Part shown: piece after piece, positions 1 to 54,344 of the stretch
How the letters are laid out: every line of letters starts with the position of its first letter
How positions within the stretch are numbered: the stretch's first letter is position 1
Origin: a virus
Taxonomy: Duplodnaviria > Caudoviricetes
DNA length: 54,344 bases
Direction: 5' to 3' (one strand)
IMG/VR virus record: IMGVR_UViG_3300023184_000163
Location: 1-54,344 of that record
The notes under the pieces: generated by a model
Database searches by the model: none
Told to the model about the DNA's origin: nothing
The model's input: only the letters and a program-made list of their open reading frames with translations
Position numbers and translations under genes: made by a program

Positions 1-685
1 TGTATTCTGCAACATGTAGTATTACATCTAGTCTACATTCATCTATGTCTAATAGTTCAGATGCTTTTATTCTTAAGTATCTTTCAAATCTATTTTCATG
101 GTTACCTGTAATGTAGTAAATAGGAATATCCGGGAATCTATTTCTGATATATGCAAGAAATTCTTTTCCTGCTTCTATCTCACCCTTAAAATGAACTTCT
201 CTTGGATCTTTCTCATGAAAAGATAGTTGGTAAAAGTCTAATAAGTCTCCGTTAATAAATATAGAATCTACTTTTTCTTCTTCAAACTTTTTAAACATTA
301 CTTCTAAAGCAGTATTATCATGATAAGGTATATGGACATCTCCAAATACTCCTAGTTTTTTGCAACCAGTTGGAAATGTAAATGAATTTCTTACTTTTGT
401 ATGTGATTCAGGTAATTGTAATTTATTTGACATAAATGTAGATTTTAATTCTTGTATATATTTAGAGTTTTTATTACTTAATTTTTTTCTTAAGTGTGAA
501 CCTTTTTGTCCACGATAATATCTTATTCTAGAATAAACATGCTCAAATGTTTCAAAAAATGCAGATTGTTCAGAATATACTTTTTTTGCTAAAGTTTTAG
601 AGGGTGCATTAGGAAACTTTTCAAGATATTCAAAAATAATATTAGTATTACTTTTTTTAGCACTTGGCTGTTTTATAATTGACAT
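1..685 (-). CDS. Calcineurin-like metallophosphoesterase (runs off the left edge; absent from the ORF track)
   Basis: Manual translation from ATG at 685: MSIIKQPSAKK...LGVFGDVHIPYHD...IFINGDLLDFY...YYITGNHENRFERY. The DxH, GDxxD and GNHE motifs occur in canonical order and the frame is open to the window edge. Confidence 0.88.
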   Translation of the reverse strand, partial: MSIIKQPSAKKSNTNIIFEYLEKFPNAPSKTLAKKVYSEQSAFFETFEHVYSRIRYYRGQKGSHLRKKLSNKNSKYIQELKSTFMSNKLQLPESHTKVRNSFTFPTGCKKLGVFGDVHIPYHDNTALEVMFKKFEEEKVDSIFINGDLLDFYQLSFHEKDPREVHFKGEIEAGKEFLAYIRNRFPDIPIYYITGNHENRFERYLRIKASELLDIDECRLDVILHVAEY

Positions 686-714
686 ATAATCATTATATTT
701 AATAAAAAAAAATC

Positions 715-1089
715 ATGTTTACATCAAAATTAATAAAAGAAAATGGAAAGTTAGTTTATCTAGATGATAAATCAAAATTAAATTATAAATTATTTTTAGA
801 AAAACTTCCTGAAGGCCAGGAAATTGAAATATTTATAGGTTTAGCAACAAGTAATAAAAGTGTTGCACAACTTGCAAAAGTATATGCATGTATAAGAGAA
901 TTAGCTAAAGAATCTGGTTATACATTTGAAGAAATGAAAACTTTAGTAAAAGAACAATCAGGATTATGCTATAGTACAGAAGAAGGAACAATATGTAAAT
1001 CTTTTGCAGATTGTTCTAAAGATGAAATAATGTTAACTATACAAGCTTGTATAGAAATTGGAAGAATATATAATATTAATCTTGAGTAG
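715..1089 (+). CDS. NinB/Orf-like recombination accessory protein (tentative)
   Basis: 124 aa. KSVAQLAKVY...ELAKESGYTFEEMK...KSFADCSKDEI resembles the RSxxQN...GY...STxxLSxxE pattern of NinB-like proteins. Confidence 0.5.
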   Translation: MFTSKLIKENGKLVYLDDKSKLNYKLFLEKLPEGQEIEIFIGLATSNKSVAQLAKVYACIRELAKESGYTFEEMKTLVKEQSGLCYSTEEGTICKSFADCSKDEIMLTIQACIEIGRIYNINLE

Positions 1090-1441
1090 TTGGATCTGGA
1101 ATATCAAATTCTTTTTGAATATTTTCAGGATTAAATCCTTCATCTTCAGGCATTAATACTTCTTTAGATTGAGTTAAATTATTGCTTATTGCTTCTTTTT
1201 CAATTTCTGCTAATAATAACATAACTGTATAAAAATTTTGTTGTGATTGAGATAAAGTATTATAATCAGGAAGTAACTTATTATCTTTTTTTTGCATTAA
1301 TTCATTAAAAATTTGTGATTCTTCTTGACTCATTAATTTATATAATGTAAATCCTAAATTTTTAAGCATAAAATAAAAACTTTTATTTAACTTAATGTTT
1401 ATAATAGCATTATCAGCTATTTCTGTAAATGTTTGTGGCAT
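1076..1441 (-). CDS. Hypothetical protein
   Basis: ORF track gives 1076..1459 from a TTG. The ATG at 1441 (MPQTFTEI) is more likely because the upstream part overlaps a promoter-like element. Confidence 0.7.
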   Translation of the reverse strand: MPQTFTEIADNAIINIKLNKSFYFMLKNLGFTLYKLMSQEESQIFNELMQKKDNKLLPDYNTLSQSQQNFYTVMLLLAEIEKEAISNNLTQSKEVLMPEDEGFNPENIQKEFDIPDPTTQD

Positions 1442-1456
1442 AATATAATTTTTTAA

Positions 1457-1485
1457 CAAATATAATAAAAAAATAGATTAACAAA
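1457..1485 (-). promoter_or_regulatory. Bacteroidota sigma70-type promoter (TTTG ... TAnnTTTG)
   Basis: Minus strand reads TTTG (1485-1482), 17 nt, then TATATTTG (1464-1457), ending 15 nt upstream of the ATG at 1441. This matches the Bacteroidota -33/-7 consensus. Confidence 0.6.
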
Positions 1486-1513
1486 AAAATAAACATAAAA
1501 ATATAATTTAACA

Positions 1514-2101
1514 ATGACAGAAATATTTATTAAACTAGCAGAAAATAAAATAACACCTAATTCTTTTTATGTTTTAAATTGTATAAAAGAAAATATTATA
1601 CCAAATTCTTATATTAATGCAGAATTAGAAACAAAAAAATTAATTAGTGAAAATTGGTTAAATAAAGATTTGACTTTAACAGATAAAAGTATTATATTTG
1701 TTACAGGAATAAATAGTTACTTTAAAAGTAGCAAAAAGAAAACCTCTCAAAACTTATTGGGAATTGATTTTATAAATAAAATACAGGAATATGTTGAAAC
1801 ATTTCCTAATAAAAAACTGTCTTCAGGCAAATATGCAAGAGTTAATCCAAAAAACCTTGAAGTTGCTTTTAGATGGTTCTTTGAAAATTACAATTATGAT
1901 TGGAATATTGTTATTGCAGCTACAGAAAAGTATGTTGATGAATTTAGCATAAGAAATTTTGAATTTATGAGAACTGCACAATATTTTATAAGAAAACAAG
2001 GAATTGATAAAACATATGAGTCTGATTTAGCAAATTATTGTGATATAATAATAAACGGTTCTGATGAGGAACAAGTATATTTTAAAGAAAGAATAGTATG
2101 A
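1514..2101 (+). CDS. Hypothetical protein, possible replication initiator / helicase loader
   Basis: 195 aa just upstream of the helicase. Short N-terminal helical domain plus ETFPNKK...RTAQYFI, reminiscent of the C-terminal domain of phage replisome organisers. Function is inferred. Confidence 0.5.
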   Translation: MTEIFIKLAENKITPNSFYVLNCIKENIIPNSYINAELETKKLISENWLNKDLTLTDKSIIFVTGINSYFKSSKKKTSQNLLGIDFINKIQEYVETFPNKKLSSGKYARVNPKNLEVAFRWFFENYNYDWNIVIAATEKYVDEFSIRNFEFMRTAQYFIRKQGIDKTYESDLANYCDIIINGSDEEQVYFKERIV

Positions 2102-2280
2102 GTAAAAAAACAAAGTTATTTATGATTGCTATAGTGGGGAGTGTGATTGCTTTTATGTTGATTGATTTATTAGTTATTAATATAAGTGTACTTAACTATA
2201 TTTTTATAGAGTTAATTGTAACAGTTATGCATTCGCTATATAATATAGCAAAGATTCAAATTAAACCTAATCTAGATTAA
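2098..2280 (+). CDS. Small membrane protein
   Basis: 60 aa with a basic N-terminus and two hydrophobic segments. ATGA overlap with the upstream gene and 1-nt gap to the helicase. Confidence 0.65.
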   Translation: MSKKTKLFMIAIVGSVIAFMLIDLLVINISVLNYIFIELIVTVMHSLYNIAKIQIKPNLD

Positions 2281-2281
2281 A

Positions 2282-3280
2282 ATGGCAGAATTATTTAATG
2301 GTGCAAGGCCTTTAGTGCCTGTAAGTGAAAGAGACTCTTTAAAAAAAGCTATTCTTAAAATGAAAGCTAGAAGAAATGGTGATATTAAATCACTTAAGAG
2401 TGCATGGCCCAAATTTAATGATGCTTTTTGTGATGGATTAGAATGGAGAACTATCACCGTAGTTGGTGCTAGACCTGGAACAGGTAAAACTTTATTTATG
2501 GAACAGTTAATTAGTGATGTTATAAATAACAATGCTGACCAAGAATTTAGAGTTTTAAAGTTTCAGTTTGAAATGTTAGATGAAACTAACGGTATAAGAA
2601 AATTGAGTCTGAATACAGGGTATGATTACAACACATTAATGAGTAAAGGTTCACCAGTAGATAAAGCAATTTATCAAAAATGTATTGATTATTATCACAA
2701 ATATGAAGATAAGGATTTTATAAATGTAGTTTATGATGCTTGTACAGTTGATGAAATGTGTGCTACCATTCATTATGAAATGGAAAAATACAAAGAAGAA
2801 GATGGTACATATCCTAATATGCTTGTGTCTATAGATCATTCTGCTTTATTTAGAGTTGGTAAAGGTCAAAAAGATAAATTTGAAATGTTATATGCATTAG
2901 GTGAAGGCCTAACTATGATGAAGAAAAAATATCCAATTGCTTTTGTTGTTCTTAGTCAGTTAAATAGAAATATTGATAATGCTGATAGAGCCCGTGATGG
3001 AGAATATGGAAATTATGTGTTAGATTCTGATTTGTTTGGTGCAGATGCATTGTTGCAACATGCTGATGTAGTTCTTGGTATAAATAAACCTTCTATAAGA
3101 AAAATAAGACAATATGGTCCCGAGAGGTTTATTATAGCTGATGAAGATACATTAGTATTTCACTTTCTAAAGTCTAGAAATGGTACTACAAGATTAAGTT
3201 TTTTTAAACTTGATAGAACTACTATGAGAATTGTTGAAATAGCAACTCCTGCTCAAGCTACAAAAAAAGTAATAATTTAA
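2282..3280 (+). CDS. dnaB: DnaB-like (SF4) replicative helicase
   Basis: Walker A GARPGTGKT, FEM, IDH, LSQLNR, QHADVV and KSRNG motifs. Confidence 0.93.
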   Translation: MAELFNGARPLVPVSERDSLKKAILKMKARRNGDIKSLKSAWPKFNDAFCDGLEWRTITVVGARPGTGKTLFMEQLISDVINNNADQEFRVLKFQFEMLDETNGIRKLSLNTGYDYNTLMSKGSPVDKAIYQKCIDYYHKYEDKDFINVVYDACTVDEMCATIHYEMEKYKEEDGTYPNMLVSIDHSALFRVGKGQKDKFEMLYALGEGLTMMKKKYPIAFVVLSQLNRNIDNADRARDGEYGNYVLDSDLFGADALLQHADVVLGINKPSIRKIRQYGPERFIIADEDTLVFHFLKSRNGTTRLSFFKLDRTTMRIVEIATPAQATKKVII

Positions 3281-3290
3281 AAATTAATTT

Positions 3291-3899
3291 ATGTATAACA
3301 GAAAAGAAAAAGAAAGAGAGTTCTTTACTTATCATCTTGATAAGTTTAATAAACTCAAAATAAATGATCCTTTTTTTGTTGTAAAAACTGCATTTTTCCA
3401 AAAAGGAAAGTATGGTAAACAATTACAACTATTTGAAAGTGAATTGAAAAGAGGAGAAGATATTTTTATTGAATTTATTGAAATTGATAGAGATGAAAAC
3501 AATAGAGAAATTAATATTGTTCCAAATAATTCTAACAGAGATTTATTTAAATTTAAATATAATCCTTATTTTTTAGAAGAGTATGAAATAAAAGAAGGTA
3601 ATAACTCTAAAGGAGAACCTTATCAAGCTTTTATAATTCCTTTATCTGAATTAACTGTAATATTACCTGATGGTAATGAAATTACATATGGTTTGTTTGA
3701 AAAAAGAAAAGAACAAGAAATTCAAAAAGAAGAATCTTTACCAAAATTACAAACAACATTAAGTATATTTCCAGATTTTGAAGAAAAGTATGCTCTTAAA
3801 AATGATAAAGAAGTATTTCATTCTAATGAAGAATCAGTTTCTGATATTCTATTAAGAATTGCAACAGATTTTGAAAAATTAGCACAAAAACTAAAGTAA
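3291..3899 (+). CDS. Hypothetical protein in the replication operon
   Basis: 202-aa ORF tightly packed between the helicase and the NTPase; no family recognised. Confidence 0.75.
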   Translation: MYNRKEKEREFFTYHLDKFNKLKINDPFFVVKTAFFQKGKYGKQLQLFESELKRGEDIFIEFIEIDRDENNREINIVPNNSNRDLFKFKYNPYFLEEYEIKEGNNSKGEPYQAFIIPLSELTVILPDGNEITYGLFEKRKEQEIQKEESLPKLQTTLSIFPDFEEKYALKNDKEVFHSNEESVSDILLRIATDFEKLAQKLK

Positions 3900-3900
3900 A

Positions 3901-4623
3901 ATGAGTATAGTACTTCCAACAAAAAAAGAAAAACCAACAAGATTTAATCCTAAAAGATTAATTATTTATTCTAAACCTAAAACAGGAAAAACAACTGCTT
4001 TTTCTGGCCTAGAAGATAATTTATTAATGGATTTAGAAAATGGTTCTGATTATGTAGAGGCTATGAAAATTAAAATTTCAAGTCTTAAGGAACTTCTAGA
4101 TGCTGGTAAAGCAATTAAAGAAGCAAACAATCCATATAAGTATCTTACTATAGATACAGTAACTGCATTAGAAGATATGGTAATGCCTTTGGCAATAAAA
4201 TTATACAAAGAAACATCTATGGGTAAAAACTATGATGGAGACAATGTATTAAGTTTACCAAATGGTGCAGGATATTTATATTTAAGACAAGCTTTTTTTC
4301 AAGTTTTAGATTTTATTGATACCTTAGCACCCCATATTATTTTATCTGGTCATATTAAAGACAAACAGGTAGATGATAAAGGAGAAATGGTAATGGCAGC
4401 TAATATAGATTTAACTGGTAAAATTAAATCTTTAATATGTGCTAATGCTGATGCAATAGGATATATGTTTAGAAAAGGTAATAAAACAATTTTATCTTTT
4501 AAAACTAGTGAAGAAGTAACTTGTGGTGCAAGACCAGAACACCTAAGAAATGAAGAGATAGTAGTTTCTGAAATGAATGATAAAGGTGAAATTATTTTTC
4601 ACTGGGATAAAATATATGTGTAA
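3901..4623 (+). CDS. Sak4/AAA_24-like P-loop NTPase (single-strand annealing recombinase family)
   Basis: YSKPKTGKT Walker A, DLENG, LTIDTVT Walker B, GAGY and ADAIGY. Directly precedes an SSB-like gene, the usual Sak4 context. Confidence 0.82.
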   Translation: MSIVLPTKKEKPTRFNPKRLIIYSKPKTGKTTAFSGLEDNLLMDLENGSDYVEAMKIKISSLKELLDAGKAIKEANNPYKYLTIDTVTALEDMVMPLAIKLYKETSMGKNYDGDNVLSLPNGAGYLYLRQAFFQVLDFIDTLAPHIILSGHIKDKQVDDKGEMVMAANIDLTGKIKSLICANADAIGYMFRKGNKTILSFKTSEEVTCGARPEHLRNEEIVVSEMNDKGEIIFHWDKIYV

Positions 4624-4642
4624 CAAATAAAAAAAAATAAAA

Positions 4643-5323
4643 ATGGGATTAAGTACAACAGACTTGGGCACAGGCTCAGGAGGAGCAAAAACAATTGCAC
4701 CAGGTAATCATGTATTAAAAATTAATAGTCTTGAATTAGAAGATTTTAGATTTATTGATGGTGCATATCATTTAATATTACATGTTGAAACAGAACCTAT
4801 TGCAGGTTTTGAAGGATTTATGATTGATAAAGATGATGAATCAAAAGGACACTATGAAGGTCAAATTGGTAGAGTAAAAGCTAGTCAATATGCATTTGCA
4901 GATGGTGAAACTAAATCTGGAATTAAAATTCAAAGAGACAGATCAATATTAATTTTCTTACAAAATTTATCTAAAACTCTTGGTTTTAATGAATGGTTTG
5001 TAGGAGAAAATGATAAACATAGTACTATTGAAGATTTTGTAAATGCTTTTAACAAAGCAGGTCTTTTTCAAGATAAGTATTTAGAATTTTGTGTAGCTGG
5101 TAAAGAATATTTAAACAAGTCTGGTTATATTAATTATGATATGTATTTAGCTAAATCAGAAAAAGGTAAATATGCTTATGGTGAAATTGAAGAAGGTAAA
5201 GTTTTAGTTTATGATGAAGCAAAATATCTTAAAAAACTAGAAGTTACTGAAGTAAAGAAATTTGGTGATGATGATGATTTTTCTACAACTACAAAATCAA
5301 GTTCTGATTTCAATCTAGACTAA
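4643..5323 (+). CDS. Probable single-stranded DNA-binding protein
   Basis: IAPGNHVLKI beta-rich start, acidic tail DDDDF...SSDFNLD, and position between the Sak4-like gene and the primase. Confidence 0.6.
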   Translation: MGLSTTDLGTGSGGAKTIAPGNHVLKINSLELEDFRFIDGAYHLILHVETEPIAGFEGFMIDKDDESKGHYEGQIGRVKASQYAFADGETKSGIKIQRDRSILIFLQNLSKTLGFNEWFVGENDKHSTIEDFVNAFNKAGLFQDKYLEFCVAGKEYLNKSGYINYDMYLAKSEKGKYAYGEIEEGKVLVYDEAKYLKKLEVTEVKKFGDDDDFSTTTKSSSDFNLD

Positions 5324-5338
5324 ATAAAATTTAGTTAT

Positions 5339-5368
5339 AAGAGGAATCAGAAATGGTTCCTCTTTTTT
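5339..5368 (+). terminator. Intrinsic terminator
   Basis: AAGAGGAATCA-GAAA-TGGTTCCTCTT followed by a T run. Confidence 0.85.
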
Positions 5369-5386
5369 ATTGTTAAAATTTATATT

Positions 5387-6370
5387 ATGATTTCAACTAA
5401 ACACATAATTTCAGATTTAAGAGATGTACCAAGAGAATGGGTTTTTGAAAATTATTTAAATTTAAAAGAAAAACTCACAGGACAAGATGTTAAAATTTTA
5501 TCTGCATTTAATTCAAAAGATAAAGTACCTTCAATGTGTATTTATACAGATACAATTTCAGGATACTATAAGTTTAAAGATTTTTCATCTGGTATTCAAG
5601 GAGATACAATAGAATTAGTTAAAGCATTATATAATATGCCAACTAGAGCTAATGCAGTAAATAAAATACTTTCTGATTATGAAGACTTTCTTGCTAATAA
5701 TACTTTTTTTGAAAAAAGAGAGTTTAAAATTCATGATAAATTTAAAGTAGTTGACCATGAAATAAGACATTGGAATACAATAGATCAACAATATTGGACA
5801 AGATTTAAAATTGGTTCTAAATTACTTGAGCATTATAATGTATCACCATTGCAATATTTTACAATGGAAAAAAAAGATATAGATGGTACTATAATTTTAT
5901 TTAGATTTGAAAGACCATATACTTATGGATATTTTAGAAATGATGGTTCTTTGTATAAAGTTTATATGCCAAAAAATTCTGATAAAAAATTCATTAAAGT
6001 ACAAAATTATGTACAAGGTCTTGATCAAATAAGTTATGAAAAAGATTATTTAATTATAACTTCTTCTTTAAAAGATCTTATGGTATTTCAAAAACTTAGA
6101 ATAGTTAATGCAGAATCTATAGCACCAGACAGTGAGAATACTATGATTCCAGAGTCTACAATCAACAAACTTAGTAAAAGATATAAATCTATAATTGTAT
6201 TGTTTGATAATGATGAACCTGGTATCAAAGCTGCTGAAAGATATAAACATAAATATAATTTTAGTTATGTTGTTCTTCCTATGGAAAAAGATTTATCTGA
6301 TTCTATTGAAAAACATGGAGTTGATAAAGTTAGAGGAATATTATTACCTTTACTAAAACAAGCATTATGA
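5387..6370 (+). CDS. DnaG-type (Toprim) DNA primase
   Basis: Degenerate N-terminal zinc-ribbon-like region (SAFNSKDKVPSM...KDFSSGIQGD) and Toprim motifs LIITSSLKD, LFDNDEPG, KDLSD. Confidence 0.85.
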   Translation: MISTKHIISDLRDVPREWVFENYLNLKEKLTGQDVKILSAFNSKDKVPSMCIYTDTISGYYKFKDFSSGIQGDTIELVKALYNMPTRANAVNKILSDYEDFLANNTFFEKREFKIHDKFKVVDHEIRHWNTIDQQYWTRFKIGSKLLEHYNVSPLQYFTMEKKDIDGTIILFRFERPYTYGYFRNDGSLYKVYMPKNSDKKFIKVQNYVQGLDQISYEKDYLIITSSLKDLMVFQKLRIVNAESIAPDSENTMIPESTINKLSKRYKSIIVLFDNDEPGIKAAERYKHKYNFSYVVLPMEKDLSDSIEKHGVDKVRGILLPLLKQAL

Positions 6371-6792
6371 GTTGGATTTACCAAGGTAAAAAGTTTACTG
6401 AAACAAATATACCAGAAAATGGTATTGGATTTGTTTATCACATGTCAGTGATATTAAATGGAAATACTTATGCCTATATTGGTAAAAAGAATTTCTTTTC
6501 AAATGTAAAAAAGAAACTTGGTAAAAAAGCTTTAGCATTAGTTACTGATAAAAGGTTAAAGAAATATACTAAAGAACAAAAAGCTAATTTTGAAAATTAC
6601 TACAGTAGTAATCAACAATTAAAAGAAGCTCACAAAGCAGGAGTTACTATTAAAAGAGAGATCTTGTTAATTTGTTATTCTGCTACAGAATTAACTTATC
6701 AAGAAGTAAAGCACCAGTTTAAGTATGAAGTGCTTGAGAAAGAAAATTATTTAAATGCCAATATCCTTGGCAGATTTTACAAAACAAAATAA
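6367..6792 (+). CDS. Free-standing GIY-YIG family endonuclease
   Basis: GFVY...YIGKKNF, YYSS, REIL, E and YLNxNI pattern of short phage GIY-YIG nucleases. Confidence 0.75.
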   Translation: MSWIYQGKKFTETNIPENGIGFVYHMSVILNGNTYAYIGKKNFFSNVKKKLGKKALALVTDKRLKKYTKEQKANFENYYSSNQQLKEAHKAGVTIKREILLICYSATELTYQEVKHQFKYEVLEKENYLNANILGRFYKTK

Positions 6793-6793
6793 T

Positions 6794-7213
6794 ATGACAG
6801 AAAATGAAATGACAGACCTTCTATTAAAGTTGGCTGACCTTGGTGTTACGGGAATTAAGCTATTCTACTCAGGTGGAGGTGATTCTGGAGCAATTGATGA
6901 TGTTGTGTATACAACAAGTAAACTAAACAAAGATGATGAAGATGCTTTTAATGAAATCAATGATTTAGCAAATTATGGAGAAGATGTTAATCATTTATCA
7001 CATCTTGACTCAGCCTTAGCTGCTGACATAGAAAGTTTTGCTGAAGAGAAAATTTTAAGTGATATTGAGGATTGGTGGAACAATGATGGTGGATATGGTG
7101 TAATGCTTATTCAGATACCATCAGGCAAATACAAAATCTATAATGAGATTTACATTACCAATAGTGAATCTTATGAGCATGAGGGTAGTTTAATTGATCA
7201 AAGCTTAGACTAA
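6794..7213 (+). CDS. Acidic conserved hypothetical protein (DUF6878-like)
   Basis: YSGGGDSGAID and DWWNNDGGYG motifs. Start moved from 6755 to the in-frame ATG at 6794, just after the upstream stop. Family name is from recall. Confidence 0.65.
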   Translation: MTENEMTDLLLKLADLGVTGIKLFYSGGGDSGAIDDVVYTTSKLNKDDEDAFNEINDLANYGEDVNHLSHLDSALAADIESFAEEKILSDIEDWWNNDGGYGVMLIQIPSGKYKIYNEIYITNSESYEHEGSLIDQSLD

Positions 7214-7476
7214 TGGAAGAGAAAAAATTCAATGAAGCTAAGGCTACAAAAGAAATGATTGATAAGCTTCACACTAGAGTTCTTAAACTTCAAGAAGCAA
7301 TAGCAGGTACTATGAATAGAGTTACTGTAGAATATGTTAGTGGTGAAGGAAGATTTTCAAGACCTGGTGAAATTTATTTAAACAATGCTGCAGATATCAG
7401 AGATCTTATGCAAAAAGAGTATGAAGAGATACAGCTTGAGTTAGTTAAATTAAGAGAAAAATTTAAAAGTTTGTAA
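7213..7476 (+). CDS. Hypothetical coiled-coil protein
   Basis: 87 aa with a TAATG overlap with the upstream gene. Confidence 0.7.
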   Translation: MEEKKFNEAKATKEMIDKLHTRVLKLQEAIAGTMNRVTVEYVSGEGRFSRPGEIYLNNAADIRDLMQKEYEEIQLELVKLREKFKSL

Positions 7477-7477
7477 T

Positions 7478-7825
7478 ATGGCGCATCCCTATCAACATGC
7501 TATATCTTCAGCTAGAAAGTTTGGCGGTATTCCAGAAGATTATGTAGAAATCCATAAATGGTTTGATGCTACTAAAGCATGGGTAGGTCACAGTAAACAT
7601 AGAATGTTCCGTCACCACAGTGAAGGAATATTTGAATGTGAAAGAATATTTGGACCTTACTTTCTAAATTCTGATGACAAAAGAGTGTATACAAGATATG
7701 TTGGTGAACAACATGTAAAAGAAGATTGTAATAATTACATTCCTACTGCTAAAGAATGGGTTGATATGATATCATCAGGTAAACCTAAAGAATGGGCAAT
7801 AAAAACACTTAAAATAGAAGACTGA
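7478..7825 (+). CDS. His-rich conserved protein (DUF6915-like)
   Basis: HPYQHAISSARKFGG, IHKWFD, HRMFRHHSEG and EQHVKED motifs, suggesting metal binding. Family name is from recall. Confidence 0.72.
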   Translation: MAHPYQHAISSARKFGGIPEDYVEIHKWFDATKAWVGHSKHRMFRHHSEGIFECERIFGPYFLNSDDKRVYTRYVGEQHVKEDCNNYIPTAKEWVDMISSGKPKEWAIKTLKIED

Positions 7826-7947
7826 TGACAGAAGAAGAATTATATAAGTGGATATACAATTTAAAATTGCAAACACTTACAGATGAACTTAAAGATACTA
7901 TAGTTGAAAAAATTCAAGATTTAGTTTGGACTTTAACAAATAAATAA
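7825..7947 (+). CDS. 40-aa hypothetical protein (below ORF-track cutoff)
   Basis: MTEEELYKWIYNLKLQTLTDELKDTIVEKIQDLVWTLTNK. TGATG overlap upstream and 1-nt gap downstream; it fills the gap exactly. Confidence 0.7.
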   Translation: MTEEELYKWIYNLKLQTLTDELKDTIVEKIQDLVWTLTNK

Positions 7948-7948
7948 T

Positions 7949-8353
7949 ATGATTTTAAACAAACAAGAAATTAAAAATATATTAAGTATGTTACTTTCTG
8001 AAGATAAAGAAAATGCTGTAATTGCTTTTTCTTGTCTTTATAACTATGCTAGTAAAAAATATTTAGGTGAATTATTAGTATTATATCAATTTGGTAGAAT
8101 ATCAGCTGAAGAATGGGAAAAAGAATGTAAAAAAGTTTTTAAACTTTTAAAAAATGTTTTAAAACTTGATAGTAAAGATTATAGATTACCTTCTTCTACA
8201 GTATTTTCTGCTTTAACATCTAATAAATGTAGTAAAGAATCAATAGAATTATATTTAGAATTATTTACTAATCAACTTTCTAATAATTTATATAATATGG
8301 GTTACCCTACTGATAAACTTGAAATTAGTGTAAAAATAAAAGACAATGACTAG
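7949..8353 (+). CDS. Hypothetical protein
   Basis: 134-aa ORF overlapping the vWA gene by 8 nt. Confidence 0.7.
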   Translation: MILNKQEIKNILSMLLSEDKENAVIAFSCLYNYASKKYLGELLVLYQFGRISAEEWEKECKKVFKLLKNVLKLDSKDYRLPSSTVFSALTSNKCSKESIELYLELFTNQLSNNLYNMGYPTDKLEISVKIKDND

Positions 8354-9533
8354 AGAAGATACTTTAAGTAAAACAGGAAAAGATTTAATGTTGAAAGAGC
8401 CCTATTATGGGTTCTTTCTCATTAAGCTAAATAAAATTTGGAATAAAAGAATACCAACTGCTGGTGTTTGTAAAAATGGTATTAATTATCAATTAGTAAT
8501 AAATGAAGATTTTTGGACAAATTTATCTGAAGATCATAGATTAGGCTTACTTAAACATGAGCTTTTACATATTGCTTTTGGTCACTTAACTACTGTATTT
8601 AAGTTTAGTGATAGAAGATTAGCAAATATTGCTATGGATATGGAAATAAATCAATATATTAGTGATGACTTACTACCAGTTGGTGGTATTGATATTAATA
8701 ATTATCCTGATTTAAATCTAAATACTAAAGCAGGTTGTAGATATTATTATGATAAGCTTAAAGAAGCTAAGAATGAAAAAGATACAAATGGTACAAGTGG
8801 TGATGAAAAGTATGATGATCTTTGTGATCAAATGGATGCTGGTGATGGTGCTGATCTGCCTGACCATAGTACTTGGGATGAGTTTGAAAATCTTACAGAA
8901 GCTGAACAAAAACTTATTGAGAAACAAATACAGAAAATACTCTCAGATGCAAAAGAAGACACACTTAAGAAGAGAGGTAATGTACCTGGAGAAATAGAAG
9001 GTGTTCTTATACTTGAAGAAGTTGTTGCTGCTAAGTTTGATTGGAAAGGATATATCAGAAGATTTAATGGAATTTCAACTAAAGTTTATACTAAAAAAGT
9101 TAGAAGAAAAGAAAATAAAAGATATGATGCAAATCCTGGTCTTAAAATTAAGATGAAACAGCATATGTTATTGGGTATTGATACTTCTGGTTCAGTAAGT
9201 GATCATGAACTACAAGAGTTTATGAATGAAATACACCATATACATAAATCAGGTGTAGATATTACAGTTATACAATGTGATACTAGAATCAATTCTATTG
9301 AAGCTTACAAAGGTAAATTAGAAATGACTGTATCAGGAAGAGGAGGAACAGAGTTTGATCCTGTCTTAAATTATTATAATGAAAATCAAGGTTTATATAC
9401 AAGTTTAGTATATTTTACTGACGGTGAATGTAATACATCTGTAACACCAAAAGGAAATGTTCTTTGGGTTTTGTCAGAACAATCATATATGAATGAAGAT
9501 CTTCCAGGTAAGGTCATTAAATTAGAACTTTAA
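8346..9533 (+). CDS. Metallopeptidase-like (HExxH) plus vWA domain protein (DUF2201 type)
   Basis: PTAGV, LKHELLH, NIAMDMEINQ and DHSTW in the N-terminal part; MIDAS elements IDTSGS, GRGGTEF and YFTDG in the C-terminal part. Confidence 0.9.
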   Translation: MTREDTLSKTGKDLMLKEPYYGFFLIKLNKIWNKRIPTAGVCKNGINYQLVINEDFWTNLSEDHRLGLLKHELLHIAFGHLTTVFKFSDRRLANIAMDMEINQYISDDLLPVGGIDINNYPDLNLNTKAGCRYYYDKLKEAKNEKDTNGTSGDEKYDDLCDQMDAGDGADLPDHSTWDEFENLTEAEQKLIEKQIQKILSDAKEDTLKKRGNVPGEIEGVLILEEVVAAKFDWKGYIRRFNGISTKVYTKKVRRKENKRYDANPGLKIKMKQHMLLGIDTSGSVSDHELQEFMNEIHHIHKSGVDITVIQCDTRINSIEAYKGKLEMTVSGRGGTEFDPVLNYYNENQGLYTSLVYFTDGECNTSVTPKGNVLWVLSEQSYMNEDLPGKVIKLEL

Positions 9534-9542
9534 AAGAAAATT

Positions 9543-9962
9543 ATGAGTCAAGTACAATTAAATGTTGAAGAATTAAAAGGATTTATTAAGCATATGGTTG
9601 GTAACAACCAACATATTCAAAAGGAAGGTAAGGTTCCTGTAGCTATTAATATTGAAGGAGATGCAGGTCTTGGTAAAACTTCTGCTATTATGCAGTTAGG
9701 TAAAGAACTTGATATGCAAGTAGTAAAACTTAATTTATCTCAGTTAGAAGAATTAGGTGACTTAGTTGGTTTTCCTGTAAAAGAATTTGAAATAACAAAT
9801 GCTGAAGGTAAGACTACCTGGATTAATGAATCTCAGATAAATGCAGCTACTGCAAAAGGTTATAAAGTATCAGGAAAAAGAATGTCTCATGCTGCTCCTG
9901 AGTGGATTCAAGGCAAAGGTGAAGGTGGATTCTTGGTATTAGATGATTATACTCGTGCGGAT
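9543..9962 (+). CDS. MoxR-like AAA+ ATPase, exon 1
   Basis: Walker A GDAGLGKT, GDLVGFP, PEW and Walker B LVLDDYTRAD. The frame stops immediately after Walker B at the intron boundary. Confidence 0.9.
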
Positions 9963-10006
9963 TAACAAAATATGCAGTCTAATAGTGTTAGTGTAAATAA
10001 TTTAAT

Positions 10007-10014
10007 TATCTTTG
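10007..10014 (+). promoter_or_regulatory. Bacteroidota -7 promoter element for the intron endonuclease
   Basis: TATCTTTG (TAnnTTTG) ends 4 nt before the ATG at 10019. Confidence 0.55.
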
Positions 10015-10018
10015 TAAT

Positions 10019-10768
10019 ATGGAAAAATTAAATACACAAACTCTTAAGACAGCATTAAAGAGTATAGGAATCTACAAAATTAAAATTAATGATAAAGAGT
10101 ACATTGGTAGCTCTTGTAATATTGGTCATAGGTTAAAACACCATTTGTGGTCTCTTGAAAATTTAAAACATCATAACAGAACAATGCAAAACTTATATAA
10201 TAAGTATGGTAAAGAAGAAATTTATTTTACTGTTATAGAAGAATGTTCTGATGATATTTTAATAGAAAGAGAAGCTTGCTACATTAGCACACTTAATCCC
10301 TATATAAATCATATACTAGATCCACAAACTCTAGTTAGGGATGATGTATGTAAACAAAGAATGAGTGAAGCTAAGAAAAAATCTTATGCTAATGGTTTAA
10401 AACCTCCTAACCGTAAAGCAGTACATAAGTACTCACTTGATAAAGGTGATTACTTAGAAAGCTTTGAATCTATTACAGCTGCTGCTAGGTCTATTAATGC
10501 TAAAAGCATTAGTGGTATAAGAGATTCTTGTATGAAAAAAGTTTTTTCTGCAGGAGGATTTATATGGTCTTTTACTTATAATATAAAAATATTACATAGA
10601 CCAAAACAATATAAGCTAGAACCAATATTACAATATACTGATGATAATATTTTTATCAAAAAATGGGAGTCTATAACTCAAGCAACTAAAGAACTTAGTG
10701 TCTCTAATATTAGTAGAGCAATAGCTAAAGATCTAACTGCTGGTGGTTATAGGTGGAAAAAAGCATAA
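10019..10768 (+). CDS. Intron-encoded GIY-YIG homing endonuclease with NUMOD-type DNA-binding repeats
   Basis: GIYKIKINDKEYIG...R...E...N catalytic domain, KQRMSEAKK segment, and two NUMOD1-like repeats (FESITAAAR...AGGFIW; WESITQATK...AGGYRW). Confidence 0.93.
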   Translation: MEKLNTQTLKTALKSIGIYKIKINDKEYIGSSCNIGHRLKHHLWSLENLKHHNRTMQNLYNKYGKEEIYFTVIEECSDDILIEREACYISTLNPYINHILDPQTLVRDDVCKQRMSEAKKKSYANGLKPPNRKAVHKYSLDKGDYLESFESITAAARSINAKSISGIRDSCMKKVFSAGGFIWSFTYNIKILHRPKQYKLEPILQYTDDNIFIKKWESITQATKELSVSNISRAIAKDLTAGGYRWKKA

Positions 10769-11010
10769 AGCGGGTGGTCCGCAATAAATTCTGTGAATTC
10801 AGGGAAACTCCAGAGATGGACAATCCTGAGCCAAGCATTACAGGGATGTAATGAAGGTGCAACGACTAGTATATGGAGCCTAGAACAGGCAGTAAAATAC
10901 CAAGAGCGCAGAACACATAGAAATATGTGATGATATAGTCTGACCTGTAGATATAATCTAAAAAAAACTACAGAATCATAGGATAAAGAGCCTATGAGTT
11001 AACAATAATG

Positions 11011-11760
11011 CACCGCTTTATGCAAGCAACAATGGAGATCTTAGATAGACAAGAATATGTTTCTTGGAAACTTCCTAAGAACTGGCATGTAATCTTAACT
11101 ACTAATCCAGACAATGGTGACTATAATGTTACTAGTCTTGATGTAGCTCAGAAAACAAGATTTATCTCATGTGAGCTTAAATATGATGTAAAAGTATGGG
11201 CTAAGTGGGCTGAGACCGCAAATATTGATGGTAGATGTATAAATTTTATGTTAATGCATCCTGAATTAGTTACACAAAAGATTAATCCAAGATCAGTAAC
11301 TACATTCTTTAATGCTATTAGTTCTATTGATAAGTTTGAACAAGAATTACCTTTAATCCAAATGATTGGTGAAGGTTCAGTTGGTCCAGACTTTAGTTCT
11401 ATGTTTACTATGTTTATTAATAATAAATTAGATAAGATTATTTCTCCGGAAGATATCTTAACTAAAGATGAAGCATATGTAATGGGAGCATTAGATGGTG
11501 CTGTAGGTAAAGATGATGATTTTAGAGCAGACTTGTCTAGTATTATTGCTACCAGAGTAATAAATTATTCATTAGTTTATTCTGAGAAAAATACAATTAC
11601 AGATGCATTTACTAATAGACTAATTAAACTTACTACAGATTGTAATGCATTTACTGATGACCTTAGATATTATATGATTAAGGAAATTGTAAATGGAAAT
11701 AAACTTAAGTTTAGTAAGTTGATGATGAACAGTGATGTTGTAAAAATGGCTGTAAAATAA
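11011..11760 (+). CDS. MoxR-like AAA+ ATPase, exon 2
   Basis: HRFMQATME...WKLPKNWHVILTTNP...LDVAQKTRF...NPRS (sensor I, Arg finger, sensor II). Spliced product is 389 aa. The track's ATG at 11008 uses the intron's terminal G. Confidence 0.9.
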   Translation, partial: HRFMQATMEILDRQEYVSWKLPKNWHVILTTNPDNGDYNVTSLDVAQKTRFISCELKYDVKVWAKWAETANIDGRCINFMLMHPELVTQKINPRSVTTFFNAISSIDKFEQELPLIQMIGEGSVGPDFSSMFTMFINNKLDKIISPEDILTKDEAYVMGALDGAVGKDDDFRADLSSIIATRVINYSLVYSEKNTITDAFTNRLIKLTTDCNAFTDDLRYYMIKEIVNGNKLKFSKLMMNSDVVKMAVK

Positions 11761-11776
11761 ATTAATTATTAATCAT

Positions 11777-11805
11777 AATAAGGGAGGGTAAAACTTCCCT
11801 TATTT
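11777..11805 (+). terminator. Probable intrinsic terminator
   Basis: AATAAGGGAGG-GTAAAA-CTTCCCTTATT hairpin after the ATPase gene; short T tract. Confidence 0.7.
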
Positions 11806-11816
11806 AATACAAAAAA

Positions 11817-13091
11817 ATGGCATATTTATATTTAAATTTTGAATACACATATTCAGATACAACATTAGATAATGTTGATGTAAGAATTGAAACTACAAAT
11901 TATTTTGACCCAAGTACTGATGCTTTTAATATTGTTAAAAATGAATATATTCCTATGAAAGGAGATAAACTTTATTTTTTACCTGGAGTTAATATTCCTA
12001 GAATAAAACTTAAAGATTTGGCTACTAAATTTGGTATCCGTACAGTAAGAGATGTAAATGAAGCAACTATAATATTTGGTTCATCAAAAACAAAAGATAA
12101 AATGACAGGTTCTTCATGGAAATATAAAATTCCAACACCTCTTGTACAATTATTTTTTGAAACATATAAAAATGATATGGATGATTATCAATTTAGTAAA
12201 ATAGATAATGCATTAGAATTTTATACAGAAGAATATATTTTAACTGATTGGTCTACTGCAAGAAATTTTACAGATACTGATTGTCCACAATTTAATAGTT
12301 ATTCTTTACAACCAGCATACTTAGATTATGTAAATAACAAAAAAAGTAGTTCTGAATATGTTTATGATGTAACTACAGAATATCTAAGTATTTTTAATAG
12401 TCTTAAAGATAGAGAAATTATAGATGAATCTTGTTTATTAGATCAACTTAATGGTGATGATGCTATTATAATTGATGCTGATATGTTTACACAATTATCT
12501 ACAATGTTTAATAGTTCAGATGATGATAATCATATTCTTGCTATGGAGATACTAGCTAATTCTAAGTATAAAGAAAGTTTATTATATATTGAAATGATAT
12601 TTAAAAATCATTCATATTCAATAGGAAATTGTCATACTAAAAATCATGTTAATTTTAAATCTTTATTAAGTTATTTAGGTAAAAGTAATAGATATATTGA
12701 CACTAGTTTAGATGATATAATGGAATCTTTGATATCTAAAAAAGTTTTAACTAAGGATAAAATAAACATATTACTTGAAAATTATGGTCATGAAATAAAT
12801 AATAGAGGAGACTCAACTTACTTTAAAGTGCAGACAATAACAGTAAATGAAGATACTCTAAGTTTATTAAATGAAAATTATAATTATAAAGTTATTAAAG
12901 ACTATGAGCCTTTAATTGTTGAAAACTTAGAAGAAGAAGAATTAGATGAAGTTATAGAAGATGAATTAATAAATGAAATTGTTAATGAACCTATAGAAAT
13001 TGAAATAATAATTGAAGAGGAAAAAGAATTACTAATATTAACAGAATCTAAAACAAAATCTAATGAATCTACAGATATCGACTGGTTCTAA
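11817..13091 (+). CDS. Hypothetical protein with possible BRCT-like N-terminal segment and acidic tail
   Basis: KLYFLPGVNIPRIKLKDLATKFGIRTVRDVNEATIIF resembles the BRCT beta1-alpha1-beta2-beta3 pattern. The Glu-rich C-terminus ends in DIDWF. Confidence 0.6.
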   Translation: MAYLYLNFEYTYSDTTLDNVDVRIETTNYFDPSTDAFNIVKNEYIPMKGDKLYFLPGVNIPRIKLKDLATKFGIRTVRDVNEATIIFGSSKTKDKMTGSSWKYKIPTPLVQLFFETYKNDMDDYQFSKIDNALEFYTEEYILTDWSTARNFTDTDCPQFNSYSLQPAYLDYVNNKKSSSEYVYDVTTEYLSIFNSLKDREIIDESCLLDQLNGDDAIIIDADMFTQLSTMFNSSDDDNHILAMEILANSKYKESLLYIEMIFKNHSYSIGNCHTKNHVNFKSLLSYLGKSNRYIDTSLDDIMESLISKKVLTKDKINILLENYGHEINNRGDSTYFKVQTITVNEDTLSLLNENYNYKVIKDYEPLIVENLEEEELDEVIEDELINEIVNEPIEIEIIIEEEKELLILTESKTKSNESTDIDWF

Positions 13092-14073
13092 TGAACTAGA
13101 TAACTTTTATAAAAAAGAATTTAATTTTAGTTATAGTAGTATAAATAAATTATTATTTTCACCAAGAATGTTTTACAATCATTATGTTTTAAAGGAGAAG
13201 GAAGACAGTACAGACTCTCACCTAGTAATAGGGAGGGTCTTACACTGTTTATTATTAGAGCCTGCAAATTTTGATAATCAGTTTGCAGTAATGACTAGTA
13301 AGATTCCAAGTGAAAACAATAAAAAAATAATTGATAATATTTTTAAAAATTATTTGGTAAATCAAAATAATACACTAACTTTGGAAGACTATTCCAAAGA
13401 CATACTTACACATCTACTTACAATTAACTTACATCAATCTTTAAAAACAGATCAACAAAGACTTGATAAAATTCTTACTGATGAAAACAATGAGTATTTT
13501 GAATTTTTAAAACTAAGCTTAGGAAAAACAGTAATTGATCAAATAATTTTAGATAACTGTAAAAAAAGTTTAGATGTTATAAAAGCTAATGATGATGTTA
13601 GAGCTTTATTGCAACTTGATAAAATTCAAGAAGATGATGAGATAGAAGTATACAATGAATTAATTGTATCTATGTCTGATAAAAATTTACCATTTGGTTT
13701 CAAAGGAGTTTTAGATAATGTTGTTGTTGATTATAACTCAAAAACTATATTTATAAATGACTTAAAGACATCAGGTAAGTCTATACAAGATTTTCCAGAA
13801 TCTGTTGATTATTACAAGTATTGGATACAAGGTACCATATATGTAATGTTAGCTTCTGAAAAGTTTTTAAAAGACAAACAAGATTGGAATGTTCAACTTA
13901 CATTTATTGTAATTGACAAGTATAATCAAGTTTACCCATATCAAGTGTCTTCAGAAAGTCTAAGCAAATGGAAAATTGATTTTGAAAAAATAGTGACACA
14001 GATTAGATGGCACTATGATAATAAACAATATGATCTTCCATATGATTTAGCATTAGGTAATGTAAAATTATAA
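13063..14073 (+). CDS. PD-(D/E)xK exonuclease (RecE/Cas4-like)
   Basis: FSYSSIN, GRVLHCLLLE, KGVLD, INDLKT and YxYWIQxxIY motifs. Confidence 0.87.
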   Translation: MNLQISTGSNELDNFYKKEFNFSYSSINKLLFSPRMFYNHYVLKEKEDSTDSHLVIGRVLHCLLLEPANFDNQFAVMTSKIPSENNKKIIDNIFKNYLVNQNNTLTLEDYSKDILTHLLTINLHQSLKTDQQRLDKILTDENNEYFEFLKLSLGKTVIDQIILDNCKKSLDVIKANDDVRALLQLDKIQEDDEIEVYNELIVSMSDKNLPFGFKGVLDNVVVDYNSKTIFINDLKTSGKSIQDFPESVDYYKYWIQGTIYVMLASEKFLKDKQDWNVQLTFIVIDKYNQVYPYQVSSESLSKWKIDFEKIVTQIRWHYDNKQYDLPYDLALGNVKL

Positions 14074-14076
14074 TAT

Positions 14077-14643
14077 ATGGCAGTAAAAGCAGTTTACAAA
14101 AAGTATTTCCAAAAATCTAAGGTTTTTTTATATCCACTTTTATTAATAAAGAAAGGTGCTAAATATATACCATCAGAAACTTATTTAAGTTTAAATGATG
14201 TAATTAAACCTGAAGATAAAAAATTAGTTTGTAAGTATCCGGTAAGTAAAACGGATGATTATAAATTATTTGAAAAAAATGTTTTATTAAAACATACAAG
14301 AATATATGATTACATTAAAATTGATGAATCAAATGCTATAATAATATTTGATTTTTCTGATTTAGAAGAAGATTGGAATATGTTTATTAAAGGTAAATAT
14401 AGTAAAATAAGTAACAAATCAAAAAATTTAATATTAAACTTTTTTGATAAAAATAGTGGTAATTATAAATATATTGAAGGTTATTTATTTCCTGATGCTC
14501 ATTTTAATAATTATGCTGAACTTTTAAATGTAGACTTTGAACTATTAGAAAAAGTAGGAGAATTATGTGATAAACCTGATTTAGAAAAAGAAACTTTAAC
14601 AATTCTAATAAATAATTTAACAGAATTAAAAGTTTTAAAATAA
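14077..14643 (+). CDS. Hypothetical protein
   Basis: 188-aa ORF in the operon; contains FLYPLL and FIKGKYSKIS; no function recognised. Confidence 0.75.
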   Translation: MAVKAVYKKYFQKSKVFLYPLLLIKKGAKYIPSETYLSLNDVIKPEDKKLVCKYPVSKTDDYKLFEKNVLLKHTRIYDYIKIDESNAIIIFDFSDLEEDWNMFIKGKYSKISNKSKNLILNFFDKNSGNYKYIEGYLFPDAHFNNYAELLNVDFELLEKVGELCDKPDLEKETLTILINNLTELKVLK

Positions 14644-14673
14644 TTTATATTAACTTTATAAAAAATTAAAAAA

Positions 14674-15075
14674 ATGACAGAAAAAACAATGATGTTAGTC
14701 CAATCAAGTTGGCAAGAAAAACAAACATTTAGAATGATTCCAATAGCTGATTCATGTCCTTATGTTGAATGTATTATGGATCCAGAAACAAAAGTATTTG
14801 TGGTGATCTCTAAAATTACTAAACAAAGTTTACACATGTTACCAAGAATGGATGACAATGGAGATCCAATGTTTACTAAAACTACAAGACCAAATGGTAG
14901 ACAAATTAAAGAAGAACGTCATAAAATTGAAGTATTTCAAGAATTTTATATTGAAGACAAGATAGCTATTAAAGATTTAATACATCTTTTTGCTGTTAAT
15001 GCTAAAACATTTGATTATGAAGCATTTATGATTAAAACTGAAGTAGAAGAAGAATTACCTGTAGCAGGAGTTTAA
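14674..15075 (+). CDS. Hypothetical protein
   Basis: 133-aa ORF with an A-rich leader, followed by a terminator. Confidence 0.75.
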   Translation: MTEKTMMLVQSSWQEKQTFRMIPIADSCPYVECIMDPETKVFVVISKITKQSLHMLPRMDDNGDPMFTKTTRPNGRQIKEERHKIEVFQEFYIEDKIAIKDLIHLFAVNAKTFDYEAFMIKTEVEEELPVAGV

Positions 15076-15092
15076 ATTAAAAAACTAAAGTG

Positions 15093-15123
15093 AAGGGTGG
15101 ATATTATTGTTCACCCTTTTTTT
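15093..15123 (+). terminator. Intrinsic terminator
   Basis: AAGGGTGGATA-TTAT-TGTTCACCCTT followed by a T run. Confidence 0.82.
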
Positions 15124-15163
15124 ATTAACTAAATGGGGAAACAGCTTAACTGAATAATAGCCT

Positions 15164-17062
15164 ATGAGAACACATTGGGTAATGGATTATGAGACTTTAT
15201 CAAACTGCTTCCTTGGAGTGTTTGAGTCTGTAAATTCTGAAGAACAACAAATCTTTGTTGTACATGAATCAAAAAATGATCTAGTAGAACTTTTAGCATT
15301 CTTAGAAAGAAATGTTTCTTTTGATGAGTGGCATGTATCCTTTAATGGATTAAGTTTTGACAGTCAGATTACTGAATACATAATAAGAAATAAATATGAG
15401 TTATTAAGTGAAACTGCAGAAACTGTTGCAAAATTTATTTATGCAAAAGCACAAGCAATAATAACTAATCAAAATGAAAATAGATTTTCTGAATTTAGTC
15501 CTAAAGATTTACATATAAAACAAATAGATGTTTTTAAATTAAATCATTGGGATAATCCAGCAAAAAGAAGTTCATTGAAATGGATACAGTATACTATGGA
15601 TTGGCTAAACATAAAAGATATGCCAATACACCATGCTAGTAGTATCACAGAAGACCAAATAGAAAGTATAATAAGTTACTGTATAAATGATGTTAAGTCT
15701 ACAAAGGCCATAATGCATTTAAGTAAGGAACAGATTGCTCTTAGAAAAACTTTAACAGAAGAATATAATATTAATTTATTTAGTGCTTCAGAACCAAGGA
15801 TATCTAAAGAGTTGTTTTTGCATTTCTTACATAAGCATACTGGTATACCAAAGTGGGATCTTAAAAATATGAGAACTAGTAGACCAAAGATAGTTGTTAA
15901 AGATATTATACTACCTTATATAGAATTTAAAACAGCAAGTTTTCAAAATCTTCTTAGAAAATTTCAGGACGTAGTTTTATATCCAGGAGAAACTAAAGGA
16001 GGATTTAAATACTCTGTTAATTATAAAAGTGTTAAAACTGATTTTGGTTTAGGTGGTGTGCACGGTGCTAGAACTAGCAAAGTATATAACTCTACTGAAG
16101 ATACTGTAATTATGACATCAGATGTTACTAGTTTCTATCCAAATTTAGCAATTAGAAACAAATGGTCTCCTGCTCATTTACCAAGAGAAGAATTTTGTAA
16201 CCTGTATGAATGGTTCTTTGAGGAAAGAAAAAAGATTCCTAAGAAAGATCCTAAGAATTATGTATATAAGATTATATTAAACTCTACTTATGGGCTCAGT
16301 AATGATGTTAATAGTTTTTTATATGATCCTGAGTTTACTATGAGGATTACTATTAATGGTCAGCTTAGTCTTACTATGTTATATGAGATGATATGTGAAG
16401 GGATTCCCGAAGCTATTCCTATAATGCAAAATACTGATGGTTTAGAGACTATAATACCAAAAGATAAAGTAGATAAGTATAAGGAAATATGTGCTGAGTG
16501 GGAAAAAATAACAATGTTAGAACTAGAACATGATACTTATACTAAAATTGTTTTAGGTGATGTAAATAACTATATTGCAGTTACAGCAGATGGAAAGTCT
16601 AAATGTAAAGGTAGATTTGAGTTTAAGGATTTAGCTCTTCATAAAAATAAAAGTTTCTTAATTATACCAATAGCTCTTCATGAGTTCTTTGTAAATGGTG
16701 TTGAACCTATAGATACAATTAAAGCCAACAAAAACATATTTGATTTTTGTGGTGGTGTAAAAATAAAAGGAGATTGGAATTTTTGGGAACATGTGATTAA
16801 AGATGGAGACTACAGTGTAAATGAAATACAACACACTATTAGATATTATATGTCTAATGGGGGAAGTAAAATTGTTAAGAAAAATAATACAGATAATAGA
16901 GAGATACAAATAGAAGCTGGAAAGTGGATGCAAAGTATCTTTATAAATTATGAAGAAAAAGAATTTTCTGATTATGATATTAACTATGATTACTACATAC
17001 AAAAAGTAAAAAAAGAAATAGAAGGGCTTTTGCCTAATAGAAACCAATTAAGTTTATTTTAA
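15164..17062 (+). CDS. polB: Family B DNA polymerase with 3'-5' exonuclease
   Basis: Exo I DYET, Exo II FNGLSFD, Exo III YCIND; polymerase motifs SDVTSFYPN, KIILNSTYG, NTDG and KCKG. Confidence 0.95.
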   Translation: MRTHWVMDYETLSNCFLGVFESVNSEEQQIFVVHESKNDLVELLAFLERNVSFDEWHVSFNGLSFDSQITEYIIRNKYELLSETAETVAKFIYAKAQAIITNQNENRFSEFSPKDLHIKQIDVFKLNHWDNPAKRSSLKWIQYTMDWLNIKDMPIHHASSITEDQIESIISYCINDVKSTKAIMHLSKEQIALRKTLTEEYNINLFSASEPRISKELFLHFLHKHTGIPKWDLKNMRTSRPKIVVKDIILPYIEFKTASFQNLLRKFQDVVLYPGETKGGFKYSVNYKSVKTDFGLGGVHGARTSKVYNSTEDTVIMTSDVTSFYPNLAIRNKWSPAHLPREEFCNLYEWFFEERKKIPKKDPKNYVYKIILNSTYGLSNDVNSFLYDPEFTMRITINGQLSLTMLYEMICEGIPEAIPIMQNTDGLETIIPKDKVDKYKEICAEWEKITMLELEHDTYTKIVLGDVNNYIAVTADGKSKCKGRFEFKDLALHKNKSFLIIPIALHEFFVNGVEPIDTIKANKNIFDFCGGVKIKGDWNFWEHVIKDGDYSVNEIQHTIRYYMSNGGSKIVKKNNTDNREIQIEAGKWMQSIFINYEEKEFSDYDINYDYYIQKVKKEIEGLLPNRNQLSLF

Positions 17063-17063
17063 T

Positions 17064-18281
17064 ATGCCAAAGAAAATTAAAGATTGCACATGGGATTACC
17101 TAACAGGAATTCCTTTACCGGTACATGCTGATACATATACAGTTATTAGTCATGAAAATGTAATGGATTACACAAAAACAGCATTAATTAATGCAGGTTT
17201 TACAATTGAAAGAGAAGAATATAGAGCAACTGCTGATGGGCAGATTGCTCAAGGAGTTTATAGATTACACTATGGAACTGACCAAGAGTTATCAATGATG
17301 CTTGCATGGACTAATAGTTATAACAAACAAGTAAGGTTTAAGTGTGGTGTTGGTGCTTATATAAATACTAACGGCACTGTGATGGTATGTGGAGAAATGG
17401 GTAACTGGGCAAGAAAACATACAGGAACAGCTGACACAGAAACAATAGCTACAATTACTGATCAAGTAAGTAATGCTCATATGTATTATAATCAATTAGT
17501 ATCTGATAAAAATGTTATGCAAACTATTAGCATGACTAAAAGAAAACAAGCACAGTTATTAGGGATATTATTTGCTGAATATCAAATACTTACTACTGAA
17601 CAAGCTAGTATAGTAAGACAACAGATGGATAAACCAAGTTATGTGTTTGCAGATAATAATAGTCTATGGGCATTCTATAACTATGTTACTTTAGCTTTAC
17701 AGCAGTCACATCCTAAAACATGGATGGAAGATCAAAGAATATTACATTATTTTATTAATTCTGTAAATAATTTTCCAGTGTGCAGTCAACCTGCACAGAT
17801 CCCTGAAGATGAAGTTATAGTTACTGAAGACACTGAAGTTAATTTTATTTTTAAAGATATAATAGATGCAATTGATCCTAATCAGATTAGTTTGTTAGAC
17901 CAGATTGCTGACATGGAGGCTGACATGATGGATGAAGATATTAGATATGCTGCAAATAATGAAGAAGAAGTTATAGATGAAATAGAAGTAGAAGAACTTA
18001 CTCTACAACAACCTGAAGAATCTATATTGCAATATACCGATAGAGATGGTAATACATTTGAGTCTATAGAATTTCATAATGCAGCTGTAGAATCTTCATT
18101 AGAACCTACACCAGAAGAACATGAGTTGTATGAAGCTGATTTAAATACATTAGAAACAATTGTAGAAGAAATTACTTTACCTAAACCTAAAGTTCAAGCA
18201 GGAGCTGATTTTGATTTAGATTTTAGTATTTCTAATACAGAAAGTAATAAAGAAGAAGACACTATGTCTGACTTTTTTTAA
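17064..18281 (+). CDS. DUF932-like protein with a long acidic C-terminal extension
   Basis: YTVISH, NSYNKQ...G...NG, RKHTG and SLWAFYNYVT patterns of DUF932-type phage proteins. The last ~160 aa are strongly Asp/Glu-rich. Confidence 0.68.
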   Translation: MPKKIKDCTWDYLTGIPLPVHADTYTVISHENVMDYTKTALINAGFTIEREEYRATADGQIAQGVYRLHYGTDQELSMMLAWTNSYNKQVRFKCGVGAYINTNGTVMVCGEMGNWARKHTGTADTETIATITDQVSNAHMYYNQLVSDKNVMQTISMTKRKQAQLLGILFAEYQILTTEQASIVRQQMDKPSYVFADNNSLWAFYNYVTLALQQSHPKTWMEDQRILHYFINSVNNFPVCSQPAQIPEDEVIVTEDTEVNFIFKDIIDAIDPNQISLLDQIADMEADMMDEDIRYAANNEEEVIDEIEVEELTLQQPEESILQYTDRDGNTFESIEFHNAAVESSLEPTPEEHELYEADLNTLETIVEEITLPKPKVQAGADFDLDFSISNTESNKEEDTMSDFF

Positions 18282-18318
18282 GAACCTGTTTAACAGGATT
18301 AATGTTTATTATCAAACT

Positions 18319-18352
18319 AGGGAAGAGCAGAAATGCTTTTCCCTTTTTTTTT
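18319..18352 (+). terminator. Terminator at the convergence of the two gene blocks
   Basis: AGGGAAGAGCA-GAAA-TGCTTTTCCCT plus a T run that abuts the stop codon of the opposing giant gene. Confidence 0.88.
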
Positions 18353-21300
18353 AACGTCCTAATTTACTTGAACTATTTGCTAAGTTTTTAATTCCTGTTT
18401 CAGGATCACCCGTACTACCTGTAAAACCAATAGTTTTAAGAATATTATTTATAAGTTTATAATCTCCTTCTTCTTCCCAAGGATATGGTCCAGCATCTCT
18501 TTGATATTTAGCTGCATCTTCTCCAGTTAATCCATTAAAAATATTAGCTGCAATTTCTCCATATAAAAGCAATGTGTTTGCAAATACAGAACTTGTAGAA
18601 GTGAGCATTTTACCATAATCATCTAATCCAAAATTAAGTCCCATTATTTTAGGTAAAGGTATAAAAGCTGTAGTTTCTGCATTTACTCCTTGCATTAATA
18701 ATAATGTTTGATTTATCATATAACCTTGAGTATCATAACCTTTAGTTCCAAAAGCTTCAGAACGTTCTGCTATTTTTTTCCATTTATCTTCATCATCTTC
18801 ATCATAACCAAATAATAAAGCTGTTAAAAGTGCAAAACTTGTAATAAAAAGTGACTCAGCTGCAAGTTTTTTTAAAGCTATTTTTTCATCAGCACGTAAA
18901 TATTTAGCTTTTTGTCCTCTGCTTTTAATCATTTCCCACATAGCAGAAAATGCAGTTAAATAATATCCTTTTACAGTTTTACCAAGTGCCCAATCATAAC
19001 GAGGCATAAATTTTGGTGTTAGTTTACCTTTTTCCCATATAACTTCAGAACCAAATCTATTTATAAACATTGGAGTAAACCATTTTCTCATAAACATATA
19101 TAATCTATATAAAGTATATTTATTACCTTCTGGTTGACCCATAGAATCATATGCTCCAAATAATGCTCTTGAAGTTCCTTGTACTTGATTTCTAAACATA
19201 TTAAAACCTTCAGCTTTTGCAATTATAATTTCATCACCTTCAGCTAATTCTAAAACTGAACTAATTTTATTTTTTGCTATTAACTCTTCTTCAGTTACAT
19301 TGTATTGTTTAGCAATTAAAGCTAAAGTTTCTCCTTTAACAAAAGTATGATAAACATGTGTATTATTCCATTTAGGATGTATTCCTTTTTTTAATGTAAT
19401 TATTCCTTCAGAATTATTTTCCCAAGCATCTACATAACGTATTAATTGAACAGTGCCATCAGGCATAGTCATATCAACTTTTTGTGCATTTAAAAATGAA
19501 CCAAATAATGATAATGCAACTTCCATTTCACCAAACTTTCTATGCATATATAGCCATTCTCCATCAATTAAGTCTTTATATAAACTTCTTGAAACTGAAC
19601 GACCCATATTATCTTTTGTTCTAAAAGCAGGATCAAACATTTCTATTAATTGAGTAGTAAATGCTGGAGGACCTACTGCATATATTCCTTTTTTAGATGA
19701 CCAATTAATCATTGATTTAAAAGCCCATGATCTACCAAATGCTAAATCTTTTAATCCTATATGTTCATTTCCTGATGCTTCAATTATTAATTGAACCATT
19801 GCACCATATTTGTTTTTTAAATCAGAAGGTATATTAATAGCTAATGAAGCCATAGCAGAAATTTTTTGCATTCCATTTAGCAAAGCTGTTATTTTTGGAT
19901 AGTTTTCACTAGTTTCAGATTGATGTACACCATAAAATTCTCTTTCAAATAAAGATTTAACTTGTCCTAATACATTATTTTCTGAACCTTTTTTAGTTAC
20001 ATTTTCTAAAACACCATAAGCATTATATATATCTCTTCTAAATTCATTTTCTGCTTTAGGTTGAGCTTCAGAACTTGACAAAGTTTCAATTAAAGATTTC
20101 ATTAATGGTAAATTTTCTTCTAATACACTATATGTTTCTAATGATAAAGAATATCTCATTAAACTTTTAAATACATCTGGAGAAACTACATTAGGTTCTA
20201 AGTTATATAATCCTGATACAGGTATATAATTCATTTTTTGTCCAAAAGCATCTGTATTTACTAAATTGTTTTCAGGATTATAATTAAAATTATTTTCAAC
20301 ATTTACTTTAGACTGTCCAAACATTTGTTTAAAAAATTCTGTTGTATTTGCTTTTATTTGATTATATCTTTCAGAAGCATTTCCACTTTGTAAAACATCT
20401 AATTTAGAATCAATAACATATCTAGGAACATCTAAATATAATTTTGTTACATTAGCTTTATTTTCTTGACCTTGTAAATGATATTCAGTAATTGCATTTA
20501 GTAATTCAAAAGTTGCACTATTAGATCTTTTTAAATCAGCATATTTTTTATTCATATATTTATCTGTTTTTGCTCCTTTTGATGTACCATCATACATTTT
20601 TGGTAAAAAATTACCTTTATTATCTATTATTTTCCCAATATAAGTGTTTTTATCTTCTTCTGTTAAATTATATGGTAATGTTCTATATTTATCTTTTACA
20701 TTAAAAACTGAATGTCTTATATTTGGAACACCCATAATTAAAATTTCTTCTCCTGTAGCTTCATTTAATATTTTAGTAGTTTTAATTAATGAAGGATCCG
20801 ATGGAACAGTAATATTATTAACTACTGTTCTTTGATATTTATTTACATAATCTTTTTTTGTAATATCAAAAGTTTTTTTAGTAACATGGTTTAATATAAA
20901 CCATTCTTGAAAAGACTCATCATTAGCTACAATATCATAAAATTCATCTGAATTAATAAATGCATCAACATCATCACTTAATATTTGAGTATTAAGGTAT
21001 TTTGATAAACGAAAGTTTAATTCATCCATATAATAATCAGTAGGTAAAGTAGCAGATGAATCACCTAATTCATTATAAATAGCATTTAACTCAACAGTTT
21101 CTTCAATTGTAAGCCCTTTTCCTGATGATTTTTCTAATAAATATAAATATCTTTTTTCTTCATCTTTTGTTAAGGTTCTTTTTTTGGCTGAAAGAACATA
21201 GTTTATTAATTCTTCACTTTCAGTTTTAGATAAACCTCCTACATTTTTATTGTTAAATCTATAATCATTAATTTTTTGTTGTAAGTCTTTAATTTTTTTT

Positions 21301-24300
21301 ATTTTTTCAACACCTAATGCTTTTGGATCAGGTTGTCCTTGTTCATCTTTATATGTATATATTAAATCACCAATTTCTTTATAATTAGTACTTACATTAA
21401 AGTCAGATTCAGAAACTTTCATTTTTTCTTGTAGTTCTGACAATCTTGTTAATAATTCTGATCTTTTTTCATAATATTTAGGATCATAAACAAGTTTGGT
21501 GTTCATTTTAATCCAATCTTTTAATTTTACATTGTACTCATCACTATTAATTTTTACACCCTGTGTTATTAATTGATTTATAAATTCATTATATCCTTTT
21601 TGTAATGAACCAGGAACAGCAACATATTCATTAAAGTCTTTAGTTGCATTTCTATGTTCTCTTAAAAGTAAAGCTTTACTAAGATCATAAATTTCATTTG
21701 CTTCATCATCTATTTTAGGAGTACCATCTTCATAATACAATGAATAAAGAGATTGATACTTATGCCATGCTGCATCAGTAATAGTATAACTTTCAAATCT
21801 TTCTAATTCATTATGCAATTTATTTGATTCTGCATTAAACTCATCTAAAGCTAATTTTCTATCTAACCAAGCTAACTGACCTATTTTTGAGTCTTCAAAA
21901 ATTTTATCTTTTTCATAGTATTCAGGAACAAATTCTCTGTTCATGTAATCTTCATTAAAAGTTTTTAATTCTAACTCAGCTTTTTTAAGTTTATCAACAT
22001 CACCATCTTTACGTGCTTCATCTACATTAAACTCTAAGTTATCTAGATCATATCTCCAACCATTTCCAAAAGCATTTAAAAAAGTATAAACTTCTCTTTT
22101 TTCCATCTTATTAGTTTCTTTATTAAAAAAAGAAACACTATCTAAGTCAGAAACTAAATTTAACATGTCTCTTGAATTCCATTTACTAAATTCACTAATT
22201 TTTGGTAAAAGATTTTGTAATTTATTTCTAAAAGATAAAGATGCTTTCCACATTCTCTGTTCTGCTTCTTTTTTCTGATTATCAATATAAATTGCTAATG
22301 AACCTACTATAGGACTATTACTAGAACTATAACTTTCCATAAATCTATTTAAAATAGAAACATCTTTGTATTTACCTTCTAATGTTTTAATTATTGTATC
22401 TTTATTAATTATAAAATAATTAAATCTATCAATTATTTCTTTAATATATTTTTGCTCAACACCTTTATTTGATAATTCTTCTAAATCTTTTTCAGTAATA
22501 GTATTATTTTTAACTTTATTAAAAAAATCATTAAATTCTGATTCTGTTAATTTACCATCAATAGCTGATAATAAATCTTTATTTGCTTGAACAGTAACAA
22601 AATCACTCATATATTTTGTATTTTCTACAAAAAAGTTAATTGAGTTAATTTTAGAAATTTCTACTGCAATTTTTTCCCCACGTATAATATTTAAATTTAT
22701 TTGACTTAATAATTGTGAAAATGGATTTGTATTATCTACTACAAAATCTTTAGTAAGAATACCATCAATATCTGATAATGATTGATACCATCTAGCTAAT
22801 GCATTTCTATATAAACTTAATAAGTAAATATCATCTCTAGAACCAAAATTTTTCTTTTTCTTAAGTTTTTCTAAATTTTCTATAATTATATTAGTAACAT
22901 TATTAGTTACTTCTAAAGAGTTAACTAAAGATAAAGCACGGTTATTTAAATCTTTTAATCTTGCAGCTTCAGCATCTAATGCATTATCTAATATAACATC
23001 AATAGAATTATTATTAGACTTTAAAATAGTTTGATATGTTCTTAATGCTTTTTGTACAGCTGGAATTAATTTATTTGTTCCTTTTTCTATAAAACTTTCT
23101 AAAACTATTTTTTTAGTATTTTCATTAGTTCTATGTTTTCGAGCCATTTCTAATATTGATTGATTAGCAGCATACTGAGTATTAATAGACTCAGTAATTG
23201 CTTTTGTAGATGCACTATCAATTAATACTTTAGCTTTTTCTGTTTCATTTCTTAAAAACATTGCAACATCTTCTTCTTTAATGTTACTGGATTCAAAAAC
23301 AAAATCTTTTTCTAAAAGCATATCTGCTAATTTTTCTATAGATGTATTTACATTTAAATCTTTTATAACTTTTTCATTACCAAATACTTTTTTTAATAAT
23401 AATTTTATTTGATATAATAAATTTTTAATAAAACTATCAAAACCTTTAGTTTCAATTTTATTTGCTAATATATTAGCAGCATGTGTTTGTAATGACCAAG
23501 CTAAAGCTTCTTCTTTAAACTTAATTGAATCTTTTTCAAGTTCTGGATACATTTCAGTTACATAATCAACAATTTGTTGACCTTCTGTAGTTGATTCTAA
23601 TAGATTAAATAAATTATTAAATAGTTCAGAATTAGATACAGCAATTCCTTGTAACAGAGGGTGTGAAAATTCATGCAATACTGTATTAATTGATACATTA
23701 TCCCCTACAGTATAAATTGTACCTGCAAAATAAAATCCAGGTTCACCTTGATATGGAACTTTAGTTTTTTTTAATAAATCAATTGCTTGTTCTTGAGTTA
23801 TGTTTGCATAATTTACTTTAAGACCTAATGATAATCTTTGACTTAAAACAGATACTATTTCTTTTGCTCTTGCATTTTGTATAGTAGATAAATCAAATTC
23901 AAAAGAAGGTTGAATTAAATTTTCTGAATATCTTTGAAATACTATATTATCAAGATCTTTATTAGGTTCAATAGTTAATTCATTCCAAGTATTACCATAC
24001 TCATCTGTAATTTTTATTATACGTTCTTTACCAAATTGTTTTTTAAGAATATTAAATAAAGTGTTTTCATAAAAAGTATAAATAGGTCTAAGCTTAGCAA
24101 AACCACCTTCTTCTAAATCTTTTAATTCTTGCTTATACGTATTTAAACGATTTTGTAAATCATTAATAGCTTCTCTAACTCCTTTTTCATAAACATCTTT
24201 TGAATAAAAAGGTTTTACTTCTTCATATGTTTGAGTTTGTAATTTTAATATTTGTTCTTCACTTCCTTTTATAATATCTAAAAGATTTTGTTTTCTTCCT

Positions 24301-25727
24301 TGTAATGTTTGATGCCCTTCTACTTTACTAGCTGTATCACCAGTAGGAAATAATACTTTTTCATATCCTTTCTTAGCACTATCTTGCATGATAGATTTAA
24401 CAAAGAATGTTACCCAGTTATTGTCTTTGTTTAGTAGTTGTAAGAATTGATTTTGTTTATTATTTTCTTTACTAAGATAACTTTCTGCTATATTTTTTTC
24501 ATCTTTTGTTAATTCTTCTCCTTGCTCATATCTAAATATTATATCTTCAATATTAACAGGAGGGACCTCTCTAGTTAATAATTGTTTATCCCTACTTTTT
24601 TGAAACAAATCAGATTGTACTTCTAGTATTCTACGGGATCTAGAATTAATCCCTATAGAATCTTCTGCTTCTTTCTTTGTGTTATAGATTCCTAGTTTTG
24701 TCTTTGTGCGTCTATCGGTCACATGGAATTGATTGTTATACTCAAATATTTCTTGTCCTCCTATATATTTAGTAGGGTAACTACTTCTATCTTCTATAAA
24801 ATTATAGTAAGTATACAAACTATTCTGTACATGTTTTGTAGAAACATATTCATCACTTCTAAACCACCCTATACCCTGGTCTGTAGCAAACTGAGCATGT
24901 CCTTTAATAGAAGGAGTAATTTCTGGTGTAGCTATTTCTTGTTCTGTATAATTAGTACCACCTGGAACTGATAGATTAGAATAGTATTGAGTATTTCTAT
25001 CTCCTAAATTTTCAGTTTTTTTATATTGTTCAGTAGCTAAATTATATTCTTCTTTAGTTATTACATTACCATTTTTTCTATAAGTATCTATTTTAGAATA
25101 ATCATCACCATTTAAAGTAAATCTATCATATCCTACATTAGCACTTTCAATAGATTCAGTAGCAATATTAATATCAACAGTATAACTATAAGCAGCAGCA
25201 ATAGCTACAGCTATTTCATCTTTAGTCATTCCTGGTTTAGCAACTTCTTTAAATAGTTCAAGTTGTTGATTAGATACTCCTTGTTTTTGAAGATCATTTA
25301 ACCAACCTTGAAGTTTAGAAGTTTCAAAATTACTTCTATTTATTTTACCTAATGTTTCAACTATCTTTAATGAATAATTAACACTTGGTGTTTTCATAAA
25401 CATAGGTTGATCTGTATCAGGTCTATTTTCATATTCATTTACAAGAATATCTAACTGAGTAAATAATGCTTCATTAGGGATTGCTCTATATACATTATAT
25501 GTAGAGTCTCTATAATATGGAGTATCTTTTAAATAAATAGATTTTTGTTCCCCAGCAGAAAATAATTTTTCATCACCAGTTTCTAAATTATATTTAGTTT
25601 TAGCATACTCAGTTAAAGTATTATTAAGCTCATTAAATAATGATAAATCAAGAATTTTTCTTATATCATCGGTAGCACCATTTTTAATTAAATAGTCAAG
25701 TGAATTAATTTTTGAATTACAGCTCAT
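18351..25727 (-). CDS. Giant virion/ejection protein (2458 aa) with polyvalent-protein-type N-terminal domain, zincin-like HExxH and LysM
   Basis: PGGTNYTE...GH...GWFRSD...ILEVQSDLFQ domain; TVLHEFSH...EEALA; LysM HTFVKGETLALIAKQYNVTEEELIAKN...GDEIII; hydrophobic segment near the C-terminus; adjacent to the RNAP gene. Confidence 0.8.
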   Translation of the reverse strand: MSCNSKINSLDYLIKNGATDDIRKILDLSLFNELNNTLTEYAKTKYNLETGDEKLFSAGEQKSIYLKDTPYYRDSTYNVYRAIPNEALFTQLDILVNEYENRPDTDQPMFMKTPSVNYSLKIVETLGKINRSNFETSKLQGWLNDLQKQGVSNQQLELFKEVAKPGMTKDEIAVAIAAAYSYTVDINIATESIESANVGYDRFTLNGDDYSKIDTYRKNGNVITKEEYNLATEQYKKTENLGDRNTQYYSNLSVPGGTNYTEQEIATPEITPSIKGHAQFATDQGIGWFRSDEYVSTKHVQNSLYTYYNFIEDRSSYPTKYIGGQEIFEYNNQFHVTDRRTKTKLGIYNTKKEAEDSIGINSRSRRILEVQSDLFQKSRDKQLLTREVPPVNIEDIIFRYEQGEELTKDEKNIAESYLSKENNKQNQFLQLLNKDNNWVTFFVKSIMQDSAKKGYEKVLFPTGDTASKVEGHQTLQGRKQNLLDIIKGSEEQILKLQTQTYEEVKPFYSKDVYEKGVREAINDLQNRLNTYKQELKDLEEGGFAKLRPIYTFYENTLFNILKKQFGKERIIKITDEYGNTWNELTIEPNKDLDNIVFQRYSENLIQPSFEFDLSTIQNARAKEIVSVLSQRLSLGLKVNYANITQEQAIDLLKKTKVPYQGEPGFYFAGTIYTVGDNVSINTVLHEFSHPLLQGIAVSNSELFNNLFNLLESTTEGQQIVDYVTEMYPELEKDSIKFKEEALAWSLQTHAANILANKIETKGFDSFIKNLLYQIKLLLKKVFGNEKVIKDLNVNTSIEKLADMLLEKDFVFESSNIKEEDVAMFLRNETEKAKVLIDSASTKAITESINTQYAANQSILEMARKHRTNENTKKIVLESFIEKGTNKLIPAVQKALRTYQTILKSNNNSIDVILDNALDAEAARLKDLNNRALSLVNSLEVTNNVTNIIIENLEKLKKKKNFGSRDDIYLLSLYRNALARWYQSLSDIDGILTKDFVVDNTNPFSQLLSQINLNIIRGEKIAVEISKINSINFFVENTKYMSDFVTVQANKDLLSAIDGKLTESEFNDFFNKVKNNTITEKDLEELSNKGVEQKYIKEIIDRFNYFIINKDTIIKTLEGKYKDVSILNRFMESYSSSNSPIVGSLAIYIDNQKKEAEQRMWKASLSFRNKLQNLLPKISEFSKWNSRDMLNLVSDLDSVSFFNKETNKMEKREVYTFLNAFGNGWRYDLDNLEFNVDEARKDGDVDKLKKAELELKTFNEDYMNREFVPEYYEKDKIFEDSKIGQLAWLDRKLALDEFNAESNKLHNELERFESYTITDAAWHKYQSLYSLYYEDGTPKIDDEANEIYDLSKALLLREHRNATKDFNEYVAVPGSLQKGYNEFINQLITQGVKINSDEYNVKLKDWIKMNTKLVYDPKYYEKRSELLTRLSELQEKMKVSESDFNVSTNYKEIGDLIYTYKDEQGQPDPKALGVEKIKKIKDLQQKINDYRFNNKNVGGLSKTESEELINYVLSAKKRTLTKDEEKRYLYLLEKSSGKGLTIEETVELNAIYNELGDSSATLPTDYYMDELNFRLSKYLNTQILSDDVDAFINSDEFYDIVANDESFQEWFILNHVTKKTFDITKKDYVNKYQRTVVNNITVPSDPSLIKTTKILNEATGEEILIMGVPNIRHSVFNVKDKYRTLPYNLTEEDKNTYIGKIIDNKGNFLPKMYDGTSKGAKTDKYMNKKYADLKRSNSATFELLNAITEYHLQGQENKANVTKLYLDVPRYVIDSKLDVLQSGNASERYNQIKANTTEFFKQMFGQSKVNVENNFNYNPENNLVNTDAFGQKMNYIPVSGLYNLEPNVVSPDVFKSLMRYSLSLETYSVLEENLPLMKSLIETLSSSEAQPKAENEFRRDIYNAYGVLENVTKKGSENNVLGQVKSLFEREFYGVHQSETSENYPKITALLNGMQKISAMASLAINIPSDLKNKYGAMVQLIIEASGNEHIGLKDLAFGRSWAFKSMINWSSKKGIYAVGPPAFTTQLIEMFDPAFRTKDNMGRSVSRSLYKDLIDGEWLYMHRKFGEMEVALSLFGSFLNAQKVDMTMPDGTVQLIRYVDAWENNSEGIITLKKGIHPKWNNTHVYHTFVKGETLALIAKQYNVTEEELIAKNKISSVLELAEGDEIIIAKAEGFNMFRNQVQGTSRALFGAYDSMGQPEGNKYTLYRLYMFMRKWFTPMFINRFGSEVIWEKGKLTPKFMPRYDWALGKTVKGYYLTAFSAMWEMIKSRGQKAKYLRADEKIALKKLAAESLFITSFALLTALLFGYDEDDEDKWKKIAERSEAFGTKGYDTQGYMINQTLLLMQGVNAETTAFIPLPKIMGLNFGLDDYGKMLTSTSSVFANTLLLYGEIAANIFNGLTGEDAAKYQRDAGPYPWEEEGDYKLINNILKTIGFTGSTGDPETGIKNLANSSSKLGR

Positions 25728-25732
25728 TATTT

Positions 25733-28700
25733 TTATATTTTACAAGTAAAAGGATCTTCTTCTAAACCAAAGTTATCTAAAATTTCTTGATCTGAGATGC
25801 CTTGTCTATTTTTTACTAATTTTTGCAAGTCTTTATACATTGTAGAACCTGGATTTAAAAAACCAATAGGTTGTTGATATAGTTCTTTTGAAAGATGTAT
25901 AAATAATTCTTTAGGCATTTCAGTAACACTTCCATAACCTGTACTTAAAAATGCAACAGGTAAACCATCTTTAACTAATGTATTAATTAACTCAAATTGT
26001 TCATTATAATAATTAATAATATTGTTATAAAAATCAGATGGTAAATCTTTCATGTTATCAGTCATATTATTCTGTGCTACTGGTAATCCAATAGACATTT
26101 CTGATGCAATATTTTTAATAACTGATTTACCGGTTGCTTGTGCCTTATTTTGTAAAATAGCAATTGAAGTTGGGTAAACAAAAGTAACATCAGTATTTTT
26201 AGATAAAACATTATTATAGTTAGTTGGAATAAAATTAATATCATCCATTATAAAAACATTAGGATTTTTTGTTTCCATTAAACCATATCTTTCATTTGTT
26301 TTAACAACATCTAAATCTTCTTCAGTACTAACAGAAGGTAAAATGTCAGACTTACTTGTTTTTTTCATATTAGATAAATCATCAAGATTAAAGTCAAGTA
26401 AATAATTTTGGAATCTACCTTTATCAGTTTTAGATCTATTATTTTCTCTAATAAATCTAGAATATAACATATCTAAAAATTTATTTGCTAAAGTATTATC
26501 TTCTAAAACATTGATTAATTTTTTAGATTCATCATTTACAAGATTTATAAAATCATTATACTGTACAATATTTGTAAAATTAAATTTAGTTTTATTAATA
26601 CCTGTTTGCATAAATGCATAAAAAGGTAACTTTGAAAAGAAATCACTTATCATAATATTTTCTGCATCATTGTCTACTTTTTTAATACCAGGATTAGAAA
26701 GATCTAATAAATTTTTATGATATAAATTAGATATATCATTAGTAAAATCTTTTTCAGCTACATATAAATTAAACATTGTTTTTGCAGCATTAGGTTCATT
26801 TTTAATCTTATTTATAATTGCATAATTACCTTGCAATTCAGTTTTATATTTATTAATAATATTATTAAATTTAACAGCAAATGCTTCTTTAGGATCACTA
26901 AACATGTGATATGGATTTAATGTATTTTCTAAAGCTTTATTTGTAATAAATTTTTCATAAGTAAATCTTTCTGCTTTTGTACCGGAAAACTGTGGATACA
27001 TTTCTTTTATAGTTTTTAATTCAGAATTAAAAGAATATAATTTTTTTATATCAGACATAGAATATATTGATCTTAAGTATTCTCTTTCAGCTACAAATTT
27101 TATATATTCTCCTTCATTAGATTTTTTATCTAAACGGAAATGAGAAATTGATAAAGGATACAAACCTCTTTTAAAATAACTATCTTTTTGTTGTGAATTG
27201 ATATCAAAAACATTTCTAGTAAAGTCATCTTTTATTGCTTTTTCATCTACATATAAAACTTTATTACCTTTTTTATCTTCTTTTACATATGCACCAAATT
27301 TTAATTCATCAACTAAACTAACTGGTATTGTTTTATTAAGAGTATATGATTTATAAGTGTCACTTAATTTATATTTTCTTGCAGCATTTTGGAATAAAAA
27401 ACTAATCATAGCATTTCTAAATGAATTTTTAAATGCAGTTGTATTATTTTTACCAAATGTTTTAAGAGTATCTTTTCTTATTTGACTATTTTTAGTTATT
27501 AAATAACTTGATACAGCATCATTATATCTTAATGGAAATATTAAACTATTAATTGCAATAGATAGTTTACCCATAAAAAATGAACTTATAATACTACTTT
27601 TTTGCATAGCATTTACTAAATCAGGTTCTAACTTACTATTAAATTCTAATAATTCTAAATTTGCTTCTGTTTCTTCAACTTCACTACCTGAGACTTTTAA
27701 TGATGTGTCAGGATTAGATGCCATTTTTAATTCAGTTAAACCTGTAATTTGTTGTTCAATTTGTAAAAAATGTAAAAACATTGCTAATGAAAATTCAGTA
27801 GATATCTTATCAGGATTTGTTTTAGAATCTTTAATAAGATTATACATTTCCTTTTCAGTAAAATAATCATTATTTCTATTTTCAAATACAGCATTTGCTA
27901 ACTCAATTCCTTTGTTATATCTTCTTTCATTAGTTGATAATGATTTTGCAGTTTCTGGTCCAAAATATTTTTTAATAACATTAGAAGCAGAATTAAACTT
28001 AATTAAATTAGGATCTCCTGGAGATTTTCCTAATACATCAGCATAAGTTGATTTTCCTAAATTTTGTTCTTTTACATACTCTCTTACTAAAGGTTGTGAA
28101 ACAAAATAAATAGCTTCTTTAACCGGTACACCTGTTTTAATTAAATATAATAATAAAGGTGCAACTTCATAGTTACCTTGAATAAAAAATATCCAAGCAT
28201 CTTTTTCAACGTCAACCCAACCATTCATCATTTGTGAAAAAACATCTGAGATTTTATTTTTTTTATCAACGTCATATTTATTAGATATAGAAATTAATTT
28301 TACACCATCTTTAAATACCTTATTATGTCTTAACCATAACATTGATTTTCTTTCTTTCTCATTATGTAAAAATGTATCTGGCATAGCAGCACCACCATTA
28401 GTTTCTATAGAATTTATTATAGTATGAAATTTATTTTCTATTGCTCCTAATCCTAGTGTTCTTTTACCTACAACATTTGATTCATGTTTATATATATTAT
28501 ACAATGCTTCAAATACTCTTGTTGGGCTTATAGAAGATTTTTTTGAACCATCTTTATTTTTTTGTTTAACACTTTTATTAAGTTTATCAGAAGATCTATT
28601 TATATACGGATTATAATCCATTACATATTGTGATAAATCATCAGCAATATCTTTTAATAAATATGTTCCATTAGGAGTTATAAGAGATATATAATTTTGT

Positions 28701-31700
28701 GGTAATTCTAAAATTCCACGGACACTATCTATTAAATTATTTTGTAATGATTTTTTTTGCATATTTAATGCAAATGCTTTGTCTTCTTGTGATACTGTAG
28801 GATCTGCTAAGTATTCTTTAAGTTTATTAAAAGATTTACTATCATTATCTGAAGTAAACATTTGTTCAGGTAATGTACCGTCAGCATTTAAATTTGCCAT
28901 ATATAATGTTAACTTATCAATGTCAAAGTCAGCTCCTGATTTAGCAACTATTTCTGAAGGAGGAATAATAATATTACCGGCTTGTGCAGGTAAAAAATGA
29001 TAAACTTCCATAAACTCCATAGAGTTTAAACCCTGTACTGGTATTCTAACACCAACAATAGTAACTGCTTTTCTATTTTGACCATCATTTAAATTTAACC
29101 ACTCATTATTCTTAATAAGTTCATTTAATTTATCAAGAGTTTTAATTTTATTTCCATCAAGATCATTAAGATTAAGTAAGTTTTCATAATCACCTTGTAT
29201 AGCAATCATTATTTTCATTGCTGCAGTTTTACCATCTTTTTGTTTATGATAAGTTGGTAAAAAATTAGACCCTACATATTTTTTTATATCTTCATCAGAA
29301 CCTAATCTTAATTTAGGTTTTTTAAATGTATTTGTATAAAATGCAGCTGAAACTTGTACTAAAGGTTCTCCATTTATTTGTTGCTTTATAACTCTTTTAT
29401 TAATAATTGACATTATTAATTTTTCAATTTTAGCAGCTTCAGGATGAAGAGATAAGTCAAACTTTAATTGACCTGAATCTAAAACATCAATAAAATCTAT
29501 AAGATGATCTCCTATGACATCATCAATTTCTAAGTTATCTCTTATTAGGTTAGCTAATTTTTCTAAACTATCACTAGACTTAGGTGAATAATTACCGTTG
29601 TTTTCTTCAAAACCTATTTCATTTAATAAATCTAATTTTAAAGTTTCAGTATAATCATTTACATCATTTAAATACTTTTTTACTGCAGGATTTGTAATCT
29701 TATCTTCATTTGTAGTATCTATTATACCTTTTTCATACAAACCTTCTAAAATAATAGCTCTTAATTGAGTTGAAAATATAGAACTTTTTTTGTATGAAGA
29801 ATTTATTTCAGTTTGATTTTTTAAATATTCTGCAAAAATTGTATTTTCAGTAAAAATTACATCTTTATTAAAAGAACCATCTTCATTTATAACTACATCA
29901 CCTTTACCAATATGAGATACTTTAGAACCTGATTCAAATAGTACATAATCTATTCCTTGTTTCATCATAGCATCATGTAACATATCTTGATATCCATTTT
30001 CACTTGATAAATTTGGAATAAGAGGTGATAAAGAAAATTTATGAAAAGATGTAATTGGTAATATTTCAGTTTTAATATTTCCAAAATACTGTAATTTGTA
30101 AGGAGGAAAATATTGTATTACATCTTCTACAGATAAAGAGTCTCCATTTACAATTTTTTTATATAATAACTCTTGATTATCACTCCAGTTACCTTCTAAT
30201 TCTTTTAACATACGATAACTTTCTAAACTGATGTGACCTTGACCATCACCTTCTTTCATGCCTAAATATTCACTTAATGTTTTTTTAGCAATTTCAGCAG
30301 CATTAACATTATCTCCTAATCTTTTTTTAATAGATTCAGTTAATTCTTTTAAATACTCTTTATAATATACAGATTCTTTTATTTCTTTTTCTTTTATAAC
30401 AGCTGTTTTTAATGTACCATCATAATTTTTAATTTTATAATTTTTTTTATTAGCATATAATCTTGGGAAAAAAGATTTATCATTTATATAAAATTGTGCT
30501 TGAATATCAGATCTAAAACCTAGACCACCAGATGCTAAACCAGCATTTCTTTTATGAAACTCTTCTTTATCATGGTTATACTGTACTAAATCACCATAGG
30601 CTAATATAATAGTCTCGTATTTATGTATCCATGAATTATAAGTATAAGCTTTTATTAATACTTCATCTACTTGAAGTTTGTTTAACCCTTGCTCAAAACC
30701 TTTTTCATATAAAGTTTGATCTATAAATCTAGCTGACTCAAGTTTATTTAAATTTAAAGCAGTTTCTTTATTAAAATAATTTAAAATATCTTTTTTAATT
30801 TCTTTTTTTAAATCATAATTTTCTTCTCTTTCTAAATATTCTATTAAATTTTCTTTTATTTTATATAATTTTTCTTTAGTTTCTTCTGTTAAAACATCAT
30901 CAAATGCTGTAAAAACTGATCCAGCCATAACAACAGTACCATTTTGTTTTTCAACTTCTCTACTGTATCCTGCCCAATCAGACATTACATCTATATTATC
31001 ATTAAATCTATTTATTCTTTCTAATTCACCGGCTAAATAACCTAACATAATATAAAAGCCTTCAGTTTCACCTTCTCCACTATTTTTAGGTTTAAAAGAC
31101 TCAATGTCTATATATAAATGATCATCAGATTTATTTGGATATGATTCTATTTTTTGTGAAGATAAAGACATAGCAGTTTGTTTAGAAGCATGTCTCATAA
31201 ACTCTTCAACACCACTTAATAACATTGTATGTAATTCTTGTAAAAACTTACTTGTTCCATCTAAAGCTGCAGTTACTTCACCAGTATACTCATTTTTTTC
31301 AGTATCAATTAATTGTGTTCCGGCAACATTATTTAATGTTAATTTTACATCTACAAATTCTGAACCTTTTTTAACTTTTCTTTTAAGTCCATAATTATCA
31401 GCTTCTATATCATCTAAATAAAAAATAGAATTTAATAATTGTGAATATTTTGAATGAGGATTGTTTTCATTTGACAACCAACGCATGTGTTTATATTTCC
31501 CATTAGGATCAGCTTCTTGTCTTGTAAGTTCTTGAAAACTATTAGCACTATTAATAGATGTAATTACTCTTGTAATAGTATTATCAACTATTTGTTCCCA
31601 TAATCTATTTCCATCAGGGGATAAAACACTAAAATTTGAAAAACCATCAGACCATTGAACTTGTAATTCAGCTAATAATTTTATACTATTATTAACATCA

Positions 31701-34700
31701 TTTTTTTTAGCATTAACTGGTACTAATTCTTTTGGTAAACCTTTTTGTAAATATTCTAATGGATTTTTTTTAAATTTTTGAGAAGCAGCAATTTTACTAA
31801 TATCAGTAGATAAACCTGCATTATGAACAATTTTAACATTTTCTAAGATTAAATCTAATTTAAACTGTTGACGTATTGCTAAAGAATTATTAAATAAACT
31901 ATTTAATTCAGGACTTGTATTATCCATTTCAATTCCAAATACTTTTAAAAAATCTCTAGATTTTTCAGTTTTAAAAACTCCGTTTCTATCACTAAAAGTT
32001 TTTATAATTTTATCAGTATTTAAAAAATTTACACCATCTGCATCTACTTCTATATATGGATTTACTTCAACTGATGCAGATATAAAGTTAGATTTCCAAT
32101 CATTTATAACAGGATATATTGCAAGACTAGCATCTACAACTAATGTATCATATGATGCAATTTCATCTTGAGTAGTTCTACCTTCTTCATCATATTTTCT
32201 TCTTTGAGTAATATTTTTATTAATATTAAACTGTATATATTTAACTCTTGGTTTTTTTAAATCTTTAAAAAAATTAGTTTCAAGAGAAAACTGTAATTTA
32301 TCATTTAATTTTAATTGACTTGGAGGTCTTAAAATATCTAAAAGTTGAATAAACTCAGGATAATTATCTGAAGCATAAGCAATTCTATTATACATATCTT
32401 CATAATCAAAAGAACCTTCAGTTATTTTAGATAGTTTATTCCATATTATATTTAAGTCTTCTAATTGTGGAGTTCCAAAATCATCTAATACTTCTATTAT
32501 AGCACCATCTTCAGTTTTTTGAATTTGATTAATATTTGAAAGCAACATTAATGTTGAAGGAGTTGCAAGATTTTTAGGATTGATAACATTTCCTTTATAA
32601 TCTTGTAAAATTCTTGTATTTTCTAAATCATCTGGATCTTCAAGTAAAACTTCTTGAATAATTTTAAATCTAGATTTTTTTATGTTATAAGCTAATACAT
32701 TATCTTTTTCTTTTCCATTTAATGTTTTAGATATATCTCCAAAATTTTCTAATGCTTTATTTAATAAAACTATATTATTAAATATATTTTCATTTTTAAT
32801 TAAACTTTCAGTTTTATCATCTTCAACTGAATCTACAAGAGAAGTTAAATACTCTAATTGCAATTGTATTCTATCTTTAATAGAATTAAAAGTACTTTCT
32901 TGAAGAACAGGGTCTGAAAATAATCTAATTACACCTGTACTTGATTCTTCATTTGCATTATACTCAGCTATTTCTAATCCTATAAAATTATCAATTGTAT
33001 TATTAATTTTATCTGACTCATCAATAGTAAAATTATTATTTATAGTTTTAAGTCTATTAAGTTTAGAAAACATTATGTTATCCATACTTGGTTTTAAATC
33101 TAATATTTCTCCTTTATAAAGTTGATCAAAATAATTTTTAATATTAGCAATATCTCTTGGTCTAATCATGTCTTGTTGAGTAATTTTACCAAACATTACA
33201 CGTAAAAATTCTTTAATTTTTTTAAATATTTTTCCAATAAAACCAGTATATAAAGTTTCATCTTTCATAAAACTTCTAAAATCTTCAGCTATTATTTCTT
33301 CTATATCTAAATAATCTAATTCTGACCATTTTGGAATTTTTCTCATTTCCTCGTAAAGTCTTGTTTTTTCATCAAGAGTTAAGAACAACTGAGAAAAACC
33401 ATGCCATGCCTCATGATATAAATCAATTGGAGTTGCATTATTAGCTAAATTTAGTGTTATACCATGTTGTGACCATGTTGCAAATGCATTTGAGTTTATT
33501 ACTTCAGAAAGTTTTTCTACAGTGTCAAGGGGAATAAAACTATCTCCATTTTGTTTCTTTGCTTGAGATAAAAAACTTTTTTCCCACCATTCATATATAG
33601 AATCTCTTTGTGCTTTTGTTGTAAATAATTTTTCAAATAAACCTGTTATACCTCTTTCATAATTAATAACTCTTGTTAAAGGTTTATTATTATTATTAAA
33701 TAAATTACGTAATCTATTTGCTAGATCATCAGATGGTTTACCATTTAATTTACTATCATTTTGTTTTTGTGTTTGACCTGATTTTTTTGCATAAACTTTT
33801 TTAGTTGTTTTTTTAGCAAAAGATGTTTTAGTAAAAGATGTTTTAGTAAAAGGTTTTTTAGTTTTTGATTTAGTTTCTGCTACAGCATCTCCAAATCTTT
33901 CTTTAAATTCATTTTTATCTGAAACAACCCATTGACCATTTCTACCAGCTTTATAAATTTTTGTAAATTTCCAACCTGATGGTACGGTAACCTCAACACC
34001 TATACCTAATTTTTTAGCAGCTTTAATAAAAGCTTCAGATACACCTGTTTCACCAGTTGTAACAATTTGAGAAATTGTTCCTTCTAAATCCGGGGAATTA
34101 ACAATACCTTCTAATATACTATACATATATTTATCTATATCAGATTGTGAAAAACCTTTTTTGTATAGTTCAACAATGTTATTTCCTGTAATATTTATTT
34201 TATCTTTTTTAAATCTATTTAATTGCTTTACTAGATTATTAACAACACTATTTAGATTAGGAACTGTATTACTTTTTCTATTTTTTCCAGATAAAGCTAA
34301 AGCAATATATTCTTTTTTATTTGTTGCTTTTGCAATTTTAGCATCACCTGTAATAAAATCAACACCAATATTAAAAGTTATATCTGAATTATTAATATTT
34401 TCTTTTATTTGAAATGCTGAAGATAATTTTTTAATATTATAAATAACATTACCTGGTTCAACAACTATATTTGTTGCATCATCTATATCATTTTTTTCTT
34501 TAGCTTTTTTTGTTTTTGCTTGTACTTGATTAGTAAAAATATTATATTTTGAAGATGTTCCCGCAGGAGTTATTTCAGTAGGTACTAAAAATGACAAATA
34601 AGAATTACCATTTAAAAAATATGCACCAGATTCTGGACTAAATTCAATTTTAATAAAAGGATATATAAATTCAAAATAATTTTTAGAAACTGCAACTATT

Positions 34701-36346
34701 TTATTATCTTTAATAACATAATCTGAAAAATTTTCTTCCATTATATTATTCATAGAAAAATTTAAATTAGCTGGATACACATTAGTTCCAACTTCAACTG
34801 CATTTAATAAATGTTTACTTATTAAATCTTTTGCATTTGGTAAACTTAAATCAACATTTTCACCTTTAATTTTAACTACTAATGTTGTTACGCCATTTAT
34901 TGAAGGTGTATCTATTTCAATATTATTTTTTATTTGATCTGTGTTATAAATTTTTACATTATCACCTAAAAATATTTCTGCATACTTTCTTCTTTGTGCA
35001 GGAGTTAATTCATCACCACGGTATTTTAATTTAGTAGTTAATATATCTGCTATCTTATCAGCTAACTCTTTATTAATATCTCCTCTTTGTAATTTAATAG
35101 TATGATTTATTTCATTATCTCCTATATTTTCAGTAAGTTGCATTTCAACAATACCTCTTTTTTTACCGGCTATATAAGGTTGATTTATTTGATCAAAAGT
35201 TATATTTGTTTCTGAAATAGGAACAAATATTCTAGGACTAAATCCATAACTACCACCAGTAATTTTAAGAACAACTACTTCTTCAGGATTATTTTTAATA
35301 TACTCATGTAAAGTATATAATCTATTTAACTTATCTTTTTGAATTCTTTTAACATTACTAATTTTCTTTTTAATTGTATCTTTTGACATACCAAAAGGTT
35401 CTGTTTCTTTATACAATTTATTTTCAGCATCTACAATGTCAACAGGATCAACTAAACTATACTTATAACCTGATCTATTAGTTAAAGCTAATTTTCCTTC
35501 ATCTAGTACCACATCTCTTATTGCTTGATATACTAGTCTACCTTCATCAGGATCATTAGTAATTTTACCATCTTCTGTAAAATAAATTAAATTACCTTCT
35601 ATATCAGTAATAACATTCATAATACCATTATACTCAGGATTTTTTCTTAAAAACTCAACATCATCAGAAACTAAAAAAGATGTACCATCTGATTTAGTTG
35701 GAAAATTATTTACAAGAAAAGGTCTTTGAGCAAGAGAAACATTATCATAAATTATTTCATTTTGATCAGCAGGTTTATTTTTATTTAAAGTAATAATGTT
35801 TTTAATAACTAAAGCAAACATTTTTTTCTCAGGATCTTGTACATCCTGTTCATCATCATTTGGACTTTTTGTTTTTGAATAATTAATTGTATTAGTTAAT
35901 GGATTATCAACTTTACTTTTTTTCTCAACATTACTAATTTTAGATTCTGATTTTGGATCTTCAATTATAACATCTTGTGATTTTATATTTTTTTGTATTA
36001 TCTTTTGTTTTTGTTCTTTTATGCTAACTTTTTTAGGTGCAAAAAAACTTTTAACATTTTTTAATTCTTCAAATTCAACACTTCGGTTGTAAATAGAATT
36101 AAAATCAAAATTATTTTTTACAAGTTTACTTTTTACAGCTTTTTGATTAGTAACTAAAGTAAATATATCAGGAACAGCCTGTGCATAAAGCAAAGCTTTA
36201 GCAGTATCTTCAGAAGATTTTAAAGCTAAGTCATAAAAAAATTTAATAAAATCATCTACATTAATAATATCATTACTTTTTTGTAACTTAAAATAAATTA
36301 ATTTATATACATCACTTATTTGCTCTTTGTTTAATGCACATGCCAT
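25733..36346 (-). CDS. Virion-type single-chain two-barrel RNA polymerase (phi14:2 gp66 / crAss-like), 3537 aa
   Basis: RIPVQGLNSM followed by AKSGADFDIDKL (DxDxD at 28916-28930), DGQGH, KRNAG, STQLR and VDVEKD; also a HEAWH...EEIIAE zincin motif. Confidence 0.92.
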   Translation of the reverse strand: MACALNKEQISDVYKLIYFKLQKSNDIINVDDFIKFFYDLALKSSEDTAKALLYAQAVPDIFTLVTNQKAVKSKLVKNNFDFNSIYNRSVEFEELKNVKSFFAPKKVSIKEQKQKIIQKNIKSQDVIIEDPKSESKISNVEKKSKVDNPLTNTINYSKTKSPNDDEQDVQDPEKKMFALVIKNIITLNKNKPADQNEIIYDNVSLAQRPFLVNNFPTKSDGTSFLVSDDVEFLRKNPEYNGIMNVITDIEGNLIYFTEDGKITNDPDEGRLVYQAIRDVVLDEGKLALTNRSGYKYSLVDPVDIVDAENKLYKETEPFGMSKDTIKKKISNVKRIQKDKLNRLYTLHEYIKNNPEEVVVLKITGGSYGFSPRIFVPISETNITFDQINQPYIAGKKRGIVEMQLTENIGDNEINHTIKLQRGDINKELADKIADILTTKLKYRGDELTPAQRRKYAEIFLGDNVKIYNTDQIKNNIEIDTPSINGVTTLVVKIKGENVDLSLPNAKDLISKHLLNAVEVGTNVYPANLNFSMNNIMEENFSDYVIKDNKIVAVSKNYFEFIYPFIKIEFSPESGAYFLNGNSYLSFLVPTEITPAGTSSKYNIFTNQVQAKTKKAKEKNDIDDATNIVVEPGNVIYNIKKLSSAFQIKENINNSDITFNIGVDFITGDAKIAKATNKKEYIALALSGKNRKSNTVPNLNSVVNNLVKQLNRFKKDKINITGNNIVELYKKGFSQSDIDKYMYSILEGIVNSPDLEGTISQIVTTGETGVSEAFIKAAKKLGIGVEVTVPSGWKFTKIYKAGRNGQWVVSDKNEFKERFGDAVAETKSKTKKPFTKTSFTKTSFAKKTTKKVYAKKSGQTQKQNDSKLNGKPSDDLANRLRNLFNNNNKPLTRVINYERGITGLFEKLFTTKAQRDSIYEWWEKSFLSQAKKQNGDSFIPLDTVEKLSEVINSNAFATWSQHGITLNLANNATPIDLYHEAWHGFSQLFLTLDEKTRLYEEMRKIPKWSELDYLDIEEIIAEDFRSFMKDETLYTGFIGKIFKKIKEFLRVMFGKITQQDMIRPRDIANIKNYFDQLYKGEILDLKPSMDNIMFSKLNRLKTINNNFTIDESDKINNTIDNFIGLEIAEYNANEESSTGVIRLFSDPVLQESTFNSIKDRIQLQLEYLTSLVDSVEDDKTESLIKNENIFNNIVLLNKALENFGDISKTLNGKEKDNVLAYNIKKSRFKIIQEVLLEDPDDLENTRILQDYKGNVINPKNLATPSTLMLLSNINQIQKTEDGAIIEVLDDFGTPQLEDLNIIWNKLSKITEGSFDYEDMYNRIAYASDNYPEFIQLLDILRPPSQLKLNDKLQFSLETNFFKDLKKPRVKYIQFNINKNITQRRKYDEEGRTTQDEIASYDTLVVDASLAIYPVINDWKSNFISASVEVNPYIEVDADGVNFLNTDKIIKTFSDRNGVFKTEKSRDFLKVFGIEMDNTSPELNSLFNNSLAIRQQFKLDLILENVKIVHNAGLSTDISKIAASQKFKKNPLEYLQKGLPKELVPVNAKKNDVNNSIKLLAELQVQWSDGFSNFSVLSPDGNRLWEQIVDNTITRVITSINSANSFQELTRQEADPNGKYKHMRWLSNENNPHSKYSQLLNSIFYLDDIEADNYGLKRKVKKGSEFVDVKLTLNNVAGTQLIDTEKNEYTGEVTAALDGTSKFLQELHTMLLSGVEEFMRHASKQTAMSLSSQKIESYPNKSDDHLYIDIESFKPKNSGEGETEGFYIMLGYLAGELERINRFNDNIDVMSDWAGYSREVEKQNGTVVMAGSVFTAFDDVLTEETKEKLYKIKENLIEYLEREENYDLKKEIKKDILNYFNKETALNLNKLESARFIDQTLYEKGFEQGLNKLQVDEVLIKAYTYNSWIHKYETIILAYGDLVQYNHDKEEFHKRNAGLASGGLGFRSDIQAQFYINDKSFFPRLYANKKNYKIKNYDGTLKTAVIKEKEIKESVYYKEYLKELTESIKKRLGDNVNAAEIAKKTLSEYLGMKEGDGQGHISLESYRMLKELEGNWSDNQELLYKKIVNGDSLSVEDVIQYFPPYKLQYFGNIKTEILPITSFHKFSLSPLIPNLSSENGYQDMLHDAMMKQGIDYVLFESGSKVSHIGKGDVVINEDGSFNKDVIFTENTIFAEYLKNQTEINSSYKKSSIFSTQLRAIILEGLYEKGIIDTTNEDKITNPAVKKYLNDVNDYTETLKLDLLNEIGFEENNGNYSPKSSDSLEKLANLIRDNLEIDDVIGDHLIDFIDVLDSGQLKFDLSLHPEAAKIEKLIMSIINKRVIKQQINGEPLVQVSAAFYTNTFKKPKLRLGSDEDIKKYVGSNFLPTYHKQKDGKTAAMKIMIAIQGDYENLLNLNDLDGNKIKTLDKLNELIKNNEWLNLNDGQNRKAVTIVGVRIPVQGLNSMEFMEVYHFLPAQAGNIIIPPSEIVAKSGADFDIDKLTLYMANLNADGTLPEQMFTSDNDSKSFNKLKEYLADPTVSQEDKAFALNMQKKSLQNNLIDSVRGILELPQNYISLITPNGTYLLKDIADDLSQYVMDYNPYINRSSDKLNKSVKQKNKDGSKKSSISPTRVFEALYNIYKHESNVVGKRTLGLGAIENKFHTIINSIETNGGAAMPDTFLHNEKERKSMLWLRHNKVFKDGVKLISISNKYDVDKKNKISDVFSQMMNGWVDVEKDAWIFFIQGNYEVAPLLLYLIKTGVPVKEAIYFVSQPLVREYVKEQNLGKSTYADVLGKSPGDPNLIKFNSASNVIKKYFGPETAKSLSTNERRYNKGIELANAVFENRNNDYFTEKEMYNLIKDSKTNPDKISTEFSLAMFLHFLQIEQQITGLTELKMASNPDTSLKVSGSEVEETEANLELLEFNSKLEPDLVNAMQKSSIISSFFMGKLSIAINSLIFPLRYNDAVSSYLITKNSQIRKDTLKTFGKNNTTAFKNSFRNAMISFLFQNAARKYKLSDTYKSYTLNKTIPVSLVDELKFGAYVKEDKKGNKVLYVDEKAIKDDFTRNVFDINSQQKDSYFKRGLYPLSISHFRLDKKSNEGEYIKFVAEREYLRSIYSMSDIKKLYSFNSELKTIKEMYPQFSGTKAERFTYEKFITNKALENTLNPYHMFSDPKEAFAVKFNNIINKYKTELQGNYAIINKIKNEPNAAKTMFNLYVAEKDFTNDISNLYHKNLLDLSNPGIKKVDNDAENIMISDFFSKLPFYAFMQTGINKTKFNFTNIVQYNDFINLVNDESKKLINVLEDNTLANKFLDMLYSRFIRENNRSKTDKGRFQNYLLDFNLDDLSNMKKTSKSDILPSVSTEEDLDVVKTNERYGLMETKNPNVFIMDDINFIPTNYNNVLSKNTDVTFVYPTSIAILQNKAQATGKSVIKNIASEMSIGLPVAQNNMTDNMKDLPSDFYNNIINYYNEQFELINTLVKDGLPVAFLSTGYGSVTEMPKELFIHLSKELYQQPIGFLNPGSTMYKDLQKLVKNRQGISDQEILDNFGLEEDPFTCKI
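33811..33862. repeat. 15-bp tandem repeat (~3.5 copies) in a basic linker of the RNAP protein
   Basis: ttttagcaaaagatg / ttttagtaaaagatg / ttttagtaaaaggtt / ttttagt, encoding TKKPF-TKTSF-TKTSF-AK. Confidence 0.8.
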
Positions 36347-36348
36347 TT

Positions 36349-39300
36349 TTAACAGATTTTAGTATTATTATTAAAGCTTTTTAATAAATCATCTTCTGAT
36401 ACATTATTGTTTTCAAGATAATCTACTATTTTAGATTGTGCATCAGTATCTTTTGAAAATTCATCATATATCATTTGAGAATCTTCAGCATTTTGAATGT
36501 CTTCTTTAGTTAATTCAGTATCATTTTCTAATTCAGCAGCTTCTTCATTCATTTTTATAAAATTTAATTTAAGATCTGTTTGATTAATGTCACCTTTTTC
36601 ACCAGTTATTACATCTTCTACTGTAACATAAGTTTCAGTAACATTTGTAACTTTAACAGGGTTAATATTTGTATTATCAAAGATAGTATTTTTAGGTAAC
36701 AAAAGCATGTTTACATCTAGATTTTCAATAGACATATCTACGTTTAAGTTATTTAATCTATTGTTATAAACATCATGTAATTCATCAGTATTTATACTTA
36801 ATGGATCAGTTTCAATTTGTGTTAGAGCTTCTATATATTTAGTTCTAATTGTATCTATAGTAGCTTTATTAATTGCATCAATAAACTTTTTACCTTTTTT
36901 AGTAGTCTCTATAACATTTTCTTTTTCAGTTGGAATGTTTCCTAATAAAAATGAATTAGATACTAATGTTTCAGTTATTCTTTGTTTTGCTTCAGCATTT
37001 GTAACATTTCTTGTTTTTTGTCCAGAAACTCCTTTTGTTTTTCTACTTCTAGACTTTTCATTCTCAGGTACACTAGTCCTATCGGATACTGCTTGTTGTC
37101 CAAAGACTTTTCCTGATTCTTCTTGGGAACGTTTACTGATTTTTCCATTTTTAGTTAAAGTTATAAGTTGTAAATCATTTATTAAATTATTAATAGCTAT
37201 TATTTGGTTATCTACATCAGTAGAAATATTACCTCTTGTTGTTACTTGAGAAGCTAATTCAGTTAAATCTTCTAAAACAGTATTAGACCAAGTTTTAATA
37301 GCTTTAAGCTCACTATCAGTAATACTAGGAACACCTTCATCAAAAAGTTTATTTAATGCATCAGGATAGTTCTTAGCTAAAATTTCATCTAATTTAATTG
37401 CTAGTCCAGGTGAGTAAGATAATCTAGAAATTTCTTCTAAATCTTTCTTTCTATCATCATTAGTTTTACCTGCATATAATTTAAAATTTTGAGGAGAACT
37501 ATTAATTGCAAAAATGTAATCATTTATATTACCTCCACGCATAGTTCTTTGTGGATTATTATTACTTAATTCTTTAAGAGTTTGCCGTATACCCTTTAAG
37601 TCCATTGTTAATTTACCTATAGTATTAACATTACTATTAAATTTCTCAGAAGGTTCATCTGTAGAAGTGGTAAAAGATTTATTTTCTTTTTGTAATTGTT
37701 GTATAGTATTAAGTATAGTATTTTCTTCTTTTTCTAATTTTGCAATTTCTGCATCATTAACATCATATGTAAGAGAAGCAATAATATTTGGATCAGTACC
37801 TGAGTAGTTAACTCTATATAAAACATCATTAATTAATACAGTATTTTTATTTAAAATTCTAGTTGTATATGAAACATTATTAATAATAATAGTTTCAAAT
37901 ACTTTTTTAGTTGTTTTAACTTGAGATAAACCAACATTATTTAAACTTAACTTTGGATTAGTTACTGCAATTGACTCATAATATAAATCTATAATTTTAG
38001 ATTTAGTTGGTACTTCTACTATATCAGCTTTAGTATCTGTAGTAGAAGTAAGTTGTTTTTCAAGGTCAACAATTTGTTGTTTTATATTATTAGCTTTATC
38101 AACATTTCCAAATTCACCCTCTTCAGTTTTTAAATTTTCTTTTAAAGTATTAATAGCAATTTTAAGAGTATCTTGATCTGCAGTAAAATCTTGTTTGGTC
38201 AAGTCTTCTGAAACAGTTGTTTTTGTTTCATATGTTTTTATAGGATCAATTTGTATACTAAAGGTTCCATTGTCATTAAAAATTAATGTGCCAATTTCAC
38301 CATTGTATAAAACTTTTTTTCCAATGTTATCTTTTAAAGATGTAGATGCACCAATTTCTTCTACAAGTTCATCTGTTGTTTCTATTGTGTCAACATCACT
38401 TATAACAGGAGTTTTTAAAGGAACAATTGATTCAACTTCATTAAAATAATCTAATTCATATGTAGTTAAATCAGAATCTGATACAATATCAGAAAGTTTT
38501 GCACTTAATAAATTACCTTCTCTATCATAGTTAACTTCAATAGGAAGTAAAGAAATTCTTTCTGGCATTATACCAGTCATATTATAAAATAAATTTCTAT
38601 AAATAGATTGTTGAATCCTAAAATATAACTTTTTGCTATACTTACTTGTATCTGTTAATTTAATAACGTCTGCATTACTATTTATTTCAGCTTCAGTTTT
38701 TCCTTCATTATTTAATTTAGTTTTTAATTTTTCTAAATTATTTTCAGCAATAATAGATTTCCAACTTTTTCCTAATAAAGCTTTTACATCTATAATACTA
38801 AACTTACCTTCAGCAGATATTGCAATTAAATCTGTTTCTCCAACTAATCCATTTTCAAATAGTGACTTATCAAATAACATATCACTTGCACTAACAATCA
38901 TATATTTACCATCAATAACACCATCTCTAAAATTAGTTATTATTCCATGGTTACCAAATAAACTATCAAATGCACTTTGAGACATTTTTTCAGGTTTTAC
39001 AATTTTTTTAAATTGTAAACCTTCACGAGTTAAAAAATCTTTTATTAAAACATCAAGCATGTTTCCTACATCTGCTGCTTCTTGATAAGCTGCTCTTTGA
39101 ATTACAGCAATTACATTTTCTCTTGAAAAATCTTTAGTTAACTCTTTTTCAATTTTTTCAAACTTAATAGGGTTTAATGTTAATGAATCTTTACTTCTAA
39201 AAACATTTGATTTAGCAGAATTTAAAACTTTAAGTTTAAAAGCTTGAATAAAAATATCTAATTTATCTTCATCTTTAATACTGGCATCTGCCATTATTGC

Positions 39301-42300
39301 ATCATAATCAGATAAGATAGTACTTTTTATAATAACTTCTTCAGTAACACCTTCTTCATTTGTTTGTTTTTTAACATCATCTTGTAACCAGCTATATAAA
39401 AAAGGTTTATTATTTTTTATTTGATTATTTAATTCTTCAGCTTTTTTAGTTACTCTATCTGCTACAGCACCATCAATTTTTCTTTCAATTAATTCTCCAT
39501 CTTCATTTAAAACTTTTTCAATTTCAGATTGTCTATTTGTTATTGTATCATTGAATATTTGTAATGCAGTATCAAATGGAGTTGTATCTTGTTGAAGTCC
39601 CTGGTTTCTTAAAAAATTAATAACTCTATCTAATTCTATTAAATCATCTGCAAGATTTGCTGCTTGTTTATCAGTTAACTTTTCTTTTTTATCTAATATA
39701 TTTTGATAAGCATTTCTTATATCAGTAAGAGGTTGAATTTTACTTGTTATTTTAATTTCATAACCTTTTTGTATTTTAATATATTTAAATTTAGGAGCTT
39801 TAAATTGTCTTTTTTCAGCTTCTTCAATAAGTTTTTGAGCAGCTTTAGATGCATTAAACTCTGTAATAACTTTTTCTTGTGTTTCTAACCAGTTATTTCT
39901 TATAAGTTCATACTTATCATCATTAACATCTGTACCTATTTCTGAATTAAATTTATCATTTAAAATATTATATAACTCTTTTGATTGTTTTTCAATTTCA
40001 CTCCATGTTGCTGATACTGAAACATCATTATCTTCATCTTCTTTTGAAACACCTTTTTTAGTAAATTCAGTTTTTAAATTTGTAATGTGTGAGTCATATC
40101 TTAAATTAATTTCATTTATTACTTTTTGATAATCAGCCCATGATCTAGTTTTTTTAATTATCTCAACAGGTTCAATTTCAGTAACAATTTCAGTAGTTGT
40201 TCTTAATCTTTCTTTTTCATTATTTAATAATTCAGCTATACCAACTAAATCAAATGCAGTTTGTGAACGTTGACCTTTATCAAATGTTTTTTCATAAGAA
40301 TCAAAAATAGGTTTTATTACTTCTACTAATTTTTTCTTATCATTCTCATTTTTGTATTGTATATCTTCTAATAACTCATTACTAAAATATTCTTTTGGTA
40401 TTGTTGTATTTTTTAAAAAATTACTAATACGGGATTGAATTAAAGCAGGGTCATCAGAAATAAGACTTTCAAGAAAAGTATCTATTTCAGCAATCTTTCT
40501 ATCTATTCTAAGTTGTGAAATTGGTTGTGTAACTTCTCTTCCTTTTTCTTCTTGTTCAACTAATTCATCATATGAAAAATCTGTTTCATCTTTTATATCT
40601 CTTTTAAAATTTTCATCAGCTGTATCAAGTTCTTTTTGTTTTTGTTGTAATAAATCTTCTAAAGCTTCTTCAAATTGTCCTTCTACATTTACTTGTTCTC
40701 CAGCAGCAGGTTCTCTTTGCATATCAGCTGTGTTTGTAAAAATATATGCATATTTATCATAGGCTATACTTCCTTTAGGAATTATTCTTTCATTTCCCTC
40801 AGTAGCTTCAATAAAATAATCAGGTAAATTATTAGGGTTTTCAACCCAATTTGCAAAGTCATCAAGATCTACATAAATATTTTGATCAGATAATGATTTT
40901 AATAAATCATTATTTTCTTTTGCAATTATAGATTTGTTAATTATTTCTTTGTAATAATTTTTTCTATTTAAATAAAGATTACGCATCCATTCAAAGTTTC
41001 TTTCTACATGTTCATAAAATGAAGCAGGTTGTGAAAGTAAATTAATGTATGGCACTAGTATTTGTGATTCTAATTTTAATTGTTCAGCATCAATAAGATA
41101 ACTAAATAAAGAATCTATACCACCTTCTTTTTTATTTAAATCATTTAATACTTTTTGATAATTAACATCTGATCCAGCTAAAGTTTTAAGTAAATTTTCA
41201 AAAGCATCTTTTAATATTTTTTTTGGTTCTACACCTGTTTCTTCAACTGTTTTTTTTAATCCTTCAATTTCTTTATTAATCTCTTCTTTATTTGGAAGAT
41301 TTTCAGTATTAACTTTATCTTGTAATTCATTTAATGATTCAATATTATTAGAAATAGTTTCTTTATATAATATTTGTTTTTGATTAAAAAGACTTAATGC
41401 AGATAGCATTTTTTCTTTTTCAAGAGCAGTTCTATTTGATTCAGGTGTGTTAATATTTTTTAAATTTTCAATTTCAGTAGATAACATATCTATTGTATTT
41501 GACAATTTATTTGAATCTATTAATGTTTGAAAATCATTAGAAGGTAAATTTTTAAAAAGTTCACTTCTATTTAAAGTATTTACAATTTTGTTTACTCTTT
41601 CTAAATTGTTTTGAAAAGATTCATTTAAAAAAATTAAATTAAAAATTCCTTTATCAAGTGCCTTATTATATATGGCTGCTTTATCATATTCTGGAGTATT
41701 TTCTTTTAAGTCTTTTAAATTTATTTTTTTTGTTCCAAATGTATTTTGAGCATAAGTCCATTGTTCTTGAATATTTTTTGATTTTTTTAAATAATCAGTT
41801 AACATTGTTCTTGTTTTTGCTCCTTCACCTTTTTTAATGTCAAGAGTTTCTTCTAATTCAGTATCACTAAGAGATAAATACTTTTTAAAATTATTATTAA
41901 GTATATTATGTGTTCCAGCTTGTAATGTAGTTAAAGTGTTTGACAAAAAAGAAGCTTCTACATTATCAAATTTTTGTTTTGTTGAATCTTCTTGATCATC
42001 ATTTCTAGAAATAATACTTTGACTACCATAATTATGCATTCTTTCATTTAAAAATTCAACAGGATTTTGATGACTTTCAGTCATAACTTTTGCTAAATTA
42101 GTTGCATAGTTTTTTCTTTCTTCCATATAAGTTTTATACATTTCCGGATCCATATTATATTTATTATATAATATAGATGCAGTTCTTGGAACACCACCAC
42201 TAAAAGGTCTTAATAAACCCCCCATTAAAAAACCTGACATAAAAGTTTCAGCACCTTGTCCACTTATTTGTGAACCAAAAGCTGAATCTAAAGTAGACAT

Positions 42301-43905
42301 GGAATATTTATAATTTGCTAATGAAGGATCAAAAAAAGAATTAACATAATAGTCTTCAGTTGCTTTTGCAATTACATCTTGCATAACTTCTTGAGCACCT
42401 TCAACAACATTTACTTTAAAATAATTAATTGAAGCTTTAGCAAAATTTGCAGGTTTAAAAAAACCTTTTAATGCATTTTTTGCATTAAATTCTACTACAT
42501 CATAAGCACCTTCTTTAACACCTTTTTTTCCAGCTTCATAAACTATATCAAATTCTTTTCCAACTTGACGAACTTTTCTAGAAGCTCCTGCCATAAAGTT
42601 TCCTTCAACTAAATTTTTAAATGCTATTTTATTTGAATAAAAAACTAAAAGACCATTTTTCCATGTATCTCTAAAACCAGCAACTTTTGATACTTTTCTC
42701 ATTTCAAGTTGTTCATCATCTGTTGGTGCTCTATTTTTTTCTACCCAAAATTTATCATAAAGTTTATTATAGGTATTGTTTTCAACAAAGCCACCTTCAA
42801 GTCTACCTTCTGATAAAGCCATGTTCATTCCAATTACATCTCTAAATAATCCACCAGCAGTTTTTGCAGTTCTTGCAAAATTGGATAAATTATCATTATT
42901 TGTAAAAGATTTTAATCCTTGTGTAGTATTGTTTAATGGGTTTATAAAATTTACAGTAGTTCTAGAAGCAGTATTAAATAATCTTTTGGCATCATTAAAT
43001 TTTTCTAAATTTTTTAAATTAGTAAGCATTTTACCACCATATTTACCCATATTCCAAAGTGATTTTGGAACTGATAATAAACTTTTAATTGCACCTGCAG
43101 CACCACCAACAGCACCACCAATAACTGTTCCTTCTGGTCCAACTAATGAACCTTCTATAGCTCCAATTGTAGCATATTCTAATGCAGCTTCAGACATTAT
43201 ACCTACTGAATAAGCTGCACTATTAAGAACATTATTTACAAAGCCAGGAATTCCACCTTTAGTAGACATACCAATAGAAGAATATTCTTCATATGACTTT
43301 GCTTCTTCAACATCTTGTCCAAAGTCTCCAGCAAAAGCTTTTGCATAACTTTTTGGATTTGCAAATAAACCTTGAAAAAACATAGGTGCTGCAGCTTGAG
43401 TTCCCATTCTAACAAAGTCATCAAATATAGTTGTGTTAGCATTAAAGACTTCTTCATTATTTAGTTCTGGATTAAATCCAATTTTATCAAATGTTTTTTG
43501 TCCGTATGCTTTATATCTTGCTTTATGTGCACCAGTACTAGAAGCATCATACATAAAAGATTTTGCATATTGACTATTATCTTCATGTTGATATGCTTCC
43601 TGTTGTCTTCTATTAACTAATGCTTTTAGTTTATCTTTAGTATTAGTAGCAATTTGTTTTTTATCATAAGGTGGAAAACCAATTACATTATCTCTAATAC
43701 TCTGTTGTTTAATTGTTGGAGTACTTTCTGGACTAATATTACTTTTTACTTTAACAGGAAGAGCTTCTGGTTTTACAGCAAACTTAAAAGACTCAGTTTG
43801 AAAATCTTTATTACCAAAAGGTAAAAAATTTTCTATATCTGTAGTTCCTGGATTAATAAATTGACCCATTTTAGTAATGTCTGCTGAAATATTTTCTTCT
43901 GCCAT
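36349..43905 (-). CDS. Giant virion/ejection protein (2518 aa) with Gly-rich hydrophobic segments and an internal PD-(D/E)xK domain
   Basis: GSLVGPEGTVIGGAVGGAAGA; EGAQEVMQ...SGFLMGGLL; GNMLD...VGETDLIAI...IIDVK...QQSIY; adjacent to the RNAP gene. Confidence 0.8.
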   Translation of the reverse strand: MAEENISADITKMGQFINPGTTDIENFLPFGNKDFQTESFKFAVKPEALPVKVKSNISPESTPTIKQQSIRDNVIGFPPYDKKQIATNTKDKLKALVNRRQQEAYQHEDNSQYAKSFMYDASSTGAHKARYKAYGQKTFDKIGFNPELNNEEVFNANTTIFDDFVRMGTQAAAPMFFQGLFANPKSYAKAFAGDFGQDVEEAKSYEEYSSIGMSTKGGIPGFVNNVLNSAAYSVGIMSEAALEYATIGAIEGSLVGPEGTVIGGAVGGAAGAIKSLLSVPKSLWNMGKYGGKMLTNLKNLEKFNDAKRLFNTASRTTVNFINPLNNTTQGLKSFTNNDNLSNFARTAKTAGGLFRDVIGMNMALSEGRLEGGFVENNTYNKLYDKFWVEKNRAPTDDEQLEMRKVSKVAGFRDTWKNGLLVFYSNKIAFKNLVEGNFMAGASRKVRQVGKEFDIVYEAGKKGVKEGAYDVVEFNAKNALKGFFKPANFAKASINYFKVNVVEGAQEVMQDVIAKATEDYYVNSFFDPSLANYKYSMSTLDSAFGSQISGQGAETFMSGFLMGGLLRPFSGGVPRTASILYNKYNMDPEMYKTYMEERKNYATNLAKVMTESHQNPVEFLNERMHNYGSQSIISRNDDQEDSTKQKFDNVEASFLSNTLTTLQAGTHNILNNNFKKYLSLSDTELEETLDIKKGEGAKTRTMLTDYLKKSKNIQEQWTYAQNTFGTKKINLKDLKENTPEYDKAAIYNKALDKGIFNLIFLNESFQNNLERVNKIVNTLNRSELFKNLPSNDFQTLIDSNKLSNTIDMLSTEIENLKNINTPESNRTALEKEKMLSALSLFNQKQILYKETISNNIESLNELQDKVNTENLPNKEEINKEIEGLKKTVEETGVEPKKILKDAFENLLKTLAGSDVNYQKVLNDLNKKEGGIDSLFSYLIDAEQLKLESQILVPYINLLSQPASFYEHVERNFEWMRNLYLNRKNYYKEIINKSIIAKENNDLLKSLSDQNIYVDLDDFANWVENPNNLPDYFIEATEGNERIIPKGSIAYDKYAYIFTNTADMQREPAAGEQVNVEGQFEEALEDLLQQKQKELDTADENFKRDIKDETDFSYDELVEQEEKGREVTQPISQLRIDRKIAEIDTFLESLISDDPALIQSRISNFLKNTTIPKEYFSNELLEDIQYKNENDKKKLVEVIKPIFDSYEKTFDKGQRSQTAFDLVGIAELLNNEKERLRTTTEIVTEIEPVEIIKKTRSWADYQKVINEINLRYDSHITNLKTEFTKKGVSKEDEDNDVSVSATWSEIEKQSKELYNILNDKFNSEIGTDVNDDKYELIRNNWLETQEKVITEFNASKAAQKLIEEAEKRQFKAPKFKYIKIQKGYEIKITSKIQPLTDIRNAYQNILDKKEKLTDKQAANLADDLIELDRVINFLRNQGLQQDTTPFDTALQIFNDTITNRQSEIEKVLNEDGELIERKIDGAVADRVTKKAEELNNQIKNNKPFLYSWLQDDVKKQTNEEGVTEEVIIKSTILSDYDAIMADASIKDEDKLDIFIQAFKLKVLNSAKSNVFRSKDSLTLNPIKFEKIEKELTKDFSRENVIAVIQRAAYQEAADVGNMLDVLIKDFLTREGLQFKKIVKPEKMSQSAFDSLFGNHGIITNFRDGVIDGKYMIVSASDMLFDKSLFENGLVGETDLIAISAEGKFSIIDVKALLGKSWKSIIAENNLEKLKTKLNNEGKTEAEINSNADVIKLTDTSKYSKKLYFRIQQSIYRNLFYNMTGIMPERISLLPIEVNYDREGNLLSAKLSDIVSDSDLTTYELDYFNEVESIVPLKTPVISDVDTIETTDELVEEIGASTSLKDNIGKKVLYNGEIGTLIFNDNGTFSIQIDPIKTYETKTTVSEDLTKQDFTADQDTLKIAINTLKENLKTEEGEFGNVDKANNIKQQIVDLEKQLTSTTDTKADIVEVPTKSKIIDLYYESIAVTNPKLSLNNVGLSQVKTTKKVFETIIINNVSYTTRILNKNTVLINDVLYRVNYSGTDPNIIASLTYDVNDAEIAKLEKEENTILNTIQQLQKENKSFTTSTDEPSEKFNSNVNTIGKLTMDLKGIRQTLKELSNNNPQRTMRGGNINDYIFAINSSPQNFKLYAGKTNDDRKKDLEEISRLSYSPGLAIKLDEILAKNYPDALNKLFDEGVPSITDSELKAIKTWSNTVLEDLTELASQVTTRGNISTDVDNQIIAINNLINDLQLITLTKNGKISKRSQEESGKVFGQQAVSDRTSVPENEKSRSRKTKGVSGQKTRNVTNAEAKQRITETLVSNSFLLGNIPTEKENVIETTKKGKKFIDAINKATIDTIRTKYIEALTQIETDPLSINTDELHDVYNNRLNNLNVDMSIENLDVNMLLLPKNTIFDNTNINPVKVTNVTETYVTVEDVITGEKGDINQTDLKLNFIKMNEEAAELENDTELTKEDIQNAEDSQMIYDEFSKDTDAQSKIVDYLENNNVSEDDLLKSFNNNTKIC

Positions 43906-43919
43906 TTTAAAATATTAAA

Positions 43920-46900
43920 TTATTCAAAAGGATTATTAGGTGACACACCTGGAACTTTTGAATTTGAATACAAAGCATTCCATGTTTCTGCATTATCTTT
44001 AGCTATAATTCTAAAATCTTGAAGTATATCATCATATGCATTATCAATTTTCATATTAATAGGTGGATAAACTCCACCTGCTCTTTCCATTTTACCAGTT
44101 ACAGGATTTAAAATATTATAATTAAACTCTACTGTATAAGGAGCAAGACTATTAATTGTACCTTTACTTATTTTTAAATCTCCTGCACCAAGAGCATCTG
44201 TATAATTATATTCATCTAAAGATTCTACAATAGATTCTAAACCAGTTCTTTGATTTCTTGTAAATAAAGAATTTTTCCAATTATTAGTATTTGACATCAT
44301 AGTAACACCATTTTTTAAAATAGCATTAGCAATTTCTTGTGTTATAATACCACCATCTTTAGCAGCTTTAAGTTCATCTAAAACATCTTTAGTAGGATAA
44401 ATAACCATTGCTCCTACATTTTTATTTTCAAGAGCAATTTGACCACTAGCTAATCTAAAGTTTTTTGTTTTATCATCACCTAATTTAGAATAATAATTAC
44501 CTATAATTAATTCTGCAATTTTTACAACATCATCGGAACCAGACTCAAATGCATCTTTTGTATCATTAAGTCCAGTTTTATTTGCTCCATAAAAACTAAT
44601 TGGATTATTAGTTTGATCATAAAAATTTATCTTAGATACATCTTTTTGAAATTCATTAAAAGATTTAAAACCTTGACTTTGAATAGCATTTACACTTACA
44701 TTTATAGCATTTAAATTTGTATTATACATAGCATTTCCTTTTCCATCTTTATTAAATAAAGGTGATAAAGATTTAATTTCTCTTCCGTTTTGTATAATTT
44801 CTGTATAAGAATTTGTTAAACTTCCATATAAAGATCTTAAAGCAGATTCTGGCCCACTTAAAGCAAATTTTCCAGTAAGATATGAACTTTTAATATTTGA
44901 AACTTCTCTACCTGTTAAATTTGGATATTCTTGAGTACCAATTGCACTACCAGCACCAGGTGTTGCATTATTATTTGCTTTTGTAAGAATGTTATCTAAT
45001 TCAATTTTTTCATTTTTAGTTAAAGAACCTATAGCTTGGGTTTTCCTACCATAATTATCATTATTATTTAAAGTTCTAACAGAACTTTTATATATGCTCA
45101 TAGCTTTAGCAATAAATTCTTCTTCACTAACTTTTGATAAATCACTGTTTAAGAAAAGATCTGTAATATCTTTTCTTTTACTAGGATCAATTCCACTTAT
45201 TTCAGTAGAAGATCTTAAAGTTTTTAATACAGCATCTCTATTAGATTTTTCTATATACTCATTTCCTTCTATAAAATGCATATAATTTCTCATTTTTATA
45301 TGAGAACCATCATTTAAATAATTATATGCTACCTTATCAGGATTTCCTTTTTGATCATTAGCAAATTCTAATACTCTATTGTATACTCCTTGTACATATT
45401 TAGCACCCTTACCTTGTAAAAAAGTTAAAGGATTATTATTATATTCTTTAGTAAAATTTTCTCTAGTAGTTGCAGTAGCATCATCTATTTTTTCCATTAT
45501 AGATTGATATGCAGGTTTTGCACGGTTAATTCTACCTTGTTTTGAATTACTTCGGTCAAGACTTTTTATAAGTGTTCCCATATTAGTAATTTTTCCACTT
45601 GGATGAAAAATTGAATTTGCTTGTTCATGAGTTAAATCTCCATTTTTTTCAGCTGTTCTAACAAAATGCAACATACCTTCAAAAGATGGTATTACTTCAT
45701 CTGATAATTTTTTTTCTATATTTTTATTTTCTGCTAATATAGATTGTCCCATATCACCAGCACCACCTTTTGTATTTGCACCTGGTATATTAAATGGTTC
45801 ATTATTTGCAGGATTTGGAATACCTACAAAACTACCTGTAAATTTACCAGTTTCTGGATCTATCTCTGGTTCAATTCCAATGTATGAACCATTTTTAACA
45901 CCTTGTTCAAGCATTACTTTTTTTACATCAGCAAGTATTTTTTTATCAAGCATTTTTTCTTGATGCTGTTGTTGATTTTTTTGTCTAGCTCTTGCATAAG
46001 CATCATTTTGTGCTGAAACACCATAAGCATCTGGAGACATGTCTTCAACTATTCCAATTCTAGAATATTTATATGCAGCTAAATTAATATCTTTTTCAGC
46101 TAACATAGCAGCAGTACCAGCATCAACTTGAGCTCTAAATAAAGGAATATTATTTAAGGGATCAGGAGTTGATCCTGTTGTTGTTGCTGTTTTACTTGTT
46201 TTATTTGTTATCTCATCATTTAATTTACCTGTATAAGATTCATTTGCTGTAGCAACAGCTATGGCTTCTTCTAAACTTCTAAAATAACCTGGAGTAAATT
46301 GATTTCCTTTACCAGTTTCAAGATTTTTCTTTCCTTCTTCAACTTTTATATCTAACTTTTTAACTTCTTCTACATTTCCTTGGTGTTTTAATTTAATATA
46401 TTCTTGAATTGTAGCATATTGTTTTGTAAGATAACTTCTTTCAGTTGCAACTAAATCACCATTAAATTCTGAAGCATGTTCTTTAATATGTTTTTTTCTA
46501 TTTACATAAGCTTCAGCTCTATGAACTGCTTGTAATGCAGGATCTGATGCATAATCAGCTGCAAAAATATTTTGTAAAGATGGAATAATCATATCTCCAT
46601 TTTTCTTTCTTATAAAATATCTTCCATCTGATTTAGTAATATCTGCACTTATCCCTAATTTTTTAGCATTTTCTACATAAGTATCAACAGGATTTTTATA
46701 AGGAGTATATTCTACATTTGCAAATTGTAATGATTCATCATCAGTACTATTTTTAAACTCATCTTTTTCAAACATCATTTTTTCAATACCTGTTGACCAA
46801 AAAGTATTTTTTAATTTTGGGTCTAAAGATTTATCTAAAGCCATAGCTGCATTATACTTATTACCAAAATCTTTAGTATAAGCCATGTCTTTCATTAAAT

Positions 46901-47210
46901 AATTATCTTTATAAAATGGAGAAAAAATTTGAGCAGCTTGATCAACATTACTTTGTATAGATAAATCTAATGCAGATACTCTTTTTAAATTAAAATCAAT
47001 TTGTTTTAAATATTCTTCCTTTTTTTTAATATTTGGTTCTCTGGTTAAATCTGCATAAAGATATTTACCATACAGATTATTTAATGATTTAAAGTTAGAA
47101 TCATATTGATTTTGTTTTGTTTGCAAATAATTTCCAATAAAATTTAAATCAGGCTGAAAAGGCTGATAATCTGGAATGTAATCTGTAACACCTTGTATGT
47201 ACGTTGCCAT
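43920..47210 (-). CDS. Probable virion cargo/ejection protein (1096 aa)
   Basis: Starts MATYIQGVTDYIPDYQPFQPDLNF, coiled-coil rich, no Cys seen, first gene of the giant-protein operon. Function is inferred from context. Confidence 0.65.
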   Translation of the reverse strand: MATYIQGVTDYIPDYQPFQPDLNFIGNYLQTKQNQYDSNFKSLNNLYGKYLYADLTREPNIKKKEEYLKQIDFNLKRVSALDLSIQSNVDQAAQIFSPFYKDNYLMKDMAYTKDFGNKYNAAMALDKSLDPKLKNTFWSTGIEKMMFEKDEFKNSTDDESLQFANVEYTPYKNPVDTYVENAKKLGISADITKSDGRYFIRKKNGDMIIPSLQNIFAADYASDPALQAVHRAEAYVNRKKHIKEHASEFNGDLVATERSYLTKQYATIQEYIKLKHQGNVEEVKKLDIKVEEGKKNLETGKGNQFTPGYFRSLEEAIAVATANESYTGKLNDEITNKTSKTATTTGSTPDPLNNIPLFRAQVDAGTAAMLAEKDINLAAYKYSRIGIVEDMSPDAYGVSAQNDAYARARQKNQQQHQEKMLDKKILADVKKVMLEQGVKNGSYIGIEPEIDPETGKFTGSFVGIPNPANNEPFNIPGANTKGGAGDMGQSILAENKNIEKKLSDEVIPSFEGMLHFVRTAEKNGDLTHEQANSIFHPSGKITNMGTLIKSLDRSNSKQGRINRAKPAYQSIMEKIDDATATTRENFTKEYNNNPLTFLQGKGAKYVQGVYNRVLEFANDQKGNPDKVAYNYLNDGSHIKMRNYMHFIEGNEYIEKSNRDAVLKTLRSSTEISGIDPSKRKDITDLFLNSDLSKVSEEEFIAKAMSIYKSSVRTLNNNDNYGRKTQAIGSLTKNEKIELDNILTKANNNATPGAGSAIGTQEYPNLTGREVSNIKSSYLTGKFALSGPESALRSLYGSLTNSYTEIIQNGREIKSLSPLFNKDGKGNAMYNTNLNAINVSVNAIQSQGFKSFNEFQKDVSKINFYDQTNNPISFYGANKTGLNDTKDAFESGSDDVVKIAELIIGNYYSKLGDDKTKNFRLASGQIALENKNVGAMVIYPTKDVLDELKAAKDGGIITQEIANAILKNGVTMMSNTNNWKNSLFTRNQRTGLESIVESLDEYNYTDALGAGDLKISKGTINSLAPYTVEFNYNILNPVTGKMERAGGVYPPINMKIDNAYDDILQDFRIIAKDNAETWNALYSNSKVPGVSPNNPFE

Positions 47211-47228
47211 AAGTAATTATATATTGTA

Positions 47229-47261
47229 AATATATTAAAATATTATAAGTTTAATAAACTT
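47229..47261 (-). promoter_or_regulatory. Candidate phage promoter motif AAGTTTATT-N13-TTTARTATATT (copy 1)
   Basis: Intergenic, ending 18 nt upstream of the ATG at 47210. The same motif and spacing occur at 53773-53805. Confidence 0.55.
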
Positions 47262-47275
47262 TGAAAATTTATCAA

Positions 47276-50200
47276 TTAATAATCAGGATAAACATTATAA
47301 ATAAAACCACCATATTTAAATTGTTTTACTGGTTGTTGTCCACCATATTGTGCAGATCCAGGATATGAATTTATTAAACCACCTTGTGTTGTACTTGTAT
47401 TTCCTGACATACTAGTTTTTTGTTTTATACAAGCATTTAATTCAGCAGGAGTTCCTGATGGAAAAGAAGCTTGACATTCTTTAAGATAAACATCATAATC
47501 ATCTGATGTTACTGTACCAGTAAGTTGTTTTCCATTATTTATAAAATCAGGCATACCACCTTCTTCAGGTCTTACTCTATTATTTGGATATAATCTATTT
47601 AACATAGCTGTATTAGCTTTATTAGTTATAGCATTAGTATACTGTTTTCTTAGATTACCTCTTAATGCTAATTTAGCATTATCAAATTGTTGATTTGCAA
47701 TTGTATTTTTATCATAAGTATTAGTAGCTATTTGTTGATTAGCCATAGACTCTTGATTTCTTATATTAACTTGTTTATCTTCAAATTGATTTGCTATGTT
47801 TACATTCTGATTATTTATATTACTTAATGTATTTGCTGCTTGTGCAGCAGCATTTCCTTGAGTTGCTGCATTTCTTGCACCTAATCCTTGAGCACCTGCA
47901 AAAGATGCAGAAGCTTGAGAAGCAATATTAGCTTGTTCAGATTGTGCAGCAAGTTCTCTTGTAGGATCTAAAAATGTAGGTCTTGGTTCTTCAAGATCAA
48001 CTCTTGCAGCCCATGGCAAATATTTTTTAATACTTGCTAAGTCTGACGCAGCTCCCATAACATTTATATTATCTTGAAGCCACCATTTATCATCTTGTTC
48101 TGGAGTACATGAACATGTACCATCTTCATTTGGTTCTCGATAACCAGCTTTAGAATCATCAATACATTGACATTCATTATTTGGTTTATTAGGAGTTTCA
48201 GAACATGGTATACATGGATCATTATTTGCACTAGTAGGTTTAGAAGCATCATAATTAGGATTTTCTTTTCCTGGTACTTCTTTTCCATCAACTGTACAAG
48301 AACAAGATGTTTTACCAGGAATTTCATCTTCTGTAAAAGTAGTATTTACTTTATTTGCATTTTGTCCAGAAGATGTGTTAGTTAAATAACCTTCAGCAGG
48401 ACTAATAGAACTAGTACTACCTAATTTTTCATCATTGTATCCTCTTTCTAAATTGCCTTGCCATTCATTTAATAAATACTTTTCATCTGGTGTTAATTTA
48501 CCTGCATCTCGTTTTTTAATTAAATTATCATAACCAATAAAAGTTGCTTGTTGTAACCTTGCTTTTTTGTTTGCAGGAGAATTTCCTGAATTAACAGCAG
48601 TCATTGGTAAACCTATATTTTCAAATGCTTTATCTAGTGTAGGAGCATTTGTTGACATATCTTTATATTTATTTTCAATTTCTGCATCTGTATACATTCT
48701 TGATCCATCTTGTTTTTTTATACCTTGCATTAATTCTACAAAACCTAAATTATCACCTGAACCAGTACCATTTTTTTTTCTTAACTTACCATTTGCATCA
48801 TTATATAAAAAAGCTTCATTTCCTGATGCATTTAATTTTAAATTTCTTTCTTGAAAATTTAAAAATTCTTTAACAATTTCATCATCTTTTAAATCATCAG
48901 GATTTCCATAACCTGCTTCATCCCATGTAGTATTATATCTATTTCCTGGACCTTTTTTTCTATAACTTTCTTTATCTTTTATAGCTTCTCTTGTAGCATT
49001 TGCAAATAATTTTGCAGTAACTGGATCTGCTAATGATTCTTGCATAGAAGCAAATCTAGATGCAGATGCTTTATCATTATTCCAATTTTCCATACTACCA
49101 CTATAACCTGAACCATCATCAAGTTTTGCAGATATTGTAGAATATTTTCCATTTGTACCTAATGAATAAACTTTTTTACCACTAGTTTTATTATCATAAA
49201 TAGCTCTTTTTACAGCTTTTTTATAATCAGCATCTGTTTGATAATCAGCTCTTTTTATAATCACACCTTCTGGTGGTTGACCACCATCTTGAAATTTTAA
49301 AACAGTAACATGATTTTTATTAAATTTCTTTTGTCCACCAAAAGCCATTTCATATGAATCATCATAAAATGGCATATCATAACCACCCATTTCCATACCA
49401 TAAGCTGCCATAGGAGCTTGTTGCATCTGTCTTGGATCTTGTTGTTGCATAGCCATCATATCTTCCTCAGACATTGCTTGTTGCTGTCTTGGATCCATTT
49501 GTTGTGCTTGATCATTTTCAACATTTTGTATAAGACTCATTAATAATTCTTTTACTTGTTGTTGAGGCATTCCTAATTCAACAAAAATTTGTTCAATTAA
49601 ATTTGGAGGTATTTGTGCTTTTAATAATTGTGTAACTACTTCTTCAGGAGCAGCTCCTTGGTTTATTGCTTGTTCAACACTTTGTTCAATTTGTTGAATT
49701 TTTTGTTCATCAATTTGAGGTTGTTCTTGCATCATACCTTTATTTTGACCAGACATTTGTTGTTGAGCTTGTTGTTGAGCTTGTTGTTGTTGTAATGCCA
49801 TCATTTCTTCTTCTGACATTTGTTGTATACCTTCTTGAGCTCTTCTTAATCTTCTCATTCCACCATATCTCATCATTTCTTCAGGACTTGCAAATTTTTC
49901 TTCTTGTCCCATATTTGATTCTTCAGGCACAACATTGTTTTCAGTTAATGTATTATCATTAGCTACTTGATCACTTGTAGGATCTTCTTCTTCTTCTTCA
50001 ATAGTTGGTCTTTCTAATTGTTCTTGAGACATAGGCTCAGGTAAATTAGGAGGTAATATTTCTTCAGGATCAATTCCCATTATTTCCATATATGCTTCAG
50101 CTACTGTAGGAATACCTTGTGGAAAACCTTTTTTAGATTCTTGAGCTAAAGCTAAGGCACCTAGTTTTAAATTATAATTTTTAATCATTAACTCAGCCGT

Positions 50201-50674
50201 TTTTATAGAAATAGGATCAGAGTTAGGATCTTGTAGTATTACTCTATATGAATCAATATCATATTGTTTTGCTAATGTAGCTGGAGTATAACCTTTATTT
50301 CCTTTTCCTTTTTTAGCAACTTTACCAAACATTTTTAAAATGATGGGATCATTTATTTTCATTGATGCTGTATCACTAAAAATAAATGTATCATCTGGTA
50401 GTTTTAAAGGTACTCCTCCACTACTATGTCTTGGTCCTTTAATTATTTTATGTTCAGGAAAACTATCACCATTAAGATCTCCATAAACTGTTTCACCACC
50501 TTCAGCTTCTAAATTTGCTTCTGCTCTAGGAACTTTAGTAATGTATTTACTTTTTATAAGATCTGGTTTACTTTTAGAATCACCAAAAGTTAAAATATCA
50601 TTTGATAGTGAACCATCTACTTGATAGCCAACTTTTGCTTTTGGTAAAGATTTTATTCTTACTTTATAGTACAT
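47276..50674 (-). CDS. Probable virion cargo protein (1132 aa), low-complexity with xxGG motifs
   Basis: ANLEAEGGETV...GPRHSSGGVPL N-terminal domain, Gln/Met-rich region, Cys-rich insert and Ala/Asn/Gln-rich helical C-terminal region. Confidence 0.65.
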   Translation of the reverse strand: MYYKVRIKSLPKAKVGYQVDGSLSNDILTFGDSKSKPDLIKSKYITKVPRAEANLEAEGGETVYGDLNGDSFPEHKIIKGPRHSSGGVPLKLPDDTFIFSDTASMKINDPIILKMFGKVAKKGKGNKGYTPATLAKQYDIDSYRVILQDPNSDPISIKTAELMIKNYNLKLGALALAQESKKGFPQGIPTVAEAYMEIMGIDPEEILPPNLPEPMSQEQLERPTIEEEEEDPTSDQVANDNTLTENNVVPEESNMGQEEKFASPEEMMRYGGMRRLRRAQEGIQQMSEEEMMALQQQQAQQQAQQQMSGQNKGMMQEQPQIDEQKIQQIEQSVEQAINQGAAPEEVVTQLLKAQIPPNLIEQIFVELGMPQQQVKELLMSLIQNVENDQAQQMDPRQQQAMSEEDMMAMQQQDPRQMQQAPMAAYGMEMGGYDMPFYDDSYEMAFGGQKKFNKNHVTVLKFQDGGQPPEGVIIKRADYQTDADYKKAVKRAIYDNKTSGKKVYSLGTNGKYSTISAKLDDGSGYSGSMENWNNDKASASRFASMQESLADPVTAKLFANATREAIKDKESYRKKGPGNRYNTTWDEAGYGNPDDLKDDEIVKEFLNFQERNLKLNASGNEAFLYNDANGKLRKKNGTGSGDNLGFVELMQGIKKQDGSRMYTDAEIENKYKDMSTNAPTLDKAFENIGLPMTAVNSGNSPANKKARLQQATFIGYDNLIKKRDAGKLTPDEKYLLNEWQGNLERGYNDEKLGSTSSISPAEGYLTNTSSGQNANKVNTTFTEDEIPGKTSCSCTVDGKEVPGKENPNYDASKPTSANNDPCIPCSETPNKPNNECQCIDDSKAGYREPNEDGTCSCTPEQDDKWWLQDNINVMGAASDLASIKKYLPWAARVDLEEPRPTFLDPTRELAAQSEQANIASQASASFAGAQGLGARNAATQGNAAAQAANTLSNINNQNVNIANQFEDKQVNIRNQESMANQQIATNTYDKNTIANQQFDNAKLALRGNLRKQYTNAITNKANTAMLNRLYPNNRVRPEEGGMPDFINNGKQLTGTVTSDDYDVYLKECQASFPSGTPAELNACIKQKTSMSGNTSTTQGGLINSYPGSAQYGGQQPVKQFKYGGFIYNVYPDY
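49420..49830 (-). repeat. Gln/Met-rich imperfect repeats
   Basis: QQMSEEEMMALQQQ / QAMSEEDMMAMQQQ, QQMDPRQ / QQQDPRQ and QQQA repeats. Confidence 0.7.
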
Positions 50675-50684
50675 AATTAATTAT

Positions 50685-53600
50685 TTATAAAAATTCAACT
50701 TGTCCACCTGCTGCCATAAAAGCTCTAATTTGATCTTCAGACATATATGTTATTTTTTCACCACCTTTAGCATAAGTTAATTCATCTTCTTCATTTTCTT
50801 CTACATAAGGTTCATATTCTTCTTCATCAATATATCCACCATATTGTGCAGATCTACTATTCCACATTTGACCTTGTTCATCGGGTCTAAATAAACCTGA
50901 ATTAGTATCATAATCTCCTCTATCTCTACTAGGGTCAGAAGCATAAAGATTATTAGAACTTAAGTTTTCATACATTTCATTTTGTGCTTTGCCAGTTTCT
51001 ATACCTCTTCTTATACCATCAATAATATCTACACCTGTATTAAATGTTTGTAATCTTCCTTCACTTACACTAGTATCAGCTTTAGAACCAAAAGCAAGTT
51101 TTTCTTTATTTTTTTTATTTTCTACATCAATTGCTGTTTGATCACCAGCATTTGGAATTGGTATTTTTGGTTTAAAATAATCTTTTACACTATTGATAGG
51201 TAGTTTTGGCATAATGTTTGGATCTAAACTAGGATCAACATTAACTTCATTTGGTTTATTAAATGAATCTTGATTAGCATAAAAATTATTAACAGGAGCA
51301 CCAATAACTTGAGTTCCTGAATTTGATGCTGCAATAGAAGAATCAATAGGAGCATTAGGTGCAGCAAAAGTTTGATTATTAAAAACTGGATTAGCTACAC
51401 ATTTATTTGTATTTGGATCTAATGTTTCTCCAGGACCACAAGGTGGTGGACCACCTACAACTTTTTTTGGAAGAAATTTATTTAAACTTCCACCATATTG
51501 TTTATTTTCTGGAGAATGTGCAAAATCCATAGCATCTACATAACCATCATTATTATAATCACCATTTAAAATATTTATATCTTTATATAAATAATCATAA
51601 TAACCCGGAACTTCACTAGGACTTTGTTTATTTGGTATTATATCATCATTTCTATCATACCAATTTCCTTCACTATCTCTTGTTAATCTACCATCTTCAT
51701 CTAGTATTTCACCTTGATTATTTACTCCTATTAGATTACCATATTCATCAAGTCCTCTTCTTTCAAGTCTTCTACTATTTCTTTCATTTTGTCTTTCTCC
51801 TTTGTTAATAGCCATTCTAGCTTGTAAACCTAAACCATCTACATTACTTTTTTTACTTTGTTCAGTTAATAAAGGATTTCTACTATCTACTAATTGAGTA
51901 GCATTAGGAGTATATTTACTATCAGGATTAAGATGAGTTGGTGCATTTTTATTATTATAATATACAGTATACTTTTTAGGTTTATGTAACCAATTTCTTT
52001 TAGTTACTTCAACTCTATCAAATACAGAATCACCAGTTGGTAAATCAACCATTTGTCCAGTTCTTGGATTATATACTTTTGTTATAACATTACGAGATGG
52101 ATTTGGAGAATTTAAAATGTTTCCTGGAAAATATTTTTCTACAGCTTTACGGAATCTTCCTCCAGGTTTAAACTGTGGATATGTTGATTCACCACCATAA
52201 GCCATAGAGTCTTGTTGATTCTCTAAAGCAGGAGATGTAGAATTTTGAGTACCTAACATTTGAGCAGCTTGTTGATTTTGATCTTGTATAGGATCATTTT
52301 GTGATTGTGGATTTAATATTTGCTCAAGCATTGGATCATTTACTTCTTTCATTTTTTTAAACCATTCATCCATTTTAAATTTTTTGGATGTCATTCCAAC
52401 AGCTCCAACAAAATCAGTTAATGTTTTTTTTACTGAATCTTGTAAATCATCAGTTTGTTTTGCTTTTGTTAAAGATTCTTTTTCAGTATTTTCTGAATTA
52501 TTTTGAACACCACCTTCTTCTTTTTTCAAAAGATTAAAAACATTTTTAGAAAATCTTTTTTTAGAAGTACCTCCATATTTAGCATATTCTTCTGTAAAAT
52601 TTGAATCATTATTTTCATAATCATTATTTTCAAAATAATCTCCAGTTTCAATTATTGGTTGATATGGTATTGCATATTCACCAATATTTGAATAATCTAT
52701 ATTTTGAGTACCTGGAGAATTAGCAATTAATTTTTCTAATTCAGAAGTAAAATTTTCATTTTCTTCTTTTATATAATTTTGATCTTCATCTATAACTTTT
52801 TCTTCATCTGTTAAATCTTCTTCATCTTCATCTTCTTGTTCTTGATTTTTAACAGCTTGTCCTAAAGCACCACCATATTGAAAACCTAAATAATCTTGAC
52901 TACTATTTGCTGCATCTTCCTCTTCTTGATCTATAGCAGATGTATCATTTGCAACTTCTAAACTTTGTTCATTATACTGATTCATTTGATTTTCAGCTTC
53001 CTCATCTTTTTGTTGTTCTATTGCTTGATTTGGATCTTCATATTTTTGTTCTTCTTCTTCTCTAGCTTTTTTATTATTTTCAGCATCTTCATCAGTATAC
53101 TCATCATTCTCTATCATATAATCAACAACAGAAGTTACAATTTGTGTAGCCTGTTTTGAATCCATCTTACGAGCTATTAATGCATCATACACATCTTCTG
53201 GAGATTGCCCTTTTTTAATTGCATTATAAACAGAAGCTAATATTAAAGATGCTTCTTTTTGACTACTATTACTTCCTTGAAATTGGTCATTACTTTCTGG
53301 TGTTCCACCAAATTGATATTTATTAAAAGTACCATTTTCAATATTTTTTAAAATATTATATTGTTTTTGAGATACCATACCTTTATTATTATTTACAGAT
53401 TTTAATACATCATTATGAAATTTTCTAGTTGATGGACTTAAGTTATTTGTATTATCTAAAAGTTGTTGATAATAAGATGGATTTTTTATTTCAATTTTTG
53501 ATGATGCTGTAGTTGCTTTTTTAATTCCTTCACCATATTTAATGGCTCCGGCAGCTTTAGCTAATTCATTATTTTTATCTATAGCTTTTGCTATGTTAAT

Positions 53601-53753
53601 AGCTTTTTGTATTTCATCAGCTTTATCAAAATCTAATGCTAATTGTATAACTTTTTTAATAGCTCCTCCTTTTTGAGCTTTTTCTAAAAACTGACTTGTC
53701 TTATTAAGATACTTACCATTTCCATCAGGTGATTTATAAATTCTAACTTTCAT
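50685..53753 (-). CDS. Probable virion cargo protein (1022 aa) with ~12 xxGG motifs
   Basis: Acidic low-complexity protein segmented by AQKGG, YQFGG, FQYGG, AKYGG, MAYGG, KQYGG, AQYGG, YAKGG and similar motifs. Confidence 0.65.
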   Translation of the reverse strand: MKVRIYKSPDGNGKYLNKTSQFLEKAQKGGAIKKVIQLALDFDKADEIQKAINIAKAIDKNNELAKAAGAIKYGEGIKKATTASSKIEIKNPSYYQQLLDNTNNLSPSTRKFHNDVLKSVNNNKGMVSQKQYNILKNIENGTFNKYQFGGTPESNDQFQGSNSSQKEASLILASVYNAIKKGQSPEDVYDALIARKMDSKQATQIVTSVVDYMIENDEYTDEDAENNKKAREEEEQKYEDPNQAIEQQKDEEAENQMNQYNEQSLEVANDTSAIDQEEEDAANSSQDYLGFQYGGALGQAVKNQEQEDEDEEDLTDEEKVIDEDQNYIKEENENFTSELEKLIANSPGTQNIDYSNIGEYAIPYQPIIETGDYFENNDYENNDSNFTEEYAKYGGTSKKRFSKNVFNLLKKEEGGVQNNSENTEKESLTKAKQTDDLQDSVKKTLTDFVGAVGMTSKKFKMDEWFKKMKEVNDPMLEQILNPQSQNDPIQDQNQQAAQMLGTQNSTSPALENQQDSMAYGGESTYPQFKPGGRFRKAVEKYFPGNILNSPNPSRNVITKVYNPRTGQMVDLPTGDSVFDRVEVTKRNWLHKPKKYTVYYNNKNAPTHLNPDSKYTPNATQLVDSRNPLLTEQSKKSNVDGLGLQARMAINKGERQNERNSRRLERRGLDEYGNLIGVNNQGEILDEDGRLTRDSEGNWYDRNDDIIPNKQSPSEVPGYYDYLYKDINILNGDYNNDGYVDAMDFAHSPENKQYGGSLNKFLPKKVVGGPPPCGPGETLDPNTNKCVANPVFNNQTFAAPNAPIDSSIAASNSGTQVIGAPVNNFYANQDSFNKPNEVNVDPSLDPNIMPKLPINSVKDYFKPKIPIPNAGDQTAIDVENKKNKEKLAFGSKADTSVSEGRLQTFNTGVDIIDGIRRGIETGKAQNEMYENLSSNNLYASDPSRDRGDYDTNSGLFRPDEQGQMWNSRSAQYGGYIDEEEYEPYVEENEEDELTYAKGGEKITYMSEDQIRAFMAAGGQVEFL

Positions 53754-53772
53754 AACTACATATTATATATTT

Positions 53773-53805
53773 AATATACTAAATTTTAATTTATTCAATA
53801 AACTT
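53773..53805 (-). promoter_or_regulatory. Candidate phage promoter motif AAGTTTATT-N13-TTTARTATATT (copy 2)
   Basis: Intergenic, ending 19 nt upstream of the ATG at 53753. Confidence 0.55.
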
Positions 53806-53812
53806 AATAAGT

Positions 53813-54344
53813 TTAATTAAGTTCTTCTATCACATAACCTTGTGTTATTAAATCTTTTATTTCTTCTGGTGTTAGATCTAATTCTATATAATCATTAGTT
53901 GCTCCACCTTGTTTATATTGTGTTGCACCTAAACCTAAACCTATTAATGGTGTTATTCCTAACATTTTATTTAATCCCTTTGCAACTAATTCATAATTTT
54001 TAGGTTCTGCTTTCATTATATTAAAAAGTCTTAAATATTTTCCTCCACCTTTTTCATCAAACATTGCATTTACCATAGTTTCCTTAACCATTTCTGGAGT
54101 AATTTTTATATATCCTTTTTTAGGTATGGTACCTGCATCCATCATATATTGTTGAACTTCCCCTAAAAATGCAGATTTTTCTCTACCTTCTGAACCTGTT
54201 AAAAAATAATCAGTAGACTTTTGTTTATCAAGTACTGCTGGTTTATAATAATTAATATCTACAGGACTATCAGAATCTATATTGCTTTGCCAAACTTTAT
54301 TTGGTGTACCTTCTTTTCTTAATTTTAAATTAGATAACAAATCA
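53813..54344 (-). CDS. C-terminal part of a larger protein (5' end outside the window)
   Basis: Frame is open to the right edge. It ends YKQGGATNDYIELDLTPEEIKDLITQGYVIEELN, similar to the C-terminus of the next gene product. Confidence 0.7.
   Translation of the reverse strand, partial: DLLSNLKLRKEGTPNKVWQSNIDSDSPVDINYYKPAVLDKQKSTDYFLTGSEGREKSAFLGEVQQYMMDAGTIPKKGYIKITPEMVKETMVNAMFDEKGGGKYLRLFNIMKAEPKNYELVAKGLNKMLGITPLIGLGLGATQYKQGGATNDYIELDLTPEEIKDLITQGYVIEELN

Follow-up and report, generated by a model that had tools for sequence, protein, structure and literature searches.

The td intron of phage T4 is of IA type, a subgroup marked by the helices P7.1 and P7.2, and has a P2 helix, as do the IA2 phage introns. 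Its P6 loop carries the gene for I-TevI, a homing endonuclease with the GIY-YIG motif set (GIY, YIG, Arg, Glu, and Asn) and a DNA-binding module at its C terminus; ribosome entry is limited by a stop codon. A conflict between endonuclease translation and splicing was reportedly documented by Gibb and Edgell in 2010. The Bastille DNA polymerase intron encodes I-BasI, which we take to be an HNH enzyme, and in the I-PpoI intron the endonuclease gene is located in P1. An excerpt of one report describes the same position, with the gene in sense orientation, for nuclear rDNA introns such as the myxomycete S1389 intron (PMC8395846). As typical targets of phage introns, the excerpted section 11 of PMC3984707 names polymerases, ribonucleotide reductases, and terminases. 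For crAss-like phages, extracts of Yutin et al. 2021 (PMC7886860) describe group I introns in core genes, including an "ATP_43b AAA domain ATPase," and state that these introns were identified through endonuclease domains.

Here, we analyzed a 54,344-nt stretch of DNA (the window) from an uncultivated, AT-rich freshwater phage and found that positions 9963 to 11010 are very probably a mobile IA-type group I intron interrupting a MoxR/NorQ-like AAA+ ATPase gene; for this intron we propose splicing and homing. This is a known kind of element with an open reading frame (ORF) position that is uncommon for a phage intron. Literature searches on bacteriophage group I introns and MoxR found no paper, and searches combining phage group I intron, AAA ATPase, and homing endonuclease found none whose title or abstract deals with an intron of this sort. 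In the literature searched for endonuclease genes in L1 or P1, these were found for nuclear and mitochondrial introns only. The MoxR-like AAA+ ATPase is probably an addition to the host genes of phage group I introns; the view of the preliminary description that such a host gene is unusual has to be softened, since introns in AAA ATPase genes of crAss-like phages are already in print, as stated in the extracts of PMC7886860.

The intron (9963..11010, plus strand) is 1048 nt long, and the homologous loci show a gap of either exactly 1048 nt or 0 at this site. In a search of positions 9900 to 11100 in E-value mode, the full RF00028 model (positions 1 to 253) matched with 82.5 bits against a gathering cut-off of 50 (E = 3.4e-21). 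Together with the covariation described below, this score bears out the earlier claim of a group I intron and supplies the covariance-model check that had been suggested for it; all coordinates given previously agree with the sequence. A genome-level profile search placed an RF00028 match at the same position, and the intron copy in L250 scored 71.8 bits. A scan of the whole window against Rfam at the gathering threshold returned 0 matches, presumably a filter effect. By blastn, the nearest known ribozyme cores belong to phage introns, namely those in the Bastille DNA polymerase, PaoP5 polymerase, and qdvp001 terminase genes. Standard whole-contig Rfam scanning misses the intron and public gene calls give the two halves of the gene as separate proteins; intron-aware annotation would mend a conserved gene across an abundant freshwater phage group.

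Exon 1 (9543..9962, plus strand) comprises 140 codons, includes the Walker A (GDAGLGKT) and Walker B (FLVLDD) motifs, and ends with LVLDDYTRAD. Exon 2 (11011..11760, plus strand) starts in frame with CAC and comprises 249 codons and a stop. The first three intron bases (9963..9965, plus strand) form a TAA in frame with exon 1, which would stop ribosomes at the splice site, a role deduced from section 11 of PMC3984707. Removal of 9963 to 11010 joins YTRAD to HRFMQ and yields 140 + 249 = 389 amino acids. The top matches to exon 2 are intronless 389-amino-acid proteins that read continuously through DDYTRAD-HRFMQATME, in line with the spliced product predicted earlier. Among the 80 nearest loci, the gap at this codon boundary is 0 in 69 and exactly 1048 nt in 11, so that the exact position of the junction is shown. 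The proposed search for intronless alleles therefore recovered 69, each one uninterrupted gene; two separate polypeptides would have counted against an intron. Insertion had been placed at Walker B, which is right only approximately: of the residues invariant in the family alignment (G42, K45, D134, and D135), D134/D135 are the Walker B aspartates, and the junction falls between D140 and H141, flanked by R138, which is invariant, and Q145, which is nearly so.

The spliced protein itself scored below the curated Pfam cut-offs (AAA_5, 17.5 versus 22; AAA_3, 16.9 versus 27), and among 59 diverse family members AAA_5 matched 46 and AAA_3 26 (E up to 0.01; best, 6.1e-9). An AF2 model of the spliced protein had a pLDDT of 96.4, and the 12 best-ranked Foldseek matches among those listed were NorQ and CbbQ chains. 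A profile search against the PDB matched Midasin (1.3e-27) and the MoxR-like protein 2r44 (1.7e-4). Distant phage homologues (21 to 28% identity with the full-length query) are annotated as "MoxR-like ATPase," and a tblastn search of cultured phages with exon 2 gave no match at 1e-5. The upstream neighbor (8346..9533, plus strand) encodes a VWA-like (DUF2201) protein with a putative metallopeptidase domain (DUF2201_N; PF09967, 3.6e-16; PF13203, 4.6e-16) and is likely the partner of the ATPase. Fold, profile, and VWA-like neighbor thus support the MoxR-like host gene proposed earlier. Deposited gene calls include "exon 2" proteins of 246 to 250 amino acids whose start codon is an ATG at the very end of the intron (P0015, P0036, and others). 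For exon-2-only proteins of the P0144 type, which start two codons upstream, a search for their origin found no close relative in viral and metagenome contigs (best, 61 to 67%); among the 160 loci from this search, two have the known intron, L250 has a variant, and L287 ends at a contig edge.

The intron contains a GIY-YIG homing endonuclease gene (10019..10768, plus strand) of 249 codons with an N-terminal GIY-YIG domain and NUMOD1-like DNA-binding repeats, ending with TAA at 10766 to 10768. The translation harbors GIY at residues 17 to 19, YIG at 28 to 30, and the stretches HRLKHH, IEREA, and LNPYIN. It matched PF01541 with 25.8 bits (cut-off, 22.6), scored 19.5 bits for NUMOD1, below the cut-off of 22.8, and matched PHROG homing-endonuclease families. 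The ORF is intact (246 to 256 codons) in 47 of 49 copies, which encode 27 distinct proteins with a divergence of 4 to 26% at the protein level within the close lineage. In the two remaining copies, L106 and L121, decay of the gene is observed directly: a large internal deletion has removed most of the ORF and shortened L1. Just before the endonuclease ATG, positions 10007 to 10014 read TAnnTTTG, the Bacteroidota-type -7 promoter motif. This candidate was rejected, and no promoter is claimed here because the window shows no enrichment of the motif (81 occurrences versus 110 expected).

We then compared the insertion site among relatives of the window, the nearest of which are intronless. All 12 intron copies compared read GCGGAT followed, across the junction, by CACCGCTTT, a combination present in 0 of 69 intronless alleles; these mostly read GCTGAC followed by CATAGATTT. 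Relative to its nearest intronless relatives, the window has mismatches at -9, -7, -4, -1, +3, +4, +6, +9, +18, and +21, and the remainder of the gene has 16 differences in about 1130 bases. In the comparison with L004, 26 of 26 differences in the ATPase gene are synonymous. The synonymous cluster from -9 to +21 (30 nt) is a co-conversion tract, so that exact-site presence/absence polymorphism among close relatives coincides with flanking co-conversion, the combination by which homing introns are recognized. Furthermore, the intron copies are 88.6 to 96.4% identical to that of the window, compared with 78 to 89% for the flanking exons, and the intron also occurs in host genes that are just 43 to 47% identical in exon 1.

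We propose that the endonuclease would cut intronless alleles during coinfection and that repair of the cut allele would copy the intron together with a few flanking bases. Alternatively, ordinary recombination and vertical inheritance with repeated precise loss could have produced the pattern without endonuclease-driven homing. In an exon tree of 70 rows (14 intron-bearing), the intron label needs 12 changes, at least 9 of them forced by the starred branches, but such counts cannot separate gain from loss; moreover, four intronless alleles (L029, L030, L032, and L033) have the intron-type 3' flank expected after loss or partial conversion. We nevertheless regard this explanation as improbable, because none of the other rows in the window's clade of 11 (100% support) bears the intron, the 30-nt intron-type synonymous tract of the window lies in a gene that is otherwise about 98% identical, and the endonuclease ORF has stayed intact nearly throughout despite its protein divergence. 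With homing as the preferred reading, the metagenomic relatives form a natural record of the homing cycle, comprising recent gain, scattered distribution, spread, and endonuclease deletion in two copies.

The structure of the ribozyme is directly visible in an alignment of 20 distinct copies, in which 98.6% of the cells of 65 proposed pairs in 14 helices are paired and 29 of the 65 pairs show compensatory changes. None of 500 shuffles scored as high, and slid controls gave 0 to 3 pairs. P3 (10789-95 with 10907-13; 3 of 7 pairs compensatory, every cell paired) encloses positions 10789..10913 with four helix sets: P4 (10800-04 with 10824-28) and P5 (10809-12 with 10817-20), both invariant; P6 (10830-31 with 10857-58) with P6a (10836-42 with 10847-53; 6 of 7 compensatory, every cell paired); and P7.1 (10869-72 with 10897-10900; 3 of 4 compensatory, every cell paired) with P7.2 (10878-80 with 10888-90; 1 of 3 compensatory). 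The guanosine-binding helix P7 (GACUA at 10864-68 with UAGUC at 10936-40) is invariant in 20 of 20 copies, fits the RF00028 consensus, and, spanning 10864..10940, forms a pseudoknot with P3. The remaining helices are the P8 hairpin with a GAAA loop (10914..10929), which is longer in L096 and L106, P9 (10945-50 with 10968-73; 4 of 6 compensatory), and P9.1 (10976-82 with 10991-97; 6 of 7 compensatory). Pair counts support P4, P5, P6, and P8, and all helices are on the plus strand. The last residue of the intron, omega-G at 11010 (plus strand), is unchanged in 20 of 20 copies and immediately precedes the 3' splice site, in agreement with the reading frame and the junction of intronless homologues. 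The additional helices P7.1 and P7.2, situated between P7 and P3', place the intron in subgroup IA by the criterion given in an excerpt of PMC3984707. No P2 is present, as AAUAAA (10783-88) alone separates the guide from P3, and the subgroup is therefore given as IA without a number.

The 5' strand of P1, GCGGAU (9957..9962, plus strand), is the same in all intron-bearing copies covering that end, and the 5' splice site lies after U9962. It pairs with the internal guide sequence GUCCGC (10777..10782, plus strand), located 6 nt upstream of P3, through five Watson-Crick pairs and a U9962-G10777 wobble at the splice site. The adjacent P10 guide AAAGCGGGUG (10767..10776, plus strand) is complementary to the first nine bases of exon 2, CACCGCUUU (11011-11019, the 3' strand of P10), and forms nine pairs with one bulged G. 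Changes on both sides occur in 4 of 9 P10 pairs among the 20 copies, and four host lineages show covariation of the guide with exon 2: the window (exon 2 CACCGCUUU, guide AAAGCGGGUG), L092 (CGAGAUU, AAUCUCG), L096 (GUACGUUU, AAACGUUAU), and L250 (UCACGUUU, AAACGUUGA). Since the covarying P10 anchors the guide at a distance of about 815 nt from the 5' splice site, the loop of P1, L1 (9963..10776, plus strand; 814 nt), contains the entire GIY-YIG ORF and has the P10 guide at its 3' end. Four observations underlie the assignment of the guide: it lies 6 nt before P3, it adjoins the covarying P10, it is conserved, and a natural ORF-less copy (L106, 352 nt) forms P1 in its minimum free energy structure (z = -4.2). 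The P1 and P10 pairings and the distant guide described previously were thus confirmed from the sequence, as was the overlap of the endonuclease stop with the P10 strand (two bases), and the covarying P10 and the ORF-less fold likewise support the placement of the entire ORF in L1.

A 6-of-6 match to P1 taken alone is insignificant, given that shuffled introns carry a mean of 2.2 sites with 6-of-6 pairing to GCGGAU. Within the intron, the 14-mer at the 5' splice site forms its most stable duplex with the guide region (-13.0 versus -11.7 kcal/mol for the next site), the margin between the two being small. Among the copies examined, P1 showed no compensatory change because its exon strand is the same in every copy; in five distant copies, the guide is GUCCCCC and exon C(-5) is left unpaired or bulged. 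A candidate long-range stem closing L1 beyond P1 (best duplex, -26.1 kcal/mol) was equaled by 42 of 300 shuffles and rejected. That splicing is real but P1 uses a nearer guide, with the ORF in a P2-type extension, is suggested by a second 6-of-6 site (AUUUGU at 10143), the commonness of chance sites, and the lack of covariation in P1 itself, yet is most unlikely, since the site at 10143 pairs mostly by wobbles and lies within the ORF, the 6 nt from GUCCGC to P3 leave too little space for P2, the P10 guide immediately 5' of GUCCGC covaries with exon 2, ORF-less copies retain the guide and fold into P1, and the Bastille intron, in our own reading of the alignment, apparently has equal guide-to-P3 spacing and a short L1.

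On the basis of this architecture, we infer self-splicing of the transcript. In the proposed reaction, GUCCGC (10777-82) would pair with the last six bases of exon 1, leaving a U-G wobble at the cleavage site, and guanosine bound at P7 would attack after U9962. Exon 2 would be held in P10 by the adjacent guide, and exon ligation after G11010 would give an mRNA for the 389-amino-acid ATPase. In four metatranscriptome runs (of 24 listed), contigs bridging the site (9953 to 11020, or 9958 to 11017) carry the intronless relatives' own junction letters, and the intron is without coverage. It is very hard to reconcile the data with a ribozyme that is a nonsplicing relic, a gene that is dead or yields two polypeptides (140 and about 250 amino acids), and a free-standing endonuclease gene: the absence of spliced RNA among these contigs and the deposited 246- to 250-amino-acid proteins would fit, but the 29 pairs kept by compensatory change, the invariant P7, P4, and P5, guides that pair with both exons and show covariation with exon 2, flanking exon bases that suit the guides in intron-bearing but not in intronless alleles, the purely synonymous differences of the interrupted gene from its intronless relatives, and a split five residues past Walker B, within the AAA+ core, all argue against this reading.

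For a splicing intron, the position of the endonuclease gene has consequences. With a complete GIY-YIG gene filling L1, the P1 strands lie 815 nt from each other, and P1 formation would therefore have to await transcription of the endonuclease gene. The stop codon of this gene overlaps the P10 guide, and a ribosome reaching the end of the gene would cover both guides; therefore, a single RNA molecule probably cannot be translated into endonuclease and spliced at the same time. A further and rather doubtful step is to regard the intron as a translation-gated splicing switch, in which ribosomes on the endonuclease gene block P1 and P10 and untranslated transcripts alone splice. If so, the MoxR-like ATPase would be made only when, or only from molecules on which, endonuclease translation is off, and the intron would have a timing role for its host gene and not a neutral presence.

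Among known ATPase systems, the host gene most resembles those of NorQ/NorD and CbbQ/CbbO, with NorQ and CbbQ as top structural matches and a VWA-like gene alongside. Sequence identity to NorQ and CbbQ is, however, 11 to 15%, the TM-score on target length is just 0.55 to 0.62, the window ATPase has a C-terminal helical extension of ~130 residues, and, unlike NorD and CbbO, its VWA-like partner has a metallopeptidase-like N-domain. Like the window phage, the crAss-like phages described in the extracts of PMC7886860 are uncultivated, probably Bacteroidota phages whose replication-module genes contain introns, an AAA ATPase gene being among those interrupted. The crAss-like Cellulophaga phage phi14:2 and the window share the gene order DnaB, x, Sak4-like, x, primase, and a search for a homologue of the window ATPase in phi14:2 found none.

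With regard to the intron itself, the core of the Bastille DNA polymerase intron is 76 to 82% identical to that of the window over P3 to P7 (blastn), and the two share J3/4, P4, P6, J6/7, and P7. By our alignment, the Bastille intron apparently also lacks P2 and has its guide a few bases before P3, and both introns interrupt a phage protein-coding gene at a conserved motif. In Bastille, the core directly follows the 5' exon and the I-BasI gene (2171-2737 of L130) lies downstream of P7, whereas in the window the GIY-YIG gene occupies L1, ahead of the entire core, and the host gene is a different one. Introns of the myxomycete S1389 type reside in eukaryotic rRNA genes, encode His-Cys box enzymes, and have a host transcript without coupled translation, in contrast to the GIY-YIG-encoding intron of the window phage. 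With T4 td, the window intron has in common the IA type, a GIY-YIG enzyme with a C-terminal DNA-binding module, and a ribosome-limiting stop codon; it differs in the absence of P2, in a stop codon that overlaps the P10 guide, and in the endonuclease gene in L1, which provides a phage example of this arrangement, in which P1 must form across 815 nt.

The preliminary description placed a 1048-nt group I intron at 9963-11010, within a MoxR-like AAA+ ATPase gene, and all of its coordinates proved correct when checked against the sequence and the list of open reading frames (ORFs). Exon 1 (9543-9962) ends in ...GFLVLDDYTRAD and is followed by a TAA codon at 9963-9965, the endonuclease ORF covers 10019-10768 (249 codons), and a third ORF at 11008-11760, starting M-HRFMQATME, carries exon 2, which continues in frame after G11010, the last base of the intron. 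An exon-2 search matched 4920 proteins, and almost all of the top 120 have 389 amino acids, the length that the preliminary description predicted for the spliced product; in these homologues, the alignment runs unbroken across the junction (...LDDYTRADHRFMQATMEILDRQ...). The exons directly abut in 69 of the 80 closest loci on viral contigs and lie exactly 1048 nt apart in 11. The protein of the intronless relative L004 matches the predicted spliced product at every residue and served as its stand-in in all protein analyses. Comparison with these alleles shows the predicted intron-exon junction to be exact and in frame.

An Rfam scan of the whole window at the gathering threshold returned no matches, yet scanning 9900-11100 gave a full-model match to RF00028 at 10725-10960 (82.5 bits, cut-off 50; E = 3.4e-21), which was also recovered by a separate genome search. 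The standard scan missed an intron lying 32 bits over the family cut-off in the 1.2-kb search, and pipelines scanning whole contigs at the gathering threshold would leave such an intron unannotated. The RF00028 alignment and the sequence gave helices P3 to P9.1, including P7.1 and P7.2, which fall between P7 and P3'; P2 is absent, the guide-to-P3 gap being AAUAAA only. A 34-base core pattern retrieved 48 IMG/VR contigs, and the covariation alignment comprised 20 distinct 3' halves. Standard pairs fill 98.6% of the 1300 cells of this alignment, with both-side changes in 29 of 65 pairs. None of 500 shuffles reached the observed pairing values, and sliding the partners by 1 to 3 columns as a control left 0 to 3 both-side-changed pairs. 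Compensatory changes are abundant in P3, P6a, P7.1, P9, and P9.1, while P4, P5, and P7 are invariant. At the level of sequence, this shows a conserved, covarying ribozyme with guides fitted to both exons and upholds the original assignment to group I.

The endonuclease ORF scores above the Pfam cut-off for GIY-YIG and just below that for NUMOD1, with further matches to PHROG homing-endonuclease families. Of 49 copies, 47 have the ORF intact (246-256 codons); they encode 27 distinct proteins, those of the close lineage being 74-96% identical to the window's, so the endonuclease is under selection. The remaining two copies are deletion derivatives of 352 nt (L106:1386-1737 and L121:1386-1737) that retain only the last ~85 nt of the endonuclease gene, in a host ATPase whose exon 1 is only 47% identical. 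The motif TATCTTTG at 10007-10014, located 5 nt upstream of the endonuclease ATG, is conserved in the distant copy L092 and fits the Bacteroidota -7 promoter consensus; the -7 motif is not enriched in the window, and no promoter is proposed.

In P1, GCGGAU (9957-9962) is complementary to GUCCGC (10777-10782), with a U-G wobble at the splice site. P10 joins the adjacent guide AAAGCGGGUG (10767-10776) to CACCGCUUU of exon 2 (11011-11019) by nine pairs with one bulge, and the endonuclease stop codon (10766-10768) overlaps the P10 guide by two bases. Covariation could not be tested for P1 because GCGGAU is identical in every copy, and a 6-of-6 match to it is expected about twice per shuffled intron. 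The proposed guide position, ~815 nt from the 5' splice site, nevertheless holds on several grounds. Six nucleotides separate the guide from P3, as they do in the related Bastille intron by our own reading of the alignment, and no other site in the intron forms as stable a duplex with the splice-site 14-mer, the lead over the next best being small (-13.0 versus -11.7 kcal/mol). Four host lineages show covariation between exon 2 and the P10 guide directly 5' of the internal guide (CACCGCUUU with AAAGCGGGUG, CGAGAUU with AAUCUCG, GUACGUUU with AAACGUUAU, and UCACGUUU with AAACGUUGA). In both deletion derivatives, ~700 nt of the ORF are gone and the guide is kept, and the minimum free energy fold of this shortened intron contains P1, P3, P4-P6, P8, P9, and P9.1 (z = -4.2). 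Together, these results place the whole endonuclease gene in L1, the loop of P1. The sole observation misfitting a simple 6-bp P1 comes from five distant copies with the guide GUCCCCC, in which exon C(-5) must bulge.

With this arrangement, ribosomes translating exon 1 would halt at the UAA that opens the intron; such stops aid folding according to section 11 of PMC3984707. P1 formation would wait until the 814-nt loop is transcribed, whereupon guanosine would attack after U9962, P10 would position exon 2, and the exons would be ligated. A ribosome terminating at 10766-10768 would mask the guides, so a single molecule probably cannot both be translated into endonuclease and undergo splicing.

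The flanks ACTCGTGCGGAT|CACCGCTTTATG occur in 12 of the 12 intron-bearing alleles first compared. GCGGAT|CACCGCTTT is found in 0 of 69 intronless alleles, most of which carry GCTGAC|CATAGATTT, encoding the same residues. The intron is absent from every one of the window's closest relatives (L002-L011; 97-100% protein identity). Its ATPase gene differs from that of L004 at 26 positions, all synonymous, 10 of them within -9 to +21 of the insertion site, a clustering expected of co-conversion in double-strand-break repair. Identity among introns (88.6-96.4%) exceeds that of the carrier exons (78-89%). An exon tree was built from 70 distinct sequences, 14 intron-bearing, without the 30 bases to either side of the site; the rows dropped had identical exons (30), were distant (20) or partial (5), or had one exon only (4). 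The intron label changes 12 times on this tree, at least 9 of these changes being forced by well-supported branches, and shuffled labels average 13.1; recombination has possibly inflated these counts, and gains and losses look alike on the tree. Within a clade of 11 that has full support, no sequence other than the window's carries the intron. These patterns show presence/absence polymorphism with co-conversion, and the element is confirmed as a genuine mobile group I intron whose relatives give an unusually complete natural record of intron gain, spread, and endonuclease loss. Four intronless loci (L029, L030, L032, and L033; junction 3500/3501 in each) combine the intron-type 3' flank CACCGCTTTATGCAAGCA with the intronless-type 5' flank GCTGAT, a combination that may stem from exact loss of the intron, from incomplete co-conversion, or from the ancestral target.

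The predicted spliced protein scores below the curated Pfam cut-offs for both AAA_5 (17.5 bits) and AAA_3 (16.9 bits). Grouped at 50% identity, its large family comprises 2612 clusters; among 59 diverse members, AAA_5 matches 46 and AAA_3 matches 26, and the family profile matches Midasin (1.3e-27) and a MoxR-like structure (1.7e-4). The AlphaFold model (pLDDT 96.4) is closest to NorQ and CbbQ, MoxR-class ATPases paired with VWA partners; immediately upstream of the window ATPase, a gene encodes a VWA-like DUF2201 domain and a metallopeptidase-like N-domain. Walker A comprises G42/K45 and Walker B D134/D135, and the insertion point follows D140, with an invariant R138 on one side and an almost invariant Q145 on the other. 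Five exon-2-only representatives of 50% clusters (P0144, P0210, P0212, P0227, and P0243) start M-A-(D/Q/S/N/L)-x-(R/K/L/I)-F, two codons upstream of the window junction (R|AD... versus RAD|H...). These starts may point to another site of insertion, 6 nt away, in other lineages, or may come from start codons having been called differently.

The 54-kb IMG/VR record is rated 45% complete and has 26.6% G+C. Its replication module comprises a DnaB-like helicase, a Sak4-like protein, a primase, a PP-loop protein, the VWA/ATPase pair, an exonuclease, and a DNA polymerase. Six very long ORFs in succession on the minus strand (2458, 3537, 2518, 1096, 1132, and 1022 codons; 18354-53753) account for two thirds of the window and gave a single PHROG match at E 1e-5, to a family of unknown function. 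A 141-aa ORF at 6367-6789 has a PHROG match annotated 'NAD synthetase' (1.9e-21) and a weak one to a homing-endonuclease family (6.1e-7). Relatives occur in RNA runs whose labels describe them as metatranscriptomes of lake, freshwater, and sediment. The gene order DnaB, x, Sak4, x, primase recurs in Cellulophaga phage phi14:2, a crAss-like phage with a polymerase 35% identical to the window's; no homologue of the window ATPase was found in phi14:2. Its RefSeq entry (L133:9636-12081) gives the DNA polymerase as a two-part joined CDS, the parts being separated by removed 'hypothetical protein' features, which suggests an intervening element in that phage too.

The core is closest to those of phage introns in polymerase and terminase genes. 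For crAss-like phages, introns have been reported in an AAA ATPase that may or may not belong to the window's family (PMC7886860), and a literature search combining group I intron, bacteriophage, and MoxR found no paper. The Bastille intron carries its endonuclease gene downstream of P7, whereas here the gene lies in L1. No phage intron with an endonuclease gene in P1 was found in the literature searched; published cases are endonuclease genes in P1 of myxomycete nuclear introns (PMC8395846) and a P1-loop insertion in a fungal mitochondrial intron (PMC7902536). The window intron is a known type of element with an uncommon ORF position.

Follow-up and report, generated by a model that had tools for sequence, protein, structure and literature searches.

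Among phages of the human gut, crassviruses are the most abundant. How they store several hundred kDa of protein cargo, and deliver it via a narrow tail, has been described as an open question (PMC10172136; PMC13434306). The closest described systems are the protein trios gp67, gp66, and gp65 of phi14:2 and gp47, gp50, and gp49 of crAss001, the members of which have been detected in virions by mass spectrometry (NC_021806 annotation; PMC10172136). In crAss001, the three proteins are virion cargo and are thought to cross the tail partly unfolded, and the virions contain inter-subunit disulfides (PMC10172136). In the accessible portions of the published accounts, packaging of the RNA polymerase (RNAP) in the virion and its activity on early promoters are known for phi14:2 and crAss001 only, and we found there no mention of Cys in the cargo proteins. 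The Cys of these proteins are few and, with one exception, terminal. In phi14:2, a cultured phage, the single Cys of gp67 is its last residue, gp66 (2180 residues) has Cys at positions 3 and 2179, and gp65 has Cys3; in crAss001, which is also cultured, the only Cys of gp47 is at −3, gp50 combines Cys5 and a Cys at −9 with an internal Cys1334, and gp49 has Cys5.

We analyzed a stretch of 54,344 nucleotides of viral DNA (IMG/VR record IMGVR_UViG_3300023184_000163; hereafter ‘the window’) that encodes, on one strand, a giant protein U followed by three further giant proteins, A, B, and C, with the same Cys pattern as the phi14:2 and crAss001 trios and an order that matches phi14:2. The features are as follows.

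43920..47210, minus strand: protein U, 1096 aa, 0 Cys, upstream neighbor of A
36349..43905, minus strand: protein A, 2518 aa, one Cys, its last residue; candidate first member of the cargo chain
36352..36354, minus strand: codon TGT for A Cys2518, in the C-terminal end NTKIC
25733..36346, minus strand: protein B, 3537 aa, Cys3 and Cys3535 only; by homology, crAss-type virion RNA polymerase
36338..36340, minus strand: codon TGT for B Cys3, in the N-terminal start MAC
33401..33415, minus strand: HEAWH, a zincin-like HExxH motif in the N-terminal part of B (residues 978–982)
28916..28930, minus strand: DFDID, the two-barrel RNAP catalytic motif (B residues 2473–2477), within SGSDFDIDK
25742..25744, minus strand: codon TGT for B Cys3535, in the C-terminal context PFTCKI
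18351..25727, minus strand: protein C, 2458 aa, Cys3 only; candidate last member of the chain
25719..25721, minus strand: codon TGT for C Cys3, in the N-terminal start MSC
23661..23675, minus strand: HEFSH, a second HExxH motif (C residues 685–689), identified by regular-expression match only
19221..19349, minus strand: LysM peptidoglycan-binding domain (C residues 2127–2169), Pfam PF01476

A script count of the translations finds four Cys in the 8513 aa of A, B, and C together. Cys are present on both facing termini at both trio junctions and are absent from the outer ends of the trio. The count and the sequence agree with the initial annotation of this DNA, which had placed the only four Cys of the trio at facing termini, at the codon coordinates listed above, had given spacings of 2 nt and 5 nt between the genes, and had described the upstream 1096-aa protein as lacking Cys. 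The 15 plus-strand window ORFs of at least 150 aa, which we used to define the background rate, have 41 Cys in 4553 residues (0.90%). The trio, in which Cys frequency is far below this value, would be expected at the same rate to have ~77 Cys vs. the 4 observed (Poisson P(≤4) = 8e-28). For four randomly placed Cys, the probability that each of the four inner termini would have one of them no more than 3 residues away is 4e-13, in keeping with the earlier statement that random placement is very unlikely. Across loci, Cys make up 0.083% of residues in ORFs that are 1500 aa or longer vs. 1.06% in ORFs of 150–800 aa.

B matches the RNAP genes of crAss001 and phi14:2 with 23–25% identity (tblastn, E 2e-16 to 3e-16), and the corresponding protein comparisons give E 3e-22 with phi14:2 gp66 and E 8e-23 with crAss001 gp50 (blastp). 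These matches, together with the SGSDFDIDK motif, bear out the earlier identification of the 3537-aa protein as an RNAP; by homology, B belongs, as a distant member, with the crAss-like virion RNA polymerases of the two-barrel type exemplified by phi14:2 gp66. In an alignment of 25 sequences, D2473, F2474, D2475, and D2477 of the catalytic motif are unchanged, and H978, E979, and H982 of the zincin-like motif are invariant. In crAss001, the module homologous to this zincin-like module is located at the C-terminal end of gp47, the A protein. C residues 1–100 match phi14:2 gp65 residues 1–99 with 37% identity (E 2e-12), and A residues 1608–1796 match crAss001 gp47 (E 2e-8); direct comparison of A with phi14:2 gp67, and of C with crAss001 gp49, gave no match. 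An HExxH motif is also present in phi14:2 gp65. Searches of the six giant ORFs against PHROGs and Pfam returned only the LysM domain in C (28.9 bits vs. a gathering score of 20.9) and one unnamed PHROG in B. Queries of PDB chains with A, B, and C gave no match at E ≤ 0.01, phmmer being used for B, and thus this simpler search misses the link between B and the solved structure.

The gene order U-A-B-C recurs across 80 related loci. We assign A, B, and C as the crassvirus cargo trio, orthologous to phi14:2 gp67, gp66, and gp65 and to crAss001 gp47, gp50, and gp49; by homology to the crAss001 cargo proteins, the trio is carried in the virion and is probably injected (PMC10172136). The window proteins differ from their phi14:2 and crAss001 counterparts in being ~1.4–1.7 times longer, in being only 23–25% identical in the core, and in having the zincin-like module in B rather than, as in crAss001, in the A protein. 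U-like ORFs (MATYLQ...) in related loci are Cys-free, and because the U/A junction has no Cys on either side, U is outside the proposed Cys-linked chain.

The initial annotation had predicted that the terminal Cys would be conserved in orthologous trios of crAss-like phages, and this is what the comparative data show, with the pattern extending throughout the phage order. Among A homologues, a Cys is present within the last 8 residues in 89 of 89, and is the sole Cys in 88 of 89. Among B homologues (39–98% identity), 116 of 120 have both Cys3 and a Cys among the last 3 residues, and 113 of 120 have no further Cys. For C homologues, among the 120 matches listed, a Cys falls within the first 10 residues in 111, and in 102 it is the only one. 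In the 25-sequence alignment, C3 and C3535 of B are invariant columns; across 30 B proteins and 30 C proteins, the Cys is the single invariant column over the C-terminal 250 residues of B and over the N-terminal 300 residues of C, respectively. The set of B proteins was extended by 144 additional representatives (50%-identity clusters), of which 118 have both terminal Cys. The N-terminal Cys is absent in 21 of the 144; among these, P0352 is a start-site miscall, and P0425 reads as a fusion of a truncated A with B, with one Cys, its last residue, and with unfused relatives at 31% identity. A contig scan with P0372, a B representative without the N-terminal Cys, gave no match. With crAss001 gp50 as query, the scan of viral contigs recovered relatives at 96–100% identity only.

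To extend the analysis to pairs of facing termini, we examined 160 IMG/VR loci for successive ORFs that share a strand and are each 500 aa or longer, which gave 278 distinct junctions. Of these, 178 have Cys on both facing sides, 95 have none, and 5 have a Cys on one side only, a 2x2 table that overstates independence because the junctions are related by descent; U/A junctions account for much of the 95. The N-terminal Cys is at residue 3 in 93 of 171 junctions and at residues 2–7 in all 171. The terminal Cys codons are TGT in 334 cases and TGC in 27. A coupling signal at the DNA level of the gene junction was considered and rejected: the Cys pattern is not a DNA feature of the junction, because the crAss001 gp47 gene is on the opposite strand; in addition, both Cys codons are used, and in five loci (L007, L054, L060, L062, and L063) C retains its Cys at a distance of 0.7–1.8 kb from B. 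Single loci depart from the pattern. In L129, the only Cys of A lies 32 residues from the end; in L163, an unrelated 1161-aa ORF interrupts B, the upstream piece having no C-terminal Cys and the downstream piece starting MGC; and in L031, L060, L156, L176, and perhaps L026, splits occur without a Cys pair. We read these pairless splits as frameshifts at A-rich tracts, although they are unproven as assembly errors.

A junction that disappears through gene fusion provides a direct comparison, and the earlier expectation was that the Cys would be lost where genes are fused. The comparison covered 131 distinct RNAP-bearing proteins that are 5'-complete. In 20 of them, the catalytic motif lies 2785–3867 residues from the start, and these represent fused A-B forms; none of these 20 has an N-terminal Cys, and all of the remaining 111 do. 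Thus, as anticipated, the Cys pair is missing in 20 of 20 fused forms. Five fused proteins (L138, L140, L145, L146, and L174) have one Cys in 3513–5322 aa, at the C-terminal tip, and the following protein in each case still begins with a Cys, at residue 4–7. BLAST identifies A-like plus B-like content in L138, L145, L146, L205, and L206, and finds no match to the A references for the N-terminal part of L140 and L174; this A-homology comparison left out 11 TAG-recoded loci, L188, and L195. On a FastTree core tree, the fused state requires 6 changes, at least 5 of which are on well-supported branches. The fused A-B(-C) ‘polyprotein’ crAss-like forms have the same domain order as the window trio; the window differs in having separate genes, with a Cys pair where fused forms have a peptide bond. 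Neither a B-C fusion nor an A-B-C triple fusion was found in the loci examined, and the B/C junction thus has no fusion test.

Break points that have arisen or moved show the converse. In L048, B is split, the boundaries reading KPNCNI / MACIDV...ILKSIC / MLSCPI, and relatives have one B ending ILKAIC. In L174, a further link of 1167 aa is present in the chain, with Cys at residue 4 and at −2. In L132, the break lies inside B (NNKCGE / MAKCNP), and no Cys is present at the old A/B site. The new junctions in all three loci bear Cys pairs. The break also differs in position between the window, where the zincin-like module is on the B side, and crAss001, where it is on the A side. We conclude that the Cys pair follows the break point, being lost on fusion and gained at new splits.

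We think it probable, on the strength of these sequence comparisons, that A, B, and C are joined head to tail in the virion by direct Cys-Cys links, forming a ‘virtual polyprotein’ A-B-C. According to this proposal, a Cys at the C-terminal tip of one protein would bond to the Cys at residues 3–7 of the next, most simply as a disulfide, and the link would do the job that the peptide bond does in lineages with fused genes. Because only a few residues separate each Cys from a chain end, the product would be topologically a single thread with stubs of no more than ~9 residues and could still pass a narrow tail partly unfolded; an internal cross-link would give a loop or a branch. The two facing Cys would bond to each other, the bond would be a disulfide that forms once the virion has been assembled or released, it would serve co-delivery or ordered ejection, and it would be opened by reduction in the cytoplasm. 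The initial annotation had proposed such a head-to-tail chain, linked by disulfides or metal bridges, for ordered packaging and ejection; the coupling of facing termini that it requires is supported by conservation, by loss on fusion, and by new pairs at new breaks, and the nature and use of the bond stand as proposals.

Phages assemble in the reducing cytoplasm, which counts against a disulfide, and the evidence from pairing and break points cannot distinguish a disulfide from another bridge. The facing Cys could be joined through a shared metal ion or through another covalent bridge dating from assembly in that reducing compartment, in which case the logic of a virtual polyprotein would be the same and the chemistry would differ. 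Each side, however, provides one Cys, which is the sole invariant column in the terminal 250–300 residues and has no conserved His, Asp, or further Cys next to it, and ordinary disulfides are known in crAss001 virions (PMC10172136); we regard a non-disulfide bridge as unlikely. A Pfam search for a sulfhydryl oxidase in the 23 ORFs of the first 18.3 kb returned replication genes only, and PF04777 had no match in the record, which is ~45% complete, or in any control genome. Complex prediction for the C-terminal 151 aa of B with the N-terminal 130 aa of C, using 30-row alignments, gave a score of 0.32 vs. 0.22 for the control, a difference to which we attach no weight in either direction. A further possibility concerns the partner rather than the chemistry: each terminal Cys could bond to its counterpart in another copy of its own protein, or to a third virion protein, giving A-A or C-C dimers, rings or polymers of B, or a tether to portal or capsid, or, in a variant, B could be cyclised and A linked to C. 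The numbers of N- and C-terminal Cys balance equally under cyclised B plus an A-C link, Cys loss on fusion could reflect a ban on internal cross-links, and crAss001 tail proteins use disulfides (PMC10172136). Yet these alternative partners, which we judge improbable, leave unexplained the Cys-free outer ends (N-terminus of A, C-terminus of C) and the excess of facing pairs (178 junctions with both, 5 with one); after A-B fusion, only the C-terminal Cys of B and the N-terminal Cys of C remain, each the sole partner of the other; and new splits place Cys on two ends formerly joined by a peptide bond.

Capsid-targeting peptides at protein termini exist in other phages, and the N-terminal Cys is tightly fixed in position, as would suit short terminal signals in which the Cys link nothing and instead contribute to procapsid packaging, to a modification such as acylation, or to recognition by a processing enzyme. 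A per-protein signal, however, needs no facing pairs and does not account for an A without an N-terminal Cys or a C without a C-terminal Cys; the flanking residues vary freely, with the Cys alone invariant, and no lipobox or signal peptide precedes the Cys. We give such signals little credence. Chance, or phylogenetic inertia, on a Cys-poor background has in its favor that ejected phage proteins are generally Cys-poor, in the accessible part of the source (PMC11445570), and that related sequences inflate the counts. The comparative data already contradict this reading, to which we attach next to no weight: the Cys are invariant at 28–55% overall identity while their surroundings change; L199 and L203, in which B has 19 Cys and is no longer Cys-purged, retain Cys3 and the last-residue Cys; Cys have been gained or lost with break points at least 5 times; and the chance figure for the window alone is as low as that given above.

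The direct Cys-Cys link between successive proteins, if real, would explain a fixed protein ratio and an ordered exit, and would explain how the same set of proteins can be encoded as one, two, three, or four genes. In a more far-reaching form, which we advance tentatively, Crassvirales would package a redox-cleavable virtual polyprotein, a thread of up to ~8500 residues held N-to-C by terminal disulfides, which would exit in fixed order and be cut by the reducing cytoplasm without a protease. The Cys pair would be a portable substitute for a peptide bond, so that break points could move, appear, and vanish with the delivered chain unchanged. The pattern also supplies a rule for annotation: terminal Cys flag chain members, wrong start codons, and frameshifts in metagenomic crass-like genomes.

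Two-chain (AB) toxins have a single inter-chain disulfide that persists through membrane passage and is reduced by the cytosol after translocation. The resemblance would be an analogy of mechanism only, with no homology, and the toxin chains, unlike the crassvirus proteins, arise by cleavage of one precursor. The internal core proteins gp14, gp15, and gp16 of T7 are likewise ejected, in this case via a short tail. Cys are absent from gp15 and gp16, gp14 and gp6.7 have one Cys each, at residue 2, and there is no head-to-tail Cys pair. The genome-ejection operon of Schitoviridae (N4 gp50, gp51, and gp52; DEV gp71, gp72, and gp73) encodes a giant ejected virion RNAP and companions that are almost Cys-free. 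Homologues of gp71 in Schitoviridae have 0.00075% Cys vs. 0.865% proteome-wide, for which the rationale offered, in the accessible part of the source, is passage through the periplasm (PMC11445570). Because N4 gp50, gp51, and gp52 have no Cys and no terminal pairs, and because Cys suppression in Schitoviridae has this rationale, the earlier idea that internal Cys were purged from the window trio to avoid mispairing is not needed; and because N4 delivers a 3500-aa polymerase without any Cys, the link is no general requirement. The initial annotation was not aware of any description of its chain: for N4-like phages, the depletion of Cys in ejected proteins has already been published (PMC11445570), and we found no published description, in the literature accessible to us, of the terminal pairs. 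The Schitoviridae RNAP belongs to an unrelated fold family, is one polypeptide rather than three, and has no terminal Cys; in crassviruses, the terminal pairs come in addition to the Cys depletion.

The three giant minus-strand proteins of the window, A, B and C in gene order, and U, the upstream neighbour of A, are as follows:

36349-43905, minus strand: A, 2518 aa; a single cysteine, the last residue
25733-36346, minus strand: B, 3537 aa; Cys3 and Cys3535
18351-25727, minus strand: C, 2458 aa; Cys3
43920-47210, minus strand: U, 1096 aa, upstream of A; no cysteine

These script counts match exactly the four cysteines that the initial annotation had placed at the facing termini of the trio, with none in U, and the sequence bears out the intergenic spacings of 2 and 5 nt that it had given. 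All four cysteine codons are TGT. The cysteine rate in the other window ORFs (0.90%) predicts ~77 cysteines for the trio (Poisson P(<=4) = 8e-28), and if four cysteines were placed at random, each of the four inner termini would have one of them within 3 residues with a probability of 4e-13. The window itself is a linear IMG/VR virus record of 54,344 bases (CheckV completeness 45%; GC ~23-31%) with six minus-strand ORFs of >1000 aa, from 18351 to 53753, and a plus-strand half that codes for replication functions and includes two GIY-YIG endonuclease ORFs (6367-6792 and 10019-10768, plus strand). A 1132-aa protein (47276-50674, minus strand) has eight of its ten cysteines in four close pairs (791/793, 821/824, 835/837 and 854/856), an arrangement resembling a metal-binding cluster within a structural gene that lies immediately upstream of the cysteine-free block.

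B is 22-25% identical to RNA-polymerase genes of crAss001, phi14:2 and uncultured crAss-like phages, and its DFDID catalytic motif (residues 2473-2477) is invariant across a 25-sequence alignment. C contains a LysM domain, and its residues 1-100 share 37% identity with residues 1-99 of phi14:2 gp65; A has one segment in common with crAss001 gp47. We conclude from these sequence matches that A, B and C are counterparts of the three RNAP-associated cargo proteins in the virions of cultured crassviruses, where mass spectrometry has detected them and from which they are believed to cross the tail in a partly unfolded state (PMC10172136). The homologues of the trio differ in length by >1000 aa and bear variable inserted domains in precomputed Pfam assignments (PF06414/PF13671 kinase-like, PF25176, PF12694, PF09397, PF00583 GNAT and PF18760); insert-bearing homologues (numbered proteins P0032, P0063, P0072, P0106, P0125, P0232, P0243, P0257, P0259 and others) still have 1-2 cysteines, and the chain seems to be a carrier for swappable modules.

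The initial annotation had predicted that terminal cysteines would be conserved in orthologous trios of crAss-like phages, and they are. Among the best 120 of 506 B homologues (39-98% identity), Cys3 occurs together with a cysteine in the final three residues in 116, and 113 contain no further cysteine; the four that lack Cys3 are short or begin with an unrelated N-terminus. All 89 A homologues have a cysteine among the last 8 residues (no further cysteine in 88), and 111 of the 120 C homologues listed, from 405, have one among the first 10 (no further cysteine in 102 of the 120), the other nine, with no cysteine at all within the first 10 residues, having divergent N-termini. A wider, word-index-free search with the B core as query yielded 2107 relatives and, from 50%-identity clusters, 144 new B representatives, of which 118 have both terminal cysteines and 89 of these no further cysteine. 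C3 and C3535 are invariant columns of the 25-sequence B alignment, and cysteine is the sole invariant column in the C-terminal 250 residues of 30 B proteins, as in the N-terminal 300 residues of 30 C proteins. In phi14:2, the single cysteine of gp67 is the last residue, gp66 has Cys3 and Cys2179 of 2180 residues, and gp65 has Cys3; in crAss001, the single cysteine of gp47 is at position -3 from the C-terminus, gp50 has Cys5, Cys1334 and a cysteine at -9, and gp49 has Cys5. We conclude that the terminal-cysteine observation is real, is very far from chance, and is order-wide in Crassvirales.

The signal lies in the protein, not in the junction DNA. A DNA-level feature of the junctions is ruled out as the cause, since crAss001 gp47 and gp50 are on opposite strands, C lies 0.7-1.8 kb away from B in several loci and keeps its cysteine there, and both codons are used (TGT 334, TGC 27). 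In three gut-type loci (L199, L203, L204, by our numbering of phage loci, mostly from IMG/VR) B has 13-19 cysteines and C has 3-10, and the terminal cysteines are still kept; from these sequences, the purge of cysteines is relaxed in these lineages. The 6381-aa B of another locus (L220:7386-26531) has two cysteines only, residue 5 and the last residue, and the next protein directly begins MSCPIR. This B also has a second polymerase-core-like segment (residues 5261-5904, resembling residues 1873-2600 of the B of L214).

Pairing was assessed in 160 IMG/VR loci that surround B homologues; half of them (80) come from the neighbourhood of the window's clade, and the other 80 from around phi14:2-like and gut clades. 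ORFs were called mechanically from the first ATG, a junction was taken as two successive ORFs on one strand, each at least 500 aa long, and cysteines were scored within 10 residues of it. The 278 distinct junctions, which are related by descent and so are not independent trials, comprise 178 with cysteines on both sides, 95 with neither and 5 with one side only. Adjacency alone does not bring cysteines, because the 95 include the U|A junction and those of upstream structural genes. In 171 paired junctions with both ORFs ending at a stop codon, the N-terminal cysteine is residue 3 in 93, residue 4 in 24, residue 5 in 41 and residue 2, 6 or 7 in 13; the C-terminal cysteine is one of the final three residues in 133 and at most 10 residues from the end in all. 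Eleven loci (L180, L181, L187, L189-L192, L196, L198, L200, L201) have long ORFs only with TAG read through, at 17-66 in-frame TAG per giant gene, which fits a recoding of this stop codon by these gut-type crAss-like phages.

The pattern has exceptions. The sole cysteine of A in L129 is 32 residues from the end. In L163 a 1161-aa ORF without B homology (L163:13194-16679), possibly an intron-borne or mobile insertion, interrupts B next to the catalytic region; the upstream piece has no C-terminal cysteine, and the downstream piece starts MGC and ends in cysteine. L156 has an unrelated 573-aa ORF between B and C, and its B is split at an A-rich tract with the second frame open upstream. In L031, L060 and L176 the frame changes within conserved sequence, with the true start, MVNCSL, visible in the other frame in L060; L026 probably resembles these three. 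We tentatively read the broken giant genes of L031, L060, L156, L176 and perhaps L026 as assembly frameshifts or slippage sites. The break falls at an A-rich, lysine-rich tract only in L060 and L156. The N-terminal cysteine is absent from 21 of the 144 B representatives; among those examined, P0352 is a start-site miscall and P0425 reads as an A-B fusion, and a scan with P0372 gave no match.

Gene fusions provide a second comparative test, the initial annotation having predicted loss of the pair where genes are fused. Among 131 distinct 5'-complete proteins with the catalytic motif, the motif lies 2785-3867 residues from the start in 20 and 1272-2558 residues from it in the other 111. A cysteine in the first 12 residues is present in 0/20 of the long-distance proteins vs. 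111/111 of the others, so that all 20 A-B fused-type proteins lack the N-terminal cysteine. The fused proteins of L138 (5322 aa), L140 (4392 aa), L145 (3989 aa), L146 (3513 aa) and L174 (3890 aa) each have a single cysteine, at the C-terminal tip, and the protein that follows starts with Cys4-7; in L174 an extra 1167-aa protein, with Cys4 and a cysteine at -2, stands between the fusion and C. BLAST, applied to loci other than the recoded ones, L188 and L195, identified an A-like N-terminal part joined to B in L138, L145, L146, L205 and L206, and no match to the A references used in L140 and L174. No B-C fusion was seen in the loci examined. On a FastTree phylogeny of the core, for which the program gave a long-branch warning, the fused state requires 6 changes, at least 5 on well-supported branches. 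New breaks carry new pairs. In L048, B is in two pieces with the junction KPNCNI | MACIDV, and the 655-aa piece matches, over its final 120 residues, the C-terminal module of B in L047, L051 and L057, where B is undivided. L132 lies inside a fused clade, yet is broken within B, with the pair NNKCGE | MAKCNP at the new break and no pair at the old A|B site. A zincin-like module, with putative roles in polyprotein cleavage or cell-wall digestion, falls before the A|B break in some lineages and after it in others. It is close to the C-terminus of A in crAss001 gp47 (L001; YHEAFH, residue 2157), within the N-terminal portion of B both in the window (HEAWH at 978; 33401-33415, minus strand) and in L158, and mid-protein in the fused forms of L145, L146 and L138.

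Because facing pairs follow break points, a direct bond between the facing cysteines is the simplest account. Such bonds would yield a chain A-B-C equivalent to a fused polyprotein, and the phi14:2 preprint mentions a fused polyprotein in some phages. Chance would require an observation very far from expectation (4e-13 for the trio placement). Models in which the cysteines pair homotypically or with a third protein, among them a cyclised B together with an A-C link, would provide no reason for the outer chain ends never carrying cysteine, and would leave unexplained why A-B fusion leaves only the C-terminal cysteine of B and the N-terminal cysteine of C. The facing cysteines might alternatively be joined by a different bridge at the same junction, or might be part of a terminal signal with no link made.

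For the direct bond, a disulfide would be the simplest chemistry; inter-subunit disulfides exist in crAss001 virions (PMC10172136), and the termini are disordered in the crystal of recombinant gp66. With cysteines at the very tips, the linked product would stay a thread with tiny stubs, which fits passage through constrictions narrower than 50 Å (PMC10172136). The bond may order ejection and may be reduced inside the cell, and the stage at which it forms is likewise inferred. Of the head-to-tail linked chain put forward by the initial annotation, the coupling of facing termini passed both comparative tests able to refute it, and its chemistry and function we infer.

The terminal pairs appear to be undescribed so far. 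Full-text literature searches, with a scope short of Yutin et al. 2018, the Nature version of the phi14:2 paper and supplementary tables, returned no description of them; in word searches, "cysteine" and "disulfide" are absent from the phi14:2 preprint and from a 2026 N4 paper, and the crAss001 atlas uses "disulfide" only for tail and portal-vertex proteins and does not use "cysteine". The depletion of cysteine in ejected proteins, by contrast, is already published and is not new: cysteine suppression has been quantified across Schitoviridae, with an idea of periplasm passage cited (PMC11445570). The argument that internal cysteines were purged to avoid mispairing is therefore not needed. T7 (L004) gp14 and gp6.7, annotated in the record as internal core protein and injected protein, have a single cysteine each, at residue 2; N4 (L003) gp50, gp51 and gp52 and T7 gp15 and gp16 have none.
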